Source of the DNA: Dehalococcoidia bacterium
Lineage (GTDB): Bacteria > Chloroflexota > Dehalococcoidia > Bin125
Reading direction: 5' to 3'
Length of the DNA stretch: 64,000 nucleotides
Assembly: GCA_965203165.1 (NCBI GenBank)
Contig: OZ241849.1
Span: 2,766,861-2,830,860 of the forward strand
Both the position numbers and the translations under genes were made by a program. Every line of letters begins with the position of its first letter. The first letter of the stretch is position 1. This document shows positions 1 to 64,000 of this stretch, piece after piece. The notes under the pieces are model-generated. The model had not been told where the DNA came from, ran no database searches, and saw nothing but the letters and a program-made list of their open reading frames with translations.

Positions 1-283
1 CCACATTCGCCGCGTCGCCGGCGACGGCCGCGCCGTCGGGCAGGCTGAGTTGCACTCTGGGCGAGCGGCGCTCCGCGGTCGGCTCCTCCACATAACTGGC
101 GGCGCATTGCAGCAGGCGCGGAATCTGCCGCGCGCTGCGCGTCTCGTCGGCCTCGCTGTCGCGCACCGCCCAGCCGCGGTCGCCCGCAATCCCGTTCGCG
201 TCCAGCAGCGATCGCTCGACGCGCTCGCCGCCCATCGACTTGACCGGGTAGCGCCAGATTTCCGCCACATGACCAACTCGCAT
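1..283 (-). CDS. MOSC domain protein, N-terminal part (gene runs off the window edge)
   Basis: Reverse-strand translation from ATG at 283: MRVGHVAEIWRYPVKSMGGERVERSLLDANGIAGDRGWAVRD..., the MOSC_N beta-barrel signature (YPVKS..G, GDR.WAV). Open to window edge. Confidence 0.6.
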   Translation of the reverse strand, partial: MRVGHVAEIWRYPVKSMGGERVERSLLDANGIAGDRGWAVRDSEADETRSARQIPRLLQCAASYVEEPTAERRSPRVQLSLPDGAAVAGDAANV

Positions 284-358
284 CGCACACTCTCCGTCCC
301 GAAACGTGCGCCGCGCTACAGAACGCGGCTGCGGGAGAGGGTAGCGAATCGCCAATCT

Positions 359-373
359 GTACCGATATGGTAC
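359..373. promoter_or_regulatory. Inverted repeat GTACC-N5-GGTAC upstream of cysD (candidate operator)
   Basis: gtaccgatatggtac lies about 40-55 bp upstream of the likely cysD start and is followed by tactat. No regulator identified. Confidence 0.2.
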
Positions 374-414
374 TATTTGTCAACATTCGGTCCGACCGAC
401 CCCCGGAGATGCCG

Positions 415-1362
415 ATGGTCAGCAGCACAGCCGCGCCGCCCCGCACGCACGCCGAAGCAGAGACGCGCTCCGAGTCGCTCGCCTGGCTTGAAGCCGAGGG
501 CATCCACATCATCCGCGAGGTGGCGGCCGAGTGCGAGCGCCCCGTGCTGCTCTTCTCCGGCGGCAAGGACTCGATTGTGATGCTGCGGCTGGCGGAGAAG
601 GCCTTCTGGCCCGCGCGGATTCCGTTTCCGGTGATGCACGTCGACACCGGCCACAACTTCCCCGAAGCGATCGAGTTCCGCGACCGCCGCGCGGCGGAGT
701 TGGAGGTGGAGCTGATCGTCGCCTCCGTGCAGGACAGCATCGACGCCGGGCGGGTGGTGGAGGAGACCGGCCCTCGCGCCTCGCGCAATCGGCTGCAAAC
801 CGTGACGCTGTTGGACGCGATTGCGGAGCGGCGCTTCGACGCGCTGTTCGGCGGGGCGCGGCGCGACGAAGAGAAGGCGCGGGCCAAGGAGCGCATCTTC
901 TCGTTCCGCGACGCCTTCGGGCAGTGGGACCCCAAGAGCCAGCGTCCGGAGTTGTGGAATCTGTACAACGGGAGTCTGCGGCCGGGCGAGCACATTCGGG
1001 CGTTTCCGCTGTCGAACTGGACGGAGCTCGATGTGTGGCAGTACATCCGCGAGGAGCGGCTGGAGATTCCGTCGATCTATTTCGCGCACGAGCGGGAGAT
1101 GTTCGAGCGCGACGGGATGCTGTTTCCGGTGAGCGAGTATGTGGAGCGCTTGCCGGATGAGGCGGCGTTTGATGCGGAGGTGCGGTTTCGCACGGTAGGG
1201 GACATGACCTGCACCGCCGGGGTGCGCTCGACGGCGCGGACGATTGAGGCGGTGGTGGCGGAGATCGCGGCGACGCGGATCACCGAGCGCGGCGAAACGC
1301 GCGCCGACGACCGCTTCTCGGAAGCGGCCATGGAAGACCGCAAGCGCGAGGGGTATTTCTAG
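415..1362 (+). CDS. cysD: Sulfate adenylyltransferase subunit 2
   Basis: ORF 367..1362. PAPS-reductase-fold motifs LLFSGGKDSIVML, HVDTGHNFPE and C-terminal RADDR..EDRKREGYF. Start placed at ATG 415 behind GGAG (405-408); ATG 367/409 are possible. Confidence 0.9.
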   Translation: MVSSTAAPPRTHAEAETRSESLAWLEAEGIHIIREVAAECERPVLLFSGGKDSIVMLRLAEKAFWPARIPFPVMHVDTGHNFPEAIEFRDRRAAELEVELIVASVQDSIDAGRVVEETGPRASRNRLQTVTLLDAIAERRFDALFGGARRDEEKARAKERIFSFRDAFGQWDPKSQRPELWNLYNGSLRPGEHIRAFPLSNWTELDVWQYIREERLEIPSIYFAHEREMFERDGMLFPVSEYVERLPDEAAFDAEVRFRTVGDMTCTAGVRSTARTIEAVVAEIAATRITERGETRADDRFSEAAMEDRKREGYF

Positions 1363-1364
1363 GC

Positions 1365-2663
1365 GTGCCGGGCGCCGCAGAAACCGCCGCGCAGCGAGCG
1401 ACGCCGACCGTGCTGCGGCTGGCGACGGCCGGGTCGGTGGACGACGGCAAGAGCACGCTGATCGGCCGGCTGCTGTTCGATTCGCGCCAGACATTCATTG
1501 ACCAGATGGAGGCGATCGAGCGGACGAGTCGCTCGCGGGGGACGGACTACGTCGATCTCGCGCTGCTGACGGACGGGCTGCGCTCGGAGCGCGAGCAGGG
1601 GATCACGATCGATGTGGCCTACCGCTACTTCCAGACGCCGCGGCGCAAGTTCATCCTGGCGGATACGCCGGGGCATGTGCAGTACACGCGGAATATGGTG
1701 ACCGGAGCGTCAACGGCGGATGCGGCGCTGCTGCTGGTGGACGCGCGGAACGGCGTCGTGGAGCAGACACGGCGGCACGCCTACCTTTCGGCGCTGCTGG
1801 GGATTCGGCATTTCGTGCTGTGCGTGAACAAGATGGATTTGGTGGATTGGGATCGCGGGGCGTACGAGCCGATTGTGGAGGAGTTGACGCGGTTCGCGGG
1901 TCGGATGGGCGTGGAGGATGTGCGGGCCATTCCGATCTCTGCCCTGCACGGCGACAACGTGGTCGAGCGCTCGGCGCGCGCCGACTGGCACGACGGCCCT
2001 GCCCTGCTGGCGCTGCTGGAGACGCTCGATGTGAGCGAGCGCGATGCGGGCGTCGGCGGGCGCTTCCCCGTGCAGTATGTGATCCGTCCGCAGCGCAGCG
2101 ACTTCCCCGATTACCGCGGCTACGCGGGGACGGTGGCGGCCGGCCGGCTGCGGGTGGGCGATGCGGTGCGAGTGCTGCCGGCGGGGCAAGAGACGACGAT
2201 CGCGGCGATCGACACCTTCGACGGGCCGGCCGCGTTCGCCGAGCCGCCGATGGCCGTCACGCTGCGGCTGGCGGACGATCTGGATGTGGCGCGCGGCTCG
2301 ATGATCTGCGCCTTGGATGGGAATGCGCAGCCGACGGCCGCGCGGGCGATCGAGGCGCATGTCTGCTGGATGAGCGGGGAGACGGCGATGCAGGAGGGCG
2401 GGCGGCTGCTGATCAAGCAGACGACGCAGACGACGCGGGCGCTGGTGGAAGAGGTCACGGCGCGGCTGGATGTGAACACGCTGGATTACGATCTGACGGC
2501 GCGGCAGCTCTCGCTGAACGAGATCGGGCGGGTGCGGCTGCGGCTGATGACGCCGCTTTGCGTGGATGCGTATGAGCGGAGCCGCGCGACGGGCGCGTTT
2601 ATCCTGATCGACGAAGCGACTCGGGCGACGGTGGGCGCGGGGATGGTGAACGGCGCGGAATGA
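1365..2663 (+). CDS. cysN: Sulfate adenylyltransferase subunit 1 (GTPase; no fused APS kinase)
   Basis: P-loop GSVDDGKSTLIGRLL, DTPGH and NKMD GTPase motifs. Lies immediately after cysD (3-nt gap). Confidence 0.9.
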   Translation: MPGAAETAAQRATPTVLRLATAGSVDDGKSTLIGRLLFDSRQTFIDQMEAIERTSRSRGTDYVDLALLTDGLRSEREQGITIDVAYRYFQTPRRKFILADTPGHVQYTRNMVTGASTADAALLLVDARNGVVEQTRRHAYLSALLGIRHFVLCVNKMDLVDWDRGAYEPIVEELTRFAGRMGVEDVRAIPISALHGDNVVERSARADWHDGPALLALLETLDVSERDAGVGGRFPVQYVIRPQRSDFPDYRGYAGTVAAGRLRVGDAVRVLPAGQETTIAAIDTFDGPAAFAEPPMAVTLRLADDLDVARGSMICALDGNAQPTAARAIEAHVCWMSGETAMQEGGRLLIKQTTQTTRALVEEVTARLDVNTLDYDLTARQLSLNEIGRVRLRLMTPLCVDAYERSRATGAFILIDEATRATVGAGMVNGAE

Positions 2664-2667
2664 CTGG

Positions 2668-3582
2668 GTGCGAACGATGAGCAGAGCGGCGCGGCTGATC
2701 GCGGCCGGCCTGATCGCCGCCTGGCTCGCGCTGCCGGCGCTGTTTGGGGCGGCCTGCGGCGGCGAGCCGGAAGGTCCGCTTGATCCCGACACGCTGATCC
2801 TGGCCACGACCACCAGCCTCAACGACAGCGGGCTGCTCGACGAGCTCGCGTCGCTCTTCGCGCAGGAGCAGGACGTAACGGTGAAGATCATCGCGGTGGG
2901 CACCGGCGCAGCGCTGCGGATGGGCGAGCAGGGCGACGCCGATGTGCTGCTGACGCACGCGCCGGACGCGGAGCGGGCATTGCTGGAGAACGGCGACGTG
3001 AGCGACCGCGTGCTGGTCGCCTACAACGATTTCGTGCTGATCGGCCCGGCAGACGACCCGGCCGGCGTGGCCGGGATGGACGACGCGGCGGCGGCGCTGG
3101 CGCGGATCAGCGAGGCGGGCCGGGCCGGCGGCGCGGCGTTCGCCTCGCGCGGCGACGACAGCGGCACGCACAAGAAGGAGCGCGCGCTGTGGCAGGCGAG
3201 CGGCGTCGAGCCGGGCGGGGAGTGGTATCTCGAAACCGGGCAGGGGATGGGTGGCACGCTCAACGTGGCGGACCAGCGCGAGGCTTACACCCTGGCCGAC
3301 CGCGGCACCTTCCTCGCGCTGAGCGGGCGACTCCAGCTGACCGTGCTGGTGCAAGGCGACGCGCGGTTGCTCAACTACTACAGCGTGATGCCCGTCGCCG
3401 CCGACAAGCGCGGCATCAACGCGGCGGCCGCGGCCGAGTGGGTGGAGTTTCTCACGCGGGGCGACATTCAGGCGCGGATCGGCGCGTATCGCCGCGTGGA
3501 GTACGGACGCTCGCTGTTCGTGCCGGCGGCGGGGGACAGCGAGGCGGCGATCGCCGCGCGGGGCGGCGCGCCGCGCGAGTAG
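2668..3582 (+). CDS. ABC transporter periplasmic oxyanion-binding protein, TupA-like (tungstate/molybdate class)
   Basis: Signal peptide/lipobox-like AACGG. The motif LATTTSLNDSGLLDEL resembles the TupA TTTS..SGL anion-binding motif. Followed by permease and ATPase genes. Confidence 0.7.
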   Translation: MRTMSRAARLIAAGLIAAWLALPALFGAACGGEPEGPLDPDTLILATTTSLNDSGLLDELASLFAQEQDVTVKIIAVGTGAALRMGEQGDADVLLTHAPDAERALLENGDVSDRVLVAYNDFVLIGPADDPAGVAGMDDAAAALARISEAGRAGGAAFASRGDDSGTHKKERALWQASGVEPGGEWYLETGQGMGGTLNVADQREAYTLADRGTFLALSGRLQLTVLVQGDARLLNYYSVMPVAADKRGINAAAAAEWVEFLTRGDIQARIGAYRRVEYGRSLFVPAAGDSEAAIAARGGAPRE

Positions 3583-3612
3583 CCTCGCAGGAGCAACCGG
3601 AGAGGCGGAGCC

Positions 3613-4308
3613 TTGGATCTGATCTGGGACGGGCTGCGCGAGGCGGCGCGGCTCTGGGCGCAGGGCGACGCGGAGGTGATCGCGATCACCCTGCGCACGC
3701 TGGCGATTTCGGCGGCGGCGACCGCGCTGGCGCTGGCGCTGGGCGTGCCGCTCGGCGCGCTGCTCGCGCTGCGCCGCTTCCCCGGACGCGGGCTGATTGT
3801 CGCCGCCGTCAACACCGGGCTGGGCATGCCGCCGGTCGTCGTGGGGCTGGTGATCGTGCTCTTGCTCTGGCGCAGCGGGCCGCTCGGCGCGCTCAACCTG
3901 ATCTACACGCCCTACGCGATGGTGGCGGCGCAGTTTCTGCTGGCGCTGCCGCTCGTGATCGGCTTTTCGCTCACCGCAATTCAGGCGCTGCCGTCGAAGC
4001 TGCTCGAGCAGATGCGCGCGCTGGGCGCGAACCGCGCGCAAATGCTCTGGCTGATCATGCGCGAGACGCGGCTGGGCGTGCTGGCCGCGGTGATGGCCGG
4101 CTTCGGCGCGGCCATTTCGGAAGTCGGCGCGTCGATGCAGGTGGGCGGCAACCTGGCCGGCGAGACGCGCGTGCTGACGACCGCGACAGTGCTGGAGACG
4201 AGCCGCGGCAACTTCGAGCTGGCAATTGCGCTGGGCCTGATCCTCGTGGTGATGGCCTACCTCGTGAATCTGGCGCTGACCACAGTGCAGCAGCGCCGCA
4301 CGGTCTGA
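3613..4308 (+). CDS. ABC transporter permease (TupB-like)
   Basis: 231 aa, multi-TM, binding-protein-dependent transport inner-membrane component pattern. Sits between the SBP and ATPase genes. TTG start. Confidence 0.75.
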   Translation: MDLIWDGLREAARLWAQGDAEVIAITLRTLAISAAATALALALGVPLGALLALRRFPGRGLIVAAVNTGLGMPPVVVGLVIVLLLWRSGPLGALNLIYTPYAMVAAQFLLALPLVIGFSLTAIQALPSKLLEQMRALGANRAQMLWLIMRETRLGVLAAVMAGFGAAISEVGASMQVGGNLAGETRVLTTATVLETSRGNFELAIALGLILVVMAYLVNLALTTVQQRRTV

Positions 4309-4326
4309 ACGGTCTGAGCGATCATC

Positions 4327-5448
4327 GTGTCCGACGCGCAGAGCGGCCCCCACCTGGAAATCCGCGATCTCGTCGTGGCGCGCGGCGGTCGCACGGTGCT
4401 TTCGATTCCTCAGCTGCGGCTGGGTCGGCGCGAGGTGACGGCGGTGATCGGTCCCAACGGGAGCGGCAAGAGCACGCTGCTGGCGGCGCTGCAACTGCTG
4501 CTGCCGCGCGAGCGGGGCGAGCTGCTGCTGGACGGCGCGCCGATCGACGGCGACCCCGTGATGGCGCGGCGGCGGATGGCGGCGGCGTTCCAGGAGCCGC
4601 TGCTGCTGAGTATGTCGGTGCGCGAGAACGTCGAGCTGCCGCTGCGCCTGCGCGGGGCGGGTCGGCGCGAGCGGCGCAAGGCGGCGGAGGAGTGGCTGGA
4701 GCGCTTCGGGATCGCGGCGCTGGCGCGGCGCGGCGCGCGCGCGCTGTCGGGCGGTGAAGCGCAGCGGGTCAGTCTGGCGCGGGCGTTCGCGGCGCGCCCC
4801 GAGCTGCTGCTGCTGGACGAGCCGTTCGCCGGGCTCGACGCGCCGACGCGGGCGCAGCTGCTGGAGGATTTCGCGCAGATTCTGGCCGAGGCGCGGCCGA
4901 CGACGCTGCTGGTCACCCACGACCGCGCCGAGGCCCTGCGCCTGGCCGACCGCGTGGCGGTGCTGATCGAGGGCCGACTGCGGCAGTGGGGCACGCCGGA
5001 CGAGGTGTTCAGCACGCCGGCCGACGAGCAGGTGGCGGCATTCGTAGGCGTGGAAAACGTCTGGCCGGGGCGCTTAATCGAAGAGCGCGAGGGCCTCGCA
5101 ATTTGGCGCTGCGGCCCGCTGACGGTCGAGACGGCCGCCATAACCGGCGCGGGCGCGGCGTTTCTCTGCGTCCGCCCGGAGCAGGTCACGCTTTCGACCG
5201 CCTGCCGCGCGGGGGATCCGTCGAGCGCCCGGAACCACGCGGCGGGGCGGATTGTGGGCGCGTACAGCGAGGGCGCGTTCATGCGGGTGACGCTGGAGGT
5301 AGAGGGCGGCGAGGGCGCGCGGGTAAGCGCGGATATCTCGCGCGTGTCGTGGGAGGAGTTGGCTCTGGCGGTAGGCCAGCGCGTGGAGGCGGCGTTCAAG
5401 GCGAGCGCGGTGCACGTAATCCCCCACAGCGAGGGCGGCGGGGGCTGA
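4327..5448 (+). CDS. ABC transporter ATP-binding protein with C-terminal TOBE-like domain
   Basis: Walker A GPNGSGKST, signature LSGGEAQRV, Walker B LLLLDEP. About 130-aa C-terminal extension as in ModC/WtpC-type ATPases. Confidence 0.85.
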   Translation: MSDAQSGPHLEIRDLVVARGGRTVLSIPQLRLGRREVTAVIGPNGSGKSTLLAALQLLLPRERGELLLDGAPIDGDPVMARRRMAAAFQEPLLLSMSVRENVELPLRLRGAGRRERRKAAEEWLERFGIAALARRGARALSGGEAQRVSLARAFAARPELLLLDEPFAGLDAPTRAQLLEDFAQILAEARPTTLLVTHDRAEALRLADRVAVLIEGRLRQWGTPDEVFSTPADEQVAAFVGVENVWPGRLIEEREGLAIWRCGPLTVETAAITGAGAAFLCVRPEQVTLSTACRAGDPSSARNHAAGRIVGAYSEGAFMRVTLEVEGGEGARVSADISRVSWEELALAVGQRVEAAFKASAVHVIPHSEGGGG

Positions 5449-5461
5449 GCGTTGGACCCAG

Positions 5462-6085
5462 CGTCACGCCCGCGCAACCAACTCCGCCACACCCGCGCAA
5501 CCAACTCCGCCACACCCGCGCAACCAGATCCGTCATACCCGCGCTTGCCGCGGGTATCTCGCCGCGCTGCGCACCAAGCCCCGTCCACGCCTCCCCGCCC
5601 CCGCGCAAAACAGACCCGCCGCCCCCACGCACGCCACTCCGTCACACCCGCGCAACAGCCCCGCCACGCCCGCGCAAAGCCCCGTCACACCCGCGCAACA
5701 GCCCCGCCACACCCGCGCAAACAACTGCGTCACACCCGCGCGAGCAGATCCGTCATACCCGCGCGAGCAAATTCGTCATACCCGCGCCCCGCCGCGGGTA
5801 TCTCGCCGCGCACAGCGCCAAGCCCCGTCCCCACCTCCCCCCCGCCCACTCCCGCCCCCGCCGCACCCCAACGCCGCCGTACCCGCGCGCAACCAGATCC
5901 GTCATACCCGCGCTTGCCGCGGGTATCTCGCCGCGCACAGCACCAAGCCCCGTCCCTACCTCCCCCCCGCCCACTCCCGCCCCCGCCGCACCCCAACGCC
6001 GCCATACCCGTGCTCAAAGAGATCCGTCATACCCGCGCTTGCCGCGGGTATCTCGCCGCGCACAGCACCCAAGCCCCACCTCCAA
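5462..6085. repeat. Family-1 palindromic (REP/MITE-like) repeat array
   Basis: Several copies of CCGTCATACCCGCGCTTGCCGCGGGTATCTCGCCGCG (stem ATACCCGCG/CGCGGGTAT), preceded by 21-25 bp iterations of the half-site CCG(T/C)CA(T/C)ACCCGCGC. Confidence 0.9.
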
Positions 6086-6164
6086 GTCGCCCAAGCAACA
6101 CACCAACACCCCACCCCCGCCGCACCGCGCTACATTGACCACATCACCAGAACAGGAGTGCGCA

Positions 6165-7310
6165 ATGAACATCTCCCCCCAACGCCGCAACCGCATCCGA
6201 CGGGCCCACCAACTCCGCCAACAAGGCCACACCCTCCGCAGCATCGCCCAGCAACTCGGCGTCTCCCACCCCACCATCATCGACGACCTCGCCCTGCTCG
6301 AAACCGACCGCATCCCGCTCACCCTCACCATCATCCACGACCTGCTCATCGCCCACAGCCTCGATCTCCACGACCGCGTCAACAGCCTCATCCGGCGCGA
6401 CCCGCTCCAGCCGCTCACCCGCTTCAGCGCCGCCAAGCCCGACGGCGAACCGGTCAGCCTCGACGCCGAAGCCGGCCCCGAGCAGATCGCCCGCTTCGAA
6501 GCCCTCCACGACCGCGCGCTCAACAACGCCCTGCGCGAATTCCGCCTCGCCCTGCGCGAACTCGACCGCGCCACCACCTTCGTCAAAAACCAACCCGCCG
6601 ACTTCCCCCCCGAACAACTCGCCGCCCCCGACCTACCAACACCTACCAAACCTGACCACGACCAACCTCCCCAGCCGACCGACCCCGACCTACCAACACC
6701 TACCAAACCTGACCACGCCCAACCCCCCCAACCGACCGCCCCCGACCTACCAACGCCTACCAAACCTGACCACGCCCAACCCCCCCAACTCGCCGCCCCC
6801 GACCTACCAACACCTACCAAACCTGACCACGCCCAACCCCCCCAACTCGCCGCCCCCGACCTACCAACACCTACCAAACCTGACCACGCCCAGCCCCCCC
6901 AGCCGACCGACCCCGATCTACCAACGCCTACCAACACTGACCACGCCCAACCCCCCCAACTCGCCGCCCCCGACCTACCAACGCCTACCAAACCTGACCA
7001 CGCCCAACCCCCCCAGCCGACTGACCCCGACCTACCAACGCCTACCACCACCTACCACGACCAACCCCCCCGACCAGATACGGAACCGCCCCAATCAGCC
7101 GGCGCCCCGAACTCCGACCAGCCCGCCGCCCAGCGCCTCACCTTCGATCAACTCCACACCATCCTCGAAGCCGACCCGCCCCAAATCGAAACCCTCCGCC
7201 AACTCCTCCAACACCCCGAACGCTTCCCCGAACTCCCCCCCGAACTCCTCCAACCCATGCAGCGCATCATCGCCGACGCCCTCGCCGACCCCGACCCCGT
7301 CCCCACCTGA
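6165..7310 (+). CDS. HTH-domain protein with Pro/Thr-rich 19-aa tandem repeats
   Basis: ATG 6165 preceded by AGGAG (6154-6158). N-terminal HTH-like RRAHQLRQQGHTLRSIAQQLGVSHPTIIDDL, followed by 8 x PDLPTPTKPDHAQPPQ(PT/LA)x. The 4986.. extension of the ORF is repeat-array translation. Confidence 0.6.
   Translation: MNISPQRRNRIRRAHQLRQQGHTLRSIAQQLGVSHPTIIDDLALLETDRIPLTLTIIHDLLIAHSLDLHDRVNSLIRRDPLQPLTRFSAAKPDGEPVSLDAEAGPEQIARFEALHDRALNNALREFRLALRELDRATTFVKNQPADFPPEQLAAPDLPTPTKPDHDQPPQPTDPDLPTPTKPDHAQPPQPTAPDLPTPTKPDHAQPPQLAAPDLPTPTKPDHAQPPQLAAPDLPTPTKPDHAQPPQPTDPDLPTPTNTDHAQPPQLAAPDLPTPTKPDHAQPPQPTDPDLPTPTTTYHDQPPRPDTEPPQSAGAPNSDQPAAQRLTFDQLHTILEADPPQIETLRQLLQHPERFPELPPELLQPMQRIIADALADPDPVPT
6630..7085 (+). 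repeat. 57-bp tandem repeat, 8 copies, inside CDS 6165..7310
   Basis: gacctaccaac... recurs at 6630, 6687, 6744, 6801, 6858, 6915, 6972 and 7029, an exact 57-bp period. Confidence 0.95.
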
Positions 7311-7335
7311 CCACCCACACATCCACCACCCCTGC

Positions 7336-8129
7336 CCCGTCATACCCGCGAGCAAGGGTCCGCCACCCCCACGCGAGCAAGGGTCCGCCACCCCCGCGCG
7401 AGCAGACCCGCCACCCCCACGCAAGCAAGCTCCGCCACCCCCGCGCGAGCAAGCTCCGTCATACCCGCGCTTGCCGCGGGTATCTCGCCGCGCTGCGCAC
7501 CAAGCCCCGTCCACGCCTCCCCGGCCCCGTGCAGGACAGACCCGCACCCCCGCGCGAGCAATGGGCCCGCCACATCCACGCGAGCAAGGGTCCGCCACCC
7601 CCGCGCGAGCAGATCCGTCATACCCGCGCTTGTCGCGGGTATCTCGCCGCGCTGCGCACCAAGCCCCGTCCACGCCCCCCCGGCCCCGTGCAGGACAGAC
7701 CCGCACCCCCACGCGAGCAAGCTCCGTCACCCCCACGCAAGCAAGCTCCGTCACCCCCACGCGAGCAAGCTCCGCCACCCCCGCGCAAGCAAGCTCCGTC
7801 ACACCCGCGCGAAAAAGATCCGTCATACCCGCGCTTGCCGCGGGTATCTCGCCGCGCTGCGCACCAAGCCCCGCCCACGCCTCCCCGGCCCCGTGCAGGA
7901 CAGACCCGCCACCCCCACGCAAGAAAGCCCCGTCATACCCCCGCGCAAAGAGCTCCGTCATACCCGCGCTTGCCGCGGGTATCCCACCCAGCTGCGCACC
8001 AAGCCCCGTCCACGCCTCCCCCACTTCGCCCAGCGACCCCCTGTGCGCCTCCGTCGTTCCCGCGCGGGGATAAGCGACGGGGCCGTGCAGGACTCCGCGA
8101 GATACCCGTGGCGAGCGCGGGTACGACGG
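7336..8129. repeat. Family-1 palindromic repeat array ending in an inverted-pair (MITE-like) unit 7955..8129
   Basis: Full hairpin units occur near 7460, 7615, 7830 and 7955. A reverse-orientation copy (gagatacccgtggcgagcgcgggtacgacgg) lies at 8099-8129. Confidence 0.9.
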
Positions 8130-8131
8130 AG

Positions 8132-8461
8132 CTAGTTTGGGCGGTTGGGGTTCGCTTTGCCGGCTTTGGCAAGCTTGATGCCGAAGAGTTTGGCGAGCTC
8201 GTCAATGCGCGGCTCGGTGGCGACATGCTCACCGTTGATCAAAATCGTCGGCGTCGAGCGGTAGCCGCCGTTGAGCGCCTCAACCGCCTTGGCCGCATCT
8301 TCATCCTCGTCGATATCGATGGCGCGGTAGGCGATTTCGTGCTCGTCAAGAAAACTCACAGCGCGGCGGCTGTCGCCGCACCACTCGGTGGTGTAGACGA
8401 GCACATCGCGCGCCTCGCCAGCGTCCTGTTGGCCGCTCTGTTGATCTGTTGCGTCGCTCAT
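8132..8461 (-). CDS. Glutaredoxin-like (thioredoxin-fold) protein with CxxS motif
   Basis: VLVYTTEWCGDSRRAVSFLDEHEIAYRAIDID...STPTILINGEHV is the Grx/NrdH-type pattern. Lies 5 nt downstream of pyk on the same strand. Confidence 0.7.
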   Translation of the reverse strand: MSDATDQQSGQQDAGEARDVLVYTTEWCGDSRRAVSFLDEHEIAYRAIDIDEDEDAAKAVEALNGGYRSTPTILINGEHVATEPRIDELAKLFGIKLAKAGKANPNRPN

Positions 8462-8466
8462 GCCGA

Positions 8467-9927
8467 TCAGCCTACCTCAGTCGGGATGATGTGGAGCTTG
8501 AGGAAGTTGGTCGGCTGGTTTTGCCCGAGCGGCAGGCCGCCGGTGATCACGATTCGGTCGCCGGCGCGGAGGCCGAGCTCGCGCACGGCGGCGCGCTCGA
8601 CGTCGCTGATCATCTCTTCGAGGCTGTCGGGCGGCTCGCAAAGCGCGGGGCGCACGCCCCAGAGCAGTTGCAGGCGCTGCTCGACATCGGGCGAGGGCGC
8701 GAGCACCACGGTCGGCACGGGCAGGCGGTCTTTGGCGATCAGCCGCCCGCTGCGGCCGCCGGCGGTGAAGGCGATCACCGCTTTGACCTCGGGATGCTGG
8801 TCGACCGCCGCGGCGACCGCCCAGGCGATTGTGCGTCCGATATCGCCCGCGCCCGCGCCGGGCAGTCCGGCTGCGCCGCGCGCGGGGTCGCTGGCCTCGG
8901 CCGAGCGGATGATGGCGTCCATCATTTCGACGGTTTCCACGGGGCCGCGCCCAACCGCCGTTTCGGCCGAGAGCATCAGCGCGTCGGCGCCGTCCCAGAC
9001 CGCGTTGGCCACGTCGCTGGCCTCGGCTCGCGTGGGGCGCGTGCGCTGCACCATGCTCTCGAGCATCTGGGTGGCGATGATCACCGGCGCGAGCGAGCGG
9101 CCGGCCGCGTCAATGATGCTGCGCTGGAGGACGGGCACCTCGGCGGGGCCGACCTCGACGCCGAGGTCGCCGCGCGCGACCATCGCGCCGTCGGCGGCGC
9201 TGATGATCTGCGCCAGCGAGTCGAGCGCCACAGCCGTTTCGATCTTGGCGATCAGAGGGATGTCGCCCCCCGCGTCGGCGACGGCCTGGCGCCCGGCTTC
9301 GACATCGGCGACGGTGCGGACAAAGGAGAGCGCGACATAGTCCATCCCGTGCTCAACGGCGAAGCGGGCGTTGGCGCGGTCGACGTCGGTGACCGCTTCC
9401 AGCTGCGCGCCGGCGCCGAGCGCGTGCAGGCCGGCGCGCGGCGTGAGCAGCCCGCCGCCGCGCACCTGCGTTTCGATGCGCGGGCCGTTGACCGCTTCGA
9501 CGCGCACATCAATCTCGCCGTCGCGCAGATAGACGCGGTCGCCCGGCGCGACCTCGTCGACCAACGCGGCGTAGGAGCAGCCGGCGACAAACTCGCCGCC
9601 CTCGCGGCGCAGCGGCTCGTCGGAGCCGGCGACGATGGTGAGTCTGTCGCGCCGCGCAACTTCAACCGGAGCGTCGCCGCCTCCGATGCGGATTTTCGGC
9701 CCCTGCAAGTCGCCCAGGATCGCAACCGGCTTGCCCGCCGCCCGCTGCGCCGCGCGCACCGCGGCGGTGAGCTGCGACCAGGAGTCCGGATCGCCGTGCG
9801 AGAAGTTGATTCGCGCGACATCGACGCCGGCCTCGATCAGGCGCTGAACAGTTTCAAGATCGGCGCTCGCAGGTCCAAGCGTCGCGACGATCTTGGTGCG
9901 CCGCTCGCGGTCGCTGGGCTCCGGCAT
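8467..9927 (-). CDS. pyk: Pyruvate kinase
   Basis: RRTKIVATLGPAS, ARINFSHGD, MVARGDLGVE and IATQMLESM motifs. 486 aa. Confidence 0.95.
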   Translation of the reverse strand: MPEPSDRERRTKIVATLGPASADLETVQRLIEAGVDVARINFSHGDPDSWSQLTAAVRAAQRAAGKPVAILGDLQGPKIRIGGGDAPVEVARRDRLTIVAGSDEPLRREGGEFVAGCSYAALVDEVAPGDRVYLRDGEIDVRVEAVNGPRIETQVRGGGLLTPRAGLHALGAGAQLEAVTDVDRANARFAVEHGMDYVALSFVRTVADVEAGRQAVADAGGDIPLIAKIETAVALDSLAQIISAADGAMVARGDLGVEVGPAEVPVLQRSIIDAAGRSLAPVIIATQMLESMVQRTRPTRAEASDVANAVWDGADALMLSAETAVGRGPVETVEMMDAIIRSAEASDPARGAAGLPGAGAGDIGRTIAWAVAAAVDQHPEVKAVIAFTAGGRSGRLIAKDRLPVPTVVLAPSPDVEQRLQLLWGVRPALCEPPDSLEEMISDVERAAVRELGLRAGDRIVITGGLPLGQNQPTNFLKLHIIPTEVG

Positions 9928-10003
9928 GCGCGCACCTCGTCCGTAGTTGCGCGTCCGATCTTACGCGCTGGCGGCGTGATGGGGGTGTGCGGTCGTCGGC
10001 CGC

Positions 10004-10032
10004 TTGACAGTCGTGATGCGAAGGCGCACAAT
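10004..10032 (+). promoter_or_regulatory. Sigma70-like promoter (TTGACA-17 nt-CACAAT)
   Basis: TTGACA at 10004-10009, 17-nt spacer, CACAAT at 10027-10032. The predicted TSS is close to 10039. Confidence 0.45.
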
Positions 10033-10039
10033 AGGGACT

Positions 10040-10225
10040 GCTCAGCCCTTCGGTGCCTTTCCGAGGGGAAACCCCGGATGGAGAGTTAAACCCCGCCCTT
10101 CGGTGCTCGCCGACCACGGGATCAACCGGCCATTGCGGCCGACACCGCGCGACGCCCTGACGCACCCTACCGGCGGGCAACGGCAAACCATCCGACACCA
10201 TCGACGTGGCACCCTACGGCTGAGC
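10040..10225 (+). ncRNA. Candidate structured RNA (rod-like, 6S-like or long 5' leader of the NYN gene)
   Basis: Nested long-range complementarities: GCTCAGCC..GGTGCC (10040-10057) with GGCACC..GGCTGAGC (10208-10225); CGGATGG (10075-10081) with CCATCCG (10188-10194); CCCGCC (10092-10097) with GGCGGG (10172-10177). There is a local hairpin CGGCC-N5-GGCCG near 10127-10141. It starts at the predicted TSS. Confidence 0.3.
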
Positions 10226-10288
10226 AACGCTTCGATCTCATTACCTTCTCCCGGGTTGCGCTGTTGAGCGCGTGGTACCATCCGGCAG

Positions 10289-10969
10289 ATGACCCGCAGG
10301 GCGATCGTCTACATTGACTACGAGAATGCGTACCGCAATGCCCGGGACTTCTTTCACAACGGCGATCCCGGGGACGACCGTACGAATGGGCACTTCAAAC
10401 CGCGCGCGCTTGCGGAGGTTCTCTGCGAGCGATACTCCGCGATGTTTCCTGCGCGCGAGTCATTGAACCTCGAAGCGGTTCGTGTCTTTCGAGGTCGTCC
10501 AGTACCACGGTATGAGGCCGCCGCGGCGTCCGCCTGGAGGCGACAAGCCGAGGCGTGGGAAGCCGAAGGCGTCTCGATAACACATATTCCGCTGCACTAC
10601 GATCCACAGGGCCGCGGTCGAGAGAAAGGCGTCGACATTCTGCTGGCGCTCCATCTCGTTATGGATGCGGTCGAGCGAAACTGCGATGCGGCCATCCTAT
10701 TCTCCAGAGACAGCGATTTCGAACCCGTTCCTGGAATGGTCGGTCGCCTCCCGGCGCCGCGCCCTGTCGTGTTGGCCGGCGGGTGGACATCCGGGCGCAG
10801 GCATTCGGCCTTTCCCACTCGCGAGCGACCGCTGTTAATCGGTCCAGCCGCATACCACGAGCGGTGCGCAGACACGACGGTCTATCTGACGCTGCATCAA
10901 GGCAAGCCGGCCACAAAGACGCAGAGGCGTCGTCGCAAGAGGCGGCGAGGCAAAAGATCGGCCGGCTGA
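10289..10969 (+). CDS. NYN (LabA-like) domain protein with basic C-terminal tail
   Basis: IVYIDYENAY, EKGVDILLALHLV and AILFSRDSDF motifs. The tail is KTQRRRRKRRRGKR. Confidence 0.7.
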   Translation: MTRRAIVYIDYENAYRNARDFFHNGDPGDDRTNGHFKPRALAEVLCERYSAMFPARESLNLEAVRVFRGRPVPRYEAAAASAWRRQAEAWEAEGVSITHIPLHYDPQGRGREKGVDILLALHLVMDAVERNCDAAILFSRDSDFEPVPGMVGRLPAPRPVVLAGGWTSGRRHSAFPTRERPLLIGPAAYHERCADTTVYLTLHQGKPATKTQRRRRKRRRGKRSAG

Positions 10970-11059
10970 GCGTGAAGCGGCAAGGCGTCGGCGTTTGCGA
11001 TCTCGCAACGTCTCGCCAGAGCCTGTTCACAATTCTCTCTCTCGTTGCCCTCGCGCAAC

Positions 11060-11632
11060 AGATCCACCACCCGCGCCCCCGTCCGTCATACCCGCGCTCC
11101 CGTCCGTCATACCCGCGCCCCGTCCGTCATACCCGCGCCCCCGTCCGTCATACCCGCGCTCGCCGCGGGTATCTCGCCGCAGTGCGCACAAAGCCCCACC
11201 CCTGCCCCCGCGCCCCGTCCGTCATACCCGCGCCCCGTCCGTCATACCCGCGCTCGCCGCGGGTATCTCGCCGCAGTGCGCACAAAGCCCCGCCCCTGCC
11301 CCCGCGCTCCCGTCCGTCATACCCGCGCCCCCGTCCGTCATACCCGCGCCCCGTCCGTCATACCCGCGCTCGCCGCGGGTATCTCGCCGCAGTGCGCACA
11401 AAGCCCCATCCCTGCCCCCGCGCCCCGTCCGTCATACCCGCGCCCCGTCCGTCATACCCGCGCTCGCCGCGGGTATCTCGCCGCAGTGCGCACAAAGCCC
11501 CACCCCCGCCCCCGCGCCCCCGTCCGTCATACCCGCGCTCGCCGCGGGTATCTCGCCGCAGTACGCACAAAGCCCCACCCCTGCCCCCGCGCCCCGTCCG
11601 TCATACCCGCGCTCGCCGCGGGCATGACGGAT
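11060..11632. repeat. Family-1 palindromic repeat array
   Basis: At least 6 full units of CCGTCATACCCGCGCTCGCCGCGGGTATCTCGCCGCAGTGCGCACAAAGCCCC, each preceded by 1-3 half-sites CGTCCGTCATACCCGCGC. Confidence 0.9.
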
Positions 11633-11676
11633 CTGCTTGCGGGGGTGGGGCGGGAGATGGGGGGGTGTGAATGGGC

Positions 11677-12825
11677 CTAGCGCCGCAGCGGCTGCATTCG
11701 CCGGTATGTCGCCACGCGCCAGAGCCACTCGAAGGGGCCGAAGCGGAAATACTTCAGCCAGACCGGGGACCAGAGCAGCTGCAGCGCCCAGACTGCCAGC
11801 ACGAAGCCCAGAATCGCGGTGCGGGTCAGGTCGGCGTCGCCAAGCAGCGAGCGCAGCACGATCACGCCGATGATTGTCTGCGTCAGGTAGTTGGTCAGCG
11901 CCATTCGGCCCGTCGACTGGAGCGCGTGGTGGATGCGCCGCTGACGGCGCATATTCCAGAGGATGACCAGCGCGATAATTCCCAGCGCGGCGGGAATCGT
12001 GCCGACCGTGTTGGGGATGCCGGTCAGCAGGGCGATTTTCGGATCGAAGTCGTAGATTGCGGCGATTGCGACGCCGAGCGCGGCCAGCGGCAGGCCGACG
12101 CCCAGGCCGTACAGCGCCATCCGGCGGTAGAACTGCGGCGGCTTCTCGCCGCTGAGCACACCCAGCCGGAACAGGGCGACGCCGATCAGCATCATGCCTA
12201 CCGCGCGCGCGAAGAAGTCGAAGATGAAGTAGAGGCCCACGCCGTCCGACGAATCGCCCTCGCTCAGCCAGAGCTCGCCCAGCTGCCGCCCATCCGCATC
12301 GACGCCGGTCTGCGCCGCCCCCGCCACGATCGGAATGATCAGCACCAGCGCGGCGCCCGTCGCCAGCAGCGCCTTGGGCGGCGCGTTGCGCGCGAGGATC
12401 AGAATCGGCGCGGCGACCGCGTAGATCACCAGCACATCGCCGTCCCAGAGCAGCATGTGCAGCACGCCGATGCCCAGCAGCAGCAGGTTCCGCCAGAAGC
12501 TCAGCCAGCCAGCGCTCTTGCCCTTGGCGGCGGCGCGATCCGCGAACAGCACGATCCCGGCCCCGAACAGGATCGAGAAGATGCCCATGAACTTCTGGTC
12601 GATGAAGATTTCGCCGAGGACGCCGATGGTCCAGTCGAGCCAGGTCTCGGTTCCGTCGGCGCTGAGGTTGAAGTAGGCGGCGGGGGGCAGGCCGTAGGAG
12701 ACCGCATTCATCAGCAGGATGCCGAGCACGGCCACGCCGCGCAGCATGTCGAGGTGCGTGATCCGCGCCGTCTCGGCGACCGGGCCGGAGTCCGGCGGCG
12801 GTTCGGAGGTTGTTGGCTCTGGCAT
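11677..12825 (-). CDS. DUF418 (YeiB-like) membrane protein
   Basis: RITHLDMLRGVAVLGILLMN...FSILFGAG N-terminus, multi-TM, and C-terminal GPFEWLWR motif typical of DUF418. Confidence 0.75.
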   Translation of the reverse strand: MPEPTTSEPPPDSGPVAETARITHLDMLRGVAVLGILLMNAVSYGLPPAAYFNLSADGTETWLDWTIGVLGEIFIDQKFMGIFSILFGAGIVLFADRAAAKGKSAGWLSFWRNLLLLGIGVLHMLLWDGDVLVIYAVAAPILILARNAPPKALLATGAALVLIIPIVAGAAQTGVDADGRQLGELWLSEGDSSDGVGLYFIFDFFARAVGMMLIGVALFRLGVLSGEKPPQFYRRMALYGLGVGLPLAALGVAIAAIYDFDPKIALLTGIPNTVGTIPAALGIIALVILWNMRRQRRIHHALQSTGRMALTNYLTQTIIGVIVLRSLLGDADLTRTAILGFVLAVWALQLLWSPVWLKYFRFGPFEWLWRVATYRRMQPLRR

Positions 12826-12901
12826 TGAGGGACAGCCTAGCGCTACCCTCGTCTGACTCCACGCACACTCTCACGCAACATGACGAAATGAGGCGCGCGC
12901 G

Positions 12902-14071
12902 ATGATCGAACCGGTCGCCGCTGTCGGACGGATGGGCACCGAAACGGCCTTCGAGGTGCTGGCGCGCGCCAACCAGCTCGCCGCCGAGGGCCGCAGCATC
13001 ATCAATCTGGGCATCGGGCAGCCTGATTTCGAGACCCCCGCCCACATCGTCGACGCGGGCCGCCAGGCGCTGACCGACGGGCGGCACGGCTACACCCCCG
13101 CCGCCGGCATTCCCGAGCTGCGCGAGGCGGTCGCCAACGATCTCGAGCGCCGCCACGGCGAGCGCGTCGATCCCGCCGCCGTGCTGATCACGCCCGGCGC
13201 GAAGCCGGTCATGTTCTGCACCATCCTGCTGATGGGCGAGCCCGGCGCGGAAATCCTCTACCCCAATCCGGGCTTCCCGATCTACGAGTCGCTGATTCGC
13301 TATTCGGGTGCGACGGCGGTGCCAATCGCGCTGCGCGAGCAGGACGGCTTCACGTTCGATCCTGAGCAGGTGCTGAGCCAGATCAACGAGCGCACCCGGC
13401 TGATCATCCTGAACAGCCCCGCCAACCCGACCGGCGGCGCGGCGACGCGAGAGCAGCTGGATCGGCTCGCCGCGGGGCTGGCCGAGTGGCCCGACGTCGT
13501 CGTGCTGAGCGACGAAATCTATTCCAACATCCTCTACGAGGGCCGCGAGCATGTCACGATGCTGCGCTACCCGGAGCTGCGCGACCGGCTGGTGCTGCTG
13601 GACGGCTGGAGCAAGACCTACGCGATGACCGGCTGGCGGCTGGGCTACGGCGTCTTCCCGCCCGCGCTCTTCGCGCACGCCGAGCGAATCGCGATCAACG
13701 CCTGGTCCTGCCCCAACGCCGCGACTCAGTATGCCGCCGTGGCCGCGCTTGAAGGCGATCAGTCGCCCGTCGCGCGGATGGTCGAGGCGTTCGACGAGCG
13801 CCGCCGGGTGATCGTCGCCGAGTTGAACGAGGTTCCCGGCGTCAGCTGCGTCGATCCGGCCGGCGCGTTCTACGCCTTCCCCAACATCAGCGAGACTGGC
13901 ATCGACGCACGCACGCTGCAGCGCCGTCTGCTCGACGAGGTCGGCCTGGCGGTGATCGCCGGCACCTCGTTCGGGCAGCTCGGCGAGGGCTACCTGCGCT
14001 TCTCCTACGCCGCCGGCCTCGACGAAATCCGCGAGGGCGTCAGCCGTATGCGCCGCCTGCTGGCCGGCTGA
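12902..14071 (+). CDS. PLP-dependent aminotransferase, class I/II (aspartate aminotransferase-like)
   Basis: INLGIGQPDF, NSPANPTG and SKTYAMTGWRLGY (PLP lysine) motifs. Confidence 0.85.
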   Translation: MIEPVAAVGRMGTETAFEVLARANQLAAEGRSIINLGIGQPDFETPAHIVDAGRQALTDGRHGYTPAAGIPELREAVANDLERRHGERVDPAAVLITPGAKPVMFCTILLMGEPGAEILYPNPGFPIYESLIRYSGATAVPIALREQDGFTFDPEQVLSQINERTRLIILNSPANPTGGAATREQLDRLAAGLAEWPDVVVLSDEIYSNILYEGREHVTMLRYPELRDRLVLLDGWSKTYAMTGWRLGYGVFPPALFAHAERIAINAWSCPNAATQYAAVAALEGDQSPVARMVEAFDERRRVIVAELNEVPGVSCVDPAGAFYAFPNISETGIDARTLQRRLLDEVGLAVIAGTSFGQLGEGYLRFSYAAGLDEIREGVSRMRRLLAG

Positions 14072-14094
14072 AACAGTAACAAAGGAGCGGAACG

Positions 14095-14577
14095 ATGAGC
14101 GACAGCTTCGAGTACATCTCGCGCAACCGTCTGGTACTGAAAGACGGCATGCGCCACGCCACGCTGGGCGACGTGCCCAAGCCGGTCGTCTACGGCGTGC
14201 AGGGCGCGCTCAAGGAGTACTACGGCGCGCCCGCCGACGCGCCGCCCGTGGCCGCCACGCTCGACCACATCGTCGCCGCGGTCGGCGGTTGAATGTACGG
14301 CACTCTCGCGCGGGCGTTGGCCGCGCGCAAGGTCGAATTCGATACCGCCGCCTACAGCGCCGATGTGCTGGGCACGATTCGCGGTGAGCGCAAGGAGACG
14401 ATTCGGATCACCGGCATTCACGTCGTCTTTCACATTCCCGGGGTGAGCGCGGAGCAGCGCGCCGCCGCCGAGCGCGCCGTGCAGTTCCACGCCGGCGGCT
14501 GCCCGGCGCACGAGAGCGTCAAGGACGCCATCGAGATCACCTGGGAGGCCGACTGGGCCGCCGCGCCGGCGCCGTAA
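14095..14577 (+). CDS. OsmC/Ohr-family peroxiredoxin-like protein with in-frame TGA (14290-14292) at the catalytic Cys position: possible selenoprotein, otherwise a pseudogene
   Basis: ORFs 14095..14292 and 14293..14577 share one frame. The joined 160-aa product reads ..LDHIVAAVGG-[TGA]-MYGTLARAL.. and retains the second family Cys (HAGGCPAHESV). A hairpin CGCGCGG-GCGTTGG-CCGCGCG lies at 14307-14327. Confidence 0.55.
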
Positions 14578-14954
14578 TGGATGCGCCCGACGGGCTGCGC
14601 TACTCCGACGACGACCTCTGGGTTGACGTCGAGGGTGCGCTGCGGCGCGTGGGCGTGACCGACTACGCGCAGGATCAGCTGGGCGAAATCGTCTACCTCG
14701 AGCTGCCCGAGCCGGGCGCGCCCGTCGCCGCAGGCGAGCCGTTCGGCGTGATCGAATCCGCCAAGGCGGTGATCGATCTGATCAGCCCGCTCAGCGGCGT
14801 GGTGCGGGAACGCAACGACGCTGCAATCGCCCAACCCACTCTGGTCAACGAACAGCCCTACGCCGGCGGTTGGCTGCTGCGCGTCGCGCCGGCGGGCGCG
14901 CTGCCGGCCGCCTTAATGCAGGCGGCGACGTACCGCGCGCTGCGCGCCGAGTAG
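14577..14954 (+). CDS. gcvH: Glycine cleavage system H protein
   Basis: GVTDYAQDQLGEIVYLELP and lipoyl-lysine motif VIESAKAV. The start overlaps the preceding stop (TAATG). Confidence 0.9.
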   Translation: MDAPDGLRYSDDDLWVDVEGALRRVGVTDYAQDQLGEIVYLELPEPGAPVAAGEPFGVIESAKAVIDLISPLSGVVRERNDAAIAQPTLVNEQPYAGGWLLRVAPAGALPAALMQAATYRALRAE

Positions 14955-14965
14955 CGCGCCCCTGC

Positions 14966-15196
14966 TCAGAGCGGGCGGCGTGAAGCCCAGATGACATCCT
15001 TGGGCTGGCCGGGCGGTGGCGGCTCTGGCGCGGCCGGCTCGCGGTCGGCCAAATCGCCCATCGTAGACGTAACGAATTCGTCCAGCGGCAGCGGCTTGCC
15101 GCCGAGCGTGAAGCGCGCCTCCGGCCCGATGTGCGGCGAGCGGTCGTCCTCCGCCTCTTCCTCAAGCAACTCGTCGGTTCGCTCGTCGTCCGGCAT
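14966..15196 (-). CDS. Hypothetical acidic small protein (76 aa)
   Basis: High GC3 codon pattern in this frame. Divergent from the 15219 gene. No recognisable domain. Confidence 0.4.
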   Translation of the reverse strand: MPDDERTDELLEEEAEDDRSPHIGPEARFTLGGKPLPLDEFVTSTMGDLADREPAAPEPPPPGQPKDVIWASRRPL

Positions 15197-15218
15197 GCGC
15201 GCAACGTAGCATGAGGCG

Positions 15219-15944
15219 GTGCTCGACTACACCGCGCTGGAGTTCCCCGACCCGCCCGCCGACCGCCCCTACACGGCGATCAACATGGTGATGTCCGCCG
15301 ACGGCCATACGACCGTCGAGGGCTCCGAACGCGGGCTGGGCTCCGAAACCGATCAACGGCTGATGCGCGAGCTGCGCGTGCATTTCGACGTGGTGCTCAA
15401 CGGCGCGGGGACCTTTCGCGCCTCCGGCACGTCGGCCCGCCTCAACCGCCCCGAACTCGAGCAGTGGCGAACCGAACGCGGCATGCCGCCCTCACCGATC
15501 GCCGCCGTGCTGACCCGCTCCGGCGACCTGCCGCCCGAGCGCCGCTTCTTCACCGACCGCAGCTTCGACGCCGTCGTCTACCTCTCCAGCGCCGCCTCTC
15601 CCAACGCCCGCAAGCGCCTCGCCGCGCTGGGACGCCCCGTCATAGAAGTCCCGGCGGGCGCGGAGGTCAAGGCCGCCTTCCAACACATGCGCGAGCACCT
15701 GGGCGCGCAGCGCGTGCTGGTCGAAGGCGGCGCAACCCTCAACGGCGCAATCATCCAGGCCGGCCTGGCCGACGAGTTCTTCCTAACGCTCGCCCCAAAA
15801 ATCACAGGCGGCCCCGACCAAACCCCCGCCGTCCAATGGCCCGCCCCCGCCTCCCGCAGCGCCCTGCAACAGCTGAACCTAATCCAGGCCCACACCGATC
15901 CCCAAACCAACGAACTCTTCCTCCGCTACAAATTCAGCGCATAG
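15219..15944 (+). CDS. RibD C-terminal domain / dihydrofolate-reductase-like reductase
   Basis: PYTAINMVMSADGHTT..GSE.GLGSETD..LMRELR...DVVLNGAGT and RVLVEGGATLNG are typical of the RibD_C family. GTG start. Confidence 0.75.
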   Translation: MLDYTALEFPDPPADRPYTAINMVMSADGHTTVEGSERGLGSETDQRLMRELRVHFDVVLNGAGTFRASGTSARLNRPELEQWRTERGMPPSPIAAVLTRSGDLPPERRFFTDRSFDAVVYLSSAASPNARKRLAALGRPVIEVPAGAEVKAAFQHMREHLGAQRVLVEGGATLNGAIIQAGLADEFFLTLAPKITGGPDQTPAVQWPAPASRSALQQLNLIQAHTDPQTNELFLRYKFSA

Positions 15945-16025
15945 CTTGTTTCGCCCGCGCCTGTAACTCCTGCTCCACTCTCGGCCCTTCCTCTCCGGCT
16001 TCTTCCACCACCCCAGCGCAAATCG

Positions 16026-16825
16026 ATCCGTCATAGCGCGGGAGCAACTCCGTCATACCCGCGGGAGCAACTCCGTCATACCCGCGCACAACAATAGATC
16101 CGTCATACCCGCGCTTGCCGCGGGTATCTCGCCGCGGTGCGCACCAAGTCCGTTCCCGCCGCCCAACCCCCGCGCGCTCCCTTTCCGTCATACCCGCGGG
16201 AGCAACTCCGTCATACCCGCGCACAACATTAGATCCGTCATACCCGCGCTTGCCGCGGGTATCTCGCCGCGGTGCGCACCAAGTCCGTTCCCGCCGCCCA
16301 ACCCCCGCGCGCTCCCTTTCCGTCATACCCGCGCTTGCCGCGGGTATCTCGCCGCGGTGCGCACCAAGTCCGTTCCCGCCGCCCAACCCCCGCGCGCTCC
16401 CTTTCCGTCATACCCGCGCTTGCCGCGGGTATCTCGCCGCGGTGCGCACCAAGTCCGTTCCCGCCGCCCAACCCCCACGCGCTCCCTTTCCGTCATACCC
16501 GCGCTTGCCGCGGGTATCTCGCCGCGGTGCGCACCAAGTCCGTTCCCGCCGCCCAACCCCCGCGCGCTCCCTTTCCGTCATACCCGCGCTTGCCGCGGGT
16601 ATCTCGCCGCGGTGCGCACCAAGTCCGTTCCCGCCGCCCAACCCGCGCGCTCCCTTTCCGTCATACCCCGCACAACATTAGATCCGTCATACCCGCGCTT
16701 GCCGCGGGTATCTCGCCGCGGTGCGCACCAAGTCCGTTCCCGCCGCCCAACCCCCGCGCGCTCCCTTTCCGTCATACCCGCGGGAGCAACTCCGTCATAC
16801 CCGCGCTTGCCGCAGGTATGACGGA
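16026..16825. repeat. Family-1 palindromic repeat array including a regular 85-bp tandem block
   Basis: CCGTCATACCCGCGCTTGCCGCGGGT starts at 16235, 16320, 16405, 16490 and 16575, an exact 85-bp period. Further copies lie near 16100 and 16684, with a degenerate reverse copy at 16803-16825. Confidence 0.95.
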
Positions 16826-16850
16826 TTTTGCGCGAACAGCCGCCCCTCCC

Positions 16851-17795
16851 CTACACCTCCCGCACCAGCTTCTTCAGCGAGTGCAGCTCTTTACCCAGCG
16901 CCTTGCCGCGAATCGTGTTGCAGACCTCCCCCACGTACACATCCCCGCGCGAATCCACCGCAATCCCGTGCGGCGCGATGAACTTGCCCGCCTCCTCGCC
17001 TTCCTCCGCGTCGCCCAGCAGCGCCAGCCGCTCGCCGTCGCGCGAGTAGATGCTCACCCGGTGGCCCAGGCCTGGCGCGTCGGCCATCCCGCCCATCTCG
17101 TTCAGTTCGCCGATGTAGATGTTGCCGTCCGGCGCGAGCGTCAGCCCGTCGGGGCGGTGGATGTTGTTCCACATCGTCACGAACTGCCCCGATTCGCTGA
17201 AGATCTGCACCCGATGGCACTCGCGGTCGGCGATGTAGAGCAGGCCGTCCTCATCAATCGCGATGTTGTGCGGGCGGATGAACTGGCCGGCGTCAATGCC
17301 CGGCGTCCCCCAGGTCTGCTTGTGTTCGCCGTCGGCGTTGAAGCGGTGTACGCACGAGTTGCCGTAGCCGTCGGTCACGAAGATGTCGCCCGTGCGCGGC
17401 GAAACCGCCGCGTGCGTCGGGCGGTTGAACGGCTTGCCGGCCCAGGCCGGCGCGGGGTTGTAGGGATCGCCCAGCGTTTGCAGCAGCTCGCCGTCGGGCG
17501 ACCAGCGGGTGATCGTGTGCGTCCCGTCGTCCGCGCCCCAAACATCGCCCTCCGGCCCGATCCAGATGCCGTGCGAGCGATCGGTGAAGTTCCCCTGCCC
17601 CCACGAGCCGCGCCAGGTTCCGTCGGCGTCGAAGACCATCACCGGGTGCTCGACATTGCGCGTCAGCACGTAGACCGTGTCATCCGCGCCCACGGCGACG
17701 CCGGGCGACTCGACCAGCGTCACCCCATCCGGCAGTTGCTCCCAGATGTCCAGGGCTGTGTAGCTGAAGCCGCCGTCGCTGAGTTGCGCCGTCAT
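16851..17795 (-). CDS. NHL-repeat six-bladed beta-propeller protein (amidating-lyase-like)
   Basis: Repeated motifs P.GIAVD..G.VYV.D / HRVQIF..G throughout 314 aa. Confidence 0.7.
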
Positions 17796-17886
17796 CGCTC
17801 ACCTCGAATCCTGCCGAAACGTGTCCCCGCCGTCGTTGGCGCATACCCTAGCGGTTACGCGGGCGATCGGGCGCGGAGGGCGAGCA

Positions 17887-19533
17887 ATGAAGAGCGACGA
17901 GTTGCACGAGCGGATCGATGCGGTGGCGCCGCTGGGCTCGGCGGTGCAGCCGAGCTCGGCCGAGTTCCGCGCCAACGCGGAGTGGATGCGCGGCCTGGTC
18001 GCCGAGCTGCGCGAGCGCGAGGCGGCCGCGCGCGCGGGCGGCGGCGAACGCGCCGTCGAGCGCCACCACGCGCGCGGCAAGCTGCTCGCCCGCGAGCGCA
18101 TCGAGCGCCTGCTCGACCCCGCATCGCCCTTCCTCGAACTCAGCCCGCTCGCCGCGACGGGGATGTACCACGACGAAGCGCCCGGCGCGGGCATTGTCAG
18201 CGGCATCGGCCGCGTGGCGGGGCGCGAGATCGCGATCATCGCCAACGACGCCACCGTCAAGGGCGGTTCCTACTACCCGATCACGGTGAAGAAGCATCTC
18301 CGCGCGCAGGAGATTGCGGAGCAAAACCAGCTGCCCTGCATCTACCTCGTCGACTCCGGCGGCGCGTTCCTGCCGATGCAGGCCGAGGTGTTTCCCGACC
18401 GCGACCACTTCGGGCGCATCTTCTTCAACCAGGCGCGGATGTCCGCGCAGGGCATCCCCCAGATCGCCGCCGTGATGGGCTCCTGCACGGCGGGCGGCGC
18501 CTACGTCCCCGCAATGAGCGACGAGGCGATCATCGTCGACGGCGTCGGCACGATCTTCCTCGGCGGCCCGCCGCTCGTCCGCGCCGCCACCGGCGAAGAG
18601 ATCTCGGCTGAAGACCTCGGCGGTGGCATCGTTCACAGCCAGGTCTCCGGCGTTGCCGACCATCTCGCCGGCGACGACGCGCACGCGCTCGAGCTGGTCC
18701 GCGCCGCGGTCGACTCGCTGGGCGCAAGCCCGCCGCCCGCGCCCTGGACCCGCGCCGAGATCGAAGAGCCGCTGCACGACCCCGAAGAGCTTTACGGCGT
18801 CGTGCCCCAATCGACCCGCCACAGCTACGACGTGCGGGAAGTGATCGCCCGCCTGGTCGACGGCTCGCGCCTGCACGAGTTCAAGCCCTCCTGGGGCGCC
18901 ACGCTCGTCTGCGGCTTCGCCCGCCTGCTCGGCTACCCCGTGGGCATCGTGGCCAACAACGGCATCCTCTTCTCCGAGAGCGCGCTCAAGGGCGCGCATT
19001 TCATCCAACTCTGCGCGCGCCGCAAGATCCCGCTCGTCTTCCTGCAAAACATCACCGGCTTCATGGTCGGGCGGCGCTACGAGCACGAGGGCATCGCCAA
19101 GCACGGCGCGAAGATGGTCACCGCTGTGGCCTGCGCCGCCGTGCCCAAATTCAGCGTCGTGCTGGGCGGCTCCTTCGGCGCGGGCAACTACGCGATGTGC
19201 GGGCGCGCCTACAGCCCGCGCCTGCTCTGGGGCTGGCCCAACGCCCGCGTCTCCGTGATGGGCGGCGAGCAGGCCGCCAATGTGCTGCTCACGATCCGAC
19301 TCGACAACCTGCGCGCGCGCGGCGAAGAAATGACCGCCGACGAGCAGGCCGAATTCATGGCGCCCACGCTCGAAAAGTACGAGCAGGAGGGCTCCGCTTG
19401 GTACAGCACCGCCCGCATCTGGGACGACGGCATTCTCGACCCGCTCGACACCCGCACCGCGCTCGGCGTCGGCATCGCCGCCTCGCTCAACGCGCCGATT
19501 CCCGACTCCCAGTTCGGCGTCTTCCGGATGTAG
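17887..19533 (+). CDS. Acyl-CoA carboxylase carboxyltransferase beta subunit (methylcrotonyl-CoA carboxylase beta-like)
   Basis: [74 protein letters not shown]. Start at ATG 17887 (ORF opens at 17821). Confidence 0.9.
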
Positions 19534-19595
19534 CCCCCGTGCCCGACCAGACCGCCGATCCGCCGACCGAACAGCCGGACGCCGCCGACTCGCGC

Positions 19596-22148
19596 ATGCC
19601 CTACCTGCCGGCGCTCGACGGCATTCGCGCGCTCGCCGTGCTGGCCGTGGTGATCTTCCACACCAGCGAAGCCTGGCTCTCCGCCGGCTTCCTCGGCGTC
19701 GATGTCTTTTTCGTCGTCAGCGGCTTCCTGATCACCGCGCTGCTCGTCGCCGAGCGCGAGCGGGCCGGCCGCGTCGACCTGCGCGCTTTCTGGATCCGCC
19801 GCGCGCGGCGCTTGCTGCCCGCCCTCGCGTTCGTCCTCGCCGCCACCACCGTCTACGCCGTTCTCCTGCTCGGCGACCAACTGCTCACTCACCTCCGCGA
19901 GGTGTTCGCCGCCGTCGTCTACGTCACCAACTGGGACCTGATCCTGCGCGATGTCTCCTATTTCGAGTCGTTCGACCGCCCCTCGCAGCTGCGCCATCTC
20001 TGGTCGCTCGCCGTCGAGGAGCAGTTCTATCTGCTCTGGCCGCTGGTGTTCGTGGGGCTCTCGCGCTTCCTCTCGCGCCGCCTGGTGCTGGCGATCGTGC
20101 TGCTGTTGGCGGCGGCCTCGCTGGTCTGGATGATCCGGCTCTACACGCCCGGCGAAGACCCCTCGCGCGTCTACTTCGGCAGCGACCCGCGCGCCTTCAC
20201 CATTCTGATCGGCGTCGCGCTCGGCCTCGTCTGGCGGCCCTGGCGCTGGCAGTGGCCCGAGCAGCGCCGCCTGCCCTGCCGACTGCTCGACCTGATCGGA
20301 CTCGCCGGTCTCGCCGCCGTCGTGCTGATCATGCAGCAGGGCCACTGGCGCGAAGCCTGGCTCTACCCGTGGGGACTGCTCGGCGCGTCCGTCGCCTCCG
20401 CCGCGCTGATCGCCGCCGTCGCCCGCCGCCGCTGGGTACTCGGTCGGGCGTTGGGCGCGGGACCGCTGCGCTGGCTCGGCACCCGCTCCTACGGCGTCTA
20501 CCTCTGGCACTGGCCGGTGTTGCTCGCGCTCAGCTTCGAGCTCGACCTCAGCGGCGTCGCGCTGTTCGCCGCCGGCGCGCCGATCAGCGCCGCCCTCGCG
20601 GAAGTCAGCTACCGCTGGGTCGAGACGCCGATCCGGCGCGGCGAGTTCCGCCTGCGGCTGCTCCCGCCGCGCGCCCAGACCGCCGCCGTGTCGGCGGCCG
20701 CGGCGGCCGTCTTCGCCGCCGCCATCGTCGGCATCGTCCTGATCGATGCCGACGATTCCTCCGCGCTGGAGAATTTCGCCGTGGTGATCGATGCCGAGGA
20801 CGCCGCGGCGGCCGAAGCGGCCGAACCAGAGTCGTCGTTCATCGCCGCCGCCGCGCCTGAAACTGAGGCAGACGCAGACTCCGACGACCCGCCCCCGCTG
20901 ATCATCTCCGGCGCGGACGACGACTCAGCTGAGTCTGCGGAGGATGATCATGCGGCCGAGATTCGGCGCCGCTGGCAGCTGCCCAAGGCGCGCCGCGCTG
21001 ATGTCGAGCCGCCTGCGCGGGCCGACTCCGGCTCCGACTCCGCACCGCCAGGGCAGGCTGCTTCGGATTCTGCGGGCGACGCCTTGGCGGCGGTCGATAT
21101 GGACGCGGGGATCGGCCCTGAGATCGGCCCTGAGATCGGCCCTGAGATCGCGCCGGCCACCGCCTTTGAGTTCGGGCTGCTTGTGCTCCCGTCGGAGCTG
21201 GAGCGGGGCGGCGGCTCCGAGCCGCTGGCGGAGCCGCCCCTGTTCAGCTACGAGGTGCGCGCGGGCGACTCGCCGCATCGGATCGCCAGGACCTTCGGCA
21301 CGACCGCAGAGCGGCTGGTGGAGCTCAACGGGGAGGAGATCATGGAGGTTGTCCATGCCGGCGACTTGGTGGTTGTGCCTTGCCCGGACCGGATGCCCTG
21401 CGCGGTGATCGAGATTGCTACGCGCGGGCCGGGCTGCGTGAGTTGGAGCAGCCGGCTCGGTGAGGAGCGGGTCTGCCGCGGCGTGGGGGCGCTGATCGGC
21501 CTGCCGGCGGCTTTTGCCGCGGAAGGTGGGCTGCTGGCCTCACCGACCGTCTGGGAGTGGGGCGGCAGGAGCGTGCAGTCGGACACATTCGAGCTCAGGC
21601 CGGGCGATGTCGACGGCAGCGGCGATCCGCTGATTGTGCGCTTCGGGATCGCGCCGCTGGCGATCGGCGACTCGGTGATGGTCGGGGCCGCCCGCATGTT
21701 GAGCGAGCGCGGCCTCGACGTCGACGCCGTCGGCGCGCGCAGCGCGCACAGCAGCATGCGGGCGCTGGAGCGCCATCTCGCCGACGGTCCCCGCGAGGCC
21801 GTCGTTTTTCACGGTGTGGGCTACGAATTCGTGGACGAGGAGGATTTTGAGCGGCTGATGCGCATCGTCGAAAACGTCGACCACCTGATCGTGCTGACTC
21901 GTCAGTTCCCGCAGCGCGATCCCTGGATTCGCCTGGAGCGCGACGGCAACCGAATGCTGCGCGAGGGCGCGGCGCGATACGCCAAGGTGACGTTGATCGA
22001 CTGGCATCAGGTGACTGACGGGCGCGAAGATGAGCTGACCTACGATGGGACGCACCTGCGGCCGGCCGGTCTCCAGATTTACGTGCAGATGATTGTGGAA
22101 GCGATTGAGGCGGGGCCTTCGGGGGGTGTGGGGCGCGCGCCGGAGTAG
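19596..22148 (+). CDS. Acyltransferase-3 (OafA-like) membrane protein with LysM and C-terminal SGNH-like domain
   Basis: MPYLPALDGIRALAVLAVVIFH plus a multi-TM region. LysM-like YEVRAGDSPHRIARTFGTTAERLVELNG. C-terminal GDSVM...DGTHL (SGNH Ser and Asp/His). Alternative GTG start at 19539. Confidence 0.8.
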   Translation: MPYLPALDGIRALAVLAVVIFHTSEAWLSAGFLGVDVFFVVSGFLITALLVAERERAGRVDLRAFWIRRARRLLPALAFVLAATTVYAVLLLGDQLLTHLREVFAAVVYVTNWDLILRDVSYFESFDRPSQLRHLWSLAVEEQFYLLWPLVFVGLSRFLSRRLVLAIVLLLAAASLVWMIRLYTPGEDPSRVYFGSDPRAFTILIGVALGLVWRPWRWQWPEQRRLPCRLLDLIGLAGLAAVVLIMQQGHWREAWLYPWGLLGASVASAALIAAVARRRWVLGRALGAGPLRWLGTRSYGVYLWHWPVLLALSFELDLSGVALFAAGAPISAALAEVSYRWVETPIRRGEFRLRLLPPRAQTAAVSAAAAAVFAAAIVGIVLIDADDSSALENFAVVIDAEDAAAAEAAEPESSFIAAAAPETEADADSDDPPPLIISGADDDSAESAEDDHAAEIRRRWQLPKARRADVEPPARADSGSDSAPPGQAASDSAGDALAAVDMDAGIGPEIGPEIGPEIAPATAFEFGLLVLPSELERGGGSEPLAEPPLFSYEVRAGDSPHRIARTFGTTAERLVELNGEEIMEVVHAGDLVVVPCPDRMPCAVIEIATRGPGCVSWSSRLGEERVCRGVGALIGLPAAFAAEGGLLASPTVWEWGGRSVQSDTFELRPGDVDGSGDPLIVRFGIAPLAIGDSVMVGAARMLSERGLDVDAVGARSAHSSMRALERHLADGPREAVVFHGVGYEFVDEEDFERLMRIVENVDHLIVLTRQFPQRDPWIRLERDGNRMLREGAARYAKVTLIDWHQVTDGREDELTYDGTHLRPAGLQIYVQMIVEAIEAGPSGGVGRAPE

Positions 22149-22155
22149 TGCGCTG

Positions 22156-22557
22156 CTACTCGCCGTAGCCGGTGACGTTGACTACGTCGCGGCGCTTGAA
22201 GCGCCACTCGCCATTGTGCTTGATGATGATGTCCTCATAGCCGAGTAGCATTGAGGTTACGCCGTCGGGGGTGGGGATTTTGAAGTCGAGGAAGCACTTG
22301 TGGCGCACCTCTTCGCCCTTGACCTCGAAGAGGTGGTTGTCGGTGAAGTGCATGCCGCCGGGGAACTGCTCGGCGAGTTGGTGGGCGAAGGCGATCAGCT
22401 GGTCGCGGCCTTCGGCGTGGCCGGCGGGGCCGCTGAAGACGCCGTCGGGCGTGAAGGTGTCGGCCCAGCCGGGGCCGTCGGCCTGGTCGACGGTGTAGTT
22501 GTAGACGGAGCAGAGGTCGATGATCGCGAAGCGGTCTTCGAGCGAGATGGCGGGCAT
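22156..22557 (-). CDS. SnoaL-like / NTF2-fold protein
   Basis: 133 aa. DRFAIIDLCSVYNYTVD...W...FTPDGVF is the pattern of the SnoaL_4 family. Confidence 0.6.
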   Translation of the reverse strand: MPAISLEDRFAIIDLCSVYNYTVDQADGPGWADTFTPDGVFSGPAGHAEGRDQLIAFAHQLAEQFPGGMHFTDNHLFEVKGEEVRHKCFLDFKIPTPDGVTSMLLGYEDIIIKHNGEWRFKRRDVVNVTGYGE

Positions 22558-22612
22558 GGGCGGGTTCCTCTCGTGCGATCGGGCAGGTTGGCGCGCGGGC
22601 TGGGCGGGCGGC

Positions 22613-23011
22613 TCAGTCGAGCACGGCGATCGCTTCGACCTCGATCAGCAGGTCGGGCAGCGCGAGCGCCTGCACGCCGATCAGGGTGCTGGCGGGCGGC
22701 GGTCCGTCGCCGAAGACGGCGCGGCGGGCGGCGCCGAGGTCGCGCCCCAGGCTGGGGTCGTAGTTGACGATGTAGACATTGGTCTTGGCCACGTCGGCGA
22801 TGGTCGCGCCGGCCGCTTCGAGCGCGATTGCCAGGTTTTCGTAGGCCTTTTTCGCCTGGGCGGCGAAGTCGCCCTGGCCGACAATGCCGCCTTCTGCGTC
22901 CCAGGCGACCTGCCCGGAGATGTAGACGGTGCGCCGCCCTTCGGCGACCACGACCTGCGAGAAGGTGGGAGCGTTGATCAGTCCGTCGACCTTGAGATGT
23001 TCGAGCGCCAT
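22613..23011 (-). CDS. RidA/YjgF family protein
   Basis: TVYISGQVAWD..G.IVG.GDF.AQAKKAYENL...VAKTNVYI...ASTLIGV..LA.PDLLIEVEAIAV. Start at ATG 23011. Confidence 0.85.
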   Translation of the reverse strand: MALEHLKVDGLINAPTFSQVVVAEGRRTVYISGQVAWDAEGGIVGQGDFAAQAKKAYENLAIALEAAGATIADVAKTNVYIVNYDPSLGRDLGAARRAVFGDGPPPASTLIGVQALALPDLLIEVEAIAVLD

Positions 23012-23114
23012 GCGGGACTCCTTCGCTGTGCGGTGCGTCCAAGATAGCGCTGTCGGGGGCGGTATCGTGCCCACAGCTGAGCGCGGGCGGGCAAGAGCAG
23101 GCAGGGAGCGAACG

Positions 23115-23747
23115 ATGGCGAATGCGGAACGGCTGGAGATGACGCTGGCGGAGGCGATTTACTCGATGCGGGCGATTCGGCGGGTGCGGCCGGATCCGAT
23201 CGCGGATGAGGACATCGAGTTGATGCTCGACGCGGCGCGGCAAGCGCCCAACGGCGGCAACGCGCAGCCCTGGCACTTTCTGGTGGTGCAGGACGCGGAT
23301 CAGATTCGCCGCTTCGCGCCGCTCTACCGCGAGGCCTGGTGGGCGAAGCGGGCGGATGCGGGGATTGTGGAGCCCGACGACGAGCGGCTGCAAACGCCGG
23401 TGATGCGCTCGGCGCGGCGGCTGGCGGACGAGATCGGCGAGGCGCCGCTGCTGATTTTGCTCTGCGCCACGGCGCCGGGCGAGGCGGCCGCGGCGTCGGT
23501 CATTCCGTCGGTGCAGAATCTGTTGCTGGCCGCGCGTGCGCTGGGGATCGGCGGGAACATCACGACGCTGCATTCGTCGGTCGATGGGCGGGTGAAGACG
23601 CTGTTCAACATTCCGGAGCAGGCGCAGGTGGTCTACTGCGTGCCGCTGGGCTACCCAAAAGGCCGCTTCGGCCCGCTCAACCGCAAGCCGCTGGCCGAGG
23701 TGGTGTCGCAGGATCGCTGGGGCGAGCGGCCGGAGTGGGCGGGGTAG
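23115..23747 (+). CDS. Nitroreductase family protein
   Basis: MRAIRRVRPDPI..EDIELMLDAARQAPNGGNAQPWHFLVV. ATG 23115 follows GGGAG. Confidence 0.85.
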   Translation: MANAERLEMTLAEAIYSMRAIRRVRPDPIADEDIELMLDAARQAPNGGNAQPWHFLVVQDADQIRRFAPLYREAWWAKRADAGIVEPDDERLQTPVMRSARRLADEIGEAPLLILLCATAPGEAAAASVIPSVQNLLLAARALGIGGNITTLHSSVDGRVKTLFNIPEQAQVVYCVPLGYPKGRFGPLNRKPLAEVVSQDRWGERPEWAG

Positions 23748-23768
23748 ACGATGGCACGGGCACGATTA

Positions 23769-23788
23769 CGCCGCCCCTGAGGGCGGCG
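23769..23788 (+). terminator. Hairpin after the nitroreductase gene (weak intrinsic terminator)
   Basis: CGCCGCCC-CTGA-GGGCGGCG followed by CTTTCG. The T-tract is poor. Confidence 0.35.
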
Positions 23789-24148
23789 CTTTCGCGATAG
23801 CGACACTCCGCTATCCACCCGTTGATCGTATCCGGCGCTCGCTGTCTTGCCAAGAGGCGCGGCCACGGCTGCCGAATACTGAAAGCGCCGGTAGCCGCTT
23901 GGGCACCGGCGCCGATGGCGAAAGTTCACCATCCACTGAAGCGATCATAGCCCGCACCGCCAGGTGCGTTCACGCTTAGCGCGACTCCGCTGCCCCTGCG
24001 CCCTCACACCCGCGCACACCCCTCCTCCCTCCCCGCCTCACCTCTCCCGTCACACCCGCGCGCGCCCCTCTCCCGTCACACCCGCGCCCTGCCTCTCCCG
24101 TCATACCCGCGCGCCGCCTCTCCCATCACACCCGCGCGCCCCCCTCTC

Positions 24149-24336
24149 CCGTCATACCCGCGCTCGCCGCGGGTATCTCGCCGAGTTCTGCACGGAGCCC
24201 CGAGCGCGCCACCCCACATGTTCCGGTGGCGCTCAGACGCCACTTGAGCTGGTGTGACGAGCGGGGGTGCGGGAGGCGGGGACACTACTTGGTGCTCGCC
24301 GCGGCGAGATACCCGCGGCGAGCGCGGGTATGACAG
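24149..24336. mobile_element. MITE-like unit of family 1 (inverted terminal hairpin copies), preceded by half-site iterations from about 24003
   Basis: Left end is CCGTCATACCCGCGCTCGCCGCGGGTATCTCGCCG. Right end is CGGCGAGATACCCGCGGCGAGCGCGGGTATGACAG. The interior resembles those of the 40214..40420 and 53548..53757 elements. Confidence 0.7.
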
Positions 24337-24401
24337 TAGAGGTGGGGCGTGGGTACGGCGGGTTTGTGGGCGGTGGGGTTTGAGGCTTGCGAAAGCAAGC
24401 C

Positions 24402-25511
24402 CTACGGGATCAGCATGGAGCGGGAGACGCTGGTGTCGCGCTCGTGCCATTCGCTGTCCTCGAAGGCCTGGTTGACCTCGGCCAGCGGATAGGTGTGCGA
24501 GACGATCTTGTCGTAGGGGATGTCGCGCTGATTCTTGCGCAGCATGTCCATCATCAGCGGGAGCAGGTGCGGGCGGTACATCACCGAGCCCATGATCTTC
24601 TTGCCGCTGAGCAGCAGGGTCGGGTCGATCTCGACCGTGTTGCCGCGCACGATGTCGCCGATCTCGACGAATGTCCCGCCGTTGGCGAGGTAGTCGATCC
24701 CCTCGGCGAGCAGCTCGGAGCGCCCGACCAGCTCCATCACGATGTTCGCGCCGCGGCCTTCGGTGAGTTCCCAGACGGCGGCGCGGCGGGTCGAGCGGGT
24801 GTTGAACTCCTCGATGTTGATCGTGTGGTCCGCGCCGAACTGCTCGGCCAGCGCGAGGCGCTGGGGCAGGCGGTCGAGCACGATCACCTTGTGCGCGCCC
24901 ATGTCCTTGGCCATCGCGGTGGCGTTGAGCCCCAGCCCGCCGGCGCCCTGGATCACGACGAAGTCGTTCTCCTTGCAGCCGGCGCGCATCAGCCCCTCGG
25001 TCACGGTGCCCATCGCGCAGTTGACGAAGCCAAGGATCTCATCGGGCAGATCGTCGGGCACTTTGTAGACGGGGTGGTTGGGGCGCAGGTGGTAGTAGTC
25101 GGCGTAGGTGCCGGTGAAGTAGGGCGGCGCTCCGGCTTCGCGCGACCATGCGCCGCGGTCGGAGCACCAGTTGGGCTCGCCGCGCGAGCACTGGTAGCAG
25201 CGCCCGCAGGGGGTGATCGCGGAGTACATCACGCGGTCGCCGACGGCGAGCGGCTTGCCCAGCGAGTCGGAGTCGACGCCGTCGCCGAGCGCGTGGACGA
25301 CGCCGGTGCCCTCGTGCCCCATCACGCGGCCGTTGGCGGGCAGCGGGTTGTTGATCATGTCGCCGCGCCAGGTGTGCAGGTCGGAGCCGCAGACGCCGGC
25401 CTGGGTGATGCGCAGGAGGATCGCGCCCGGCTCTGGTTCGGGCACGGGGTACTCCTCGATCACGAAGGGCTGGCGGTATTCCTTGACAACGACGACGCGT
25501 CCAGTGGCCAT
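24402..25511 (-). CDS. Zinc-dependent alcohol dehydrogenase family protein
   Basis: GVCGSDLHTWRGD, GHEGTGVV and structural-Zn CGRCYQC motifs. ATG 25511 follows GGAAGGAG. Confidence 0.85.
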   Translation of the reverse strand: MATGRVVVVKEYRQPFVIEEYPVPEPEPGAILLRITQAGVCGSDLHTWRGDMINNPLPANGRVMGHEGTGVVHALGDGVDSDSLGKPLAVGDRVMYSAITPCGRCYQCSRGEPNWCSDRGAWSREAGAPPYFTGTYADYYHLRPNHPVYKVPDDLPDEILGFVNCAMGTVTEGLMRAGCKENDFVVIQGAGGLGLNATAMAKDMGAHKVIVLDRLPQRLALAEQFGADHTINIEEFNTRSTRRAAVWELTEGRGANIVMELVGRSELLAEGIDYLANGGTFVEIGDIVRGNTVEIDPTLLLSGKKIMGSVMYRPHLLPLMMDMLRKNQRDIPYDKIVSHTYPLAEVNQAFEDSEWHERDTSVSRSMLIP

Positions 25512-25626
25512 GCTGCGCTCCTTCCCAGCCTTTGCGTTGGGGCGCAGGCTAGCGATTCCGCGATGGGCGCGGGCTGCGGCTCTGGTATCTTCGCAAGAGA
25601 TCGAGACGAAAGACGAATTCGAGCTC

Positions 25627-26280
25627 ATGCTTCAGCCCGATCCCTACGACCAGTCGCTGATTGACTCGATGATGCTGCTGACGCTGTGGACCCGGGCCGC
25701 GCCCGAAGACGGCGCGCCGTCGATCGGCGATCGCCAACGCTTGATGAAGCTCGCCTTCTTGTTCTCGCACGCGCTGTCGGAAGAGCGGATCGACGCGCTG
25801 GGGCTGTCGTTCTTCCGCTGGCACTGGGGCGCCACATCGGACGGCGTGTTTCGGGCCTGGACGTATCTGAGCGAAGCGGGCCTGCTCAGCGAGGATGAGC
25901 AGTGGACGGTGGCGGAAGAGGGGGTCAAGTTCGCCGACGACTGGTACCGCGATGTGCTCTGCGCGGAAGAGAACGCGCCGACGCGGGCGGTGCTCGACCG
26001 TGTGGCGGCGCGCTGGCGCTCGTACCCCGATTCCGCGCCGCTGGTCGATGCGGCCTACGAGGCGATGGTGCAACCTGAGCCGTCGTTGGCGCCGCTGCCC
26101 GTGCGCGAGGTCGAGCAGGGCGATCCGCTGCTGACGCCGGCCAACGGTGCAGCCAGTTCAACGCTGGATGTCGATTGGGACTTCATCGAAACGCTCGGGC
26201 TGATGCGCAGCGGTTACTCGCAGGCCGCAATCAGCGCCGCCGAGGAGGATTTCCGTGCCGGGCGATTTTCCGTGGCCTGA
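25627..26280 (+). CDS. Panacea (DUF4065/SocA-like antitoxin) domain-like protein
   Basis: RLMKLAFLFSHALSEERIDALGLSFFRWHWGATSDGVF resembles the DUF4065 core (KL.KL.Y......g.pl....f..w..GP.s..v). This is recalled similarity only. Confidence 0.4.
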   Translation: MLQPDPYDQSLIDSMMLLTLWTRAAPEDGAPSIGDRQRLMKLAFLFSHALSEERIDALGLSFFRWHWGATSDGVFRAWTYLSEAGLLSEDEQWTVAEEGVKFADDWYRDVLCAEENAPTRAVLDRVAARWRSYPDSAPLVDAAYEAMVQPEPSLAPLPVREVEQGDPLLTPANGAASSTLDVDWDFIETLGLMRSGYSQAAISAAEEDFRAGRFSVA

Positions 26281-26360
26281 CGCGCCGGGCTGGGAGGTAG
26301 TGCGGCTCGTGGCCGCCCACCGCCCCCGCGATGTCATACATTGTGTGGACAGGGGATGCC

Positions 26361-27188
26361 ATGGAACGACGGCTGAGCATCCGGATGGCAGGGCCTGAGG
26401 TGCCGGAGGGCAAGTTCGCGCTCCGCGACCTCCAGCGCATCGTGCATCCGCTTGAGCAGGCGGTGCGCGCGCTGCTCCCCGCGAGCAAGCCGGACGGCGT
26501 CCAGAAGGGGCGGCCGCGAAAGCCGCAGGTGCGGTTCTTGCTGTCGGCCATTGAGTCCGGATCGGCAGTCGCCAGCGGCGAGATCGATATGGACCTGGAA
26601 CCGACCCTGGAGAATTTTGGGGTCGAACCACTCGTCCAACTCGTTGAGGGGCTTGACGGAACGAGTGCCCGGCTTCCCGAGAACTCGCGCCGGCACCTGG
26701 ACCGAATCGCACAGAACTTGCCGGATGGTGTGGACTACGTCGAGCTGGTTGTGCCCGCCGAAGAGAAGTCGGCCCGCATCTACCGTCGCCGTCCGCCCGA
26801 TCAGCCGACCGGCCGAGCAGAGAAAGCCGCGACGCTTTCGGGGCGCCTGATGTCCATCGACTTCCGCAACGGCTTTGCCCGGCTGGAGGTGCAAGCGGAA
26901 CGGCGGCAAAAGGCGGCGGCGCAGATGGTGCTGCTGCGCTTCCCCGACGAACTCGCGAACGACGTACAGCGTTGCGCTCGCCAACAGGTGAGCGTTCACG
27001 GCATCGCCATGCTGGACGCGGGCGGGGCGATCGAATCGCTCAATGTCCAGCGAATCCACGTCACTCTCGACGATCGACGAGGGCTTTGGGCGCCCAAGCG
27101 GCTGCGTTGGCCGACCCCCGACGAACGGCTGGACAACGTTGACATGCAGGAGTTTCTGCGGACCTCGAGTGAAGAGGACGAGGCATGA
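26361..27188 (+). CDS. Hypothetical protein (275 aa) translationally coupled to the PIN gene
   Basis: ATG 26361 follows AGGGGA (alternative ATG 26331). The stop overlaps the PIN start (ATGA at 27185-27188). No recognisable domain. Confidence 0.55.
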   Translation: MERRLSIRMAGPEVPEGKFALRDLQRIVHPLEQAVRALLPASKPDGVQKGRPRKPQVRFLLSAIESGSAVASGEIDMDLEPTLENFGVEPLVQLVEGLDGTSARLPENSRRHLDRIAQNLPDGVDYVELVVPAEEKSARIYRRRPPDQPTGRAEKAATLSGRLMSIDFRNGFARLEVQAERRQKAAAQMVLLRFPDELANDVQRCARQQVSVHGIAMLDAGGAIESLNVQRIHVTLDDRRGLWAPKRLRWPTPDERLDNVDMQEFLRTSSEEDEA

Positions 27189-27622
27189 TCTCCGGCGCGC
27201 ATGTGGACATCGTGCCCGATACCAATATCGTCATCTCGCTCCTGTCGAATCACCCGGACGAAGTGGAGCGCGCAGAACTCTACCGCCGCCATCTGGAGGG
27301 CAAGGCGGCGGCGATCTCATTCCAGACAGAGGCGGAGTTGCAAGTCCAACGTGAGACACAGCGCTGGGACGAAGCGAAGCTGATGAATCATCTCAGCAAC
27401 TACGAGATTGTGCCGTTTTCCGACGAGCTGCGCGCGTGCTATATCGCGATCCGTTCGGAAGCAGTGCGGCGGAACAGGCGAAACGAGGGACCGCTGGTCA
27501 GTCCAGCCGACGGCTGGATAGCCGCTGCGGCGCTGATGCTGGACTGCCCGCTCGTTACGCACGATCGTAGGCTGTCGCAGAGTCCGTTGATCACAGTGAT
27601 CACCGAGCTGCCCGAAGCGTGA
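27185..27622 (+). CDS. PIN-domain (VapC-like) ribonuclease toxin
   Basis: Acidic residues in PIN order: VPDTNIV, TEAEL, PADGWIAAAA, LVTHDRR. 145 aa. Confidence 0.7.
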   Translation: MISGAHVDIVPDTNIVISLLSNHPDEVERAELYRRHLEGKAAAISFQTEAELQVQRETQRWDEAKLMNHLSNYEIVPFSDELRACYIAIRSEAVRRNRRNEGPLVSPADGWIAAAALMLDCPLVTHDRRLSQSPLITVITELPEA

Positions 27623-27671
27623 CCGCGCGAGTCTTGCGAGGTGGTATCGCAAGCTCGACAGAAAGTACCGG

Positions 27672-27749
27672 TTACCGCTCGTCGTAGGTTTCGAAATAGC
27701 GGGTTTTGACGGCCTTTTGGTTTTCGTAGATCGAGCCCTGACTGGGGGC
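27672..27749 (-). pseudogene. Orphan 3'-end fragment of a phyH-like gene (duplicate of 29154..29231)
   Basis: Encodes ..APSQGSIYENQKAVKTRYFETYDER*, versus ..APSQGSIYENQKAVKNRYFETYEDQ* at the end of CDS 29154..30074. I count 64/78 identical nucleotides. Confidence 0.8.
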
Positions 27750-27804
27750 ATAGACAGCAAACGAATCTGCCGCCACGATCGGCCGCATAAGCATGGGCAG
27801 GCTG

Positions 27805-29079
27805 TTAGCGTGCTGCTGTGTGCGGCAGATTGCGTTTGAGAACATCGCTTTCGGCGGCGGCAACGGCTGCCGACATCAACTCATCCAAGACCGCCTCGAG
27901 CTTGGAGTAGTCGTAGCTGCTGTTGCGCTGTTTGAGCTTCAAAAATCGACGGACGTAGCCTTGTTTATGCTCCAGTTCTCCCTGGTAACGGCGGAGTTTC
28001 TCGTTGTAGCCGGTCCAGCGGACAGTGGGCGTATAGCGCGTATCCCAGTTCAAGTCCAAGTAGCACTCGATGGCCGCAGCTCGTTGGTTGATGTCAGCAC
28101 TGCCTGCGCCTTCTGGTCCGGCCGTCTTGAATGTGCGAAGGGCATCCAGTGTCGGCAACACCATCGTCCGCATGTTATCTGGCATCGACAGCGTCTTGGC
28201 TTCGTCGTGTTTTTCCCAACCCGCAGTATCGTTGTCGTATACGATCACGATATTGTTTTCGATGCCGATGCTCACGAGACCTTGGCAGAATTTGTGGAGG
28301 TTGCCAGTGCCGCTGAACGGATACCCTTGCTCCATATCGACGAATCGGAAGAAATCCGCAACGCCGGGGCGAAGAACTGCGAGTGCGCGTTCGATTACCT
28401 TTGCATCTGAACTACCCTCAGTCACCACGAGAAACGGTCGGGCGCAACCCAAAGCCTCTATGATCCGCTCACGCTCGACCCATCCGTTCTCGACGACATC
28501 AGCGAAGTTCCACGTGACGTCCAGTTGAGCGAGCTGGGCATCTTCAGCCAGAATGCGAAGTATCGCGTATGGCGCGAGATCACCCAAGAACTCGTAGATG
28601 TGGTCAAGCTGAGGCTCGGGAGCCGACAGCGGCTCTGATGTTTGATCGCGGATAATCGCCCGGGCAAGGCTGCGGACGAATTCACCTGGTGGCAGATCCG
28701 GCCACTCAGCAGCAGCTGAAGTGGCATGGGCGAGTCTCGTGAACATCCTCGTTGTGTCGGAATCGGCACCGGACGCCGCTTCGACAAACGAGAGCGATGT
28801 CCAAGCACTATCTGAAGCGGCGGTCAATGCCTGGGCGATCAGGGTAGTTGAGGCTTTTAGGGTAAAACCCAGGAGGTCGAGCCGACGGCTGGTAGCTGAT
28901 AGCGGGCGAACAGCACTCTCGCGCATTTCTGTAATCGGGTTGTCGTTGCAGTCGACATAGTCGTAGCCAGCCAAGCCGATGTCAGACGTTTGGAATGGAA
29001 CTCCGTGGAGTTGGCCGGTTCCGTTTTTCGCGTTGTCGATCAGGTGAGCGCCGAGTTGCAGAGTGATTATAGATCCCAT
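27805..29079 (-). CDS. HEPN/Toprim-associated N-terminal domain plus Toprim (OLD-type, no ATPase) protein
   Basis: ATG 29079 follows GGAGG. N-terminus MGSIITLQLGAHLIDNAKN....FQTSD recalls the HEPN_Toprim_N family. Toprim Glu (FLVVTEGSSDAKV) and DxD (IVIVYDNDTAG) are present, with a possible Rx6H at RMFTRLAH. The region is lower in GC. Confidence 0.5.
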   Translation of the reverse strand: MGSIITLQLGAHLIDNAKNGTGQLHGVPFQTSDIGLAGYDYVDCNDNPITEMRESAVRPLSATSRRLDLLGFTLKASTTLIAQALTAASDSAWTSLSFVEAASGADSDTTRMFTRLAHATSAAAEWPDLPPGEFVRSLARAIIRDQTSEPLSAPEPQLDHIYEFLGDLAPYAILRILAEDAQLAQLDVTWNFADVVENGWVERERIIEALGCARPFLVVTEGSSDAKVIERALAVLRPGVADFFRFVDMEQGYPFSGTGNLHKFCQGLVSIGIENNIVIVYDNDTAGWEKHDEAKTLSMPDNMRTMVLPTLDALRTFKTAGPEGAGSADINQRAAAIECYLDLNWDTRYTPTVRWTGYNEKLRRYQGELEHKQGYVRRFLKLKQRNSSYDYSKLEAVLDELMSAAVAAAESDVLKRNLPHTAAR

Positions 29080-29153
29080 GCCACACCTCCAGACTGCTGT
29101 CCAGGTCAAGTCCGATGACGCGCCTGGACCGACAGCTGCGTTTGCCGCAGTTG

Positions 29154-30074
29154 CTATTGATCCTCGTACGTCTCGAAGTAGCGGTTCTTCACTGCCTTCT
29201 GGTTTTCGTAGATCGAGCCCTGGCTGGGGGCTGGGGGGAGCGGGAGGTAGGGCGGGACTGCGGTTTGGCGGGGCTGCTCTACGTCTTCGCCGGCGCAGAG
29301 CAGGCCCTGGTAGTAGTCGAGGCTCATTTTGCCCAGGCCCTGGATGGGCCAGGCGTCGGCGGCGGCGTAGCCGAAGAGCAGCAGGCGGCGCGGGTTCTCG
29401 GAGCGGTTGAGCGCCGAGCCGTGCATCATCCGCACGTGGTGGAAGGAGACGGAGCCGGCCGGGCCCTCGAGGGCGACCGTGTCGCGCTCCATATCCCAGT
29501 CGAACTCGCTGGGCTCCACCGCGCCGGTGAAATAGCGGCCCTCGGGGTGGTGGTGGTCGTAAATCTTGCCCTTGTGCGAGCCGGGCACGACCAGCAGCGG
29601 GCCGTTCTGCTCGTAGCAGTCGTCGAGCAGGATGCCGGCGGCGAGCAGGTCGTCGTTGGTGTGGGGGTAGAAGGGCCAGTCCTGGTGCCACTCGACGGGC
29701 GCGCCGTACTGCGCCTCTTTCATGTTGAGCTTGTCGTTCTGCAGCCGCACATTGGGACCGATCAGGGCGGAGACGACTTCCATCAGGACGGGGTGCTGGG
29801 CGAGCTCGCGGAAGAAGGGCCAGTGGGCGTGGGGCGACTTGAGCCGCCGCACGCGGGGGTCGTCGGGCGTGTGCGAGTCCTCGAGGTCGTAGCGCGCGTC
29901 GTGGTCGGTCAGGCCGGCGGCCTCGGCGACGATCCGGTCGGTCTCGTCGCGCAGCGCTTGCAGCGTGTCGTCGGGCAGCAGGCTGGGGATCAGCAGGTAG
30001 CCGTTCTCGTGGTAGAACTCAACCTGCTCGGGGGTAACGAGCGGTTTGACGGCGGTGGCGGTCGTCGTGGTCAT
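29154..30074 (-). CDS. Phytanoyl-CoA dioxygenase (PhyH) family Fe(II)/2OG oxygenase
   Basis: TPEQVEFYHENGYLLIPSLL, VEWHQDWPFYPH and SVSFHHVRMMHGS motifs. Confidence 0.85.
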   Translation of the reverse strand: MTTTTATAVKPLVTPEQVEFYHENGYLLIPSLLPDDTLQALRDETDRIVAEAAGLTDHDARYDLEDSHTPDDPRVRRLKSPHAHWPFFRELAQHPVLMEVVSALIGPNVRLQNDKLNMKEAQYGAPVEWHQDWPFYPHTNDDLLAAGILLDDCYEQNGPLLVVPGSHKGKIYDHHHPEGRYFTGAVEPSEFDWDMERDTVALEGPAGSVSFHHVRMMHGSALNRSENPRRLLLFGYAAADAWPIQGLGKMSLDYYQGLLCAGEDVEQPRQTAVPPYLPLPPAPSQGSIYENQKAVKNRYFETYEDQ

Positions 30075-30153
30075 TGGGCGGCTCCTGCTCCTCAGGCGGC
30101 TGCTCGGGTTGCAATGCGCGCAGTGTAGGCGATGGCGCGGCTAGACTGCGCGG

Positions 30154-31797
30154 GTGACCAAGCCAGTCTATGAGCATGCAATTCGCTGGGAGTCGCGCCG
30201 TTCGCCGGTGCTCTCGACGCGCGGCGCGGTGGCGGCGAGCCAGCCGCTGGCGACGCTGGCCGGGGTGCGGATGCTGCAGGCGGGCGGCAACGCGGCCGAC
30301 GCGGCGGTGGCCGCGGCCGCGGCGCTGGCGGTGGTCGAGCCCAACTCGACGGGGATCGGCGGCGACTGCTTCTGCCTCTTCTACCGCGTTTCGGACGGGG
30401 CGGTGGAGGCGATCAACGGGAGTGGGCGCAGCCCGGCCGCGCTGACACTGGAGCGAGCGGGCGGCGCGGAGGGTTTCGAGCGGCAGGGCGCGCACGCGGT
30501 GACCGCGCCGGGCACGATCGCCGGCTGGTCGGACACGCTGAGCCGCTTCGGGCGGATGACGCTCACCGAGGCACTCGGGCCGGCGATCGAGCTGGCCGAG
30601 CAGGGCTTCCCGGTCACGCCGGTGATCAGCCGCGGCTGGGCGAGCCAGGAGCAGCTGCTGCGCGAAAAGGGGCCGGCGGGCGGCGATCTGCTGCTCGGCG
30701 AGCGCGCGCCGCGCGCGGGCGAGGTGTGGCGCAATCCGCGCATCGCGCGGGTGCTGCGCGCCGTCGCCGAAGGCGGTCCCGACGCCTTCTACCGGGGCGC
30801 GCCGGCGCGGGCGATCGTCGAGGCGCTGGAGCTGCACGGCGGCTGCATGACGTTGGACGATCTGGCCGCGCACTGCTCGACATTCGAGCCGCCGCTCTCG
30901 ACGACCTACCGCGGCCACACGGTCTACGAGTGCCCGCCCAACGGCCAGGGAATCACGGCGCTGATCGCGCTGAACATCCTCGAGGGGATTGACATCGCGG
31001 GGACGGCGCCGCGCACGGTCGAGGCGCTGCATCCGACGATCGAGGCGATTCGGCTGGCGTTCGCCGACGCGCGGGCTTACGTGGCCGATCCGGCGCGCGC
31101 CGCGGTGCCGGTCGAGGGGCTGCTGAGCAAGGCCTACGCGGCGGAGCGGCGCGGGTTAATCCAGTCGGACGCGGCGATCGATCTGGCAAGGGCCGGGCAG
31201 CCGTCCGCTCTGCCCGGCGGGTCGGACACGGTCTATCTCTGCGCGGTCGACGGCGAGGGCAACGCCTGCTCGTTCATCAACAGCAACTACGAGGGCTTCG
31301 GCAGCTGCATCGTGCCCCGCGATTGCGGCTTCAGCTTGCAAAACCGCGGCGCGGGCTTCGCGCTGGAGCCGGGCCACCCCAACGCGCTGGAGGGCGGCAA
31401 GCGGCCCTATCACACGATCATGCCGGCGATGCTGACGCGGCCCGACGGCTCGCTGTTCGCCGCGTTCGGGGTGATGGGCGGCTGGAATCAGCCGCAGGGG
31501 CACACGCAGGTCGCGATCAATCTGATCGATCGGGGGATGGATCCGCAGGCGGCGATCGACGAGCCGCGCTTTTCGATCCAGACCGACCCACCCAACGGCG
31601 ACATCTGGGTTGAGGACGGCATCCCGGTAGAGGTGATCAGCGCGCTGGCGCAGCTGGGGCATCCGGTGCGGCCGGCGTCGGGCGCGCTGCGCAGCGGCGC
31701 GGTGGGCAAGGGGCAGATCATCGCGCGGGATCCGCAGACAGGCGTGCTCTGGGCGGGCTCGGACCCGCGCGCCGACGGCTGCGCAATCGGGCTGTAG
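30154..31797 (+). CDS. ggt: Gamma-glutamyltransferase
   Basis: AVAASQPLAT..GVRMLQAGGNAADAAVA, autoprocessing Thr context GGSDTVYLCAVD, and MGGWNQPQGH. Confidence 0.9.
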   Translation: MTKPVYEHAIRWESRRSPVLSTRGAVAASQPLATLAGVRMLQAGGNAADAAVAAAAALAVVEPNSTGIGGDCFCLFYRVSDGAVEAINGSGRSPAALTLERAGGAEGFERQGAHAVTAPGTIAGWSDTLSRFGRMTLTEALGPAIELAEQGFPVTPVISRGWASQEQLLREKGPAGGDLLLGERAPRAGEVWRNPRIARVLRAVAEGGPDAFYRGAPARAIVEALELHGGCMTLDDLAAHCSTFEPPLSTTYRGHTVYECPPNGQGITALIALNILEGIDIAGTAPRTVEALHPTIEAIRLAFADARAYVADPARAAVPVEGLLSKAYAAERRGLIQSDAAIDLARAGQPSALPGGSDTVYLCAVDGEGNACSFINSNYEGFGSCIVPRDCGFSLQNRGAGFALEPGHPNALEGGKRPYHTIMPAMLTRPDGSLFAAFGVMGGWNQPQGHTQVAINLIDRGMDPQAAIDEPRFSIQTDPPNGDIWVEDGIPVEVISALAQLGHPVRPASGALRSGAVGKGQIIARDPQTGVLWAGSDPRADGCAIGL

Positions 31798-31810
31798 AAG
31801 GGCGAGCAAG

Positions 31811-32776
31811 TTGGCTAGCAGAATCGAACGCATTCGCGCGATCTGGCCCAATGAGGAACGCGACTTCACACCGTGGTTGGCCCAGAACCTGCGCGTACTG
31901 AGCGATGCCCTCGGTCTCCAACTCGAACGGCCGCGATGCGAGGTGCCAGTCGGCCTCTATTCGCTAGACGTGTTCGCGGTTGACGCTCTCAGCGACGATG
32001 CAGTGGCGATCGAGAACCAGATCGACGAGTCCAACCACAGCCACCTGGGTCAACTTCTCACGTATGCCTCGGGACTCGGCGCTCAAAAAGCGATCTGGAT
32101 CGCATCTGAGTTCTCGCCTGAGCATCTTCGCGCTCTAGACGATCTCAACCGGACAGCCTCCGATGGCCGCGAGTTCTTCGCAGTCGTCCTTGACGTCCCG
32201 GCACGCGCCACACCCAAGAACCCAGCGGTCAAGCTCACTGTCGTCTTGACTCCAGATCGGAAGAAGACTCCGCCCGGCAAGGCACCAGCTCGCAATCGCG
32301 GGGGCAAGTACGACCGATTCGCCCGAGATGTCGCGCCACTGTTGGGATCTCAGGGATTCACCCCAGCCAACTCTGCACGTGTTCCGGCCAAGGCTCACGC
32401 CTCCGAGCGCTTCTTCTTCGGCGGCTATCGCGATGATGCCGTCTCCTACAATCTGTCCGTCGAAGCTGGAGAGATTCGCGCCTATCTCTTCCACCACGGC
32501 GGACGCGCGTCGGAACGTCGCGCATTGCACGACCGCTTCAAGCGTGACGAGCTGCGCATCAAGGAAGCGCTTGCCAACGCAGGGCAGCAGAGTGGTTTTC
32601 GGATCAAGCACATCAACCCGCAAGGTATTTTCCGCTGGTTGATCGGAGTCAGTGTGCCGGGATCGATCGACACGCCCGCGGATGCTGAGGCGGCGCTCAA
32701 TTGGCTCACCAGCTCGATCCCCACCCTGCGGCGAGTCCTTGAGCCGCAGCTGCGCGAATTCCTCAACGGCGACTAA
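31811..32776 (+). CDS. PD-(D/E)xK-like nuclease N-domain plus DUF4268-like C-domain protein
   Basis: E.DFTPWLAQNL..L...LGL.L......V.VG.YSLDVFA.D...DDAVAIENQIDESNHSHLGQLLTYASGL.AQKAIWIA is the pattern typical of this family. Confidence 0.55.
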   Translation: MASRIERIRAIWPNEERDFTPWLAQNLRVLSDALGLQLERPRCEVPVGLYSLDVFAVDALSDDAVAIENQIDESNHSHLGQLLTYASGLGAQKAIWIASEFSPEHLRALDDLNRTASDGREFFAVVLDVPARATPKNPAVKLTVVLTPDRKKTPPGKAPARNRGGKYDRFARDVAPLLGSQGFTPANSARVPAKAHASERFFFGGYRDDAVSYNLSVEAGEIRAYLFHHGGRASERRALHDRFKRDELRIKEALANAGQQSGFRIKHINPQGIFRWLIGVSVPGSIDTPADAEAALNWLTSSIPTLRRVLEPQLREFLNGD

Positions 32777-32780
32777 TCCG

Positions 32781-32905
32781 CGGCATCCAGTCCGCTGCGC
32801 AGCGGCGCGGTGGGGAAAGGGCAGATCATCGCGCGAGATCCGCAGACGGGCGTGCTCTGGGCGGGCTCAGACCCACGCGCCGACGGCTGCGCGATCGGGC
32901 TGTAG
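32781..32905 (+). pseudogene. Orphan 3'-end fragment of ggt (duplicate of 31687..31797)
   Basis: 32795..32905 differs from 31687..31797 at 7 of 111 nt. All 7 are synonymous, and both encode LRSGAVGKGQIIARDPQTGVLWAGSDPRADGCAIGL*. Confidence 0.9.
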
Positions 32906-32939
32906 GCTGACCCAAGGCGAACGACGGCGGAGGCCGGCG

Positions 32940-33146
32940 ATGAGGCGAACATTCACAGCGAGCGTGGCGCAAGAGGGCGAGTGGTACGTCGCGCAGGCCC
33001 TGGAAGTCGATGTCGCGAGCCAGGGGGAGTCGGTGGATGAGGCGCTGGCGAACCTGCGCGAGGCGATTGAGCTCTACTTCGAGCCGCCGCGGGCGACCGA
33101 CGCCCCTGAGTTGCACCAGATCGAGGTAGAGGTTGCCGCCGGCTAG
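32940..33146 (+). CDS. HicB-like (UPF0150) antitoxin-fold small protein, no adjacent HicA
   Basis: FTASVAQEGEWYVAQALEVDVASQGESVDEALANLREAIELYFE. ATG 32940 follows GGAGG. Confidence 0.6.
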   Translation: MRRTFTASVAQEGEWYVAQALEVDVASQGESVDEALANLREAIELYFEPPRATDAPELHQIEVEVAAG

Positions 33147-33160
33147 GGCGCTTTTCTTTT

Positions 33161-33263
33161 CAGATGGACGGGGTGAAACCTTTCAATTGGACGGTGGGTA
33201 AGTTTTCAAATGGACGTCGGTCAACCTTTCAATTGGACGGGGTTGGGTTTACGATTGGACGAT
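33161..33263 (+). repeat. Five iteron-like direct repeats (22-23 bp period) abutting the AAA ATPase start codon
   Basis: CAGATGGACGGG at 33161, CAATTGGACGGT at 33184, CAAATGGACGTC at 33206, CAATTGGACGGG at 33229 and CGATTGGACGAT at 33252. The last contains ATG 33262. Confidence 0.85.
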
Positions 33264-34596
33264 GGCCGACGCCGCGCTCTACCCCCGCTACGCCGAACTG
33301 CGCCTGGCCGAGGCGCTGGAGGAGTCGCCGATTGTGCTGATCCAGGGGCCGCGGCAGTGCGGCAAGACCACGCTGGCGCAGATCGTGGGCTCGCCGCGCG
33401 GCCTGACGGCGGGTGCGAACCCTCCCGCGGGGGAGGGCGCCTATTCCTACGTGACCTTCGACGACGACATCGCGCGCAGCGGCGCGGAGACCGACCCGAT
33501 GGGATTCATCGCGGGCCTGCCGGAACGCGCGGCACTGGACGAGGTGCAGCGCGTGCCGGGCATCTTCACCGCGCTGAAGCTGGCGGTGGACCGCGACCGC
33601 AGGCCAGGGCGCTTCCTGCTGACCGGCTCGACCAACGTGCTGCAGACGCCGAACTTGGCGGACTCGCTCGCCGGGCGGATGGAGACCGTGCGGTTGCACC
33701 CGCTGGCGCAGTGCGAGCTCGCCGATCGTTCCGATCGTCCTGAGGCGCGGCTGGAGGACGGGCGCTTCATCGGCTTCCTCGATGCGCTGTTCGAGGGCGG
33801 CTTCGAGACGCGGCGCAGCGAACCGCTGGGCGCGGAGTTGCACGAGCGGATCGTCGACGGCGGCTATCCGGCGGCGCTGGCGCGGCGCGCGGGGCGGCGG
33901 CGCGCGGTCTGGTACCGCGACTACGTGGAGGCGCAGATGCAGCGCGATGTGCGCGATATGTCGCGGATTCGGACGCTCGAAGCGCTGCCCCGGCTGATGC
34001 GTCTGGCGGCGGTGCAGACGGCGACGCTGCTCAACGTCTCGGATCTGGCGCGCTCGTTCGAGCTCAGTCTGCCGACCGTGCGCAGCTATCTCGAGCTGCT
34101 GGAGCGGGTCTTTCTGCTCGAGCGGCTGCCGCCCTGGCACAGCAACCGGCTGAGTCGGCTGATTAAGACGCCGAAGCTGCACATCGGCGACACGGGGCTG
34201 GCCTGCGCGCTGATGGGGCTCAACGCGGCCGGGCTGGCGCGCGACCCGCAGCGGCGCGGCGCGCTGCTCGAGACGTTCGTCTTTCAGGAGCTGCGCCGCC
34301 AGGCCGCCTGGTACGACGCGCCGCTCGATTTCTTCCACTTCCGCGACAAGGACAAGGCGGAGGTGGACATCGTGATCGAGCGGGGCGGGATCCAAGTGGC
34401 GGGCGTGGAGGTCAAGGCGGCGAGCACGGTTTCGGAGGGCGATTTCCGCGGCCTGCGTCGGCTGCGCGAGGCGAGCGGCGCGCAGTTCGCCGCCGGCGTG
34501 GTGCTGCACGACGGTGAGATCTCGACGAGCTTCGGCGACGGTCTCTACGCGGTGCCCATTCGGATGCTGTGGGAGGCGGCGGGGATTGAGCGCTGA
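33262..34596 (+). CDS. AAA-family ATPase with DUF4143 C-terminal domain
   Basis: Walker A GPRQCGKTT. AAA_14-like LDEVQRVP. C-terminal YFRDKDKAEVDIVIE is the pattern of the DUF4143 (PD-(D/E)xK-like) family. Confidence 0.75.
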   Translation: MADAALYPRYAELRLAEALEESPIVLIQGPRQCGKTTLAQIVGSPRGLTAGANPPAGEGAYSYVTFDDDIARSGAETDPMGFIAGLPERAALDEVQRVPGIFTALKLAVDRDRRPGRFLLTGSTNVLQTPNLADSLAGRMETVRLHPLAQCELADRSDRPEARLEDGRFIGFLDALFEGGFETRRSEPLGAELHERIVDGGYPAALARRAGRRRAVWYRDYVEAQMQRDVRDMSRIRTLEALPRLMRLAAVQTATLLNVSDLARSFELSLPTVRSYLELLERVFLLERLPPWHSNRLSRLIKTPKLHIGDTGLACALMGLNAAGLARDPQRRGALLETFVFQELRRQAAWYDAPLDFFHFRDKDKAEVDIVIERGGIQVAGVEVKAASTVSEGDFRGLRRLREASGAQFAAGVVLHDGEISTSFGDGLYAVPIRMLWEAAGIER

Positions 34597-34653
34597 TGCG
34601 GCCTTGCCATTCGACGGATCAGGTCCGCTCGCGCCGGCGGGCGGCGGCCGCTG

Positions 34654-35427
34654 CTACGCGGCTGCGCCCGCCAGCCGCGGGATGTCGTCGGAAGCGCGCT
34701 CCCGGAAGTCGTTCAACGCGGGGTATTGGCGGTCCGCGTTCCGCATCAGCATGAGCGTCTCTTTCGAACCCAGCTCCTCGATGTCCTCGTGGATGACCAG
34801 GCTGATGAACGGCAGGCCAGCCTTTTGAAATTCCAGCAGCGCGATGGTGACGTTCTTGGCTTTGTCGTTGCCTCGCACGCCGAAGACGTAGAAGTCTCTG
34901 TCGTTATGCGTCAGTTGCCAGTCGACGCTGATCGGATAGTCGGGCAGCGGAGCGACATCCTGCGTCGGGCTGAACACGGCGAGATCGCCTTGAACGTACT
35001 CGGTGAGATCGTCGTAGAACGCGCTGCGCACCACTTCCCGACTCCAATAGCTCATACTCGACACTTTCTGCACGCAGCTGGCGAACTGGAGGATGCTCGC
35101 GTAGAGCGAGTCGATGGGCGCATCGAGGTAGAGGTTGCCATTGTCGTTCTGGACGCCGCTGTTAATCAGGATGCTCTCGAGGATGCCGCGGCGGGTCGGA
35201 GAATTGATCTCGAAGCTGTACGAGAGGCGCATCAAGGCCATCCCGAAATCGCAGATGCGGACCTGCTCAGTGCCGCGCGGGCTCTGCTGCAAGTAGATGT
35301 CCACCATGTCACCGTCTTCGTGCGAGATCGGCGCAATGAGTTGGAGAGCGCCCGGCCGACGCTCGTAGAGGTCGAAACCGCTGTTGAGCGATTCACGGAG
35401 CGCTGCCCTGATCGCGTCATTGTTCAT
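34654..35427 (-). CDS. DUF1828/DUF1829-like protein
   Basis: 257 aa in a lower-GC segment next to the tRNA. N-terminal ..HEDGDMVDIYL... and C-terminal pattern recalled from DUF1828/1829 proteins. Low certainty. Confidence 0.4.
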   Translation of the reverse strand: MNNDAIRAALRESLNSGFDLYERRPGALQLIAPISHEDGDMVDIYLQQSPRGTEQVRICDFGMALMRLSYSFEINSPTRRGILESILINSGVQNDNGNLYLDAPIDSLYASILQFASCVQKVSSMSYWSREVVRSAFYDDLTEYVQGDLAVFSPTQDVAPLPDYPISVDWQLTHNDRDFYVFGVRGNDKAKNVTIALLEFQKAGLPFISLVIHEDIEELGSKETLMLMRNADRQYPALNDFRERASDDIPRLAGAAA

Positions 35428-35635
35428 TGAACAGCTGCCCCTGCGACAATTCGGGAAAGAAGCCTATGAAATTGCCGTTGATCGGGCGGGAGTGCTTGAT
35501 GCAGCGTCTGCTCCGCGCATTTGTTGACCCGACTCTGGCAAGTGGCGGAGCAGCTCGCCGAATTCAGTCCGGCCTCTGCTCAACGGCGGCACCCAACCAG
35601 TTTCGCGAGCGCCAAGCGATGAGCGTGGAAGGGGG

Positions 35636-35711
35636 TGGTGGAGCTGGGGGGACTCGAACCCCCGGCCTTTTGACTGCCAGTCAAACGCTCTCCCAACTGA
35701 GCTACAGCCCC
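35636..35711 (-). tRNA. tRNA-Ala (anticodon GGC)
   Basis: Reverse complement GGGGCTGTAGCTCAGTTGGGAGAGCGTTTGACTGGCAGTCAAAAGGCCGGGGGTTCGAGTCCCCCCAGCTCCACCA. Folds as a cloverleaf, has the G3:U70 alanine identity pair, anticodon loop CTGGCAG, and encoded CCA. Confidence 0.95.
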
Positions 35712-35880
35712 ACGCGCCTGGGCGCTGGGGCCAGCTTAGGTGTGGCGGGCGGTTTGCGCCACTGAATGCGGCGTTTTACGCTTGCGTCACATTAGACGCG
35801 CGGTTGACATTGATCTGGGTATTCTGACTGTGATTGACGCGCTGCGACTGCGAGGTCGGCCGCGGCGGGAGGCGGCGAAC

Positions 35881-36846
35881 ATGAACGCACTCAGGGAGCT
35901 TTGGCGGGACAACCCGTACACGGTGGCGGCGGTGGTGATCGCGCCGCTTGTCTTCGGGCTGGTGTTCGCCGTGATCTGGATTTTCGCCAGGGGCGGCGAC
36001 GATGCCGCGACGGTGGCGCAGGTTGAAGAGCAGCCGGCGCGCACGCCGGTCGTGGTACAGGTTGCGAGCAGCGCGGAGCAGGAGACGGCTGAGGCGCCCG
36101 CCGCGCAGAGCGGCGCGGCCGGCGCGGCGTCTTCGGGGACGACTGCGGCGCAGGCTGAGACGAACGGGCAGGGCGCTGCTTCGTCCGGTCAGGAGTCGGG
36201 GCCGGCGGCGGCGGCGGCGGAGGAGGAACCGGTCGAATCTGAGCCGCTGCCGACGCTTGAAGAGGTGTTGGTCTCGGCGATCGACGACTCGACATTCCGC
36301 TACGGGACCGAGGCTGAGCGAGGCGCGATTCTGCCGATTGACAACGGCATTGTGCCGTCGTCCGGGCCGCGGCATGCGACTTCCTGGGAGTTGCTGCTGC
36401 CGACTGCGCGGATTCGGGCCGACATTGTGTCGCTGGGGCGCACGCCGAGCGGCGCGCTGGGTGCGCCGGACAACCCGTTTGTGGTCGGCTGGTTCGATCT
36501 CAGCGCGAATCCCGGCGAGGCGGGCAATACGATTCTCGCGGGGCACCGCGACTACGAGGACATCGACGGCAACATCGGCGTGGGGGTGTGCTGGGAGTTG
36601 GATCGCGTGCAGGTCGGAGATCAGATGGTGATTCGCGACGTCGAGCAGAGCATTGCCTGGGTCTACGAGGTGACCGAGTCCGTCGTGGTGGATCCGAGCG
36701 ATCCGGCTTCGCTGCGCTACCTGACGTACTCCACGGAGCCGATCATCACGCTGATTACCTGCACGGGATCGTTCGATTCCCGGACGCACAACTACTCGCA
36801 CCGGCTGGTGGTGGTCGCGACGCTACAGGCCACGGCGTCCACATAA
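35881..36846 (+). CDS. Sortase-family transpeptidase with N-terminal TM anchor
   Basis: TM VAAVVIAPLVFGLVFAVIWIF. Catalytic His (ILAGHRD), Cys (ITLITCTG) and Arg (SHRLVV). ATG 35881 follows GGGAGG. Confidence 0.8.
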   Translation: MNALRELWRDNPYTVAAVVIAPLVFGLVFAVIWIFARGGDDAATVAQVEEQPARTPVVVQVASSAEQETAEAPAAQSGAAGAASSGTTAAQAETNGQGAASSGQESGPAAAAAEEEPVESEPLPTLEEVLVSAIDDSTFRYGTEAERGAILPIDNGIVPSSGPRHATSWELLLPTARIRADIVSLGRTPSGALGAPDNPFVVGWFDLSANPGEAGNTILAGHRDYEDIDGNIGVGVCWELDRVQVGDQMVIRDVEQSIAWVYEVTESVVVDPSDPASLRYLTYSTEPIITLITCTGSFDSRTHNYSHRLVVVATLQATAST

Positions 36847-36894
36847 GGGTTGCACGACGGTCCCGCCCCTGCCACCCGCACGCTCTCTTCGGCC

Positions 36895-37303
36895 ACTCCC
36901 GCGCAAAAATTAGATCCGTCATACCCGCGCTCCCTCCACCACACCCGCGCTTGCTCTCTCGTCAAACCCGCGCTCGCTCTCTCGTCATACCCGCGCTCCC
37001 TCTCCCGTCATACCCGCGCTCCATCTCTCGTCAAACCCGCGCTTCCTCTCCCGTCATCCCCGCGCTCGCTCTCCCGTCATACCCGCGCTCCCTCCGCCGT
37101 CATCCCCGCGCTCGCTCTCCCGTCATACCCGCGCTCGCCGCGGGTATCTCGCCGCACTGAGCACCAAGCCCCACCCCCGCCTCCTCGCCCTCGCCAAGCA
37201 TCCCTCCCGCACCCCGCACAGACCTCCCACACACCTCCGTCGTTCCGCGCAGGGCTCCGTGCAGCACTCGGCGAGATGCCCGCGGCGAGCGCGGGTTTGG
37301 GGG
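36895..37303. repeat. Family-1 half-site iterations plus MITE-like inverted pair 37120..37303
   Basis: Half-sites CCGTCA(T/A)ACCCGCGCT recur about every 30 bp. A full hairpin lies at 37120-37150 and a degenerate reverse copy at 37270-37303. Confidence 0.85.
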
Positions 37304-37326
37304 AGAGCAGGAAGTGTGAACAGGCC

Positions 37327-40077
37327 CTACCAATACTGGCGGCGCTTGCCGCGCTTGCCGTCGCGCCGCCACTCTTGGGGCTCGGCGGCGCGCTCCACGG
37401 CGACGGCGCAGACCTTGTATTCGGGGATGCGCGCTTCGGCGTCGTAGACATTGTTGGTCAGCCAGTTGGCGGCGCTCTCCTGCAGGCGGACGAACGGGAC
37501 GAAGATCGAGCCGGGCGCCACATCGTCGGTGACGAAGGCGACGCCTTCGAGTCGGCCGCGGCGCGACGCCACCTGCAGCGCTTCGCCGGAGCGCACTTCG
37601 ATTCGCGCGGCGTCCTGCGGGTGAATTGCGACGCGCAGCTCGGGCCAGCTGTCGACCAGCCCGTCGACGCGGCGGGTGATTGTGCCGCCGTGCCAGTGAT
37701 AGAGCACGCGCCCGGTGTTGAGCACGAAGGGGTAGCGCTCGTCGGGCGCTTCCTCGCTGGGCGCGGTCTGCCGTACGGGGATGAAGCGGCCTTTGCCGCG
37801 GGGAAACTCCTCGCCGTAGAGCCGCGGCGTGCCGGGATGATCGCCGTCGGGGCAGGGCCACTGGATGCCGCCTTCGGCGTCGAGCCGCGCGTGCGAGAGG
37901 CCGCCCAGAATCGGCGTGAGCGCGGCCATCTCATCAAAGACCGAGGCCGCGCTGTCGTGATCGAAGCCGGCCACCGAGAGTCCCAGCCGGGCCGCGCTGC
38001 GCCGGGCGAGCTCCTGCACGATTTGCCAGTCGGGGCGCGACTCGCCGATCGGCTCGATCACTTTGCGGACGCGCTGCACGCGGCGTTCGGAGTTGGTGAA
38101 GGTGCCCTCTTTTTCGGCGAACGAGGCGGCGGGCAGCACGATGTCGGCCAGCTCGGCGGTCTCGTGCAGGAAGATGTCCTGCACGACGAGGAAGTCGAGC
38201 CGCTCGATCGCCTCGCGGGCGTGCGCCAGATTGGGCTCGGTCAGCAGCGGGTTCTCGCCGACGATGTACATGCAGCGGATGCCGCCCTCAAGGATCGATT
38301 CGACCATGTCGGTGGCGCGCAGCCCTTCTTCGGCGGGCAGCGGTGCGCCCCAGGCCGCGCCGAAGCGGGCGAGCACATCGGGGACAAAGCGCTGATAGCC
38401 GGGCAGCGCGTCGGGGACGCAGCCGGCGTCGCCCGCGCCCTGCACGTTGTTTTGCCCGCGCAGCGGGGAGACGCCGTTGCCGACCCGCCCGACCTGGCCG
38501 GTCAACAGCGCGAGGTTGAGCAGCGCGGTCGCGTTGGCCGTGCCGTTGGTGTGCTGGGTGACGCCCATCCCCCAGATCAGGCAGGAGCCGCCGCCGGCCT
38601 CGCCCAGCGGGCGGGCGTAGGTGCGGGCGGCGCGGCGCAGCAGCTCGGCGGGCACGCCGGAGATCTGCTCAACCCGCTCGGCGTCGTACTCGTCCAGCGC
38701 CGCGCGCCAGGCCTCGTAGCCCTCGGTGCGCGCCGCGATGAACGATTCGTCCGCCAGCCCCTCGTCGAGGATCACCCGCGCCATCCCGTTGAGCACGGCC
38801 ACATCCGTGCCGGGGTACTGGCGCAGCCAGAGGTCGGCGTGGTCGCAGAGCTCGATTCGTTTGGGGTTGAGCACGATCAGCGCCGCCCCGCGCTCGTCAA
38901 TCGCGCGGCGCATGCGGCTGGCGGCGACGGGGTGATTCGAGGAGGGGTCCGCGCCGACCACGAAGAGGCAGTCGGCGGCTTCGTAGTCGCTGTAGGAGTT
39001 GGAGGTCGCGCCGCTGCCCAGCTGCGCGAGCATCGCCTCGACCGAAGGCGAGTGGCAGAGCCGCGTGCAGTGGTCGATGTTGTTGGTCGCCATCACCGCG
39101 CGGACCAGCTTTTGCAGCAGGTAGTTGTCCTCGTTGGTCGCTTTGGCGCTGGAGAACGCGCCGAACGCGCCGCGGTGCTCGGCGAACTTCTCCGCCGCGA
39201 GGTCCAGCGCTTCGTCCCAGGATGCCGGCTCGAGGCGGCCCGACGAGCGGCGAATCAGCGGCCGGGTGAGGCGGTCGGAGTGGTTGACGAAGGCCGTGCC
39301 GAAGCGTCCCTTGACGCAGAGCAGCCCCAGCGACGAGCGGTTCTGCGGGTCGTCGTCGACATGGACGAGTTGGCCGTTCTCGGCGGTGACGCGGATGCCG
39401 CAGCCGACGCCGCAGTAGGGGCAGACGGTGGAGACGGTGCGCGGCCCGGCCGCGCCGCGCTTGCCGACCAGCGCGTCGGTCGGGCAGGCAGCGACGCAGG
39501 ATCCGCAGGAGGTGCAGGTCGATTCGCCCAGCGGGTCGTCGTTGAACGCGGCGATCCGCGCGGCCTTGCCCAGCCCGGCGATGCCAATCGCGCCGATGTG
39601 CTGGCGGTCGCTGCAGGCCGAAGTGCAGCGCCCGCAGAGGATGCACTGCGAGGCGTCGAAGCGGTAAAAGTGGTTGCTCTCGTCGAGCGTCGGATTGGTT
39701 CGGGCGCGCCAGCGCGCGGGGTCGGCCTCGTGCGCCTCTGCGTGATGCCGCAGCTCGTTGTCGCCGAGCGGCTGTGCGTCGTCGCGCATCGCCAGGGTCA
39801 GTTCGAGGATGCCGCGCCGCGCGGCCACGGCGGCCTCGCTGTCGGTGCGGATCGCCAGCCCGTCGCGCAGCGGCGTAGAGCAGGCCGCGGGCAGCCCGCG
39901 CGCGCCCTCAATCTCAATCAAGCAGGTGCGGCACGCGCCGAGGGCGGGCCCGTCGGGGTCTTTGCAGAGGTGCGGCAGGTCGATGCCGGCGTCGAGCACC
40001 GCATCCAGCGCGGAGCAGTCGGGCGCGGCCTGGATGGTCCGTCCGTTGATGGTGATCGAGACGCTGTCCGCAGCCAT
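37327..40077 (-). CDS. fdhA: Formate dehydrogenase alpha subunit, NAD-dependent type (N-terminal 2Fe-2S/4Fe-4S, molybdopterin domain)
   Basis: N-terminus ITINGRTIQAAP...LPHLC, CILCGRCTSAC and CTSCGSCVAACP clusters. Mo/W-bisPGD core with Cys at the Sec/Cys position (DHCTRLCHSPSV). ATG 40077 follows GGAGG. Confidence 0.9.
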   Translation of the reverse strand: MAADSVSITINGRTIQAAPDCSALDAVLDAGIDLPHLCKDPDGPALGACRTCLIEIEGARGLPAACSTPLRDGLAIRTDSEAAVAARRGILELTLAMRDDAQPLGDNELRHHAEAHEADPARWRARTNPTLDESNHFYRFDASQCILCGRCTSACSDRQHIGAIGIAGLGKAARIAAFNDDPLGESTCTSCGSCVAACPTDALVGKRGAAGPRTVSTVCPYCGVGCGIRVTAENGQLVHVDDDPQNRSSLGLLCVKGRFGTAFVNHSDRLTRPLIRRSSGRLEPASWDEALDLAAEKFAEHRGAFGAFSSAKATNEDNYLLQKLVRAVMATNNIDHCTRLCHSPSVEAMLAQLGSGATSNSYSDYEAADCLFVVGADPSSNHPVAASRMRRAIDERGAALIVLNPKRIELCDHADLWLRQYPGTDVAVLNGMARVILDEGLADESFIAARTEGYEAWRAALDEYDAERVEQISGVPAELLRRAARTYARPLGEAGGGSCLIWGMGVTQHTNGTANATALLNLALLTGQVGRVGNGVSPLRGQNNVQGAGDAGCVPDALPGYQRFVPDVLARFGAAWGAPLPAEEGLRATDMVESILEGGIRCMYIVGENPLLTEPNLAHAREAIERLDFLVVQDIFLHETAELADIVLPAASFAEKEGTFTNSERRVQRVRKVIEPIGESRPDWQIVQELARRSAARLGLSVAGFDHDSAASVFDEMAALTPILGGLSHARLDAEGGIQWPCPDGDHPGTPRLYGEEFPRGKGRFIPVRQTAPSEEAPDERYPFVLNTGRVLYHWHGGTITRRVDGLVDSWPELRVAIHPQDAARIEVRSGEALQVASRRGRLEGVAFVTDDVAPGSIFVPFVRLQESAANWLTNNVYDAEARIPEYKVCAVAVERAAEPQEWRRDGKRGKRRQYW

Positions 40078-40117
40078 CGCCGCCCTCCACGCCTCCGATG
40101 GTATCCCAGCTCGCAAC

Positions 40118-40447
40118 AACTCCGTCACACCCGCGCCCCCACCTCCGTCATACCCGCGCCTCCACCTCCGTCACACCCGCGCTCCACCTCCGCCATACCC
40201 GCGCGAGCAAGATCCGTCATACCCGCGCTCGCCGCGGGTATCTCGGCGAGTTCTGCACGGAGCCGCGCCTCCGCCGTTTCTGCGCGGACACTCGCGCCGC
40301 GCAACGTTCCGCCCCGGATGTCCGGCGGTGCTCGGATGGCGCTTGCTCAGAAGTGGCGGGCGGGGACGGTGCTTGGTGATCAGCGCGGCGAGATACCCGC
40401 GGCGAGCGCGGGTATGACGGATCTTGCTCTCGCGGGTATGGCGGCGG
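40118..40447. repeat. Family-1 repeats including complete MITE-like unit 40214..40420
   Basis: Left end CCGTCATACCCGCGCTCGCCGCGGGTATCTCGGCG. Right end CGGCGAGATACCCGCGGCGAGCGCGGGTATGACGG. 207 bp. Confidence 0.85.
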
Positions 40448-40457
40448 TGGCACGCGG

Positions 40458-40577
40458 TTGTCGGTCCAACTCATCCTCGAGCTGCTGGCGGATGACTGGT
40501 CGACTGAGGAAGTCTTGGAGCAATATCCGACGTTGGCGAGAGATGACGTGCTCGTCTGTCTGCGCTACGCCAGCTAA
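40458..40577 (+). pseudogene. C-terminal remnant of a DUF433-family gene
   Basis: Frame encodes ..VQLILELLADDWSTEEVLEQYPTLARDDVLVCLRYAS*, matching the DUF433 C-terminal half. The N-terminal half is replaced by repeat sequence. Confidence 0.5.
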
Positions 40578-40630
40578 GCATCTGCTCTGGGCGCGCGCAA
40601 GGGCTAGCGGCGCCGGGACCTGGGCGGCGC

Positions 40631-41815
40631 TCAGTTGGGCGGGGAGTTGGTTTGCCCGGCGTTGTTTAGTCCCCAGCACACGATCGCGTTGTTCTCGCGC
40701 AGACCGCAGGTATGCTCGCTGCCCGCGCTGACGGCGATGTAGCTGCCCGGCGGGGCGTCGGCTTGCCCGTTGCGATTGTCTCCCCAGCACTCAATTGCTC
40801 CGCTCTCGCGGATCGCGCAGGTGTGTAAGAAGCCGGCGCTAACGGCGGTGAAGCTGCCCGGCGGCGGGTCGCTTTGGCCTAGATATTGACCTTGGTCGTC
40901 TTTACTTCCCCAGCACACGATTGCGCTGTTCTCGCGTAGGGCGCAAGCGTAGCCGATTCCTGCGCCGACAGCAGTGAAACTGCCCTCTGGGGCGTCGGCC
41001 TGTCCCCTGCTGTTGTTTCCCCAGCACGTGATCTCGCCGCTCGTACGCAGGCCGCAAGCGTGATAACGGCCGGCGCTGACGGCGGTGAAACTCCCTGCTG
41101 GGGCGTCGATCTGTCCGGTCTCATTTATTCGCCATTCCTTCGCTTCTTCATCTATGAAGGGGTACCCGTTCGTTCCCCAACACACGATCGCGCCGCTGCT
41201 CGCGCGGATTGCGCAAGTGAATTGCCCCCCTAGCAGAGCGACACTGACGGCGCTGAAGCTGCCATCTGGAGCGTCGGTCTGCCCGTAGTCGTTCCGTCCC
41301 CAGCACTCGATTGCACCGCTCGTGCGGATTGCACAGGTGTGGGAGGCGCCCGCGCTGACGGTGGTGTAGCGGGGCGAGGCGGAGTCGATCGTGATCTCGC
41401 TGCTGCGCAGCCAGCGGTCTATGCGAGTGTCCATCGGGAAGTAGCGCTTCGGGGGCAGGATGCGCTCTCCGTCCGTCGGCGTGAATGCGAACTCGATCCG
41501 GCCGTCGTCCAACTGGCGCGCGTTGATCCGGCCGATCTCCGCGCCGTCTACCTCTACCGGGCTGCTCCGCAACCAGCGGTTGTGATCAATGCTGGCGGGG
41601 AAGTAGCGCTTGGTAGGCAAAACTCGTGAGCCGCCGGCCAGTTGCCAGCCGAACTCAACGCGGCCATCATCGAGCAGGCGCGCGACGATGCGCCCGGTGG
41701 CCTCATCGTCGCTCTGCGCTTGCGCGGGCGCGGTGAAGTCGGCGGCGATGATCGCAGCGACCGCGGCTAAGGCTGTGAGAACGGCGATTGTGGCAGCGCG
41801 CACAGTGCGGCTCAT
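40631..41815 (-). CDS. Secreted RCC1-repeat protein with duplicated N-terminal ~50-aa module
   Basis: Signal peptide MSRTVRAATIAVLTALAAVAAIIA. Two copies of GRI.AR.LDDGR.EF......G.R.LP.KRYFP......RWLRSS, then seven copies of HTCA.R.SGAI.CWG.N..GQ.DAP.GSF.AVS. Confidence 0.75.
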   Translation of the reverse strand: MSRTVRAATIAVLTALAAVAAIIAADFTAPAQAQSDDEATGRIVARLLDDGRVEFGWQLAGGSRVLPTKRYFPASIDHNRWLRSSPVEVDGAEIGRINARQLDDGRIEFAFTPTDGERILPPKRYFPMDTRIDRWLRSSEITIDSASPRYTTVSAGASHTCAIRTSGAIECWGRNDYGQTDAPDGSFSAVSVALLGGQFTCAIRASSGAIVCWGTNGYPFIDEEAKEWRINETGQIDAPAGSFTAVSAGRYHACGLRTSGEITCWGNNSRGQADAPEGSFTAVGAGIGYACALRENSAIVCWGSKDDQGQYLGQSDPPPGSFTAVSAGFLHTCAIRESGAIECWGDNRNGQADAPPGSYIAVSAGSEHTCGLRENNAIVCWGLNNAGQTNSPPN

Positions 41816-41884
41816 CGGCGGCTCTTTCGACCGTCGGGCATCATTGGGCAAGCTAGAGCTGGCGCGGGGTTGGCACAAGTGAGC

Positions 41885-41940
41885 GAAGCTCTGTGCTGTG
41901 CTCGGCGAGATACCCGCGGCGAGCGCGGGTATGACGGATC
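41885..41940. repeat. Single reverse-orientation family-1 hairpin unit
   Basis: ctcggcgagatacccgcggcgagcgcgggtatgacgg. Confidence 0.85.
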
Positions 41941-41953
41941 CGGGGCGCAGGCG

Positions 41954-43564
<1,611 letters not shown>

Positions 43565-43636
43565 GGCTTCCTCGTTCGGCTGATCAGCGGCTTACCAGTG
43601 GGCGTACCATTCTATGCGCGAAAGGGTGAAACTCCC

Positions 43637-44689
43637 ATGTCCGACGCGCCCGACGCGCCCAACACACATGGCGCAGCGCCGAACTCCTACGAGGAGACCT
43701 ACGCGGGGGGCGCTCCGACCAACCGCTACGGGCCGGCCCACACATTCCTCGGCGTGCCGCGCGCCTCGCTTGAGGACGGGGAGAGTTGGGCGGGGGCGCA
43801 GGCGGTGATCGTCGGCGCGCCGTTCGACGCCGGCACGACCTGGCGGCCGGGCGCGCGCTTCGGACCGCGCGCGATCCGCGGCACCGATTATCTGCCCCAC
43901 ACCGGCTACCGCCCGCACCTGACGCTGGGCATCGACCCGCTGCACGCGCTGGGCGTGGTCGATGTCGGCGACATCTACATGCCGCAGCTGGACAGCGAGG
44001 GCGGGCTGCAGCGGCTGATGGACGCCTGCCAGCAGCTGGCGGCGGGCGGCGCGATTCCGGTCGTGCTGGGCGGCGATCACACGATTACGTACGCGACCGC
44101 CTCCGGCGTGGCGCGGCATCACGGGCCGGGGCGGGTGGCGATGATCCATTTCGACGCGCACGCCGACACGGGCGATTCGGAGGGCGGCCTCTGGGGGCAC
44201 GGCACGCCGATGCGCCGCCTGATCGTCTCCGGCGCGGTGCGCGGCGACCGCTTCTTCCAGCTCGGGCTGCGCGGCTACTGGCCTGACCCGCCGATCCTCG
44301 AGTGGATGGCCGAGCAGCGGATGCGCTGGTTCGACATGAGCGAGATCGTGCGGCGCGGGCTCGACGAATGCCTCACCGAGGCGCTGGAGCGCGCGGCCGA
44401 CGACTGCGACGGCGTGTTCCTCTCGGTCGATGTGGACGTGGTGGATCCGGGCATGGCGCCGGGCACCGGCACCCCCGAATCGGGCGGTCTGACCTCGCGC
44501 CAGCTGCTCGAAGCGGTGCGGCGGGCCGCGATCGAAGCGCCGCTCCTGGGCGTCGACGTGGTCGAGGTTGCGCCGGCCTACGACCACGCGGAGATCACCG
44601 CGCTGCTGGGCAACCGCATCGTGCTCGAAGCGCTCAGCGGGATCGCCGTGCGCCGGCGCAACGCGGCGCATCCACCAGAAGGCGGCTAG
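43637..44689 (+). CDS. Agmatinase/arginase (ureohydrolase) family protein
   Basis: Mn-ligand motifs GGDHTITY, IHFDAHADT and SVDVDVVDP. ATG 43637. Confidence 0.85.
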   Translation: MSDAPDAPNTHGAAPNSYEETYAGGAPTNRYGPAHTFLGVPRASLEDGESWAGAQAVIVGAPFDAGTTWRPGARFGPRAIRGTDYLPHTGYRPHLTLGIDPLHALGVVDVGDIYMPQLDSEGGLQRLMDACQQLAAGGAIPVVLGGDHTITYATASGVARHHGPGRVAMIHFDAHADTGDSEGGLWGHGTPMRRLIVSGAVRGDRFFQLGLRGYWPDPPILEWMAEQRMRWFDMSEIVRRGLDECLTEALERAADDCDGVFLSVDVDVVDPGMAPGTGTPESGGLTSRQLLEAVRRAAIEAPLLGVDVVEVAPAYDHAEITALLGNRIVLEALSGIAVRRRNAAHPPEGG

Positions 44690-44752
44690 CTGTCGTAACC
44701 ACAGAGGTGTGGGACACGTGAATACGGTGGACGGCCGGCCAGAGCGGCGTGC

Positions 44753-45057
44753 GGGCGGCGACGGTGTTCGGGTTTTGTTTTTTTTCGGGGTGTTTGGGGG
44801 TGATTTTTGGGTGCTCCCTATCTGGTCGGGGCGTTCGGCGGCGTTCAGGTTTGTTCAGGGTTGTTCGGGGTGCGCCGGGATGGCGGAGGGTGGGCGGCGA
44901 CGGTGTTCGGGTTTTGTTTTTTTCGGGGTGTTCGAGGGTGATTTTGGGGTGTTCCCTATCTGGTCGGGGCGTTCGGCGGTGTTCAGGTTTGTTCAGGTTT
45001 GTTCGGATTTGTTCGGATTTGTTCAGGGTTGTTCGGGGTACGCCGGGATGGCGGAGG
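44753..45057 (+). repeat. G/T-rich tandem duplication (137 + 166 bp) with 10-bp phased GTTC micro-repeats
   Basis: GGGCGGCGACGGTGTTCGGGTTTTG starts at 44753 and 44892. GTTC units at a 10-bp period occur 4 times (44833-44872) and 7 times (44971-45040). Confidence 0.9.
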
Positions 45058-45208
45058 GGTTGACGGTGGCAAGTTTTGGCAAGCGTTGGCGAGGCTGGGG
45101 TTGCCGGCGGGGAGGGCGGGTTGGCGTCGTTGCGGGGAGAGGGGCATGGTGATGGCACTCCTGTTCTGGTAAGTGTAGCAGGAGTTGGAGGAAGTGGGGG
45201 GTGTGCGG

Positions 45209-45357
45209 TGGTTCCTGCCTGCGCAGGAATGACGAGGGGGAGCGCAGGAATGACGGGAGGGGGCGCGGGGATGACGGAGGGGGCGCGGTTCCTGCCTGCG
45301 CAGGAATGACGAGAGGGGGTGCGCAGGAATGACGGTTGGGGGCGTGGGTATGACGGA
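45209..45357. repeat. Family-2 palindromic repeats (GGTTCCTGCCTGCGCAGGAATGACGG plus half-sites)
   Basis: Full hairpins lie near 45209 and 45287. Half-sites GCGCAGGAATGACGG / GCGCGGGGATGACGG lie between them. Confidence 0.9.
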
Positions 45358-45446
45358 GGGGCGGGGCTGGTGTAGAGTGAGGGGCGTGACGCATGGTGCC
45401 GACTTCATGACTGCCGGCCAGCGCGCTTGCCGCGCGCTGGCGGCGC

Positions 45447-47252
45447 TTGCCCGATCGGGGGGGGGGGGGGGATAAATTCCTCCCGATCGCCCTTGCGATC
45501 GCCGTCCTGCTGCTCGCTGCACTGACCCTCGCCCAGGCTGCTACACCCGGTTCTACTGGCCGCTATCTGGCGCTTGATGCTGGTGGCGAACACCAATGCA
45601 CATTGCGCGATGACGGGGTGATTCGCTGCTGGGGCGGCAACTCATCCGAGCTGCGCGATGTTCCCGACGGGCGCTACGCGGCGGTGAGTGCTGGGGCGTG
45701 GCACAACTGCGCGATTCGGAGGGAGAGCGGGGAGGTTGCCTGCTGGGGCAGCGACTCGAACGCGCCTGACGGCGCGTTCAGCGAGATCGCCGTGGGCTGG
45801 CAGTTCGCCTGCGGCGTGCGCGATACGGGTGAGCTCGAGTGCTGGGGGACCAGCAGCTACGGGCGCAGCGTGCTCGATTATGGGCAGGCGGAGCCGCCGG
45901 AGGGGGAATTCAGCGCGGTTAGCGCTGGCTTCCTCCACGCCTGCGGACTGCGGACAACGGGCGAGCTCGTCTGTTGGGGACGTGGCAGCCTTGGGCGGAC
46001 TGACGCGCCTGATGGCGTCTTCACGCAGGTGAGCTCGGGGACCACCCACTCCTGCGCGCTGCGTGAGGGTGGCGCGGTGGAGTGCTGGGGGCTGAACAAC
46101 TTTGGGCAACTCAACGCGCCATCGGGCGTCTTCGCGCAGGTTAGCGCGGGGGCGTGGCATTCGTGCGGACTGCGGGAGTCGGGCGCAATCGAGTGTTGGG
46201 GCGACGATCGCTACGGGCAGTCCAACGCCCCGTCGGGGCGCTATCTCGCTGTGAGCGCAGGAATGCGGCATTCGTGCGCCCTAAGCCGCACGGGCACGCG
46301 CTGTTGGGGCGGACAGGATGATCGCCTACCTGAGCTGGTTGCGGAGCTCGCGCCGACAACAGCTACCCGGACCGTCGCGGATACTTCGGACGAGGACGAG
46401 GGCGGCGCAACGCCCGAACCGTCCACGCCAACGCCAACTCCCACGCCCACTCCGACGCCGACCACGTTCACCGCAATCAGCGCGGGCGGTTTCCACACCT
46501 GCGCGCTGCGTAGCACGGGCACGATCGCCTGCTGGGGCATCGGCAGCAACAACCGACTCACCGCTCCGTCGGGCACGTTCACAGCAGTGAGCGCCGGCGC
46601 CTCGCACACGTGCGCGCTGCGCAGCAGCGGCGCGATCGCGTGCTGGGGTCTGAACACCAACAGCCGTACCACGCCGCCCTCAGGCAGCTTTACTACGCTT
46701 GGCAGCGGCCCCAGCGCGTCGCACACCTGCGCGGTGGCGAGCGGCGGCACGATTGAGTGTTGGGGTAGCGACGCCTCTGGCCAGGCTGACACCACCGCGC
46801 TGACGGGCACGTTCAGCGTTGTCAGCGGGGGTGGCGACCACAGCTGCGCGCTACGCAGCACCGGGGCGGTTCACTGCTGGGGAGCCGGTCAGACCGCCAC
46901 GCCGACGGGCACGTTCACCGCTGTCAGCGCCGGTGGCAGTCACACCTGCGGCTTGCGCAGCAGCGGGGCGGTCCACTGCTGGGGCGACAACGCTAACGGT
47001 CGGATCGACGCGCAGACGGGCACCTTCACCGCCGTCAGCGCCGGTGGCAGTCACACCTGCGGCTTGCGCAGCAGCGGGGCGATCGAGTGCTGGGGTCTGA
47101 ACACCAACAGCCAGACCACAGTCGCGGCGGGGACGTACACAGCGGTCGCGGCGGGACATCAGCACACCTGCGGGATTAAGACCGACGGGACGATCGCCTG
47201 TTGGGGCGACAACACCCACGGCCAGGCGCCGCCCGCGGGTGTGTCGCCGTGA
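45447..47252 (+). CDS. Secreted RCC1-repeat protein (two propeller blocks joined by a PT-rich linker)
   Basis: Signal-like KFLPIALAIAVLLLAALTLAQA. At least 12 repeats of H.C.LR..G...CWG.N..GQ. Linker PTPTPTPTPTPTT. Only a TTG start is available in the present frame (see the G15 tract). Confidence 0.75.
   Translation: MPDRGGGGDKFLPIALAIAVLLLAALTLAQAATPGSTGRYLALDAGGEHQCTLRDDGVIRCWGGNSSELRDVPDGRYAAVSAGAWHNCAIRRESGEVACWGSDSNAPDGAFSEIAVGWQFACGVRDTGELECWGTSSYGRSVLDYGQAEPPEGEFSAVSAGFLHACGLRTTGELVCWGRGSLGRTDAPDGVFTQVSSGTTHSCALREGGAVECWGLNNFGQLNAPSGVFAQVSAGAWHSCGLRESGAIECWGDDRYGQSNAPSGRYLAVSAGMRHSCALSRTGTRCWGGQDDRLPELVAELAPTTATRTVADTSDEDEGGATPEPSTPTPTPTPTPTPTTFTAISAGGFHTCALRSTGTIACWGIGSNNRLTAPSGTFTAVSAGASHTCALRSSGAIACWGLNTNSRTTPPSGSFTTLGSGPSASHTCAVASGGTIECWGSDASGQADTTALTGTFSVVSGGGDHSCALRSTGAVHCWGAGQTATPTGTFTAVSAGGSHTCGLRSSGAVHCWGDNANGRIDAQTGTFTAVSAGGSHTCGLRSSGAIECWGLNTNSQTTVAAGTYTAVAAGHQHTCGIKTDGTIACWGDNTHGQAPPAGVSP
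45457..45471 (+). repeat. G15 homopolymer in the first codons of the RCC1 gene
   Basis: 15 consecutive G residues counted at 45457-45471. Confidence 0.95.
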
Positions 47253-47255
47253 GCG

Positions 47256-47815
47256 GTTCCTGCCTGCGCAGGAATGACGGGGGAGGGCGCAGGAATGACG
47301 GGTGGAGGGGCGCAGGTTCCTGCCTGCGCAGGAATGACGGAGGGGGGGCGCGGGAATGACGGAGGGCGGGGGGTTGGTGGGGTGCGTGTTGGCGGCGTGG
47401 CGTGGGGTTGGTGCTGGTTCGTTGCCTCCCACCCCCCACCTAACCTCCCCCCTGGTAGGGGGGAGGGATGAATTGGGGAGGAGGTGAGGGGGTTGGGAGA
47501 TGTGTGAGGCGGGTGGGTTCCTGCCTGCGCAGGAATGACGGGGAGGGGCGCAGGTATGACGGAGGGGGGAAGCGCGGTGGGTTCCTGCCTGCGCAGGAAT
47601 GACGGGATGGGGGCGCGGGAATGACGGAGGGCGGGGGGTTGGTGGGGTGCGTGTTGGCGGCGTGGCGTGGGGTTGGTGCTGGTTCGTTGCCTCCCACCCC
47701 CCACCTAACCTCCCCCCTGGTAGGGGGGAGGGATGAATTGGGGAGGGGGAGGGAGCGGGAGATGTGTGAGGCGGGTGGGTTCCTGCCTACGCAGGAATGA
47801 CGGATAGGGGCGCAG
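47256..47815. repeat. Tandem ~262-265 bp unit (2 copies plus a partial) built from family-2 hairpins and a G/C-tract hairpin
   Basis: GGTTCC hairpins at 47255, 47315, 47516, 47580 and 47778. About 130 bp are identical at 47350-47480 and 47613-47745, including CCTCCCCCC-TGGTA-GGGGGGAGG at 47444-47466 and 47709-47731. Confidence 0.9.
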
Positions 47816-48861
47816 GCTTTAGGCTGTGGGGCGTGTCTGACGCGAACGGCCGCGGGGCGCTCCGCTATGGGGTGCTGCAATTCTTCTCCTGGCCGGGGCG
47901 GCGCGTGCCTTTGCCGACCGTCTACGAGCGGGCGTTGCAGCGGATCGATGTGATGGACGAGACGGGCTACGACTGCGTCTGGCTGGCCGAGCACCACTTC
48001 AACACCTACAGCGTCTGCCCCTCGGTGCATCTGATGGGCATGCACGTGGCGGGGCGCACGCAGAACATTCGGATCGGCACGGCGGTCACGCTGGCCTCGT
48101 TCTACCACCCGCTGCGGATCGCCGAGGAGGTGGCGCTGCTCGATGTGCTCTCGGGCGGGCGGGTCAATTGGGGCGCGGGGCGCGGCTTCGACCAGACCGA
48201 GTTTCGCGCGTTCGACGTGCCGGTCGAGGAGTCCTATCCGCGCTTCCGCGAGAGCGTGCAGATCGTGCTCGAGGCCTGGCGCAACGAGCGCGTGACCTGG
48301 CACGGCGACTACTACGATTTCGACGAGATCGAGGTGCTGCCCAAGCCGCAGCAGCAGCCGACGCCGCCCTTCTGGGTCGCCGCCGGCTCGGACGACGCGC
48401 TCGACTGGGCGGGCGAGCAGGGCTACTCGATCCTGATGGATCCGCACGCGGCGCACGCCGAGATCGGCGAGAAGCGGCGCCGCTACATCCGCGCGCTGGA
48501 GAATGCCGGTCACACGCTTGAGGGCCGCACGCTGCCGATGGCGCGGCTGATCGCCGTCGCCGAAACAGACGCCGAGGCCGAAGCGATCGCCCGCAACGGG
48601 GCGCAGTGGACGGTCGGCTCCTACGGCGCCGGCAGCAAGGTGCGGAAGGTCGGCGTCGCCCCGCGCGACGACGCCGGGCGCGGCGTGGATCCGGTGCAGC
48701 GCTACGTCGACGATGTCGTGATTCACGGCTCGGCGAGCAAAGTGGCGGACACGATCGCCGAGCTGCGCGAGACGATCGCGCTGGACTACCTGATCATCGC
48801 GCCCTTCTCGCACGACTCGTTCGTGCGCTTCACCAACGACGTGCTGCCCAGAATCGCCTGA
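47797..48861 (+). CDS. LLM-class (luciferase-like) flavin-dependent oxidoreductase
   Basis: YDCVWLAEHHF and RIGTAVTLASFYHPLRIAEEVALLDVLSGGRVNWGAGRG. ATG 47797 lies inside a repeat unit, so the true start may be GTG 47833. Confidence 0.8.
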   Translation: MTDRGAGFRLWGVSDANGRGALRYGVLQFFSWPGRRVPLPTVYERALQRIDVMDETGYDCVWLAEHHFNTYSVCPSVHLMGMHVAGRTQNIRIGTAVTLASFYHPLRIAEEVALLDVLSGGRVNWGAGRGFDQTEFRAFDVPVEESYPRFRESVQIVLEAWRNERVTWHGDYYDFDEIEVLPKPQQQPTPPFWVAAGSDDALDWAGEQGYSILMDPHAAHAEIGEKRRRYIRALENAGHTLEGRTLPMARLIAVAETDAEAEAIARNGAQWTVGSYGAGSKVRKVGVAPRDDAGRGVDPVQRYVDDVVIHGSASKVADTIAELRETIALDYLIIAPFSHDSFVRFTNDVLPRIA

Positions 48862-48876
48862 CGAACGGAGTACCGC

Positions 48877-49731
48877 ATGGCCTACGAATTCATCACCCTG
48901 GAGCGCAAAGGCAACCACGACGGCATCGCCTGGCTCGAGCTGAACCGCCCGGAGAAGCTCAACGCGCTCACCTTCCCGCTGCTCGAGGAGCTGTACGACG
49001 CGCTGACGACGCTGCGGATGGATCGCACCGCGCGGGTGCTGGTGATCACGGGCAAGGGGCGCGGTTTCTGCGCGGGGATGGATCACGCCGGCGCGGGGCG
49101 CGGCCAGACCGATTTCTGGGATCGCAACCCCGACCCGCTGGTCGGCTCGCCCGCGCCGCAGGGGCACGTCGACAACGAGGGCGGGCGGCTCAACTTCCGC
49201 TACGAGACGAAGACCTTCGCCGAGCTGCGGCGGTTGGACATCCCGGTGATCGCCGGGGTCAACGGCGCTTGCGTGGGGGCCGGTTTCGACATGGCCTGCC
49301 TCGCCGACCTCGCGGTGGCCTCGACCAGCGCGCGCTACCAGGTGGCCTATGTCAAGCGCGGGCTCTACGCGGACCTGGGCGGCTTCTGGGCGATCCCCAA
49401 GATCATCGGCTGGCGCAAGGCGATGGAGATGATGTTCACGGGGCGCTTCATGAGCGCGGAGGAGGGCCACGAAGCGGGCGTGAGCAACTACCTCGTGCCG
49501 GCCGAGGATTTCGAGCAGCGGCTGCTGGAGTTCGCCGAGGAGGTGGAGGCGGGCCCGCCGATCGGCCAGAAGGTGGGCAAGCTGATGGCCTACCGCACGG
49601 CCAACCTGGACTACGAGAGCGCGCTCGAAATCTCCGGCGCGGTGCTGCCGCTGGTGCAGGAGTCGTTCGACCGGATCGAGGGGGTGCAGAGTTTCGTCGA
49701 GCGGCGCGAGCCCAAGTTCTCCGGGTTCTAG
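48877..49731 (+). CDS. Enoyl-CoA hydratase/isomerase (crotonase) family protein
   Basis: IAWLELNRPEKLNAL, VITGKGRGFCAGMD and AGVNGACVGAGFDMA. Confidence 0.85.
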   Translation: MAYEFITLERKGNHDGIAWLELNRPEKLNALTFPLLEELYDALTTLRMDRTARVLVITGKGRGFCAGMDHAGAGRGQTDFWDRNPDPLVGSPAPQGHVDNEGGRLNFRYETKTFAELRRLDIPVIAGVNGACVGAGFDMACLADLAVASTSARYQVAYVKRGLYADLGGFWAIPKIIGWRKAMEMMFTGRFMSAEEGHEAGVSNYLVPAEDFEQRLLEFAEEVEAGPPIGQKVGKLMAYRTANLDYESALEISGAVLPLVQESFDRIEGVQSFVERREPKFSGF

Positions 49732-49751
49732 GCGGCGAAAGGCGAACTGCG

Positions 49752-49958
49752 ATGTGCCGCAGCATCAAGCGTCTGCGCGCGCGCGAGGGCGAGACGCCGC
49801 CGCAGGAGGTGGAGGAGGCGGCGCTGCAATTCGTGCGCAAGGTCTCCGGCATGCGCCAGCCGTCGCAGCGCAACGCCCCGGCCTTTGAGCAGGCGGTCCG
49901 GGAGGTTGCGGCGGCCACCGAGCGGTTGCTGGGCCGGCTGCCTCCGCTCCAGCGCTAG
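49752..49958 (+). CDS. DUF2277-family small protein
   Basis: MCRSIKRLR....PP.EVEEAALQFVRKVSGMRQPSQRN..AFEQAV is characteristic of DUF2277. Confidence 0.65.
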   Translation: MCRSIKRLRAREGETPPQEVEEAALQFVRKVSGMRQPSQRNAPAFEQAVREVAAATERLLGRLPPLQR

Positions 49959-49959
49959 C

Positions 49960-50195
49960 GGGCGGGGGTTGGGGAGGCGGGAACGGGCATGGTGCGCAGT
50001 GCGGCGAGATACCCGCGGCGAGCGCGGGTATGACGGGTCTCTTTTGCGCAGGTCTGGCGGGTCTTTTTTGCGCGGGTATGACGGAGGTGGTGGCGCGGGT
50101 ATGACGGAGGTGGTGGCGTGGGTGTGGCGGAGGTGGTGGCGTGGGTGTGACGGAGGTGTGGGTGCGGGTGTGGGGGAGGGGAGCGCAGGGGGGTG
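49960..50195. repeat. Family-1 repeats (reverse orientation hairpin plus half-sites)
   Basis: gcggcgagatacccgcggcgagcgcgggtatgacgg at about 50001-50036, followed by GCGCGGGTATGACGGAGGTGGTG iterations. Confidence 0.85.
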
Positions 50196-50253
50196 GTAGC
50201 GTATGCGGTGTGTATGAACGGGACCCAGGCGCGGCGGGCGCGCGGAGCATCGC

Positions 50254-51423
50254 ATGACCAACTTTTCTCTTTCGGAAGCGGACCGGATGGTGCAGCGGAC
50301 GGCGCATGAGTTTGCGGCCAATGAGGTGCGGCCCGTCGCGCAGGAGTACGACGAGCGCAACGAGTTCGCCTGGGATGTGGCGGCCAAGGCGGCGGAGATC
50401 GGGCTGACCGGCGTGCCGCTGGGCGGGCAGGCCGCGGAGCCGGGCATCACGGCGATGATCACCGCCGAGGAGCTCTCCTGGGGCTGCGCCGGGATCGCCT
50501 TGGGAACGCAGGTGAGCGGGCTGGCGGCGACGGCGATCTCGGTGATCGGCAGCGAGGAGCAGTGCGAGCGCTTCCTGCCAATGTGTACGGCGGGCGACGA
50601 CGGCCGGCTGCGGCTCGGCGCGCTGGCGCTGACCGAGCCCGACGCCGGCTCCGACGCCGGCGCGATCCAGACCCGCGCGGTGCGCGACGGCGATGAGTAT
50701 GTGATTAACGGCACCAAGCGCTTCATCACCGGCGGCGGCATCGCGGACCTGACGGTCGTCTTCGCCCGCGAGGGCGACGGCGCGGGCTGGCGCGATGTGT
50801 CGGCGTTCGTCGTGCCCAACGACGCGCCGGGTTTCTCGCAGCTCAAGGTGTGGGACAAGATGGGCATCCGCGCCAGCCACACGGCGGACCTGGCGTTCGA
50901 CGAGGTGCGCATTCCCGCCGACCACCGGCTGGGCATTCCTGATCCGGAGTTCCGCAGCGGCGGCAAGGGGGCGCTGGGCACGCTGGCGGCGACGCGGCCC
51001 TGGATCGGCGCGTTCGCCGTCGGCCTCGCGCGCGCGGCCTTCGAGTACGCCGCCGATTACGCCCGCGAGCGCAAGACGTTCAACACGCCGCTGATCGAGC
51101 ATCAGGGCGTGGGCTTCATGCTGGCCGACATGGACATCGCGATCGACGCGGCGCGGCTGCTCACCTGGCGCGCCGGCGAGATGGCCTCGTCGGGCCAGCA
51201 GTTCCCGCTGGAGGAGGCGAGCAAGGCCAAGACATTCGCCTCGGACACGGCGATGAAGGTCACGACCGACGCGGTGCAGGTCTGTGGCGGGGTGGGCTTC
51301 ATGCGCGAGATGCCGCTGGAGAAGTGGATGCGCGACGCGAAAATCTTCCAAATCTTCGAGGGCGCAAACCAAATCCAGCGGATGGTGATTGCGCGGAACA
51401 TTCAGGAGCGGCATTTCGTCTAG
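50254..51423 (+). CDS. Acyl-CoA dehydrogenase
   Basis: ACAD N/M/C pattern: ALTEPDAGSD, KRFITGG and QIFEGANQIQR. Confidence 0.9.
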   Translation: MTNFSLSEADRMVQRTAHEFAANEVRPVAQEYDERNEFAWDVAAKAAEIGLTGVPLGGQAAEPGITAMITAEELSWGCAGIALGTQVSGLAATAISVIGSEEQCERFLPMCTAGDDGRLRLGALALTEPDAGSDAGAIQTRAVRDGDEYVINGTKRFITGGGIADLTVVFAREGDGAGWRDVSAFVVPNDAPGFSQLKVWDKMGIRASHTADLAFDEVRIPADHRLGIPDPEFRSGGKGALGTLAATRPWIGAFAVGLARAAFEYAADYARERKTFNTPLIEHQGVGFMLADMDIAIDAARLLTWRAGEMASSGQQFPLEEASKAKTFASDTAMKVTTDAVQVCGGVGFMREMPLEKWMRDAKIFQIFEGANQIQRMVIARNIQERHFV

Positions 51424-51473
51424 GGGAGCTGGGTACCGCCCGGGCGGAACCTCGCAACAGCGGGGAGCTGACG

Positions 51474-52019
51474 ATGCCGAAGGCAGGGGCAGGCAGGTTC
51501 GCGGTGATCGGGCTGCTGCTGGCGGGCGCGCTGCTCATCGCGTGCGGCGGCGCTGACGGCCCGCCGACCGGCGCGGACCTGGAGCAGGCCACGTACCTCA
51601 CGGAGAGCGCCGACGCGGGCGAAGCGACACTCGAGGATGGCGAGTTTCGCGAGCCGCTCGCGCCCGGCTCGGCCGGCGAGCTCATAATCCAGCTCGGCAA
51701 GTGGGCACCCGGCGATCTTGACGGAGAGGGCGGCGGCGACGCCGCGGCGATCACGATCGAGCAGACCGGCGGCAGCGGCACGTTCTATTTCGTGCATGCG
51801 CTAGTCGGCGAAGACGGCGATCTGCGCGATGCGGGCGTCGCCTTTCTGGGCGACCGCATCCGGGTTGAGGGCGTTTCAATCCACGATGGCGCGATCACCG
51901 TCGCGCTGCTCGACCGCGCGCCGGATGCGGCGATGGCGTCGGCGCCGACGGTCGCGGTGATTCGGCGCTTCACACTTCAGGGCGGAGCGCTGGTGGAGCT
52001 CGAAGTCGGCAGCCGCTGA
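51474..52019 (+). CDS. Lipoprotein of unknown function
   Basis: Signal peptide with lipobox LLIAC|GG. ATG 51474 follows GGGGAG. Confidence 0.6.
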   Translation: MPKAGAGRFAVIGLLLAGALLIACGGADGPPTGADLEQATYLTESADAGEATLEDGEFREPLAPGSAGELIIQLGKWAPGDLDGEGGGDAAAITIEQTGGSGTFYFVHALVGEDGDLRDAGVAFLGDRIRVEGVSIHDGAITVALLDRAPDAAMASAPTVAVIRRFTLQGGALVELEVGSR

Positions 52020-52048
52020 TCGCGTGAATGTGCGGGGGCTGTTGCGGA

Positions 52049-53491
52049 TCAGATCAGGCGCGGCTGCTGGGTGCCAATCGGCGGCGGCAGCTCGGGCCGC
52101 CGGCCGGCGAACAGGTCCTCGATCGACCAGAGTTGGATTTTCGCGTAGTCCTGGCTGCCGATCCGAACAGTGCCGGCGCGCGCCGCTTCGGCGTGCGCGC
52201 CGTGGCGCGGGCCCAGCGCTTCGAGCGTGATGAACACGCCCAGATCGGCGTCGTCGCGATCGAGCGCGGTGACGAATGCGTCGAGGTCGCCGCGGCTGAC
52301 TGCGCCCGATTTGACCTGCGCGACGGCGCGTCCTCCATAGTCGCGCCCGCCCTCGCCGTTCCTGGCGAAGCGCATCCGCCCGTCGATGCCGCCGTCGCCG
52401 CCCGGCTTCGGATTAGGGCGAAAGCCGGCCAGCCGGGTGATCGCCCAGGCCTCGAACTGGAAGGCGCTGCGGCGGGCGAGGTCGCGCGCGCTGATCATGT
52501 CCTGGGGCGCGCCGAACACCCGCGCGTCGGCATTCAGTTCGCGCAGCCGATCTTCGACCAGGCCGATCGCGAGGTGCGTGATGTCGATGCCGCACCAGCG
52601 CCGCCCGAGCTGCTCGGCGGCGACCATCGCCGTGCCGCAGCCGCAGAACGGGTCCAGGATCAGGTCGCCGGGGTTGGACGACGCTTCGATGATGCGGTGC
52701 AGCAACCGAAGCGGCTTCTGCGTGTCATAGCCGACGCGCTCGCGGGCGGAGGGCGCGATGATGCTGATTTCCCAGACGTCGGACATCGGCGCGCCGGGCG
52801 ACTCTTCGTCCGTCAGTCCAGGCTTGCGGCGGCCGCTGGAGAAATCCGCGACCTGTCGGCGCGTGCCGAACCGCTCCAGCGTCGACTCCGGCAAGTCCTC
52901 GTAGAGCTGGTTGAAGATGCGCGGCTCGTCGGCGTCTTTGGCGTAGAAGAAGATCGTGTCGTGCATGCGCTGGAAGCGGTTCTGCTTGGCCGGCCAGCGG
53001 CGGTAGCGCCAGACGATCTCGTTCTGGAAGCGGTCTGCGCCGAAGATCGCATCGAGCACCAGCTTGAGCGGATGCGCCGCCGTTGGATCGCAGTGCAGAA
53101 AGATGCCGCCGCCGGGCTTCAGCACCCGGTGCAGCTCGACGAGCCGAATGGACATCATCGCCAAATACGCGGTCATCTGGTTGCGGCCCCAGGCGCGCAC
53201 CAGCGCTTCGAGCAGGACGCCCGCTTGCGGCGAGGTTGCGCGGTCGCTTAGCAGCTCCGCCAGCGCGTACTCGGAGTCGGCGCCCCAATGCCAGGTGTCG
53301 TCAAAGGCTTCGAGTTGCGCGGGCGGCGCGTCGCCGGCTTCGTCGCGGAAGAGGATGTTGTAGGTCGAGTCGGACTTGAACGGGGGGTCGAGATAGATCA
53401 GGTCCACCGACTCGTCGGGAATCTGCTCGCGCAGAACCGCCAGATTGTCGCCGTAGAAGAGCGCGCCGTGCAGCTGGTCCGGGGTCATCAT
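52049..53491 (-). CDS. Beta-class DNA methyltransferase (N6-A/N4-C) fused to a C-terminal Mrr-like restriction-endonuclease domain
   Basis: Motif IV IYLDPPF precedes motif I ILDPFCGCGT. The C-terminus GGDGGIDGRMRF.....AVAQVKSG...R.DLDAFV......GVFITL resembles the Mrr_cat core. Confidence 0.75.
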   Translation of the reverse strand: MMTPDQLHGALFYGDNLAVLREQIPDESVDLIYLDPPFKSDSTYNILFRDEAGDAPPAQLEAFDDTWHWGADSEYALAELLSDRATSPQAGVLLEALVRAWGRNQMTAYLAMMSIRLVELHRVLKPGGGIFLHCDPTAAHPLKLVLDAIFGADRFQNEIVWRYRRWPAKQNRFQRMHDTIFFYAKDADEPRIFNQLYEDLPESTLERFGTRRQVADFSSGRRKPGLTDEESPGAPMSDVWEISIIAPSARERVGYDTQKPLRLLHRIIEASSNPGDLILDPFCGCGTAMVAAEQLGRRWCGIDITHLAIGLVEDRLRELNADARVFGAPQDMISARDLARRSAFQFEAWAITRLAGFRPNPKPGGDGGIDGRMRFARNGEGGRDYGGRAVAQVKSGAVSRGDLDAFVTALDRDDADLGVFITLEALGPRHGAHAEAARAGTVRIGSQDYAKIQLWSIEDLFAGRRPELPPPIGTQQPRLI

Positions 53492-53547
53492 CGTCGTGAG
53501 CCTAGCGTAGCTCTCGGCGCGGGCAGATCAGGCGCCGCCTAGGACCT

Positions 53548-53757
53548 GTTCACACTTCCGCTGCGCCCATGCCCTCGTCGTACCCGCGCAACGTAGATCC
53601 GTCATTCCTGCGCAGGCAGGAACCACCCGCGCACGCCCCCTCAGGCATCCGGCGGTGCTCAAACGCCGCCTCGGCAACCCGTCGGAAAGTCGTGGCGCGT
53701 ATCCACGTTGGAGGTCGCCTGGGTTCCTGCCTACGCAGGAATGACGGAAGTGTGAAC
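53548..53757. mobile_element. MITE-like element with family-2 terminal hairpins and a 13-bp outer inverted repeat
   Basis: GTTCACACTTCCG (53548-53560) pairs with CGGAAGTGTGAAC (53745-53757). Inner ends are CCGTCATTCCTGCGCAGGCAGGAACC (from 53599) and GGTTCCTGCCTACGCAGGAATGACGG (to 53747). Confidence 0.75.
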
Positions 53758-53762
53758 ACGCC

Positions 53763-53873
53763 CTAGAGCGCGCCGGTCCATTCGAGTAGCATCCAGACCA
53801 TCATGCCGACGAAACCCGCGCCCAGCGCCAGCTGGAACAGAATCAAGAGCTCGGTCGGTCCTCGTCGCGGCAT
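53763..53873 (-). CDS. Possible 36-aa hydrophobic peptide
   Basis: MPRRGPTELLILFQLALGAGFVGMMVWMLLEWTGAL with GGGAGG upstream. Uncertain. Confidence 0.25.
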   Translation of the reverse strand: MPRRGPTELLILFQLALGAGFVGMMVWMLLEWTGAL

Positions 53874-53933
53874 GGGGCGCCTCCCGCTTGACCGCTCGCC
53901 GGGCGGTTCCATGCACAGCATAGACGCCGACCG

Positions 53934-54254
53934 ATGACGCTCGCGGAGTGGCGCGATATTGGGTTGATCGCGATCGCGGCGGGCTTCGGCGTGTTCTCGC
54001 TGATCTGGCTGATCGTCGTGCTGATCGCCGCGCGGATCGGCTTGCGGGTTGTCCGCGCGCTGCGGCGGGCGCACGACGAGCGGCTGCTGGGCGCGCTGGC
54101 GAGCGCCGAGCAGCGCCAGAACGCCTGGCGCGAGGAGGGGCTGCTCGGACCGCGGGGGCTGGTCGAGCTCGCCCGCCGCGCCGCCGCCCTGCGGCCTCGC
54201 CAGAAGCCCAAGCCCAAGCGCCGGCTCTGGGGTCTGCTGCCGCCCGCCCGCTGA
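53934..54254 (+). CDS. Small membrane-anchored protein (106 aa), unknown function
   Basis: One TM (IGLIAIAAGFGVFSLIWLIVVLIAA) followed by a basic coiled region. High GC3 in this frame. Confidence 0.45.
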   Translation: MTLAEWRDIGLIAIAAGFGVFSLIWLIVVLIAARIGLRVVRALRRAHDERLLGALASAEQRQNAWREEGLLGPRGLVELARRAAALRPRQKPKPKRRLWGLLPPAR

Positions 54255-54366
54255 CGGGGCTTCCGCATTCGCCCGTCCGCTGTTTGCCATGCGCGGCTGT
54301 GTGGCCTACCCTTGCGCCGATCGCGGCTGTGCGGACGCGCGCCGCGCTACCTGGAAGGGACATGCC

Positions 54367-55482
54367 ATGAAGGCGGCAATCTTCGACCCCGACAATCAGG
54401 AGAAAGACGGCGACCGCTCGGTGCTCGAAGTGCACGACATCGATGTGCGCGACCCGGAGCCGGCCGAGGTGCTGGTGCGCACGACGACCAGCGGGGTCTG
54501 CCACAGCGACCTGCACTTCGTCGACGGCAAGTGGGCGGCGGCCTTCGGCGGGCTGCCCGCGGTGCTCGGCCACGAGGCCGCCGGCGTGGTCGAGAAGGTC
54601 GGCGACGATGTGACCTACGTCCAGCCGGGCGACAACGTGATCATGTCCTTCCGCCCGTTCTGCGGCGACTGCTACTGGTGCCTGCGCGGCGAGCCGAACC
54701 TCTGCCCCGCGCCCAACGACGCGGCGCTCTCGCGCAACCGGCTCACCTGGGACGGCCGCCCGGTCGTGCAGATGGCCTCGGTCGGCTCGTTCGGCGAGTA
54801 CATGCTGACCACGCAGGCCGGCGTGCTGAAGATCCCCGAGGACATCCCGCCGGCCGAGGCGGCGCTGGTCGGCTGCGGCGTGATGACCGGCGTCGGCGCG
54901 GCGCTCTACACCGCCAAGGTGCCGGGCGGCGCGATCGTCGCGGTGATCGGCTGCGGCGGCGTGGGGCTGAACGTGATCCAGGGCTGCAAGATCGCCGGCG
55001 CGAGCCAGATCATCGCGGTCGACATCCTCGACAACAAGCTCGAGATGGCGGAGAACTTCGGCGCGACCAGCACGATCAACGCCTCCAACGTGGACGCGGT
55101 CGAGGCGGTCAAGGAAATGACCGCCGGCGACGGGGTGGAGATCGCGTTCGAGGCGATCGGCAACGTCAACGCCGCGCGGCAGGCGTGGGACATGGTGCGC
55201 GCGGGCGGCACGGCCTGCATCGTGGGGATGATGCCGCTCGGCTCGGAGGTCAGCCTGCCGGGCCCCGAGTTCCTGCAGGAGAAGAAGGCGATCGGCTGCA
55301 TGTACGGCAGCACGCGCTTCCGCGAGCACATGCCGAAGCTGCTCGACCTCTACCGCCAGGACAAGCTGGACCTGACCGGGCTGGTCAGCCGCCGCTTCGA
55401 GCTGGGCCAGATCAACGAGGCCTTCGCGGCGATGCAGAACGGCGAGGTCGCCCGCGGCGTGCTGGACATCTCGCAGCCCTAG
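54367..55482 (+). CDS. Zinc-dependent alcohol dehydrogenase family protein
   Basis: GVCHSDLH, GHEAAGVVEKVG, CGDCYWCLRGEPNLC and GCGGVGLNVIQG. Confidence 0.9.
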   Translation: MKAAIFDPDNQEKDGDRSVLEVHDIDVRDPEPAEVLVRTTTSGVCHSDLHFVDGKWAAAFGGLPAVLGHEAAGVVEKVGDDVTYVQPGDNVIMSFRPFCGDCYWCLRGEPNLCPAPNDAALSRNRLTWDGRPVVQMASVGSFGEYMLTTQAGVLKIPEDIPPAEAALVGCGVMTGVGAALYTAKVPGGAIVAVIGCGGVGLNVIQGCKIAGASQIIAVDILDNKLEMAENFGATSTINASNVDAVEAVKEMTAGDGVEIAFEAIGNVNAARQAWDMVRAGGTACIVGMMPLGSEVSLPGPEFLQEKKAIGCMYGSTRFREHMPKLLDLYRQDKLDLTGLVSRRFELGQINEAFAAMQNGEVARGVLDISQP

Positions 55483-55500
55483 CCGCCCGCGGAGCCAGGC

Positions 55501-55534
55501 GCGAACGCCGCCGCCCGCAGGGGGCGGCGTTCGC
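55501..55534 (+). terminator. Strong GC hairpin after the ADH gene
   Basis: GCGAACGCCGCC...GGCGGCGTTCGC, a 12-bp perfect stem extendable by CCC/GGG. No U-tract. Confidence 0.4.
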
Positions 55535-55543
55535 GTACCGTGG

Positions 55544-56038
55544 ATGTCGGAGCGCGCCATGCGGCTGAACGACCAGATGGAGGACTTTTCGTTCGCCTAC
55601 ATTATGGCGGTCGCTGCGCAAGCAGGCTTCTGGGTTGAATTCCCGCGTAGGGATCGCAGGAGCGTTGACGGTGTCATCCGCTCTGACTTCGGTGCGCAGC
55701 CGAGTATTCGGTTTCAGGCGAAAGCCACCGCTCAATCCGTAATGCGCCGCGACGGTATCCGCTTCTCCCTTCCGATCAACAACTACAATGATCTGCGGCA
55801 GCAGACGATCATCCCCCAGATTTTGATCGTCGTTCTGCTCCCTGCGGAGACAAGCGGTTGGCTCGCGCAATCGCAAGATGAACTCTGCATGCGGCGTTGC
55901 GGTTACTGGCGCTCCCTCGCGGGTGAGCCGGAGGTCCTGAACAAGCGGACGCGCACCGTTCGCATCCCCGCCGCCAACGTGTTTGATGGAGATAGCCTCG
56001 CTAACCTCATGGAGCGAGCGAGGACAGGGGATCTGTGA
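55544..56038 (+). CDS. DUF4365-like (PD-(D/E)xK restriction-endonuclease-fold) protein
   Basis: EDFSFAYIMAVAAQAGF.......D..SVDGVIRS.....PSIRFQAKAT.........I.F.L...NY..L......P.ILIVVLLP....GWL matches the recalled DUF4365 core. The segment is lower in GC. Confidence 0.55.
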   Translation: MSERAMRLNDQMEDFSFAYIMAVAAQAGFWVEFPRRDRRSVDGVIRSDFGAQPSIRFQAKATAQSVMRRDGIRFSLPINNYNDLRQQTIIPQILIVVLLPAETSGWLAQSQDELCMRRCGYWRSLAGEPEVLNKRTRTVRIPAANVFDGDSLANLMERARTGDL

Positions 56039-57183
56039 TGCAGGTCGACATCCATGATCGCGCGGCGTTGAGCGCCATTCCTGCGCCCAGTCTGCTCGCC
56101 TACCTCAAAGCGGCTGACTGGGAGAGCGGAGGAGACTGGGGCAACCGCGCGATTCTCTACACGAAACAGCATCAGGGACGTCAGTGGGACATCCTTGTGC
56201 CGCTGAAAGATACGGTCGCGGATTTCGCCCAGAACATGGCCGAGTCCATCCAAATTCTGTCCGTTGTTGAGCAGCGCTCGCAGCTGGATGTGTATCGCGA
56301 CCTTCTCGCCGCGGGGACTGATGTCATCCGGCTGTCAGCGCTTGATCGATACAATTCGCGCTCATTCTCGCTCCACGACACTGGCCAGCTCTTCGGAGAG
56401 GCGCACGCGCTTCTGTCAGCGGCGGCGCGCGCTGCCGAACGTCCGCGCGAGGCGTACCGCGGTGCAGCCTCGAAAGATGTTTCCCACTTCCTGGATCACA
56501 TCGTTCCCGCGCCAACCGACTTCGACGGCTTCGACCTGACGCTTTATTCGCCGCTCGTCCACTTCGGTCAGGCCGAGCTTCTCTCTGAGACCCCACAGCT
56601 CCCCTTTTCTCGCCGCGCGGTCCTCGCATTGGCGAACGGCCTGTCTGCTGCTGAGGAAGCGATCGCCGAGTCACACGCGATCAACTCGCTGGAGCCGTTC
56701 GAGCGAGCCGTTCCTGCGGGTGTCAGCGCCAATCTGTGCGCGGCGATCGCGGGATTGACCGAGCAATCGCATGAGTTCGGCTCAGGCTGTTCAGTGGATG
56801 TCCGCTGGGCTGCGACACGGCCCCAAGGTCGAGTAGCCAATGCGCGCGTCCCGTTCAGCATTCACTCCGTCGGCACTCTGTACGACGCGAGACAACACTT
56901 GCTCGCCCGTGCGTCGTTTTCCGACGAACATGTAGTCGGTGATCCAGTCGTATTGGCTCGCAAGCGTGATCAGCAAGAGGGCCGAGCGCTCGTCTTGCCC
57001 GACCGCGCTGACCTCCCGTCTCGTCTCGAAGTCCGACTCAACAAGTCGGACTACGACAAAGTGATTCAGGCATTCCGTCGGCAGGTGAAGATCGAGCTCG
57101 ACGGCGACATTCACCCCAAAGGCAACGGCTACGAGCTGCGCAACCCGCGCAATGTGCGGCTGATCGAGGGTCCGGGCGAGTGA
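56035..57183 (+). CDS. Hypothetical 382-aa protein coupled to the DUF4365-like gene
   Basis: The start overlaps the upstream stop (GTGATG). No recognisable domain. Same lower-GC segment. Confidence 0.6.
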   Translation: MMQVDIHDRAALSAIPAPSLLAYLKAADWESGGDWGNRAILYTKQHQGRQWDILVPLKDTVADFAQNMAESIQILSVVEQRSQLDVYRDLLAAGTDVIRLSALDRYNSRSFSLHDTGQLFGEAHALLSAAARAAERPREAYRGAASKDVSHFLDHIVPAPTDFDGFDLTLYSPLVHFGQAELLSETPQLPFSRRAVLALANGLSAAEEAIAESHAINSLEPFERAVPAGVSANLCAAIAGLTEQSHEFGSGCSVDVRWAATRPQGRVANARVPFSIHSVGTLYDARQHLLARASFSDEHVVGDPVVLARKRDQQEGRALVLPDRADLPSRLEVRLNKSDYDKVIQAFRRQVKIELDGDIHPKGNGYELRNPRNVRLIEGPGE

Positions 57184-58469
57184 CCGACTTCGACGCCTGG
57201 TTGCCGCCCCGCGCGGCGCGGCGCGCTGGCCGCCGCGGAAGCGCCGCCGACGCCCTACGCCAGATCCCCGACCGCGCCCGCGTCGTCGTGCCCGCGCTCT
57301 CCGGCACGCCGCTCGGACTGCTCGCTGCGCTTGACGAGCTGCGCGGCGGCTGGACGGAGCTCGAGCTCGCCTGCGGCAGCCTGCTGGCGCCGATCGCCCC
57401 GCTCGACCACATCGGCGAGCCCTTTCGCTTATCCACCTACCAGACCAGCGCCGCCCTGCGCCCCGCAGAGGAGGCCGGCTGCCTTGAACACATCCCCGCG
57501 TCCTACGCGCAGGTGCCGACGCTGTTCGCGCCCGACGGCGCGCTGCCCGCCGATGCCGTGCTGGCGCAGGTCTCCCCGCCGGGGCCCGACGGACGCCACT
57601 CGCTGGGCGCCTCGGTCGGCGGCATCGTTGACGTAATCCGCACCGCGCCGCTGGTGCTCGGCCAGATCAACGCCAACCTGCCCTACAGCTTCGGCGCGGG
57701 CGAGCTCGAGCCCGAAGAGTTCGACTGGCTGGTCGAGCTGGACAGCGAGGTGCCGCAACTCCAGCGCGCCGAGCCCGGCCCGGTCGAGCGGCAGATCGCC
57801 GAGCAGGTCGCCGCGCTGGTGCCCGACGGCGCGACGCTGCAATTCGGGCTCGGCGGCGTGCCCGAAGCGATCATGGGGCTGCTCGGCGCGCGCGCCGACC
57901 TCGGCGTCCACTCCGGCCTGATCAGCGACGGCATCATCGGGCTACATAAGAGCGGCGCGCTGACCGGCGCGCGCAAGGCGACCGCGCCCGGACTGATCAT
58001 CACCACCGAGGCGGCCGGCAGCGCCGACTTCTACCGCTGGCTGCACCGCAACGAGGCCGTGCGGCTCGCGCCGGCCGGCTATACCCACTCGCTGCTCGTG
58101 CTCGCCCAGCAGAGCGGCTTCGTCGCGATCAACTCGGCCGTGCAGGTCGCGCTCGACGGCTCGGTCAACGCCGAGAGCGTCGGCGGGCGGCAGATTTCCG
58201 GCCCCGGCGGCCAGCCCGACTTCGCCGCCGGCGCGCAGCTCAACGGCGGCCTCAGCGTGATCGCGCTGCCCGCCACCGCCGCCCGCGGGCGCGTCTCGCG
58301 GATCGTCCAGCGGCTCGACCCCGACGCGACCGTGACCACCCCGCGCTACCTCGCCGATGTCGTGGTCACCGAGCACGGCGCCGCGCGGCTGCGCGGGCGC
58401 ACGCTGGGGCAGCGGGCCGACGCCCTGCGCGCAATCGCCGCGCCGCAATTCCGCGCTGAGCTCGGCTGA
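57180..58469 (+). CDS. Acetyl-CoA hydrolase/transferase family protein (4-hydroxybutyrate CoA-transferase-like)
   Basis: N- and C-terminal CoA-transferase halves: LQFGLGGVPEAI, NSAVQVALDGSVNAE..GGRQISGPGGQPDF. GTG 57180 overlaps the preceding stop; the start is uncertain. Confidence 0.75.
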   Translation: MTDFDAWLPPRAARRAGRRGSAADALRQIPDRARVVVPALSGTPLGLLAALDELRGGWTELELACGSLLAPIAPLDHIGEPFRLSTYQTSAALRPAEEAGCLEHIPASYAQVPTLFAPDGALPADAVLAQVSPPGPDGRHSLGASVGGIVDVIRTAPLVLGQINANLPYSFGAGELEPEEFDWLVELDSEVPQLQRAEPGPVERQIAEQVAALVPDGATLQFGLGGVPEAIMGLLGARADLGVHSGLISDGIIGLHKSGALTGARKATAPGLIITTEAAGSADFYRWLHRNEAVRLAPAGYTHSLLVLAQQSGFVAINSAVQVALDGSVNAESVGGRQISGPGGQPDFAAGAQLNGGLSVIALPATAARGRVSRIVQRLDPDATVTTPRYLADVVVTEHGAARLRGRTLGQRADALRAIAAPQFRAELG

Positions 58470-58613
58470 CGGCGGCTGGCTGCGACTGATTGCGCAAAGG
58501 GCGCGACGCAAATTGCGACGCCTGCGCGACATCCGCGCGCCCGCCCGATGCACACTGCGCCGCTTCGCCATATCCTGCGTAAGGATGCACCGTTCCGCAC
58601 CCTGGAGGAGACC

Positions 58614-59054
58614 ATGCCCGAAGCCATCGAAGACATGCTGGCCAACACCTCGCTGTTCGCCCGCGTCGACCGCGAACACCTCGGCGCCATCTCCGCCTGG
58701 GTGCAGATCCAGAGCTTCAACGAAGGCCAGGTGATCGAGCGCGAGGGCGACCTCGGCACCGCGCTTCACGTGATCCGCTCCGGCGGCGTCGACGTCTACC
58801 AGGGCTACAACACCGACAACCGGCAGCACCTCGCCTCGTTCGGCGAGGGCGACTTCTTCGGCGAGATGGCGCTGCTGCTGGGTCGCCCGCGCAGCGCCAC
58901 GATCATCGCCAACGTGCCCACCGAGTGCCTCGTAATCCTGCGCTCCACCTTCGAGGACGAGGCGACCAAGGAAGTGCTCTGGTCGATGCTGCACCACGTC
59001 GCGGAGCGCCTCTCCTCCGCCGACGAGCAGCTCGGCGAGCTCGCCTCGCACTAA
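58614..59054 (+). CDS. Cyclic-nucleotide-binding domain protein
   Basis: FGEGDFFGEMALLLGRPRSATIIA is the cNMP-binding phosphate-binding cassette. ATG 58614 follows GGAGGAG. Confidence 0.8.
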   Translation: MPEAIEDMLANTSLFARVDREHLGAISAWVQIQSFNEGQVIEREGDLGTALHVIRSGGVDVYQGYNTDNRQHLASFGEGDFFGEMALLLGRPRSATIIANVPTECLVILRSTFEDEATKEVLWSMLHHVAERLSSADEQLGELASH

Positions 59055-59201
59055 CGCATCCGCCCCGTCAGAGGCAGGCGGAGACGGCGGCGTCCTACCC
59101 GCCCGGCGGAAGCGTACTCAAGCGCTGGAGCGCACCCCGGCGCAGGAACACCCATACCCGCGCGTTCGTCTGGCTAGCATCCGGCCGAAGGGGAGTGCGC
59201 G

Positions 59202-61934
59202 ATGCGTATCCGGAGCGTGGCGGCGCTGCTCGCGTTAACCGTCGCTCTGTTGTGGGCGGGCGGCGCGTCGGCGGATGGGCCGCTGACGCTGGAGGGGCGC
59301 ACGGCTTCGAGCCTGACGGTGTCCTGGAGCTGGGGCGGGCAGACGGCTTCGGCCTGGGATCTCGCCTGGCAGGCGCGGGGCGACGATGACGCCGTGGCCT
59401 GGCGCAGCGTGCGCAAGACGGCGGCGCAGCGGCGGCACACGATCGAGGAGCTTGAGGCGGGCATGCGTTACATCGTGCGCGTGCGTGCGCTCGACTCCAA
59501 CGACCGGCCATTCGCCAGCTTGCAGGGAGCCTTCGCCACATCCTCGGCGGCCGCCGGCCAGTCGTTGGATCCGCGCCTCCGGCGCGGCCTTGCCGAGCGC
59601 CTGACGCTGGAGCTTGAGAGTTCGCGCGAGCTTTGCACGGCGGGCACGCTGACGGAAATCTCGTGGCAGATCAGCGGCGGCAAGCCGCCCCACAAGCTGC
59701 AAGTCGAAGGAACCCCCGTCAACGCGGACGCCGACAACATCCGCATCAACTGCGGCGTGCTGAGCGAAGCCGAGGCCGCGGATGAGGCGGCGGCGCTGGC
59801 CGCCAAGCGGGTCACGGCGGTGGTGACGGACGCCAGGGGCGTGCGGCGGGAGGCGGCGCTCGATGTGGCAAGGGCGCGGGCGCTGCCTGCGCTCGACGCT
59901 GTCGGAGACATCAGGCCCTATCACGATGCCTTGACCTTCACGTGGGGAGGCATTGATGTGTCGCGCTGTTCCACGGCCGAGTGTTACGCGCTGCGTTGGC
60001 GGCCGATCGGTGAGGCAACCTGGAGGATAGCGCTGTTCCAGTTCAGCCCCCATGTTTCGGATGCTCTCGACTTCTACATCGACGGACTGTCGAGCGGGAG
60101 GAGCTATGAAGCGGCTACGGCAGCGATTCGAGACCGGATCGAAAACGAGACGCCGGATGCGCTGATCTGGTCGAGCACATTACGCGGCGTAACGCTGACT
60201 ATCCCCACGGGACTGACAGCGGCGGCGACGTATGACACGGTCACGCTGCGCTGGGACCGTCAGCCGTCGGCGACGCAGTACTATGTGTGGTTAAACGGTG
60301 GGGACGGCGGCCTCAGCAACCACATTACCGACGACGATGAGGCGGCCTGGGGGGACCCAAGCAGCGAGTTTCACGAGGTGGTGTTCCGTGATCTGCCAAG
60401 CGGCATGGAATTCACCGCCGTTGTCGTATCCGAGTACGCCAGCGACGGCTCCTCGATGGAAGCGACAACGAAGGTTCGTACCCTGCCGATGCCCTCCGAC
60501 CGCGAAGCGCTGCCGAGAGGTCCACAAAACCTGCGCGTCACGGCGACTCCGACGAGCATCACTGCGACTTGGGACGAGCCCTTCAGTGGAGCGCCGTCCG
60601 GCTACATCGTGAGTTTGTACCACCCATCTGTCGAGACGCCTTGGCTTGAGTGGGTGTGGGCTCCTGACCTGACTGTAACTTTCAGCGGGTTGCAATCCAA
60701 TGTCACCTACCGCCTCGCTGTCGAACAGCTCGGCCCTGTGGCGAATCCTGCTGAAGTCTCCATTGCGACCGGTGATGCACCGCCATCGGCCGCTCAGGGG
60801 GCAGCAGGCGATTCGGACGCTGAACAGGAGACTCCGCGCCTCCATTTCTTCCCAATCTGGCCGATGGCTATTGACGGCGACTATGCCATGACCGACGACC
60901 CGTTCGAGTGGCGCGCCGGCGACATCGACAACCGCGGAGTGACGGCTTACGCCGCGACCACGGTACTGCGCTACAACGCCTACGATGCCGCAGGCGAGGC
61001 GGCGAGCGCGGGCAACTATGCCTTTCTCTCCGACTCGGATGGCGCGGCGAGCGTTGTTGCGACTTACGAAGGCCTGCGCGACGGTACGGCGAAACGTCTG
61101 CTGATCCACAAGTCCGACGCACAGGGTGTATCACGGGCAACGCTCTACGACGCGGTCGCGGCGGGCGATTTCTTTGAGTGGCGCGAGTCCGACGACTGCT
61201 GGGTGCGCTACCGAGTAACCGAAGTTCTACCCGACCCGCCGGGCGCCGCGCCGCGCAAGCTGCTCGCCGTGGAGTGGACAACCTACGCCTTCAGCGGCTG
61301 TAGCGGAGCGATCGCCGTAAACGCCGCCGTTGTGTTCGACTGGGGACCGCTGCCCAATCTCGGTGGCGTCAGCTTGGCCGTGCCGATCCGCCATGGTCCC
61401 TTCCAGCTTGCCCCCGAAGACTGGAGTGGGCCGGTCGAGAAAGATCCATTTCGCCCCTGGCCGGCGAATTCCTATGCCAAATCAGTGGTGACCGCAGATC
61501 TCGCTGAGGCGCGGCGGCTGCCCCACTGGCGCGATCCGACGCTGCCTTCAGGCTGGACGTTCGTGTTGGCCAGCAGCGGAGATCCTTCCTATGATCCCCC
61601 CAACGGATACTGCGCCGGGTGGGCAAACGACCGCGGCTACGGAGGCGTTGAGATCTGTGGCGGCTTTTACCTCGGTCGGGACCGGCCTTGGGAGTCGTCT
61701 TGGAATGACGGCCGAGGCGTTGTCGAGACTCGGACGATCGTGGGACGATCGTCGATCGTTGTGTACAGCCCGCCCGGTCCGAATCACAACCGCTACCGCT
61801 CGATTCAAATTTGGGTCTATGACTCGACCCCAGGTGCCGTGTACCGCGTGAGAGGGTTGGACTGGACACTGAACGGAAGCAACGTCGACGCCGTTATTGC
61901 GATCGCACGCAGCTTGTTTGAGGGAGCGGACTAA
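59202..61934 (+). CDS. Large secreted multi-Fn3 protein with unknown ~340-aa C-terminal domain
   Basis: Signal peptide MRIRSVAALLALTVALLWAGGASA. Several Fn3-like units (..SLTVSW.., ..VTLRWD.., ..ITATWDEP..YRLAV). The N-terminal 225 aa are shared with the next gene. Confidence 0.7.
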   Translation: MRIRSVAALLALTVALLWAGGASADGPLTLEGRTASSLTVSWSWGGQTASAWDLAWQARGDDDAVAWRSVRKTAAQRRHTIEELEAGMRYIVRVRALDSNDRPFASLQGAFATSSAAAGQSLDPRLRRGLAERLTLELESSRELCTAGTLTEISWQISGGKPPHKLQVEGTPVNADADNIRINCGVLSEAEAADEAAALAAKRVTAVVTDARGVRREAALDVARARALPALDAVGDIRPYHDALTFTWGGIDVSRCSTAECYALRWRPIGEATWRIALFQFSPHVSDALDFYIDGLSSGRSYEAATAAIRDRIENETPDALIWSSTLRGVTLTIPTGLTAAATYDTVTLRWDRQPSATQYYVWLNGGDGGLSNHITDDDEAAWGDPSSEFHEVVFRDLPSGMEFTAVVVSEYASDGSSMEATTKVRTLPMPSDREALPRGPQNLRVTATPTSITATWDEPFSGAPSGYIVSLYHPSVETPWLEWVWAPDLTVTFSGLQSNVTYRLAVEQLGPVANPAEVSIATGDAPPSAAQGAAGDSDAEQETPRLHFFPIWPMAIDGDYAMTDDPFEWRAGDIDNRGVTAYAATTVLRYNAYDAAGEAASAGNYAFLSDSDGAASVVATYEGLRDGTAKRLLIHKSDAQGVSRATLYDAVAAGDFFEWRESDDCWVRYRVTEVLPDPPGAAPRKLLAVEWTTYAFSGCSGAIAVNAAVVFDWGPLPNLGGVSLAVPIRHGPFQLAPEDWSGPVEKDPFRPWPANSYAKSVVTADLAEARRLPHWRDPTLPSGWTFVLASSGDPSYDPPNGYCAGWANDRGYGGVEICGGFYLGRDRPWESSWNDGRGVVETRTIVGRSSIVVYSPPGPNHNRYRSIQIWVYDSTPGAVYRVRGLDWTLNGSNVDAVIAIARSLFEGAD

Positions 61935-62051
61935 ACGTACGACGCCGATCTTCTCGACGAATGATCTTCCTGCTCGTCCTACAGCCCCACCGTTAAGGGA
62001 ACTTCCGCCCCCGCCTGTTCGTCTTGCTACGATCAGCGCAGGAGGATTCCG

Positions 62052-63995
62052 ATGCGCGTCCGGCTCGCTGTGGCGCTGCTCACATTGGCCACGGTCCTGC
62101 TCTGGGCGGGCTTGGCGTCGGCGGATGGGCCGCTGATGCTGGAGGGGCGGACGGCTTCGAGCCTGACGGTATCCTGGAGTTGGGCCGGGCAGACGGCTTC
62201 GGGCTGGGAGTTGGGCTGGCGGGCGCAGGGCGACTCGGCCGCGGCCTGGCGCAGCGCGCGCAAGACGGTGGCGCAGCGGCGGCACACGATTGAGGAGCTT
62301 GAGGCAGGCGTGCATTACATCGTGCGGGTGCGGGCGCTCGACGCCAGCGACCGGCCATTCGCCAGCTTGCAGCGATCTTTCGCCACATCCTCGGCGGCCG
62401 CCGAGGAGCAGTCGTTGGATCCGCGCCTCCGGCGCGGCCTTGCCGAACGCCTGACGCTGGAGTTGGCGAGTTCGCGCGAGCTCTGCACGGCGGGCACGCT
62501 GACGGAAGTTTCGTGGCAGATTGCGGGCGGCGCGCCGCCCTATTCGCTGCAAGTCGAGGGAGTTCCCGTCAACGCAGACGCCGACAACCTCCGCATCCAC
62601 TGCGGCGCGCTGAGCGAGGAGGAGGCCGCGGACGAGGATGCGGCGCTGGCGGCCAAGCGGATCAGCGCCGTGGTGACGGATGCGAGGGGCGTGCGGCGGG
62701 AGGCGGCGATCGATGTGGCAAGGGCAGCGCCGGCAGCGCCGCCCCAACGCTCCTTGATATACCCGGACACCCACACGCTGCGGTTCAGCTGGCCACTCAG
62801 CCCTGATGAGCCGACAGACGGGCCTCCGCTCCTCTACCTCGGCCGCTGGCGGCGTACAGGAACAAGCGAATGGACCGCTTCTCGTCTGTATCGACCATTC
62901 GATGGCCTAAGCGTGCCTTACGGTTTCATAACCGATCTCGCGCAATCAACCTCCTATGAGGCGCAGTTCGCAGCGATGCGGCACGAGCTGGAAGCAGAAA
63001 CGCCGCACGTGCTGCGTTGGTCGCCCGTGTTTCGCGGATCCACAATTGGCGCCCCAAGCGGCGTAACCGCCTTCGCGACGCACGACACCGTCACCGTGAC
63101 GTGGGACAGCCATCCGACCGCGACTATGTACGACGTGGCGATCTGGCAGGTCGGCGACGAGGAGCCAAGGATATACCGGACGGAGCTATTCGATGTGGCC
63201 ACTGAGGGGCCGACTGAGGCGGCACCTCAGCACAGCGTTGTATTCCGACGCCTGCCGCCAGGCCGCGATTATCAGGTGAGAGTCGAGTTTGCGGGCATCG
63301 ATCCCAATCGTGCGCCGCCCTTCACCACAGTTCCGATCCAGACGAAGCCTGCTCCGGTGGCGTGGACGGCGCCGCCCAAAGGCCCCCAGAATCTACGCGC
63401 CGCTGCGACATATGACAGCATCACCGTGTATTGGGATCATCCTTCCCCTGAGCCGAATGCGGCCTACGACCTGATGCTCATTCATCCTGAGTATTCGATA
63501 CCCCGCCACGAATCCACGTACCGCGGAGCAGCAAGCTTCACGTTCTCGGGGCTTGAGCCGGGCGTGCCGTATCGCATCATCGTCACACACACCACCGACG
63601 ACGTATCGGCCGAGATCGCCTTGTCTACGCCGTCGCTCCCTGACGGCGCTGCACCATCGAGCCATGAGTGGCCATTCCCTACGCCGAACTTCATGTGGCC
63701 GTACATCCTCCGGTCCCATCTCTACATGACCACCGACATGTGGGAATGGGCTGGAAGAAAATTTCACGGCGGCCTCGACTTCGGAGGCTTCCCCGACGCC
63801 GCTTCTCACGATGATATCGTCGCTTCCGCTCCCGGCCTGGCGCGAGCGTTCGACCTCCGCATTGGCGTCTGCAAGAATGCGGACCTTCCGACGCTGCGCG
63901 ATAAATTCTGCGCGGCAGTAGTTTACTGTCCGGACGAGTCTCGCCCCTTTGCCGGGCAGTTTCACGTCAGCAACAGTTCCACCAAGCACGCCTGA
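62052..63995 (+). CDS. Large secreted multi-Fn3 protein with C-terminal M23-peptidase-like motif (paralogue of 59202..61934)
   Basis: Signal peptide MRVRLAVALLTLATVLLWAGLASA. Fn3 units are present. The C-terminus KFHGGLDFGG...IVASAPG resembles the M23 HxxxD motif. The stop at 63995 comes before a recognisable HxH motif. Confidence 0.65.
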   Translation: MRVRLAVALLTLATVLLWAGLASADGPLMLEGRTASSLTVSWSWAGQTASGWELGWRAQGDSAAAWRSARKTVAQRRHTIEELEAGVHYIVRVRALDASDRPFASLQRSFATSSAAAEEQSLDPRLRRGLAERLTLELASSRELCTAGTLTEVSWQIAGGAPPYSLQVEGVPVNADADNLRIHCGALSEEEAADEDAALAAKRISAVVTDARGVRREAAIDVARAAPAAPPQRSLIYPDTHTLRFSWPLSPDEPTDGPPLLYLGRWRRTGTSEWTASRLYRPFDGLSVPYGFITDLAQSTSYEAQFAAMRHELEAETPHVLRWSPVFRGSTIGAPSGVTAFATHDTVTVTWDSHPTATMYDVAIWQVGDEEPRIYRTELFDVATEGPTEAAPQHSVVFRRLPPGRDYQVRVEFAGIDPNRAPPFTTVPIQTKPAPVAWTAPPKGPQNLRAAATYDSITVYWDHPSPEPNAAYDLMLIHPEYSIPRHESTYRGAASFTFSGLEPGVPYRIIVTHTTDDVSAEIALSTPSLPDGAAPSSHEWPFPTPNFMWPYILRSHLYMTTDMWEWAGRKFHGGLDFGGFPDAASHDDIVASAPGLARAFDLRIGVCKNADLPTLRDKFCAAVVYCPDESRPFAGQFHVSNSSTKHA

Positions 63996-64000
63996 GGCGG

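Follow-up and report, generated by a model that had tools for sequence, protein, structure and literature searches.

The window analysed here, a stretch of 64 kb with a GC content of 68%, contains two adjacent open reading frames that lie in the same frame and are separated only by the TGA at 14290-14292. The question raised by this locus is whether the TGA ends one gene ahead of another or lies inside a single gene, and, if the latter, how it is read. A preliminary description of the sequence had reported this arrangement, with a joined translation reading ..IVAAVGG-*-MYGTLA.. across the TGA and ..GGCPAHES.. further on; the coordinates and translations were found to agree with it. We consider that positions 14095-14577 form one gene encoding a 160-residue OsmC-type peroxidase, in which the internal UGA specifies selenocysteine (Sec) at the catalytic site, and we place the probability of this reading at roughly 0.9. 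The gene, its codons of interest and its upstream neighbour are as follows:

12902..14071, plus strand: class I/II aminotransferase gene, on the strand of the locus and directly 5' of it, with an ordinary TGA as its stop
14082..14087, plus strand: Shine-Dalgarno sequence AAGGAG, 7 nt 5' of the full gene's ATG (14095)
14095..14292, plus strand: ORF of 65 aa (N-terminal half), starting with the ATG at 14095 and ending with the TGA at 14290-14292
14293..14577, plus strand: ORF of 94 aa (C-terminal half), starting with the ATG at 14293 and ending with the TAA at 14575-14577
14095..14577, plus strand: probable single OsmC/Ohr-fold selenoprotein gene of 160 aa, based on the Pfam OsmC match, the fold and the in-frame conservation
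14152..14154, plus strand: codon for Arg20, invariant in the family; it lies at the beta1-beta2 turn, the Ohr-type position, and is a candidate catalytic residue
14263..14265, plus strand: codon for Asp57, an invariant acidic residue 9 positions before the Sec, aligned at low confidence with Glu50 of E. coli OsmC
14290..14292, plus strand: UGA probably read as Sec66 in place of the peroxidatic Cys, based on conservation and alignment with a Cys column
14500..14502, plus strand: TGC codon for Cys136 (GGCPAHES), the putative resolving Cys, aligned with Cys125 of E. coli OsmC

Since the aminotransferase gene stops at a TGA, this codon is a normal stop here and the genetic code has not been generally reassigned. 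The joined product of 160 aa (65 + 1 + 94) had been assigned to the OsmC family from its length and layout, and this assignment was supported by a match to the Pfam OsmC model (PF02566) over residues 57-151, which scored 39.1 bits and was thus above the gathering threshold of 27.5 bits.

One genome per GTDB species was scanned for the locus using an alignment of C-terminal halves only as the query. A relative was found in 232 genomes, and the best 80 of these 232 were examined. Most of the 80 were Dehalococcoidia and other Chloroflexota MAGs, and the set included three genomes from Bacillota/Clostridia, four from Rokubacteria/Methylomirabilia, and one each from Ktedonobacteraceae and Anaerolineaceae. 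The isolate names of some MAGs among these 80 hint at sponge metagenomes.

The check proposed in the preliminary description, whether orthologues carry TGA or TGC at the internal codon, returned TGA in 80/80 of these species genomes, the N-terminal half being conserved in frame with it. Over all sources the codon was TGA in 85 of 87. The two exceptions were a TGT (P0005), one nucleotide removed from TGA, and a CGA (P0063), which lies within a frameshifted copy. The terminal stop of the same gene varied among the best 80 of the 232 (TAG in 36, TGA in 27 and TAA in 12), and at this usage the probability of finding only TGA at the internal site would be approximately 4e-5 even for 10 independent lineages. 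Third codon positions held 57% of the differences in the N-terminal half and 52% of those in the C-terminal half; the substitution patterns of both halves are of the coding type and indicate strong purifying selection. In a 3.42-Mb Dehalococcoidia MAG chromosome (OZ241913.1), which is probably from the same species as the window, the gene was 99% identical to that of the window. Two relatives were degraded, one by a frameshift (L086) and the other by an extra stop in the N-terminal half (L058).

Index entries for the window's exact C-terminal-half protein came from 42 blocks of the assembly collection; the split into 65 + 94 aa was present in 4/4 places examined. In a protein search nearly all matches were either C-terminal halves starting with MYGTL or N-terminal halves ending in ..AAV(A/G)G, and this division into two halves is the signature of a gene split by gene callers at a conserved stop. 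Where matches in the protein database bear a name, the halves are listed as 'OsmC family protein' or as 'hypothetical protein'.

The split could also be genuine, in that the UGA would end a 65-aa peptide, the adjacent ATG would restart a 94-aa peptide, and the two would assemble into an OsmC-like protein without its first catalytic residue. This arrangement would fit the annotation of two ORFs by gene callers and the presence of an ATG after the TGA at all of the best 80 of the 232 loci. The Gly codons before the TGA also form a weak Shine-Dalgarno-like GGCGG, which is the only such sequence before the ATG at 14293, nothing comparable to the AAGGAG of the full gene having been found there. A stop codon that merely separates two peptides should drift, yet the internal codon is always TGA while the terminal stop varies. 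As a rule, Met follows the Cys in the closest Cys-containing forms too (CMHGT, CMYET and CMYGT), so the ATG is a feature of the protein and not a restart signal. In an independent low-GC lineage that carries the TGA (L092), the codon after it is CTG, not ATG, which also argues against a restart.

The identity of the interrupted residue was examined in more distant relatives. When 1.84 billion representatives were searched exhaustively with a profile, 675 relatives were recovered, and the column of the TGA was read in the 38 that were full-length. This column held Cys in 33, Trp in two, and Gly, Asp and Ser in one each. One of the Trp residues (P0128) was confirmed to stem from a TGA translated under a different genetic code, and the other (P0004) is presumably a TGA as well. 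The second Cys, in the column of Cys136, was kept in 34 of the 38. Using hhalign, the TGA column was placed on Cys59 of E. coli OsmC and Cys47 of YhfA, with low confidence in that region, and the local motifs AAHAAC, MAAGGC and AAVGG-U agree with this placement. Only the C-terminal part was aligned when PDB sequences were searched with the single sequence or a profile, or when hhalign was run with default settings on E. coli OsmC and YhfA; the catalytic column required its global or low-mact mode. BLASTP placed the TGA column on the U of a published OsmC-like selenoprotein from the Sargasso Sea, AACY01145085.

The preliminary description had put the TGA at the position of the peroxidatic Cys by comparison with an AGC motif of E. 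coli OsmC. The motif was wrongly chosen, as it surrounds the second Cys, Cys125 (KAGCPV), and the first, Cys59, sits in HAAC-FS; since the TGA aligns with Cys59, the conclusion holds despite this slip. Its statement that the second family Cys is retained in GGCPAHES was borne out, with Cys136 aligning firmly with Cys125 of E. coli OsmC (AGCPVSQ). The GCP motif of the window protein thus corresponds to Cys125 and the TGA to Cys59, and the Sec would replace the peroxidatic Cys. U66 and C136 are 70 residues apart, with both columns conserved, and the best structural matches, E. coli OsmC (1QWI/1NYE) and Ohr, likewise have two redox residues approximately 60-70 apart. If two peptides were made from this locus, the break between them would fall exactly on the conserved catalytic Cys and delete it, which counts further against that arrangement.

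A structural model was obtained with AlphaFold for the natural Cys (TGT) variant P0005, with a mean pLDDT of 73.9. All of the 27 PDB matches to this model with E <= 0.001 belonged to the OsmC/Ohr family, 1QWI being the first of them (TM 0.56-0.63). In the model, strands span residues 5-16 and 19-24, and Arg20 is near their turn. By analogy with the Ohr/OsmC proteins, Arg20 and Asp57 may be the counterparts of the catalytic Arg and Glu (PMC5384416). The Arg is at the Ohr-type and not the OsmC-type position, and residue 57 is Asp where the conserved acidic residue is canonically Glu. The window protein is too weakly similar in sequence to be recognized by the OsmC or Ohr subfamily models, and relative to OsmC/Ohr it has an N-terminal extension of approximately 20 extra residues.

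If the UGA is read as Sec, a selenocysteine insertion element (SECIS) would be expected in the coding sequence just downstream, as in E. coli fdhF-type elements, which consist of a stem-loop just after the UGA with a small apical loop that usually contains a G. Two nested features were found at this position:

14307..14328, plus strand: SECIS-like stem-loop core with a GC stem of 7-8 bp; the loop is GCGUUGG or, in the fold with a bulged G, GUUG
14291..14340, plus strand: extended predicted hairpin, the base of which includes the GA of the UGA (RNAfold, -22.1 kcal/mol)

The core had been described as CGCGCGG (14307-14313), the loop GCGTTGG (14314-14320) and CCGCGCG (14321-14327), beginning 14 nt after the TGA, and this proved exact. 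RNAfold favours a near-equivalent fold, in which the segment 14308-14328 contains 8 bp and a bulged G and closes on a GUUG loop (14316-14319). The apical loop starts 22-25 nt after the UGA. Against dinucleotide shuffles, the segment 14291-14340 had a z-score of -2.26, and 4 of 200 shuffles folded as well. Conserved codons constrain the sequence of the predicted lower stems as well, which rules out covariation as a test of them. No Rfam family matched the hairpin at gathering or permissive thresholds, which means only that no curated family reached threshold.

A hairpin just 3' of the UGA was present in 81/81 sequences, in every clade. The stem was GC-rich, had 7-12 bp in most of the sequences, and started at +13 to +23 in nearly all. 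The apical loop was 3-5 nt long in 80 of the 81 and started at +24 to +30 in 79, with 47 of them at +27; it contained a G in 75/81, as the first base in 55. Both the stem sequence and the residues that it encodes varied by clade (LARALAAR, LAGALRAR, LRRALDAR and LRGALAGR), and the pairing register slid by 2-6 nt between clades, while the position of the hairpin was kept. In the separate TGA lineage L092, from an organism of 38% GC, a small hairpin was kept, the loop of which lies at +28 to +32. The hairpin sits in an Ala/Arg/Gly-rich helix of GC-rich genomes, and synonymous shuffles of this segment still fold at approximately -13 kcal/mol.

Stability exceeded that of synonymous-codon shuffles for 68 of the 76 sequences (mean z -1.55), with no excess in the other 8, and the segment was typically in the top 3% of the windows of its gene for stability. 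Among 21 representatives with less than 85% identity the mean z against synonymous shuffles was -1.2 (Wilcoxon p = 2e-4). Six older Cys forms were used as controls for the hairpin, in preference to P0005 (TGT) and P0063 (frameshifted). P0005 was rejected as a control because it is too recent, being one nucleotide from TGA, and keeps a Rokubacteria-type hairpin. In the six controls the same segment showed no such excess stability (mean z -0.34; Mann-Whitney p = 0.002 against the TGA forms). Among the 17 sequences that share a +22..+40 register, 89.7% of cells pair, compared with 80.3% in shuffles, and two base pairs swap from G-C to C-G within the clade group sharing a register; these compensatory changes are probably only about two events. 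Within the window's own clade, where the stem is almost invariant, no covariation signal was found. The individual z-scores are modest, and the hairpin is supportive and not decisive by itself; taken together, these comparisons give signs of selection at the RNA level, with statistical support that is real but moderate.

The window hairpin fits the qualitative description of bacterial SECIS elements in PMC1088965. In comparison with the fdhF-type element, it has no sequence similarity and its helix register slides by 2-6 nt between clades; it is a putative site of SelB binding.

Genes for the Sec machinery were sought around the locus. None of selA, selB, selD and tRNA-Sec was found in the 64-kb window, in which ARAGORN and Rfam detected tRNA-Thr and tRNA-Ala only. 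A SelB-like tblastn match at 1419-1847 was CysN, which adjoins CysD, and was rejected as SelB. In a rokubacterial genome (L080), a tRNA-Sec (69.7 bits with Rfam RF01852) and the beginning of selA were located 8-10 kb from the orthologue. A second selenoprotein gene was found neither in the window nor in 1.58 Mb of related flanks. In both, the scan for in-frame TGA codons gave only off-frame shadow ORFs; the one tidy candidate, at 48859, proved to be a normal stop behind which the next gene lies in the same frame. Published work documents Sec use in Chloroflexi (PMC1794560, PMC5389517) and describes 46-49 selenoproteins in Dehalococcoidia MAGs (PMC13326102). A tRNA-Sec with an 8/4 acceptor/T-stem has also been reported for Chloroflexi. 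The formate dehydrogenase gene of the window was also inspected:

37327-40128, minus strand: FdhA, 933 aa, Cys type (HCTRLCHSPSV)

The preliminary description had entered as a caveat that this FdhA uses Cys and not Sec, and a Cys is indeed found at the Sec-equivalent position. This FdhA counts against the Sec reading, as do the absence of Sec machinery genes from the 64-kb window and that of a second selenoprotein gene from the window and the 1.58 Mb of flanks; the tRNA-Sec and selA of L080 and the selenoprotein-rich Dehalococcoidia MAGs lend it indirect support. Two separately translated peptides would leave the downstream hairpin, and the tRNA-Sec and selA of L080, without an explanation, and together with the fixed TGA and the loss of the catalytic residue this makes a genuine split of the gene very unlikely.

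A single gene with a translated UGA could in principle yield a protein without selenium, if the UGA were recoded to another amino acid such as Cys or Trp by a suppressor or a SelB-like system. The Cys-type FdhA of the window is compatible with such recoding, as is the tolerance of the site for Cys in relatives. TGA is a normal stop for the neighbouring genes, however, and a site-specific, hairpin-associated pattern is the classical signature of Sec. At least one genome with a member of the family (L080) has a bona fide tRNA-Sec and selA, and selenoprotein-rich Dehalococcoidia are documented, as cited above. We therefore regard recoding to a standard amino acid as highly improbable. A nonsense mutation, a pseudogene or a sequencing error, to which the two short ORF calls and the few degraded relatives (L086 and L058) might point, can be dismissed, the first and last being excluded by a TGA that is identical in all of the best 80 of the 232 species genomes, across several phyla and many independent assemblies, with strong constraint on the coding sequence at either side of it.

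The reading of the locus as one selenoprotein gene places it beside a known family. The preliminary description had mentioned Sec-containing OsmC-like proteins from marine metagenome surveys, correctly so, since the 2005 Sargasso Sea survey of Zhang, Fomenko and Gladyshev (PMC1088965) reported three such sequences, assigned to COG1765 and carrying the motif UxxT. They are listed in later reviews and are modelled by NCBIfam NF041052, 'OsmC-related (seleno)protein' (OsmC_like_Se). The window protein and the Sargasso family share the fold, the Sec at the same column, the second Cys (BLASTP aligns both), a hairpin after the UGA, and a similar length. The differences are considerable. The window protein is only 26% identical to AACY01145085, and with NF041052, which has a cutoff of 95 bits, it scores 22.1 bits and fails, whereas AACY01145085 scores 157.4. 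In place of the published UxxT motif (U-L-L-T in AACY01145085) the window protein has U-M-Y-G-T, with the Thr at +4. The region before the U has 65 residues in the window protein compared with 39 in the Sargasso protein, and is distinct, with a conserved F-E-Y-I-S...VVYGVQG. The window's clade is mainly from Chloroflexota/Dehalococcoidia and, among the members retrieved, has nearly only Sec. As the window protein fails NF041052 while having its Sec at the same position, it belongs to a separate, unannotated OsmC subfamily.

From these comparisons the following course of events may be proposed. The UGA at 14290-14292 would not be read as a stop, and the stem-loop at 14307-14328, starting 14-15 nt downstream of the UGA, would act as a bacterial SECIS. 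We infer that it would recruit SelB with Sec-tRNA(Sec), that Sec66 would be inserted in this organism, and that translation would go on to the TAA at 14575. By analogy with characterized peroxidases of this fold, Sec66 would attack an organic hydroperoxide and be converted to a selenenic acid, which would form a selenenylsulfide with Cys136 (GCPAH) and then be reduced by a dithiol. The most plausible reductant would be the lipoyl arm of a GcvH-type protein, a candidate for which is encoded immediately downstream:

14577..14954, plus strand: GcvH-type lipoyl carrier, candidate reductant, the start of which overlaps the stop of the OsmC-like gene (TAATG)

The product of this gene scored 124.7 with NF002270 (cutoff 117) and 115.6 with TIGR00527, just under the cutoff of 115.85, and the lipoyl-lysine motif ESAKA is present. 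GcvH adjoins the OsmC-like gene at 16 of the best 80 of the 232 loci, in two diverged clades. The aminotransferase gene adjoins it at 43 of the same 80, all within the window's clade. In the neighbourhoods of the diverged clades there was no recurrent partner besides GcvH, and the other neighbours varied. Lipoyl proteins are known reductants of Ohr/OsmC (PMC5384416). For Trichomonas vaginalis, cited there, which has OsmC along with the lipoylated H and L proteins of an incomplete glycine cleavage system, an OsmC/H-protein pairing was proposed. Like the locus described here, the Trichomonas system combines an OsmC-family peroxidase and a possible electron donor of the GcvH lipoyl type; it differs in being Cys-based and eukaryotic, while the link in the window is adjacency, as seen at 16 of the best 80 of the 232 loci. 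On the strength of gene adjacency alone, it is plausible that the GcvH-type protein reduces the OsmC-like selenoprotein.

A broader proposal, which we offer tentatively and consider rather doubtful in its full extent, is that these genes form a distinct, almost obligately Sec-dependent branch of OsmC/Ohr, found in at least 232 species-level genomes and centred on Dehalococcoidia, including sponge-associated MAGs. The branch would have undergone apparent transfer to Bacillota and Rokubacteria, would be systematically misannotated as two ORFs, and in the window's lineage would make up, with a dedicated GcvH, a selenium-dependent lipoyl peroxidase module. If this is true, then together with NF041052 and the low-GC lineage L092 the change from Cys to Sec at this one catalytic position of the OsmC fold would have taken place on at least three separate occasions.

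For annotation, the finding would correct a gene now represented by a 65-aa ORF without a name and by a truncated 'OsmC family protein', with a relative in at least 232 species genomes, in a subfamily that the curated selenoprotein model (NF041052) does not catch. The protein would be a further example of the replacement of the OsmC peroxidatic Cys by Sec, which is a known kind of selenoprotein and involves no new mechanism. For the organisms themselves, it would add a widely distributed selenoprotein to the Dehalococcoidia/Chloroflexota, and its possible redox partnership with a lipoyl protein of the GcvH type is amenable to testing.

Besides the OsmC-like gene with the in-frame TGA (14095-14577, forward strand), the window holds the following features:

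367-1362 and 1365-2663, CysD/CysN sulfate adenylyltransferase genes
2668-5448, ABC transporter, after CysD/CysN
15219-15944, reductase gene with a RibD_C domain, just downstream of the OsmC-like gene
37327-40128, minus strand, FdsA/FdhA-type formate dehydrogenase alpha subunit of 933 aa, Cys type

A RibD_C gene occupies the same downstream place in 41 of the 43 loci of the window's clade, and one (bp 1500-2360 of locus L095) also adjoins the distant Cys-form relative P0127, making this reductase a possible second recurrent neighbour. TOBE domains on the ATPase of the ABC transporter in the related locus L090 suggest a transporter of the molybdate/tungstate type. A predicted tRNA-Thr (3490-3569) falls within the binding-protein ORF.

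The interval between the RibD_C gene and an NHL/SGL gene holds tandem and nested repeats (16027-16819), the best array of which (16234-16668) has 5.1 copies with a period of 85 nt and 98% identity. ORF translations suggest that related units lie near 4410-4500 and 11432-11600. In the nearly identical contigs L087-L090 the repeat block is replaced by a Macro-domain and DarT pair (a DarTG toxin-antitoxin system), and the exchange is a strain-level insertion/deletion polymorphism.

Elsewhere in the window, the formate dehydrogenase reads HCTRLCHSPSV, with Cys at the site where selenium-dependent enzymes have Sec. Just one further TGA in the window (48859-48861) sits tidily between two ORFs of the same frame. 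It was rejected as a Sec codon: a luciferase-like monooxygenase gene (47797-48861) ends there with an ordinary stop, and the gene that follows starts in the same frame at 48877 and resembles enoyl-CoA hydratase.

Two orthologues are aberrant. In its N-terminal half (VYAV*GELKEYYG) the L058 copy has an additional in-frame stop at a position that is Gln in all others; the MAG probably carries a pseudogene here or a read error. The L086 copy (10001-10399, protein P0063) has CGA (Arg) instead of TGA, and with frameshifts at both ends it is a decaying gene or the product of an error-prone long-read assembly.

In the Rokubacteria MAG locus L080, which opens with the end of an rRNA operon (23S/5S), the OsmC-like TGA gene is followed 8-10 kb downstream by a tRNA-Sec (18552-18649; 69.7 bits in Rfam) and by the beginning of selA (20040-20252).

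A second TGA lineage of the same superfamily, independent of the window's clade, is represented by protein P0128 (L092, 211-669), from a host of 38% GC. Its junction reads AIGG-TGA-CTG, giving U-L-T-G-T, and the hairpin past the TGA has 4 bp and a loop, CTTGA, that spans +28 to +32. This lineage and NF041052, the NCBIfam model for the published OsmC-related selenoprotein family, jointly suggest that Cys-to-Sec conversion has been repeated at the same column.

Follow-up and report, generated by a model that had tools for sequence, protein, structure and literature searches.

The window (the whole 64,000-nt stretch of Dehalococcoidia DNA analysed here) contains an intact phyH gene, a displaced second copy of its 3′ end and one cargo gene lying between the two, and a comparable arrangement is found at the neighboring ggt gene. 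The features are listed below, where host-type and foreign-type refer to comparison with the related loci named in each line (L-numbers):

29154..30074, minus strand: phyH, phytanoyl-CoA dioxygenase family, 306 aa, intact, a housekeeping gene and the conserved "landing" gene (Pfam PF05721, E = 2.8e-39)
29154..29231, minus strand: intact copy of the 78-nt repeat (attL-like), nt 1-60 host-type and nt 63-75 foreign-type, ending ...YEDQ-stop (comparison with L091 and L001)
29080..29153, minus strand: cargo leader, from the phyH stop to the cargo ATG, with a hairpin CTGCG-GCAAA-CGCAG just past the stop (read from the sequence)
27805..29079, minus strand: cargo gene, 424-aa "HEPN/Toprim-associated" family protein (Pfam PF18871)
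27750..27804, minus strand: cargo 3′ flank, of which the GATTCGTTTGCT part recurs 3′ of the 70%-identical cargo allele in L082 (spacer alignment)
27672..27749, minus strand: displaced copy of the 78-nt repeat (attR-like), nt 1-60 foreign-type and nt 63-75 host-type, ending ...YDER-stop (comparison with L091 and L082)
27623..27671, no strand: spacer separating the displaced tail from the convergent PIN gene, also conserved in L084 and L080
26331..27622, plus strand: resident two-gene module outside the cassette, a 285-aa protein without family match and a PIN-domain protein at 27185-27622 (Pfam PIN, E = 1.7e-11)
31685..31797, plus strand: intact ggt 3′ end, repeat copy 1, host-type throughout (equal to L091 at 5 of 6 copy-distinguishing sites)
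31811..32776, plus strand: ggt cargo, 321 aa, candidate defence family PDC-S11 (PADLOC PDLC04911, E = 1.5e-53; no Pfam match)
32793..32905, plus strand: displaced ggt tail, foreign-type throughout, followed by native downstream sequence and a DUF7387 gene (L091 alignment)

The terminal 78 nt of phyH recur as a direct repeat (27672-27749 / 29154-29231, minus strand) in which 64 of 78 bases are identical in an ungapped alignment, exactly the coordinates and counts that an earlier note on this DNA had given for a diverged copy of the gene end. An independent repeat search recovered 27679-27749 / 29161-29231, or 71 nt at 86%. The displaced copy still codes for the tail peptide and a stop, also as claimed previously (APSQGSIYENQKAVKTRYFETYDER-stop compared with ...KNRYFETYEDQ-stop in the intact gene), and 9 of the 13 codons that differ between the copies are synonymous. 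An identity of at least 64/78 has a probability of 1e-22 per pair and ~5e-13 across all pairs in the window, which excludes a chance origin of the repeat. The same combination of phyH repeat and cargo also occurs in L080 and in L084, two independent public assemblies (L084 being a short-read contig that could be a strain chimera), and thus it is not an assembly artefact of the window. The 5′ end of contig L080 also carries an inverted phyH-tail fragment with host-type bases, which looks like a fold-back assembly artefact and was set aside.

The GC content of the stretch between the copies (27750-29153) is 0.568, compared with 0.676 for phyH and 0.685 for the window, and the GC3 values of cargo and phyH are 0.63 and 0.93. 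The low GC extends leftwards to ~27050, across the PIN gene. Both the drop in GC and the presence of a single real gene between the copies had been noticed before and are borne out. The sole Pfam match of the encoded protein is HEPN_Toprim_N (84.4 bits with a cut-off of 25, residues 1-76), and behind this N-terminal domain come a helical middle part, predicted with low confidence, and an alpha/beta domain at the C-terminus. Homologues are numerous (752 found), with PF18871 in all 120 of those listed. In a 41-sequence alignment, a Toprim-type E...DxD signature is invariant, consisting of E221 (VTEGSSD) and D282-N283-D284, and the invariant columns contain no R...H pair with the HEPN Rx4-6H spacing. 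The cargo looks like the Toprim version of the PF18871 family. Foldseek with the AF2 model (pLDDT 79.6) returned weak matches only, to the Toprim-bearing Top2 core, GajA and OLD (E > 0.1). There was no significant match to the PDB, by sequence or by Foldseek with the model, and no match in NCBIfam or PADLOC. An exact-sequence look-up of the protein returned no record, a scan of the JGI metagenomes found no relatives (the lineage is absent from that collection) and a literature search for "HEPN Toprim" found no paper. Distant homologues sit in defence islands. Taken from family, motifs and neighborhoods, the most likely role of the cargo is that of a Toprim-type nuclease for anti-phage defence.

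At the borders of the cassette, the cargo-side sequence begins CAACTGCGGCAAACGCAG after the phyH stop TAG, and the cargo 3′ flank terminates ...GATTCGTTTGCTGTCTAT next to the displaced tail. The leader is kept in L084 and L080 and absent in L001 and L091. The native phyH tail reads ...TACGACGAGCGGTA(A/G), and the PIN-side sequence beyond the tail is CCGGTACTTTCTGTCGAGC. The spacer at 27623-27671 does not align to L091, whose homology with the window begins at 27612. A promoter and terminator scan of 27500-29400 gave nothing informative. The two genes of the resident module overlap by 4 nt, and the module adjoins ADH in L004, L044, L050, L080-L086 and L091 whether or not the cassette is present.

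Two relatives of the same species, L001 and L091 (~96.5% nucleotide identity in the flanks), have a single phyH tail each. This tail equals the intact window copy at nt 9-60 (7/7 informative sites in L091) and the displaced copy at nt 63-75 (5/5 informative sites), and the window copies are therefore reciprocal host/foreign chimeras. Such a small number of runs of host and foreign sites along the repeat has a probability of 0.01. Relative to L091, the intact copy has one difference in nt 1-60 and five in nt 61-78 (P = 3e-4), with the same partition relative to L001, and the displaced copy has eight differences in nt 1-60, where ~2 are expected (P = 1.2e-3), and one in nt 61-78. The switch maps to nt 60-63 in both copies. 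GC3 of nt 1-60 is 0.70 in the displaced copy and 0.90 in the intact copy, and these 60 nt of the displaced copy are closest to the L082 tail (56/60). The differing segments are foreign rather than decayed. When the donor tail was rebuilt from the two foreign segments (APSQGSIYENQKAVKTRYFETYEDQ-stop), it was exactly the tail of L084, found later. A reciprocal chimera of this type is what a single crossover of the chromosome with a unit of phyH tail plus cargo would leave behind. The L080 displaced copy carries a 1-nt deletion, which marks it as a decaying relic, and in L084, unlike in the window, nt 39-47 are element-type in both phyH copies. The window, L080 and L084 may all derive from one integration, in which case the tract differences could reflect later gene conversion and not the integration itself.

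The ggt duplication in the window spans 31673-31797 / 32781-32905 (125 nt at 90%), and overall the ggt repeat measures 113-125 nt at about 90-94%. Both duplications are real, and the phyH case stands, as the earlier note had proposed, as a second and separate instance of cargo between duplicated gene ends. The PDC-S11 cargo begins 14 nt past the ggt stop. Comparison with relatives, suggested as a check, revealed empty ggt sites in L091, which belongs to the same species (98% amino acid and 96.5% nucleotide identity), and in L082. L091 has just one ggt tail, to which both window copies can be aligned (the matches of window 35242..32793 and 31797..29161 share 113 nt of L091 sequence), and the sequence past the displaced copy is the sequence past the L091 ggt stop. 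Counted from the stop, the crossover lies in the interval from -12 to +1. Tracts in L001 differ from those in the window, both L001 copies being element-type at -42..-30. On these alignments, the ggt/PDC-S11 cassette follows the same logic as the phyH cassette. At phyH, L001 and L091 do have a single tail but it is followed by other cargo, and none of the relatives was found to have the exact empty site, in which the PIN module would come immediately after phyH.

The gene order of ggt and phyH, a variable interval and then ADH is kept in ~45 Dehalococcoidia loci. The host bacteria of these loci are sponge-associated. Most relatives have cargo at the same spot and no duplication, including L081, L082 and L085, where phyH, the HEPN/Toprim gene and the PIN gene follow one another in a donor-type arrangement, and a fully empty interval from phyH to ADH occurs only in the more distant relatives L018, L021 and L024. 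The earlier note had called for a genome survey of further duplicated gene ends. Relatives do have additional cases, L007 with a duplicated phyH tail and a CAP12-like TIR gene and L039 with a ggt tail and a BRCT-like ORF (256 nt at 97%); ggt tails with PDC-S11 are present in L001, L002 and L006. The window and 83 loci were surveyed for unique direct repeats of 45-450 nt with a spacing of 0.25-8 kb, and in 1.6 Mb of related sequence the pattern is confined to the phyH and ggt ends. The other candidates of the survey were REP-like hairpin elements or paralogous domains and not gene-end duplications. The logic seen at ggt may also apply to L007, but with L008 as host proxy its informative sites are mixed, thus no crossover can be mapped there. 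The idea that the displaced copies of the window and L007 start at the same codon was dropped, as the L007 copy may reach ~25 nt further upstream with indels.

The reading we prefer, with a probability of roughly 0.5, is Campbell-type homologous integration, at a defence hotspot, of a single-gene defence cassette that carried a foreign phyH tail. The element would be a 1.48-kb cassette in which the HEPN/Toprim-family gene is preceded by its leader and followed by the terminal 78 nt of a foreign phyH. The starting point would be a related Dehalococcoidia lineage with the cargo already directly behind phyH, and the unit of phyH tail and cargo would then have become separable, presumably as a circle or a tandem repeat. 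After its entry into the window lineage, it would have been integrated by one reciprocal crossover in the stretch from nt 60 to nt 63 of the 78-nt phyH tail, probably through the general recombination system of the host. The predicted product is a phyH with host nt 1-60 and foreign nt 61-78, the cargo, a second tail with foreign nt 1-60 and host nt 61-78, and then the host downstream sequence. phyH stays intact because the incoming piece brings a complete end and stop codon, and selection keeps phyH and ggt intact. The duplicated tail would serve as homology handle and remain as scar, making a recombinase of the cassette's own unnecessary, and later recombination between the tail copies could either homogenise them or delete the cassette. 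The cargo gene thus probably arrived on DNA with its own copy of the gene end, and ordinary homologous recombination would then have inserted it. Genomes with the same cassette are not alike in their host/foreign exchange tracts (L084 at phyH, L001 at ggt), which fits homologous exchange or gene conversion. In Bacillus subtilis, Campbell integration reportedly needed no more than about 70 bp of homology in the 1992 work of Khasanov and coworkers, and all the repeat lengths observed (about 68-78, 113-125 and 256 nt) reach roughly that threshold.

A linear donor could lead to a similar product. Here DNA taken up from a cell with a repeat-flanked or tandemly amplified cassette would supply two tails that invade the single tail of the recipient independently (ends-out or break-induced repair), or one end would be joined by homology and the other illegitimately (homology-facilitated illegitimate recombination). 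No circle is necessary, most species with long-target-duplication insertions are naturally competent (Furuta et al., PMC2853133), and the element-type bases shared by both copies in L084 and in L001 look as if they came from independent crossovers (x not equal to y). Nevertheless, both window copies switch within the same 3-nt interval, as a single reciprocal crossover would produce and two independent ones only by coincidence, and a purely illegitimate right-hand join would give an all-host displaced copy, which is not observed. We consider a linear donor unlikely.

Just as improbable is site-specific integration by a recombinase acting in trans, with the cassette being a cis-mobilisable remnant that has att sites in the phyH tail. 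Direct repeats at a gene 3′ end with the gene restored are reminiscent of classical integrative elements, and gene-end-specific integration is known in Dehalococcoidia (PMC3146451). Both window crossovers are also located no more than ~18 nt upstream of the stop, which could hint at a preferred site (n = 2). On the other hand, no recombinase or transposase was found in any cassette, with four different cargos, in agreement with the earlier statement that none is left behind. By Pfam, integrases are absent from the phyH cassette and from the genes at 24.4-33.1 kb of the window, and two targeted scans found none in 20 first-neighbor genes of relatives. None was present among the best 25 of 89 Pfam families from 149 ORFs of the variable intervals. 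The phyH and ggt repeats differ in length and sequence and have no common core: alignment of their junctions, which had been suggested as a search for a crossover motif, yielded no shared 8-mer and one 7-mer, with 0.55 expected by chance. No terminal inverted repeats of at least 12 nt were found at the cassette ends, and neither repeat, folded as single-stranded DNA on either strand, had excess structure (z from -0.9 to +0.5). A site-specific enzyme that crosses over where the repeat ends on its 3′ side would have no use for the 60-113 nt that the element carries upstream. The exchange tracts are not constant from genome to genome, which may reflect later conversion, and the intact ggt copy is host-type, the reverse of tRNA-type integrations in which the element supplies the gene end. 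The earlier idea of a recurrent mechanism that targets gene 3′ ends therefore stands as far as recurrence is concerned, with other cargo in relatives (L007, L039, L001/L002/L006), but dedicated recognition is unsupported given the absence of motif, fold or inverted repeats and the variable lengths and tracts.

Still less probable is a true "insertion with long target duplication", in which a staggered or double-strand break in the recipient phyH tail is filled in and both copies are initially host sequence that then diverges, with the cargo nuclease possibly provoking the break. Insertions of this kind are published for R-M genes, with repeats of 46-420 bp, some over gene 3′ ends (PMC2853133). 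The cargo has a nuclease-type Toprim signature, and the L039 ggt copies are compatible with in-place duplication. However, host duplication with neutral decay cannot produce a foreign segment in each window copy and mainly synonymous changes, and the four unrelated cargo types (including TIR and PDC-S11) make cargo-specific cutting unlikely. A local relic, either an in-place tandem duplication partly deleted or the decayed end of a downstream second phyH paralogue (the alternative that the earlier note named against itself), is very improbable: tandem duplications are common and a deletion could leave a tail fragment, but none of ~50 relatives has a second phyH, the copies are chimeric, with complementary switch points and mostly synonymous differences, and the cargo is compositionally foreign.

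Among known systems, the closest phenomenon is the insertion of R-M genes with long target duplication, and the locus is a variant of it. R-M genes were found inserted without transposase or integrase, and the direct repeats around them, tens to hundreds of bp long, occur only once at the empty site of a related genome (PMC2853133). The mechanism was left unresolved there; an "insert, amplify through repeats, release" cycle was proposed (PMC2853133). Kobayashi's group suggested for R-M genes that the nuclease provokes the target break. Furuta et al. (2010; PMC2853133) required flanking repeats >30 bp that are single at a related empty site, no mobility gene, an insert <20 kb, R-M genes and copies derived from the target. 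At our locus, the repeats exceed 30 bp, a related genome has a single repeat (empty ggt in L091; phyH with other cargo) and the insert is a 1.4-kb stretch with one gene and no mobility gene, but the content is not R-M (HEPN/Toprim-family and PDC-S11 cargo) and the copies are not both target-derived. Defence cargo, the lack of a mobility gene and direct repeats, some at a gene 3′ end, are common to both, while the cargo here is a single gene (HEPN/Toprim family, PDC-S11 or CAP12-like TIR) and the host belongs to Chloroflexota (Dehalococcoidia). Because each repeat copy has one foreign segment, the "duplication" here would be the product of crossover with a cargo-borne homologue and not a copy of the target.

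Integrative elements and CIMEs, including the Dehalococcoides ssrA islands (PMC3146451), likewise have direct repeats at gene 3′ ends, a replacement end that keeps the gene intact and successive cargo at one site. Our cassettes differ in having no cis integrase or shared core, longer and variable repeats, a host-derived intact end at ggt and variable tracts. The product predicted for Campbell integration of suicide plasmids is identical, with the homology duplicated around the insert and reciprocal chimeras that switch at one point, but that case concerns engineered circles in the laboratory, whereas here it would be a natural route of gene flow. In rhs/cdiA orphan toxin tips and in the minimal mobile elements of Neisseria, new cargo is acquired through recombination within a conserved gene or flank. 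These systems share with our locus old gene ends displaced downstream as relics and the lack of a dedicated recombinase. In Rhs/CDI, the exchanged gene end is the variable payload, whereas here the peptides encoded by the two ends are almost alike and a gene of its own serves as payload. Minimal mobile elements recombine through a homologous flank on either side, and no duplicated sequence remains. Integron cassettes are also single promoter-less genes in series at a fixed place with no recombinase within, but here there is no attC-like fold (|z| < 1) and no nearby integron integrase, and the repeat is coding sequence of the neighbor. As regards transposons and IS elements, the phyH cassette has no transposase family match and no terminal inverted repeats, and its repeat is 78 nt long.

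How lone defence genes spread without mobility genes is an old question, raised for R-M genes in 2000-2010. The locus offers unusually clean natural evidence on this question, with same-species genomes that have or lack a cassette, donor-type arrangements elsewhere and repeat copies diverged enough for their halves to be assigned. The reciprocal chimera favors one homologous crossover, with a gene end brought along by the cargo, over a duplication of the target. It is conceivable, though doubtful, that single-gene defence systems in these bacteria, and perhaps more widely, spread as self-sufficient, recombinase-free "handle-and-cargo" units, each a gene with a captured 3′ end of a conserved host gene, that cycle between integrated, repeat-flanked and released circular or amplified forms by host homologous recombination alone and form a general class of mobile element. 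If true, this class would explain both the puzzle of R-M "long target duplication" and the filling of defence hotspots. If the pattern is general, short duplicated gene ends would be a computational marker of recent defence-gene acquisition, and defence hotspots would be sites where a conserved gene end acts as a common recombination handle.

The earlier note described a low-GC single gene bracketed by a duplicated phyH end, and every detail of that description was borne out. The 3′-terminal 78 nt of phyH (nt 1-78 of the repeat) align ungapped with a displaced copy at 64/78 positions, and a direct-repeat search independently recovered a 71-nt core at 86% identity. The chance probability of the match is 1e-22 per pair and ~5e-13 over all window pairs.

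Features of the phyH cassette
29154-29231, minus strand, intact copy, terminating a PhyH-family gene of 306 aa (Pfam E 2.8e-39)
27805-29079, minus strand, cargo, the sole gene between the phyH-tail copies
27672-27749, minus strand, displaced copy

The displaced copy still translates to APSQGSIYENQKAVKTRYFETYDER followed by a stop, and 9 of the 13 codons that differ between the copies are synonymous. GC is 0.568 in the 1.4 kb between the copies, 0.676 in phyH and 0.685 in the window, with GC3 at 0.63 in the cargo versus 0.93 in phyH. Inverted repeats are absent from the cassette ends. The same architecture occurs at a related public locus, L080, with a cargo 90% identical in amino acids; its displaced tail has a 1-nt deletion and additional substitutions, and is a relic without selective maintenance. 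L080 also starts (positions 1-50, at the beginning of a metagenome contig) with an inverted copy of tail nt 1-50 fused to the cassette leader, which most likely arose through fold-back during assembly of the repeat.

The only Pfam match of the 424-aa cargo is PF18871 (HEPN/Toprim N-terminal domain 1; 84 bits versus a cut-off of 25), and its 752 homologues, spread across many phyla, are labelled "HEPN/Toprim-associated domain-containing protein" by naming sources. Toprim domains, as reportedly described by Aravind et al. in 1998, have a Glu + DxD pattern. E221 (within VTEGSSD) and D282-N-D284, invariant in an alignment of 41 sequences, match this pattern. The AlphaFold model (pLDDT 79.6, pTM 0.81) is good except in the helical middle region and has no significant neighbour among PDB structures; weak matches include the Toprim-bearing topoisomerase II core, Gabija GajA and OLD. 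Distant homologues adjoin Gabija-like OLD+UvrD genes, SNF2/PLD genes and nucleotidyltransferases, and no PADLOC model matches the cargo. We regard it as a putative nuclease of the Toprim type, belonging to a candidate defence system.

The origin of the two tails can be approached through two related loci, L001 and L091, whose flanks are ~96.5% identical to each other and to the window, so that all three represent one species; the cargo is different in each. Both have a single phyH tail (...KNRYFETYDER-stop). With L091 as same-species reference, we scored the informative sites, meaning those that distinguish the intact from the displaced tail. L091 agrees with the intact copy at nt 9, 33, 42, 45, 47, 54 and 60 (7/7) and with the displaced copy at nt 63, 69, 72, 74 and 75 (5/5), the sole exception to this host/foreign partition being stop-codon base 78; so few runs have P=0.01. 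Against a flank divergence of 3.5%, differences number 8 in nt 1-60 of the displaced copy (P=1.2e-3) and 5 in nt 61-78 of the intact one (P=3e-4), with 1 apiece in the complementary segments (intact nt 1-60, displaced nt 61-78). Since GC3 is lower in the foreign segments and most of their differences sit at third codon positions, we infer that they come from a functional phyH of another lineage and not from in-place decay. Each copy is a reciprocal host/foreign chimera, in the order phyH (host nt 1-60, foreign nt 61-78), leader, cargo, displaced tail (foreign nt 1-60, host nt 61-78), host spacer and PIN gene. A single reciprocal crossover at nt 60-63 would yield exactly this structure if the partner linked the cargo to a complete foreign phyH tail.

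Cargo homologues of 70-72% identity occupy the same place at L081, L082/L083 and L085/L086, in the order phyH, cargo, PIN module, ADH and without a duplicated tail. No tail comes closer to the foreign 1-60 segment than that of the L082 phyH (...KTRYFKTFEDQ-stop; 56/60). Joining both foreign segments predicted the donor tail APSQGSIYENQKAVKTRYFETYEDQ-stop, and this very peptide then turned up at the intact phyH end in L084, where the cargo is 97% identical in nucleotides to that of the window. The source was likely a lineage with the cargo simply behind phyH. The mobile unit would consist of tail plus cargo and would join the recipient by one reciprocal homologous crossover inside the phyH tail, at nt 60-63; as the simplest guess, the 3′ flank of the cargo would first have been joined to the tail start via tandem duplication of the unit, followed by pop-out.

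A phyH protein search of public genomes returned 79 loci, of which ~50 are Dehalococcoidia/Chloroflexota MAGs, many of them from marine-sponge metagenomes judging by names. These ~50 share the order ggt and phyH (divergent), a variable interval and zinc alcohol dehydrogenase (ADH), with an interval from ~0.13 kb (L018, L021, L024) up to 7 kb. The interval is a defence-rich hotspot.

First gene(s) behind the phyH stop
L001, 10929-13958: 1009-aa Type ISP-like R-M enzyme (N6_Mtase + Type_ISP_C), starting 8 nt past the stop
L091, 1361-3174 (locus coordinates): MT-A70 + N6_N4 methyltransferases and a 149-aa ORF
L005: AAA_21/AAA_15 ATPase
L041: Uma2 nuclease
L007, L014, L039: CAP12-like TIR protein
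Window and L080-L086: HEPN/Toprim-family gene
Some other loci: fn3 and M23 proteins

The empty-site comparison proposed for phyH was answered in part: L001 and L091, the closest relatives of the window, have the single tail, but their slot holds other cargo, R-M-type genes without tail duplication. At 26331-27622 the PIN-domain gene shares 4 nt with the gene for a 285-aa protein that matches no family. This two-gene module (GC 0.61-0.65, below the genome average) is conserved beside ADH in many relatives and may be a defence or toxin-antitoxin pair of atypical make-up.

The window holds further repeats. A high-copy intergenic REP/BIME-like family lies at ~5440-6100, 7340-8050, 11100-11710, 16010-16850, 23980-24350, 36870-37300 and 40100-40310, and on the reverse strand at ~45170-45360, 47220-47830 and 50050-50200, as arrays of 23-26-nt units (CCGTCA(T/C)ACCCGCGC...) with a terminal hairpin module (CATACCCGCGCTTGCCGCGGGTATCTCGCCGCG...GCACCAAGCCCC); an inverted pair (24139-24352, 37104-37299) brackets the whole 12.7-kb ADH-phyH-ggt region. 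Tandem repeats with periods of 57 nt (at least 8 copies) and 85 nt (~10 copies, some 99% identical) occur among 6535-7161, 16014-16852 and 45895-47230, and a coding repeat of ~111 nt at 45.9-47.2 kb has a motif (...HTCALRSSGAI.CWG...) that looks RCC1-like. Blocks of 185 + 300 nt repeated 2850 nt apart (59200-59844 and 62050-62694; 82-86% identity) probably reflect adjacent paralogous genes.

As the earlier note proposed, the duplicated-gene-end architecture is recurrent, at phyH and ggt in the window and at L007 and L039 in relatives; in 1.6 Mb of related sequence surveyed, gene-end duplications were found only at phyH and ggt.

Other cassettes between duplicated gene ends
Window, 31673-32905: ggt / PDC-S11 cassette, duplicated ggt end of 113-125 nt
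L007, 10904-11876: CAP12/Pycsar-type (CAP12-like) TIR gene between phyH tails
L039, 7490-8471: BRCT-like ORF between ggt tails, 256 nt at 97% identity

The ggt duplication is real (31673-31797 and 32781-32905; 125 nt, 90% by repeat search), and PADLOC matches its cargo to the candidate PDC-S11 (E 1.5e-53). L091 provides the same-species empty site, with a single tail and ggt followed directly by DUF7387; this tail aligns to both window copies, the alignments overlapping by 113 nt. The intact copy is host-type at 5/6 informative sites, whereas the divergent, displaced copy continues into native downstream sequence, so that the crossover maps to the interval from -12 to +1 relative to the stop. 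L081 has ggt then PDC-S11 without duplication, L082 is also empty (DUF7387 gene directly behind ggt), and L002 and L006 have a 70%-identical PDC-S11 allele in the same duplicated-ggt-end architecture. Directly past the window's DUF7387 gene, 33157-33240 holds three to four 23-nt tandem units (TTTTCAaaTGGACGG...) with GC far below the surroundings. At L007 the intact tail ends ...EDKQKS-stop, as in L037 and L010, and the displaced tail ...EDRKG-stop, as in L008, L009, L012 and L024; informative sites, judged by eye with L008 as host proxy, were mixed and no crossover was placed. Homologues (67% identical) of its TIR gene lie behind phyH without duplication in L014 and L039. The 170-aa L039 ORF is BRCT / DEDDh-exonuclease-C-terminal-like and runs on the strand opposite to ggt.

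We give a probability of about 0.5 to homologous, recombinase-free integration of a unit of gene end plus defence gene at the hotspot. Repeat length varies by event (~68-78, 113-125 and 256 nt), and exchange tracts differ among genomes sharing a cassette: element-type bases occupy nt 39-47 in both phyH-tail copies of L084 (a short-read contig) and -42..-30 in both ggt copies of L001. The crossover motif suggested as common to the phyH and ggt junctions did not emerge (no common 8-mer; one 7-mer versus 0.55 expected), the repeats showed no excess of single-strand structure, and the four unrelated cargos include no recombinase, in agreement with the earlier note. With a crossover at the repeat's 3′ end, a site-specific enzyme would have no use for the 60-113 nt of upstream tail that the unit carries, but homologous pairing requires just such a stretch. 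Together with the lack of inverted repeats, these features favour general homologous recombination, and the special mechanism targeting gene 3′ ends that had been proposed is unsupported. Several points count against a firm verdict: both mapped crossovers fall within the final ~18 nt; the window, L080 and L084 may go back to a single event with later gene conversion; L084 is a short-read contig; a recombinase might lie elsewhere in the genome; and a circular or tandem intermediate is so far hypothetical. A linear-DNA version of homologous integration is unlikely. We likewise doubt a trans-acting site-specific recombinase encoded elsewhere in the genome; the clustering of both crossovers would suit it, but the absence of a shared junction motif and the variable repeat lengths and exchange tracts argue against it.

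Insertion with long target duplication, the published pattern for R-M genes, comprises defence genes without a mobility gene, flanked by 46-420 bp direct repeats that are single-copy at the empty site and in some cases overlap a gene 3′ end, mostly in naturally competent species; its authors proposed that DNA breakage plays a part and that the genes cycle through insertion, repeat-mediated amplification and release (PMC2853133). The present cassette has the structural features of that pattern. However, its cargo is not R-M, and its repeat does not simply double the target sequence, each copy being part foreign, which makes true target duplication improbable here. A local relic can be set aside as highly improbable given the third-position changes and lower GC3 of the foreign segments, and 27672-27749 does not behave as the decayed tail of a deleted second phyH. 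The cassette also resembles CIMEs (integrase-less, att-flanked elements) and the gene-end-specific islands of Dehalococcoides (PMC3146451), but it contains no integrase, and no core is shared by the phyH and ggt sites. Mechanistically, its architecture is of the kind that Campbell (laboratory single-crossover) integration yields. Its interest lies mainly in the diverged repeats, which allow the recombination product to be read directly.

Follow-up and report, generated by a model that had tools for sequence, protein, structure and literature searches.

In the window (the whole 64,000-nt stretch of Dehalococcoidia DNA analysed here), the gamma-glutamyltranspeptidase gene ggt is followed by a single candidate defence gene and then by a second copy of its own 3' end. 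We hold with moderate confidence that this arrangement arose by a homology-driven, Campbell-type insertion, i.e., an "insertion with long target duplication", and that the spare end has since been kept ggt-like by gene conversion. The features of the locus and of the neighbouring genes are the following:

27672..27749, minus strand: distal repeat of phyH, with a diverged left part and the tail YDER-stop (self-BLAST, frame comparison, comparison with L004)
27805..29079, minus strand: phyH cargo, a HEPN/Toprim protein on the same strand as phyH, with 424 aa when read from the ATG at 29079 (Pfam PF18871, E = 1.5e-23)
29154..29231, minus strand: proximal repeat of phyH, with a native-like body and the last ~16 nt foreign (tail YEDQ-stop) relative to L004, a genome of the same species
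29154..30074, minus strand: second host gene phyH, of the phytanoyl-CoA dioxygenase family, oriented away from ggt (Pfam PF05721, E = 2.8e-39)
30154..31797, plus strand: ggt, intact host gene (Pfam PF01019, E = 1e-142; GC3 0.92)
31685..31797, plus strand: proximal repeat (copy 1), the functional ggt end down to the TAG stop (self-BLAST, codon analysis)
31798..31810, plus strand: spacer of 13 nt with the purine-rich, Shine-Dalgarno-like AAGGGCGAG, of similar length in relatives
31811..32776, plus strand: cargo, a 321-aa DUF4268-family protein with a predicted N-terminal NucS-like PD-(D/E)xK domain (PADLOC PDC-S11, E = 1.5e-53)
32783..32905, plus strand: distal repeat (copy 2), a relic that derives from the ggt 3' end and is non-coding, its TAG aligned with the ggt stop
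32940..33146, plus strand: HicB-like DUF7387 gene (Pfam PF24113)
33262..34596, plus strand: AAA_14/DUF4143 gene, PDC-S01 (Pfam, PADLOC)
34654..35427, minus strand: DUF1828 protein gene, PDC-M24B-like (Pfam, PADLOC)
35636..35711, minus strand: tRNA-Ala(GGC), right boundary of the variable region

Self-BLAST aligns 31685..31797 with 32793..32905 as a 113-nt repeat of 93.8% identity (106/113 identical, E = 1.4e-42). A preliminary description of this DNA had reported that the last 111 nt of ggt recur with seven synonymous differences, and this was borne out by self-BLAST and codon comparison: between 31687..31797 and 32795..32905 all 7 differences over 111 nt are synonymous and lie at codon position 3, and over this core both copies translate to LRSGAVGKGQIIARDPQTGVLWAGSDPRADGCAIGL-stop. 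The weaker similarity that it had followed to about 32781 is likewise real and starts at 32783, though it comes with non-synonymous changes; copy 2 is made up of the core (32793..32905) and a decayed 5' edge (32783..32792), with non-synonymous differences in the latter (ASSPL vs ASGAL). "Synonymous only" is true of the repeat core and untrue of the repeat including this edge. The description had also claimed the same architecture at phyH, on which self-BLAST (27679..27749 vs 29161..29231, 86%, E = 3e-14) and the in-frame gene ends agree, 27672..27749 encoding APSQGSIYENQKAVKTRYFETYDER-stop as against ...KNRYFETYEDQ-stop in the other copy. Scanning for promoters and terminators gave no such site between ggt and the cargo, and the repeat was ruled out as a terminator or promoter on this basis. 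The antisense ORF at 32773..32952 has its third codon positions in register with those of ggt and was taken for a high-GC shadow ORF, like others that accompany ggt along its length. An assembly artefact was excluded by the presence of the same arrangement in seven independent assemblies, closed long-read chromosomes among them.

The cargo is the sole credible ORF between the ggt-end copies, and begins at a TTG 13 nt past the ggt stop. The earlier assignment of this ORF as a PD-(D/E)xK/DUF4268-like gene standing alone between the copies is upheld by the ORFs, PADLOC and an AlphaFold2 model. The PDC-S11 profile covers residues 7-314, which amounts to a full-length match (PADLOC, E = 1.5e-53). 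Direct searches of the cargo returned no Pfam match (PF14088 included) even at E <= 1, no NCBIfam match and no significant PDB sequence match (one match at E = 0.53); PF14088/DUF4268 is carried by most distant homologues, at 31-38% identity. The AlphaFold2 model (mean pLDDT 85.7) has a NucS/EndoMS-like PD-(D/E)xK domain, and its top Foldseek matches are 2vld and 5gke (probability 1.0, E about 1e-4, ~100 residues); the model supports a NucS-like PD-(D/E)xK fold, and the protein is a predicted nuclease. Residues invariant in the homologue comparison include D53, E68, N69, Q70 and H78, and the motif at E68-N69-Q70 reads ExQ, not ExK. The domain searches detected no LAGLIDADG, GIY-YIG or other homing endonuclease domain in the cargo, no similarity to known homing endonuclease families was found, and neither Pfam nor PADLOC revealed a methyltransferase in the ggt insert. 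We regard the protein as a candidate for anti-phage defence (PDC-S11), with a putative defence role. There are no exact matches of the window ggt and cargo proteins on record, and the context was therefore drawn from homologues. The GC3 of the cargo is 0.70 vs 0.92 in ggt, for which reason the cargo is read as an acquired cassette; it is probably co-transcribed with ggt. An integrase or transposase is absent from the insert, as had been stated before, and the Pfam scan found no recombinase among the about 37 other ORFs of the window either.

The order ggt, a 12-15 nt spacer, cargo and ggt-3'-copy recurs in seven assemblies of the genus (the window, L004, L001, L002, L003, L084 and L087); L085/L086 have kept the cargo and lost both copy 2 and hicB. 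The spacer is 13 nt in L001, L002, L003, L004 and L087, 12 nt in L084 and 15 nt in L085/L086. In all seven genomes copy 2 starts at the cargo stop codon or within ~20 nt of it, with no further ggt-like sequence upstream. The identity matrices of ggt and of the cargo yield the same three clades, with the cargo diverging about 2.5-5 times faster; this congruence points to a single ancient insertion, which by these comparisons predates this Dehalococcoidia genus and appears inherited rather than a recent mobile-element arrival. In the outgroup genus (L005-L018), phyH and ggt are likewise paired; ggt there has one 3' end only, and the cargo is absent. For ggt, an empty site, which the preliminary description had proposed to look for in relatives, exists only at this outgroup level; none was seen within the genus among the genomes compared. 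Scans of JGI metagenomes for the empty-site junction, or for any ggt of the genus, gave zero matches, the genus being apparently absent from that collection. The genome L001 has three ggt-end copies in series, and L019 a partial second ggt; repeat lengths comprise 33 nt (the third copy of L001), 65-85 nt, 98-121 nt and 679 nt (L019). A flanking duplication is not a general trait of DUF4268 genes, being absent in L088 and L091 and represented in L090 by only a weak 54-nt candidate. Other direct repeats in L010, L077-L079, L088, L040 and L059 were set aside as tandem paralogues or shared domains of a different architecture.

Within a genome, copy 1 and copy 2 differ at 0-7 of 96 sites; L001 and the other clades are 12-17 of 96 sites apart. 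In L001 the two are identical over the 96 nt, and both carry a lineage-specific QT->KS change. The two ggt-end copies evolve in concert and are homogenised within each genome; hence the differences now present are younger than the insertion. Polymorphisms are shuffled between the copies at many positions. Private changes of copy 2 are still mostly synonymous, and L084 and L087 have a G->S change in common in this copy. As judged from this change, the decayed 5' edge and the varying frame, copy 2 is under no constraint as a protein. The synonymous-only pattern would be best explained by gene conversion together with exchange with functional alleles; simple conversion from copy 1 would account for the mostly synonymous private changes only if imports from functional alleles outnumber new mutations. 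The earlier proposal that the second copy evolved as functional ggt elsewhere and arrived with the insert is not sustained, given that the arrangement is ancient, the trees are congruent and the copies are homogenised.

Two phyH insertions allow native and foreign parts of the copies to be told apart. In the window, copy 1 of phyH is L004-like with a foreign tail, whereas copy 2 has a diverged left part and a tail that agrees with the phyH tail of L004 itself at 5 diagnostic positions. In L011, which belongs to another genus, phyH is followed by an insert of 976 nt including a TIR gene; here the left part of copy 1 is native and its 3' end of L008 type, and in copy 2 the left edge is L008-like and the 3' end that of the clade consensus. 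Clean empty sites for this phyH-TIR insertion are found in L016 and L017, and the repeat is single in L010 as well. For the window phyH, the crossover falls close to the right edge of the repeat, and in L011 it is at the left edge. These are hybrid copies with one reciprocal crossover point each in two independent cases; in both, copy 1 and copy 2 change over between native and foreign sequence at one and the same point, as a single reciprocal exchange predicts. The idea of integration at a gene's 3' end with a replacement end, or of homology-driven capture, had been raised in the preliminary description; it receives direct evidence from phyH and L011, but the ggt divergence does not serve as the record of a donor.

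The locus belongs to a hotspot, ADH-phyH-ggt-tRNA-Ala, in which alternative defence cargoes occur: HEPN/Toprim, Type ISP restriction-modification, or AAA_15+DUF3226. Cargoes of defence type comprise PDC-S11, HEPN/Toprim, TIR and Type ISP restriction-modification, and the same cargoes are present without the duplication in L018 and L085. The HEPN/Toprim cargo has 72% amino-acid identity to its L085 homologue. In most relatives, copy 2 is followed next by the HicB-like gene; the latter has an internal deletion in L004 and is missing from L085/L086, and in L001 a further insert lies between copy 2 and this gene. The AAA_14/DUF4143 and DUF1828 genes are variably present among relatives in the part of the hotspot from ggt to tRNA-Ala.

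In the reading that we favour, a promoter-less single PDC-S11 gene would have been placed directly behind the ggt stop in the ancestor of the genus. This would have come about by one reciprocal crossover between the chromosomal ggt 3' end and a circle bearing a ggt-end segment of ~120 nt and the gene, with the product in the order intact ggt, cargo, 5'-truncated spare ggt end and the old downstream DNA. We infer a circular intermediate and a dependence on host homologous recombination. The spare copy would then be episodically overwritten by conversion from, or crossover with, functional ggt ends. Overwriting by functional ends would leave mostly selection-filtered, i.e., synonymous, variants as differences, and is the likely source of the synonymous bias, while the edge of the copy would seldom be reached by conversion tracts and be free to decay. 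In Campbell-type insertion-duplication, a circle with a chromosomal fragment recombines with the chromosome, a process used in the laboratory as insertion-duplication mutagenesis; the gene survives this intact only when the fragment extends as far as the stop codon. The present cases share its topology, the 5'-truncated duplicate, a duplication length set by the homology carried and the single reciprocal crossover. To our knowledge, such insertion is known mainly from laboratory and plasmid integration, and we know of no demonstrated natural circles with a gene 3' end and a defence gene.

The nearest natural precedent comes from restriction-modification units, for which insertion with long target duplication has been described (Nobusato et al. 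2000; Furuta, Abe & Kobayashi 2010, PMC2853133); there the repeats are of variable length (30-423 bp) and some overlap a gene's 3' end. That literature left the mechanism open, and a "virus-like life cycle" was proposed for these units but never demonstrated (PMC2853133). The likeness extends to a small defence unit, the lack of mobility genes, long variable direct repeats, a repeat that is single at the related empty site, and two repeats that are similar but non-identical to each other or to the target. Measured against the features by which those cases were recognised (PMC2853133), direct repeats of more than 30 bp are present (113 nt at ggt, 71-78 nt at phyH), the insert is below 20 kb and free of mobility genes (one 321-aa ORF), and the single copy at an empty site is clean for the L011 phyH-TIR insertion and seen for ggt only at the outgroup level. 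Restriction and modification genes are absent from the ggt insert, and we therefore file it as a variant of the long-target-duplication kind. It further departs from the published cases (PMC2853133) in that the cargo is PDC-S11/DUF4268, HEPN/Toprim or TIR rather than a restriction-modification system; the duplicated target is a coding 3' end exactly to its stop codon; the cargo starts 13 nt behind the host gene and runs in the same direction; copies that are reciprocal hybrids of donor and recipient can be recognised; and the ggt case is genus-wide, with concerted evolution, in the phylum Chloroflexota.

Among the alternatives, site-specific recombination in trans is unlikely, though it accounts for several features. 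It takes the inserts as integrase-less, CIME-like cassettes with the ggt and phyH 3' ends as att sites and the integrase elsewhere or on a lost helper element; such a recombinase could be encoded beyond the 64-kb window. In its favour, the reciprocal hybrid copies resemble attL/attR, the element-borne end restores the gene as in integrative elements that target gene 3' ends, the three serial ggt-end copies of L001 resemble tandem island arrays, and the hotspot is bounded by a tRNA-Ala. Repeats of the target 3' end, restoration of the gene by the element's copy and tandem accretion (in L001) are also shared with CIMEs. The attachment sites of integrative elements and CIMEs are short and of fixed length. 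Here, no fixed crossover core in short att sites is seen: repeats range from 33 to 679 nt, the two phyH cases have their crossovers at different places, no similarity between the repeats of ggt and phyH is obvious by eye, and polymorphisms are shuffled at many positions between the ggt copies. Moreover, unlike integrative elements and CIMEs, the inserts have about 1.1-1.5 kb and one gene, with no integrase in cis or in the window. They differ from integron cassettes as well, the flanking repeat being host coding sequence and not an imperfect palindrome; the ORFs scanned in the window include no IntI. The tmRNA islands (PMC12595487) were deemed irrelevant, as those elements encode an integrase.

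A portable homology arm is, in our estimate, improbable. By this account a linear unit would spread by double crossover, with the gene body as left arm and the spare copy as right arm, the latter refreshed at each transfer with functional sequence of the recipient; the conserved host gene would be its sole requirement. The mostly synonymous private changes of copy 2 and the native tail on the distal copy would follow from it, and cargoes that occur without the duplication in L018 and L085 indicate that cargo alleles circulate at the locus, as in minimal mobile elements and core-gene-flanked hotspots, where alternative defence cargoes are exchanged between conserved flanks. However, two independent crossovers would not predict a native/foreign switch that coincides in both copies, the congruent ggt and cargo trees leave no inter-clade transfer visible, and the model leaves the origin of the first duplication unexplained; exchange by flanking homology alone, as in minimal mobile elements, creates no target duplication.

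We consider nuclease-driven homing very unlikely. Its model is the mobile endonuclease ORFs (mORFs) of fungal mitochondria with C-terminal duplication, known from Allomyces atp6 and Glomus atp6/atp9/cox2/nad3 (PMC3630166); the cargo nuclease would cleave ggt or phyH ends that lack the cassette, which would then be copied in during repair. The architecture equals that of the atp6, cox2 and nad3 hybrids (PMC3630166), with a host gene, a foreign replacement C-terminus, a single ORF and a displaced native C-terminus that matches close relatives, the differences being largely synonymous. In the window and in L011, phyH does end in a fused foreign C-terminus, its native one being displaced downstream, and the cargoes at ggt and at the window phyH are predicted nucleases. 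The mORFs, though, encode LAGLIDADG or GIY-YIG homing endonucleases, are often fused in frame and owe their mobility to the endonuclease (PMC3630166), whereas the present cargoes stand as genes of their own and come from several unrelated families, including one that is no nuclease, with no homing indicated. The L011 cargo is a TIR-domain protein and no DNA endonuclease, three distant DUF4268 homologues that were examined are not generally repeat-flanked, the ggt cargo is vertically inherited and fixed, and it resembles no known family of homing endonucleases.

A tandem second ggt paralogue, deleted to its last ~120 nt and with the cargo between the two genes, is hardly credible. The preliminary description had named an ancient, fixed remnant of this kind, shared by relatives, as a finding that would refute its reading. 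The arrangement is indeed ancient and fixed genus-wide, and L019 has the 679-nt partial second ggt; but no remnant of a whole second paralogue was found, copy 2 adjoining the cargo stop within ~20 nt in 7/7 genomes with nothing ggt-like upstream, the outgroup has one ggt, and the clean empty/occupied pairs show insertion and duplication to be a single event. Finally, that copy 2 functions as a protein, through readthrough or as a small ORF, is almost certainly wrong: in the window it is in frame with the cargo behind a single TAA and all 7 differences are synonymous, but its frame relative to the cargo differs by coordinates in L002 and L003, so that it is not translated as a cargo fusion and a readthrough product is ruled out, and it is deleted in L085/L086, carries the G->S change in L084 and L087 and is decayed at its 5' edge.

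The origin of small defence genes that lie between core genes and lack mobility genes is still poorly explained. Hybrid copies, clean empty sites and serial accretion point to one homology-driven crossover in which the host 3' end acts as the attachment site, and extend insertion with long target duplication beyond restriction-modification to other candidate defence genes and to Chloroflexota. They also call for caution, in that synonymous-only divergence between a gene and its fragment need not mean recent function elsewhere, as concerted evolution looks alike. More tentatively, and with the balance still against it, single defence genes between duplicated host-gene 3' ends may form a class of recombinase-free mobile cassettes that are excised and re-inserted by host recombination. 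If so, the repeats would let host recombination excise a circle of one repeat plus the cargo, and this circle, or a linear unit whose spare copy acts as a portable homology arm, could re-insert behind the same gene in any related genome and regenerate the repeats. The host gene would thereby be preserved and its promoter borrowed, and the "virus-like life cycle" would extend to defence genes generally.

In the window, the ggt locus is laid out as follows:

30154..31797: ggt (Pfam PF01019)
31685..31797: last 113 nt of ggt (copy 1)
31811..32776: cargo ORF of 321 aa, with a TTG start
32793..32905: second ggt 3' end (copy 2)

Self-BLAST matches the two copies at 93.8% identity (E = 1.4e-42), and each terminates precisely at a TAG. 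A purine-rich 13-nt spacer lies between copy 1 and the cargo, and the gene after copy 2 is HicB-like. Codon comparison over the 111 nt delimited in the preliminary description found exactly 7 differences, each at codon position 3, with the same 36 residues and stop encoded by both copies; its claim of a duplicated ggt 3' end with 7 synonymous differences is thereby borne out. The synonymous-only pattern holds for this core but not at the 5' edge of copy 2, where weak similarity to ggt reaches 32783 with non-synonymous differences (ASSPL versus ASGAL). A promoter and terminator scan found no promoter-like or terminator-like site between ggt and the cargo, pointing to likely co-transcription of the two.

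The source organism of the window is a Dehalococcoidia MAG. The succession of ggt, a 12-15-nt spacer, the cargo and a ggt 3' copy is present in seven assemblies of its genus, namely the window, L004 (OZ241913.1, the same species at ~97% nucleotide identity), L001, L002, L003, L084 and L087; these include closed long-read chromosomes, and such recurrence rules out an assembly artefact. Two further loci, L085 and L086, retain the cargo and have lost both copy 2 and hicB. Identity matrices of ggt and of the cargo recover the same three clades, with the cargo diverging about 2.5-5 times faster than ggt; this congruence indicates that the insertion predates the genus and has been vertically inherited. 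No ggt empty site was found within the genus. In an outgroup genus (L005-L018, where ggt is about 70% identical), the divergently oriented phyH/ggt pair is present with one ggt end, and the cargo is lacking. Two lesions were seen in L004: 165 nt are missing inside the HicB-like gene (L004 10762-10772, corresponding to window 32927-33091), and a 1-nt deletion at about 8366-8372 (GCCGGCTGG to GCCGCTGG) frameshifts ggt near codon 124, reflecting either true pseudogenisation or a long-read assembly error.

The synonymous differences had been taken as a sign that copy 2 evolved as functional ggt in another lineage. This reading is not supported, as the copies evolve in concert. Had copy 2 drifted since the insertion, its distance from copy 1 should be no smaller than that between the ggt ends of different clades, and orthologous ends of L001 and the other clades differ at 12-17 of 96 nt; within genomes, in contrast, the two copies differ at 0 (L001), 1 (L004), 3 (L002), 4 (L003), 5 (L084), 6 (L087) and 7 (window) positions. 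Moreover, both L001 copies share a lineage-specific QT->KS replacement. Copy 2 is not under protein-level constraint: it carries a G->S change common to L084 and L087, its 5' edge is decayed, its reading frame relative to the cargo varies among genomes, and it is deleted in L085/L086. At positions 53, 68, 74, 80 and 98 of the 111, the same two alleles occur in copy 1 and copy 2, in combinations inconsistent among genomes, and the window and L004 diverge by about 5% in both copies, in line with ~3.4% over the whole region. On the simplest reading, most differences would be synonymous polymorphisms of functional ggt ends shuffled by gene conversion and inter-strain recombination, with new mutations in the copy 2 relic being rare between conversion events. 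The locus is a warning on how a synonymous-only divergence pattern gets read.

The cargo has no direct sequence match in Pfam, NCBIfam or PDB; most of its homologues (31-38% identity) contain PF14088/DUF4268, and it is a full-length match to the PADLOC candidate defence family PDC-S11 (E = 1.5e-53). In an AlphaFold2 model (71 sequences used, mean pLDDT 85.7), Foldseek groups the N-terminal domain with NucS/EndoMS (2vld and 5gke, probability 1.0), with weaker matches to Hjc, SfsA and restriction enzymes; D53 and E68-N69-Q70 are among the invariant residues. Its GC3 of 0.70, against 0.92 in ggt, marks the cargo as acquired DNA. The adjoining variable genes, one PDC-S01 and the other PDC-M24B-like, likewise belong to PADLOC candidate defence families.

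The locus is a hotspot of variable gene content, with about 0.6 to 3.8 kb lying between ggt and tRNA-Ala in different genomes. Within this interval, TTTCA(A/G)(A/T)TGGACG boxes with exact 23-nt spacing occupy 33158-33261. Pattern search matched four of them, where chance would give 0.04; a fifth box, which is degenerate, adjoins the AAA_14/DUF4143 (PDC-S01) gene at its ATG. The array is kept in L002, L003 and L004 and is probably an operator array. The region 3' of phyH is similarly variable, with HEPN/Toprim in the window and L085, a Type ISP restriction-modification enzyme in L004 and L084, AAA_15+DUF3226 in L001 and L002, and other genes in L003. The relevant features in the window are:

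29154..30074, minus strand: phyH, whose last ~75 nt recur at 27672..27749
27805..29079, co-oriented with phyH: HEPN/Toprim gene between the phyH repeat copies

These repeats match at 86% of nucleotides with four amino-acid changes and aligned stops, bearing out the earlier suggestion that phyH has the same architecture as ggt. The proximal copy resembles L004 up to its final ~16 nt (YEDQ-stop), which do not. In the distal copy the left part is diverged, and the tail (YDER-stop) agrees with that of L004 itself at five diagnostic positions. A second case comes from L011, a phyH-TIR insertion in another genus with clean empty sites in L016, L017 and L010; comparison of occupied and empty sites defines a 976-nt insert that contains a TIR-domain gene and one repeat. 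Here the full-length phyH has a tail elsewhere seen in L008 (EDKQKS-stop), and the distal copy combines an L008-like left edge with the clade-consensus EDRKG-stop end. In both cases the native-to-foreign switch lies at an identical position in the two copies, which points to one reciprocal crossover; this would have joined a chromosomal 3' end with a DNA circle on which the cargo was accompanied by a diverged 3' end. The general idea of homology-driven capture with a replacement end, advanced in the preliminary description, is thus supported by the phyH cases.

A site-specific recombinase encoded elsewhere in the genome could also be envisaged. This is argued against by the crossover position (near the right repeat edge in the window phyH, but at the left one in L011) and by the repeat lengths (33 nt in a third ggt-end copy of L001, 65-121 nt, and 679 nt in L019, from another genus). 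In addition, neither the inserts nor the roughly 37 ORFs scanned in the window include a recombinase. We therefore favour host homologous recombination.

The third copy in L001 (9534-9566, within 9088-9566) has a one-base insertion and follows an RHH antitoxin gene and PIN-toxin remnant situated between copy 2 and hicB, indicating serial accretion at the same site. In L019 (8975-11431), two 94%-identical copies of the 679-nt ggt 3' segment flank an insert of ~0.8 kb, whose initial ~170 nt reappear after the second ggt copy; this looks like two alleles of the downstream gene stacked, rather than one replacing the other.

Several other repeats and genes were observed in the window. A very abundant intergenic family with the hairpin core GTCATACCCGCGC..GCGGGTAT(CTCGCCGC), found on both strands and frequently in arrays of 23-25-nt or 85-nt units, looks REP/BIME-like; similar units fill the intergenic DNA of relatives (e.g., after hicB in L002, L003 and L084). 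Its positions in the window are:

5480-8050
11050-11710
16010-16850
23980-24360
36910-37215
40100-40445
41870-41960
45170-45340
47220-47830
49970-50185

Eight 57-nt units form a tandem array at 6535-7161, and a putative coding repeat at 45895-47230 has a 111-nt period and about 10 units, each with CACxCCTGCGxxCTGCG...TGCTGGGG. A two-gene low-GC3 (0.70-0.72) insert at 55544-57183 (PADLOC PDC-M02A (DUF4365) and PDC-M02B) lies between ADH-like and acetyl-CoA hydrolase genes, its stop overlapping the next gene's start; self-BLAST found no flanking duplication. The minus strand at 52049-53491 encodes an N6/N4 DNA methyltransferase fused to an Mrr-like restriction endonuclease. A 720-nt direct repeat (59157-59878 and 62010-62729, 85% identical) extends over the 5' parts of two FN3-domain protein genes and the sequence upstream of each; cassette architecture was rejected here in favour of tandem paralogues.

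The architecture of the ggt and phyH cassettes is strikingly like that of mobile endonuclease ORFs in fungal mitochondria, which bring in a foreign C-terminus and leave the native one downstream (PMC3630166); however, comparable nuclease-driven homing is unlikely, because the L011 cargo is a TIR protein and such flanking repeats are not general among three distant DUF4268 homologues examined. Among distant loci, L090 has a weak 54-nt direct repeat (3997-4050 and 6051-6104, 85% identity) bracketing a DUF4268 homologue and a DUF6226 gene, one copy overlapping an HTH_37 gene at its 3' end, and may be a further instance of the repeat-bracketed architecture; in L091 (5001-8222) a signal peptidase gene is directly followed by three tandem DUF4268-domain genes. 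At locus L080, a 72-nt direct repeat (6389-6460 and 7987-8058, 97% identity) involves the ggt 5' end and an ORF start region 1.6 kb upstream, and may be the equivalent of the ggt duplication at a 5' end.

Among described phenomena, the nearest is insertion with long target duplication, in which 30-423 bp direct repeats, single-copy at empty sites, flank restriction-modification units without mobility genes in several phyla; its mechanism was left open, with a 'virus-like life cycle' hypothesised (PMC2853133). The ggt case agrees with it in structure, but its cargo is not a restriction-modification unit. To the described phenomenon the ggt and phyH loci add a duplicated target reaching exactly to the stop codon, a cargo co-oriented with the host gene (at ggt, 13 nt behind it), visible reciprocal hybrid copies, genus-level persistence during which the copies evolve in concert, and new cargo families. 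The locus is useful chiefly as clear comparative evidence for the mechanism of long-target-duplication insertion.
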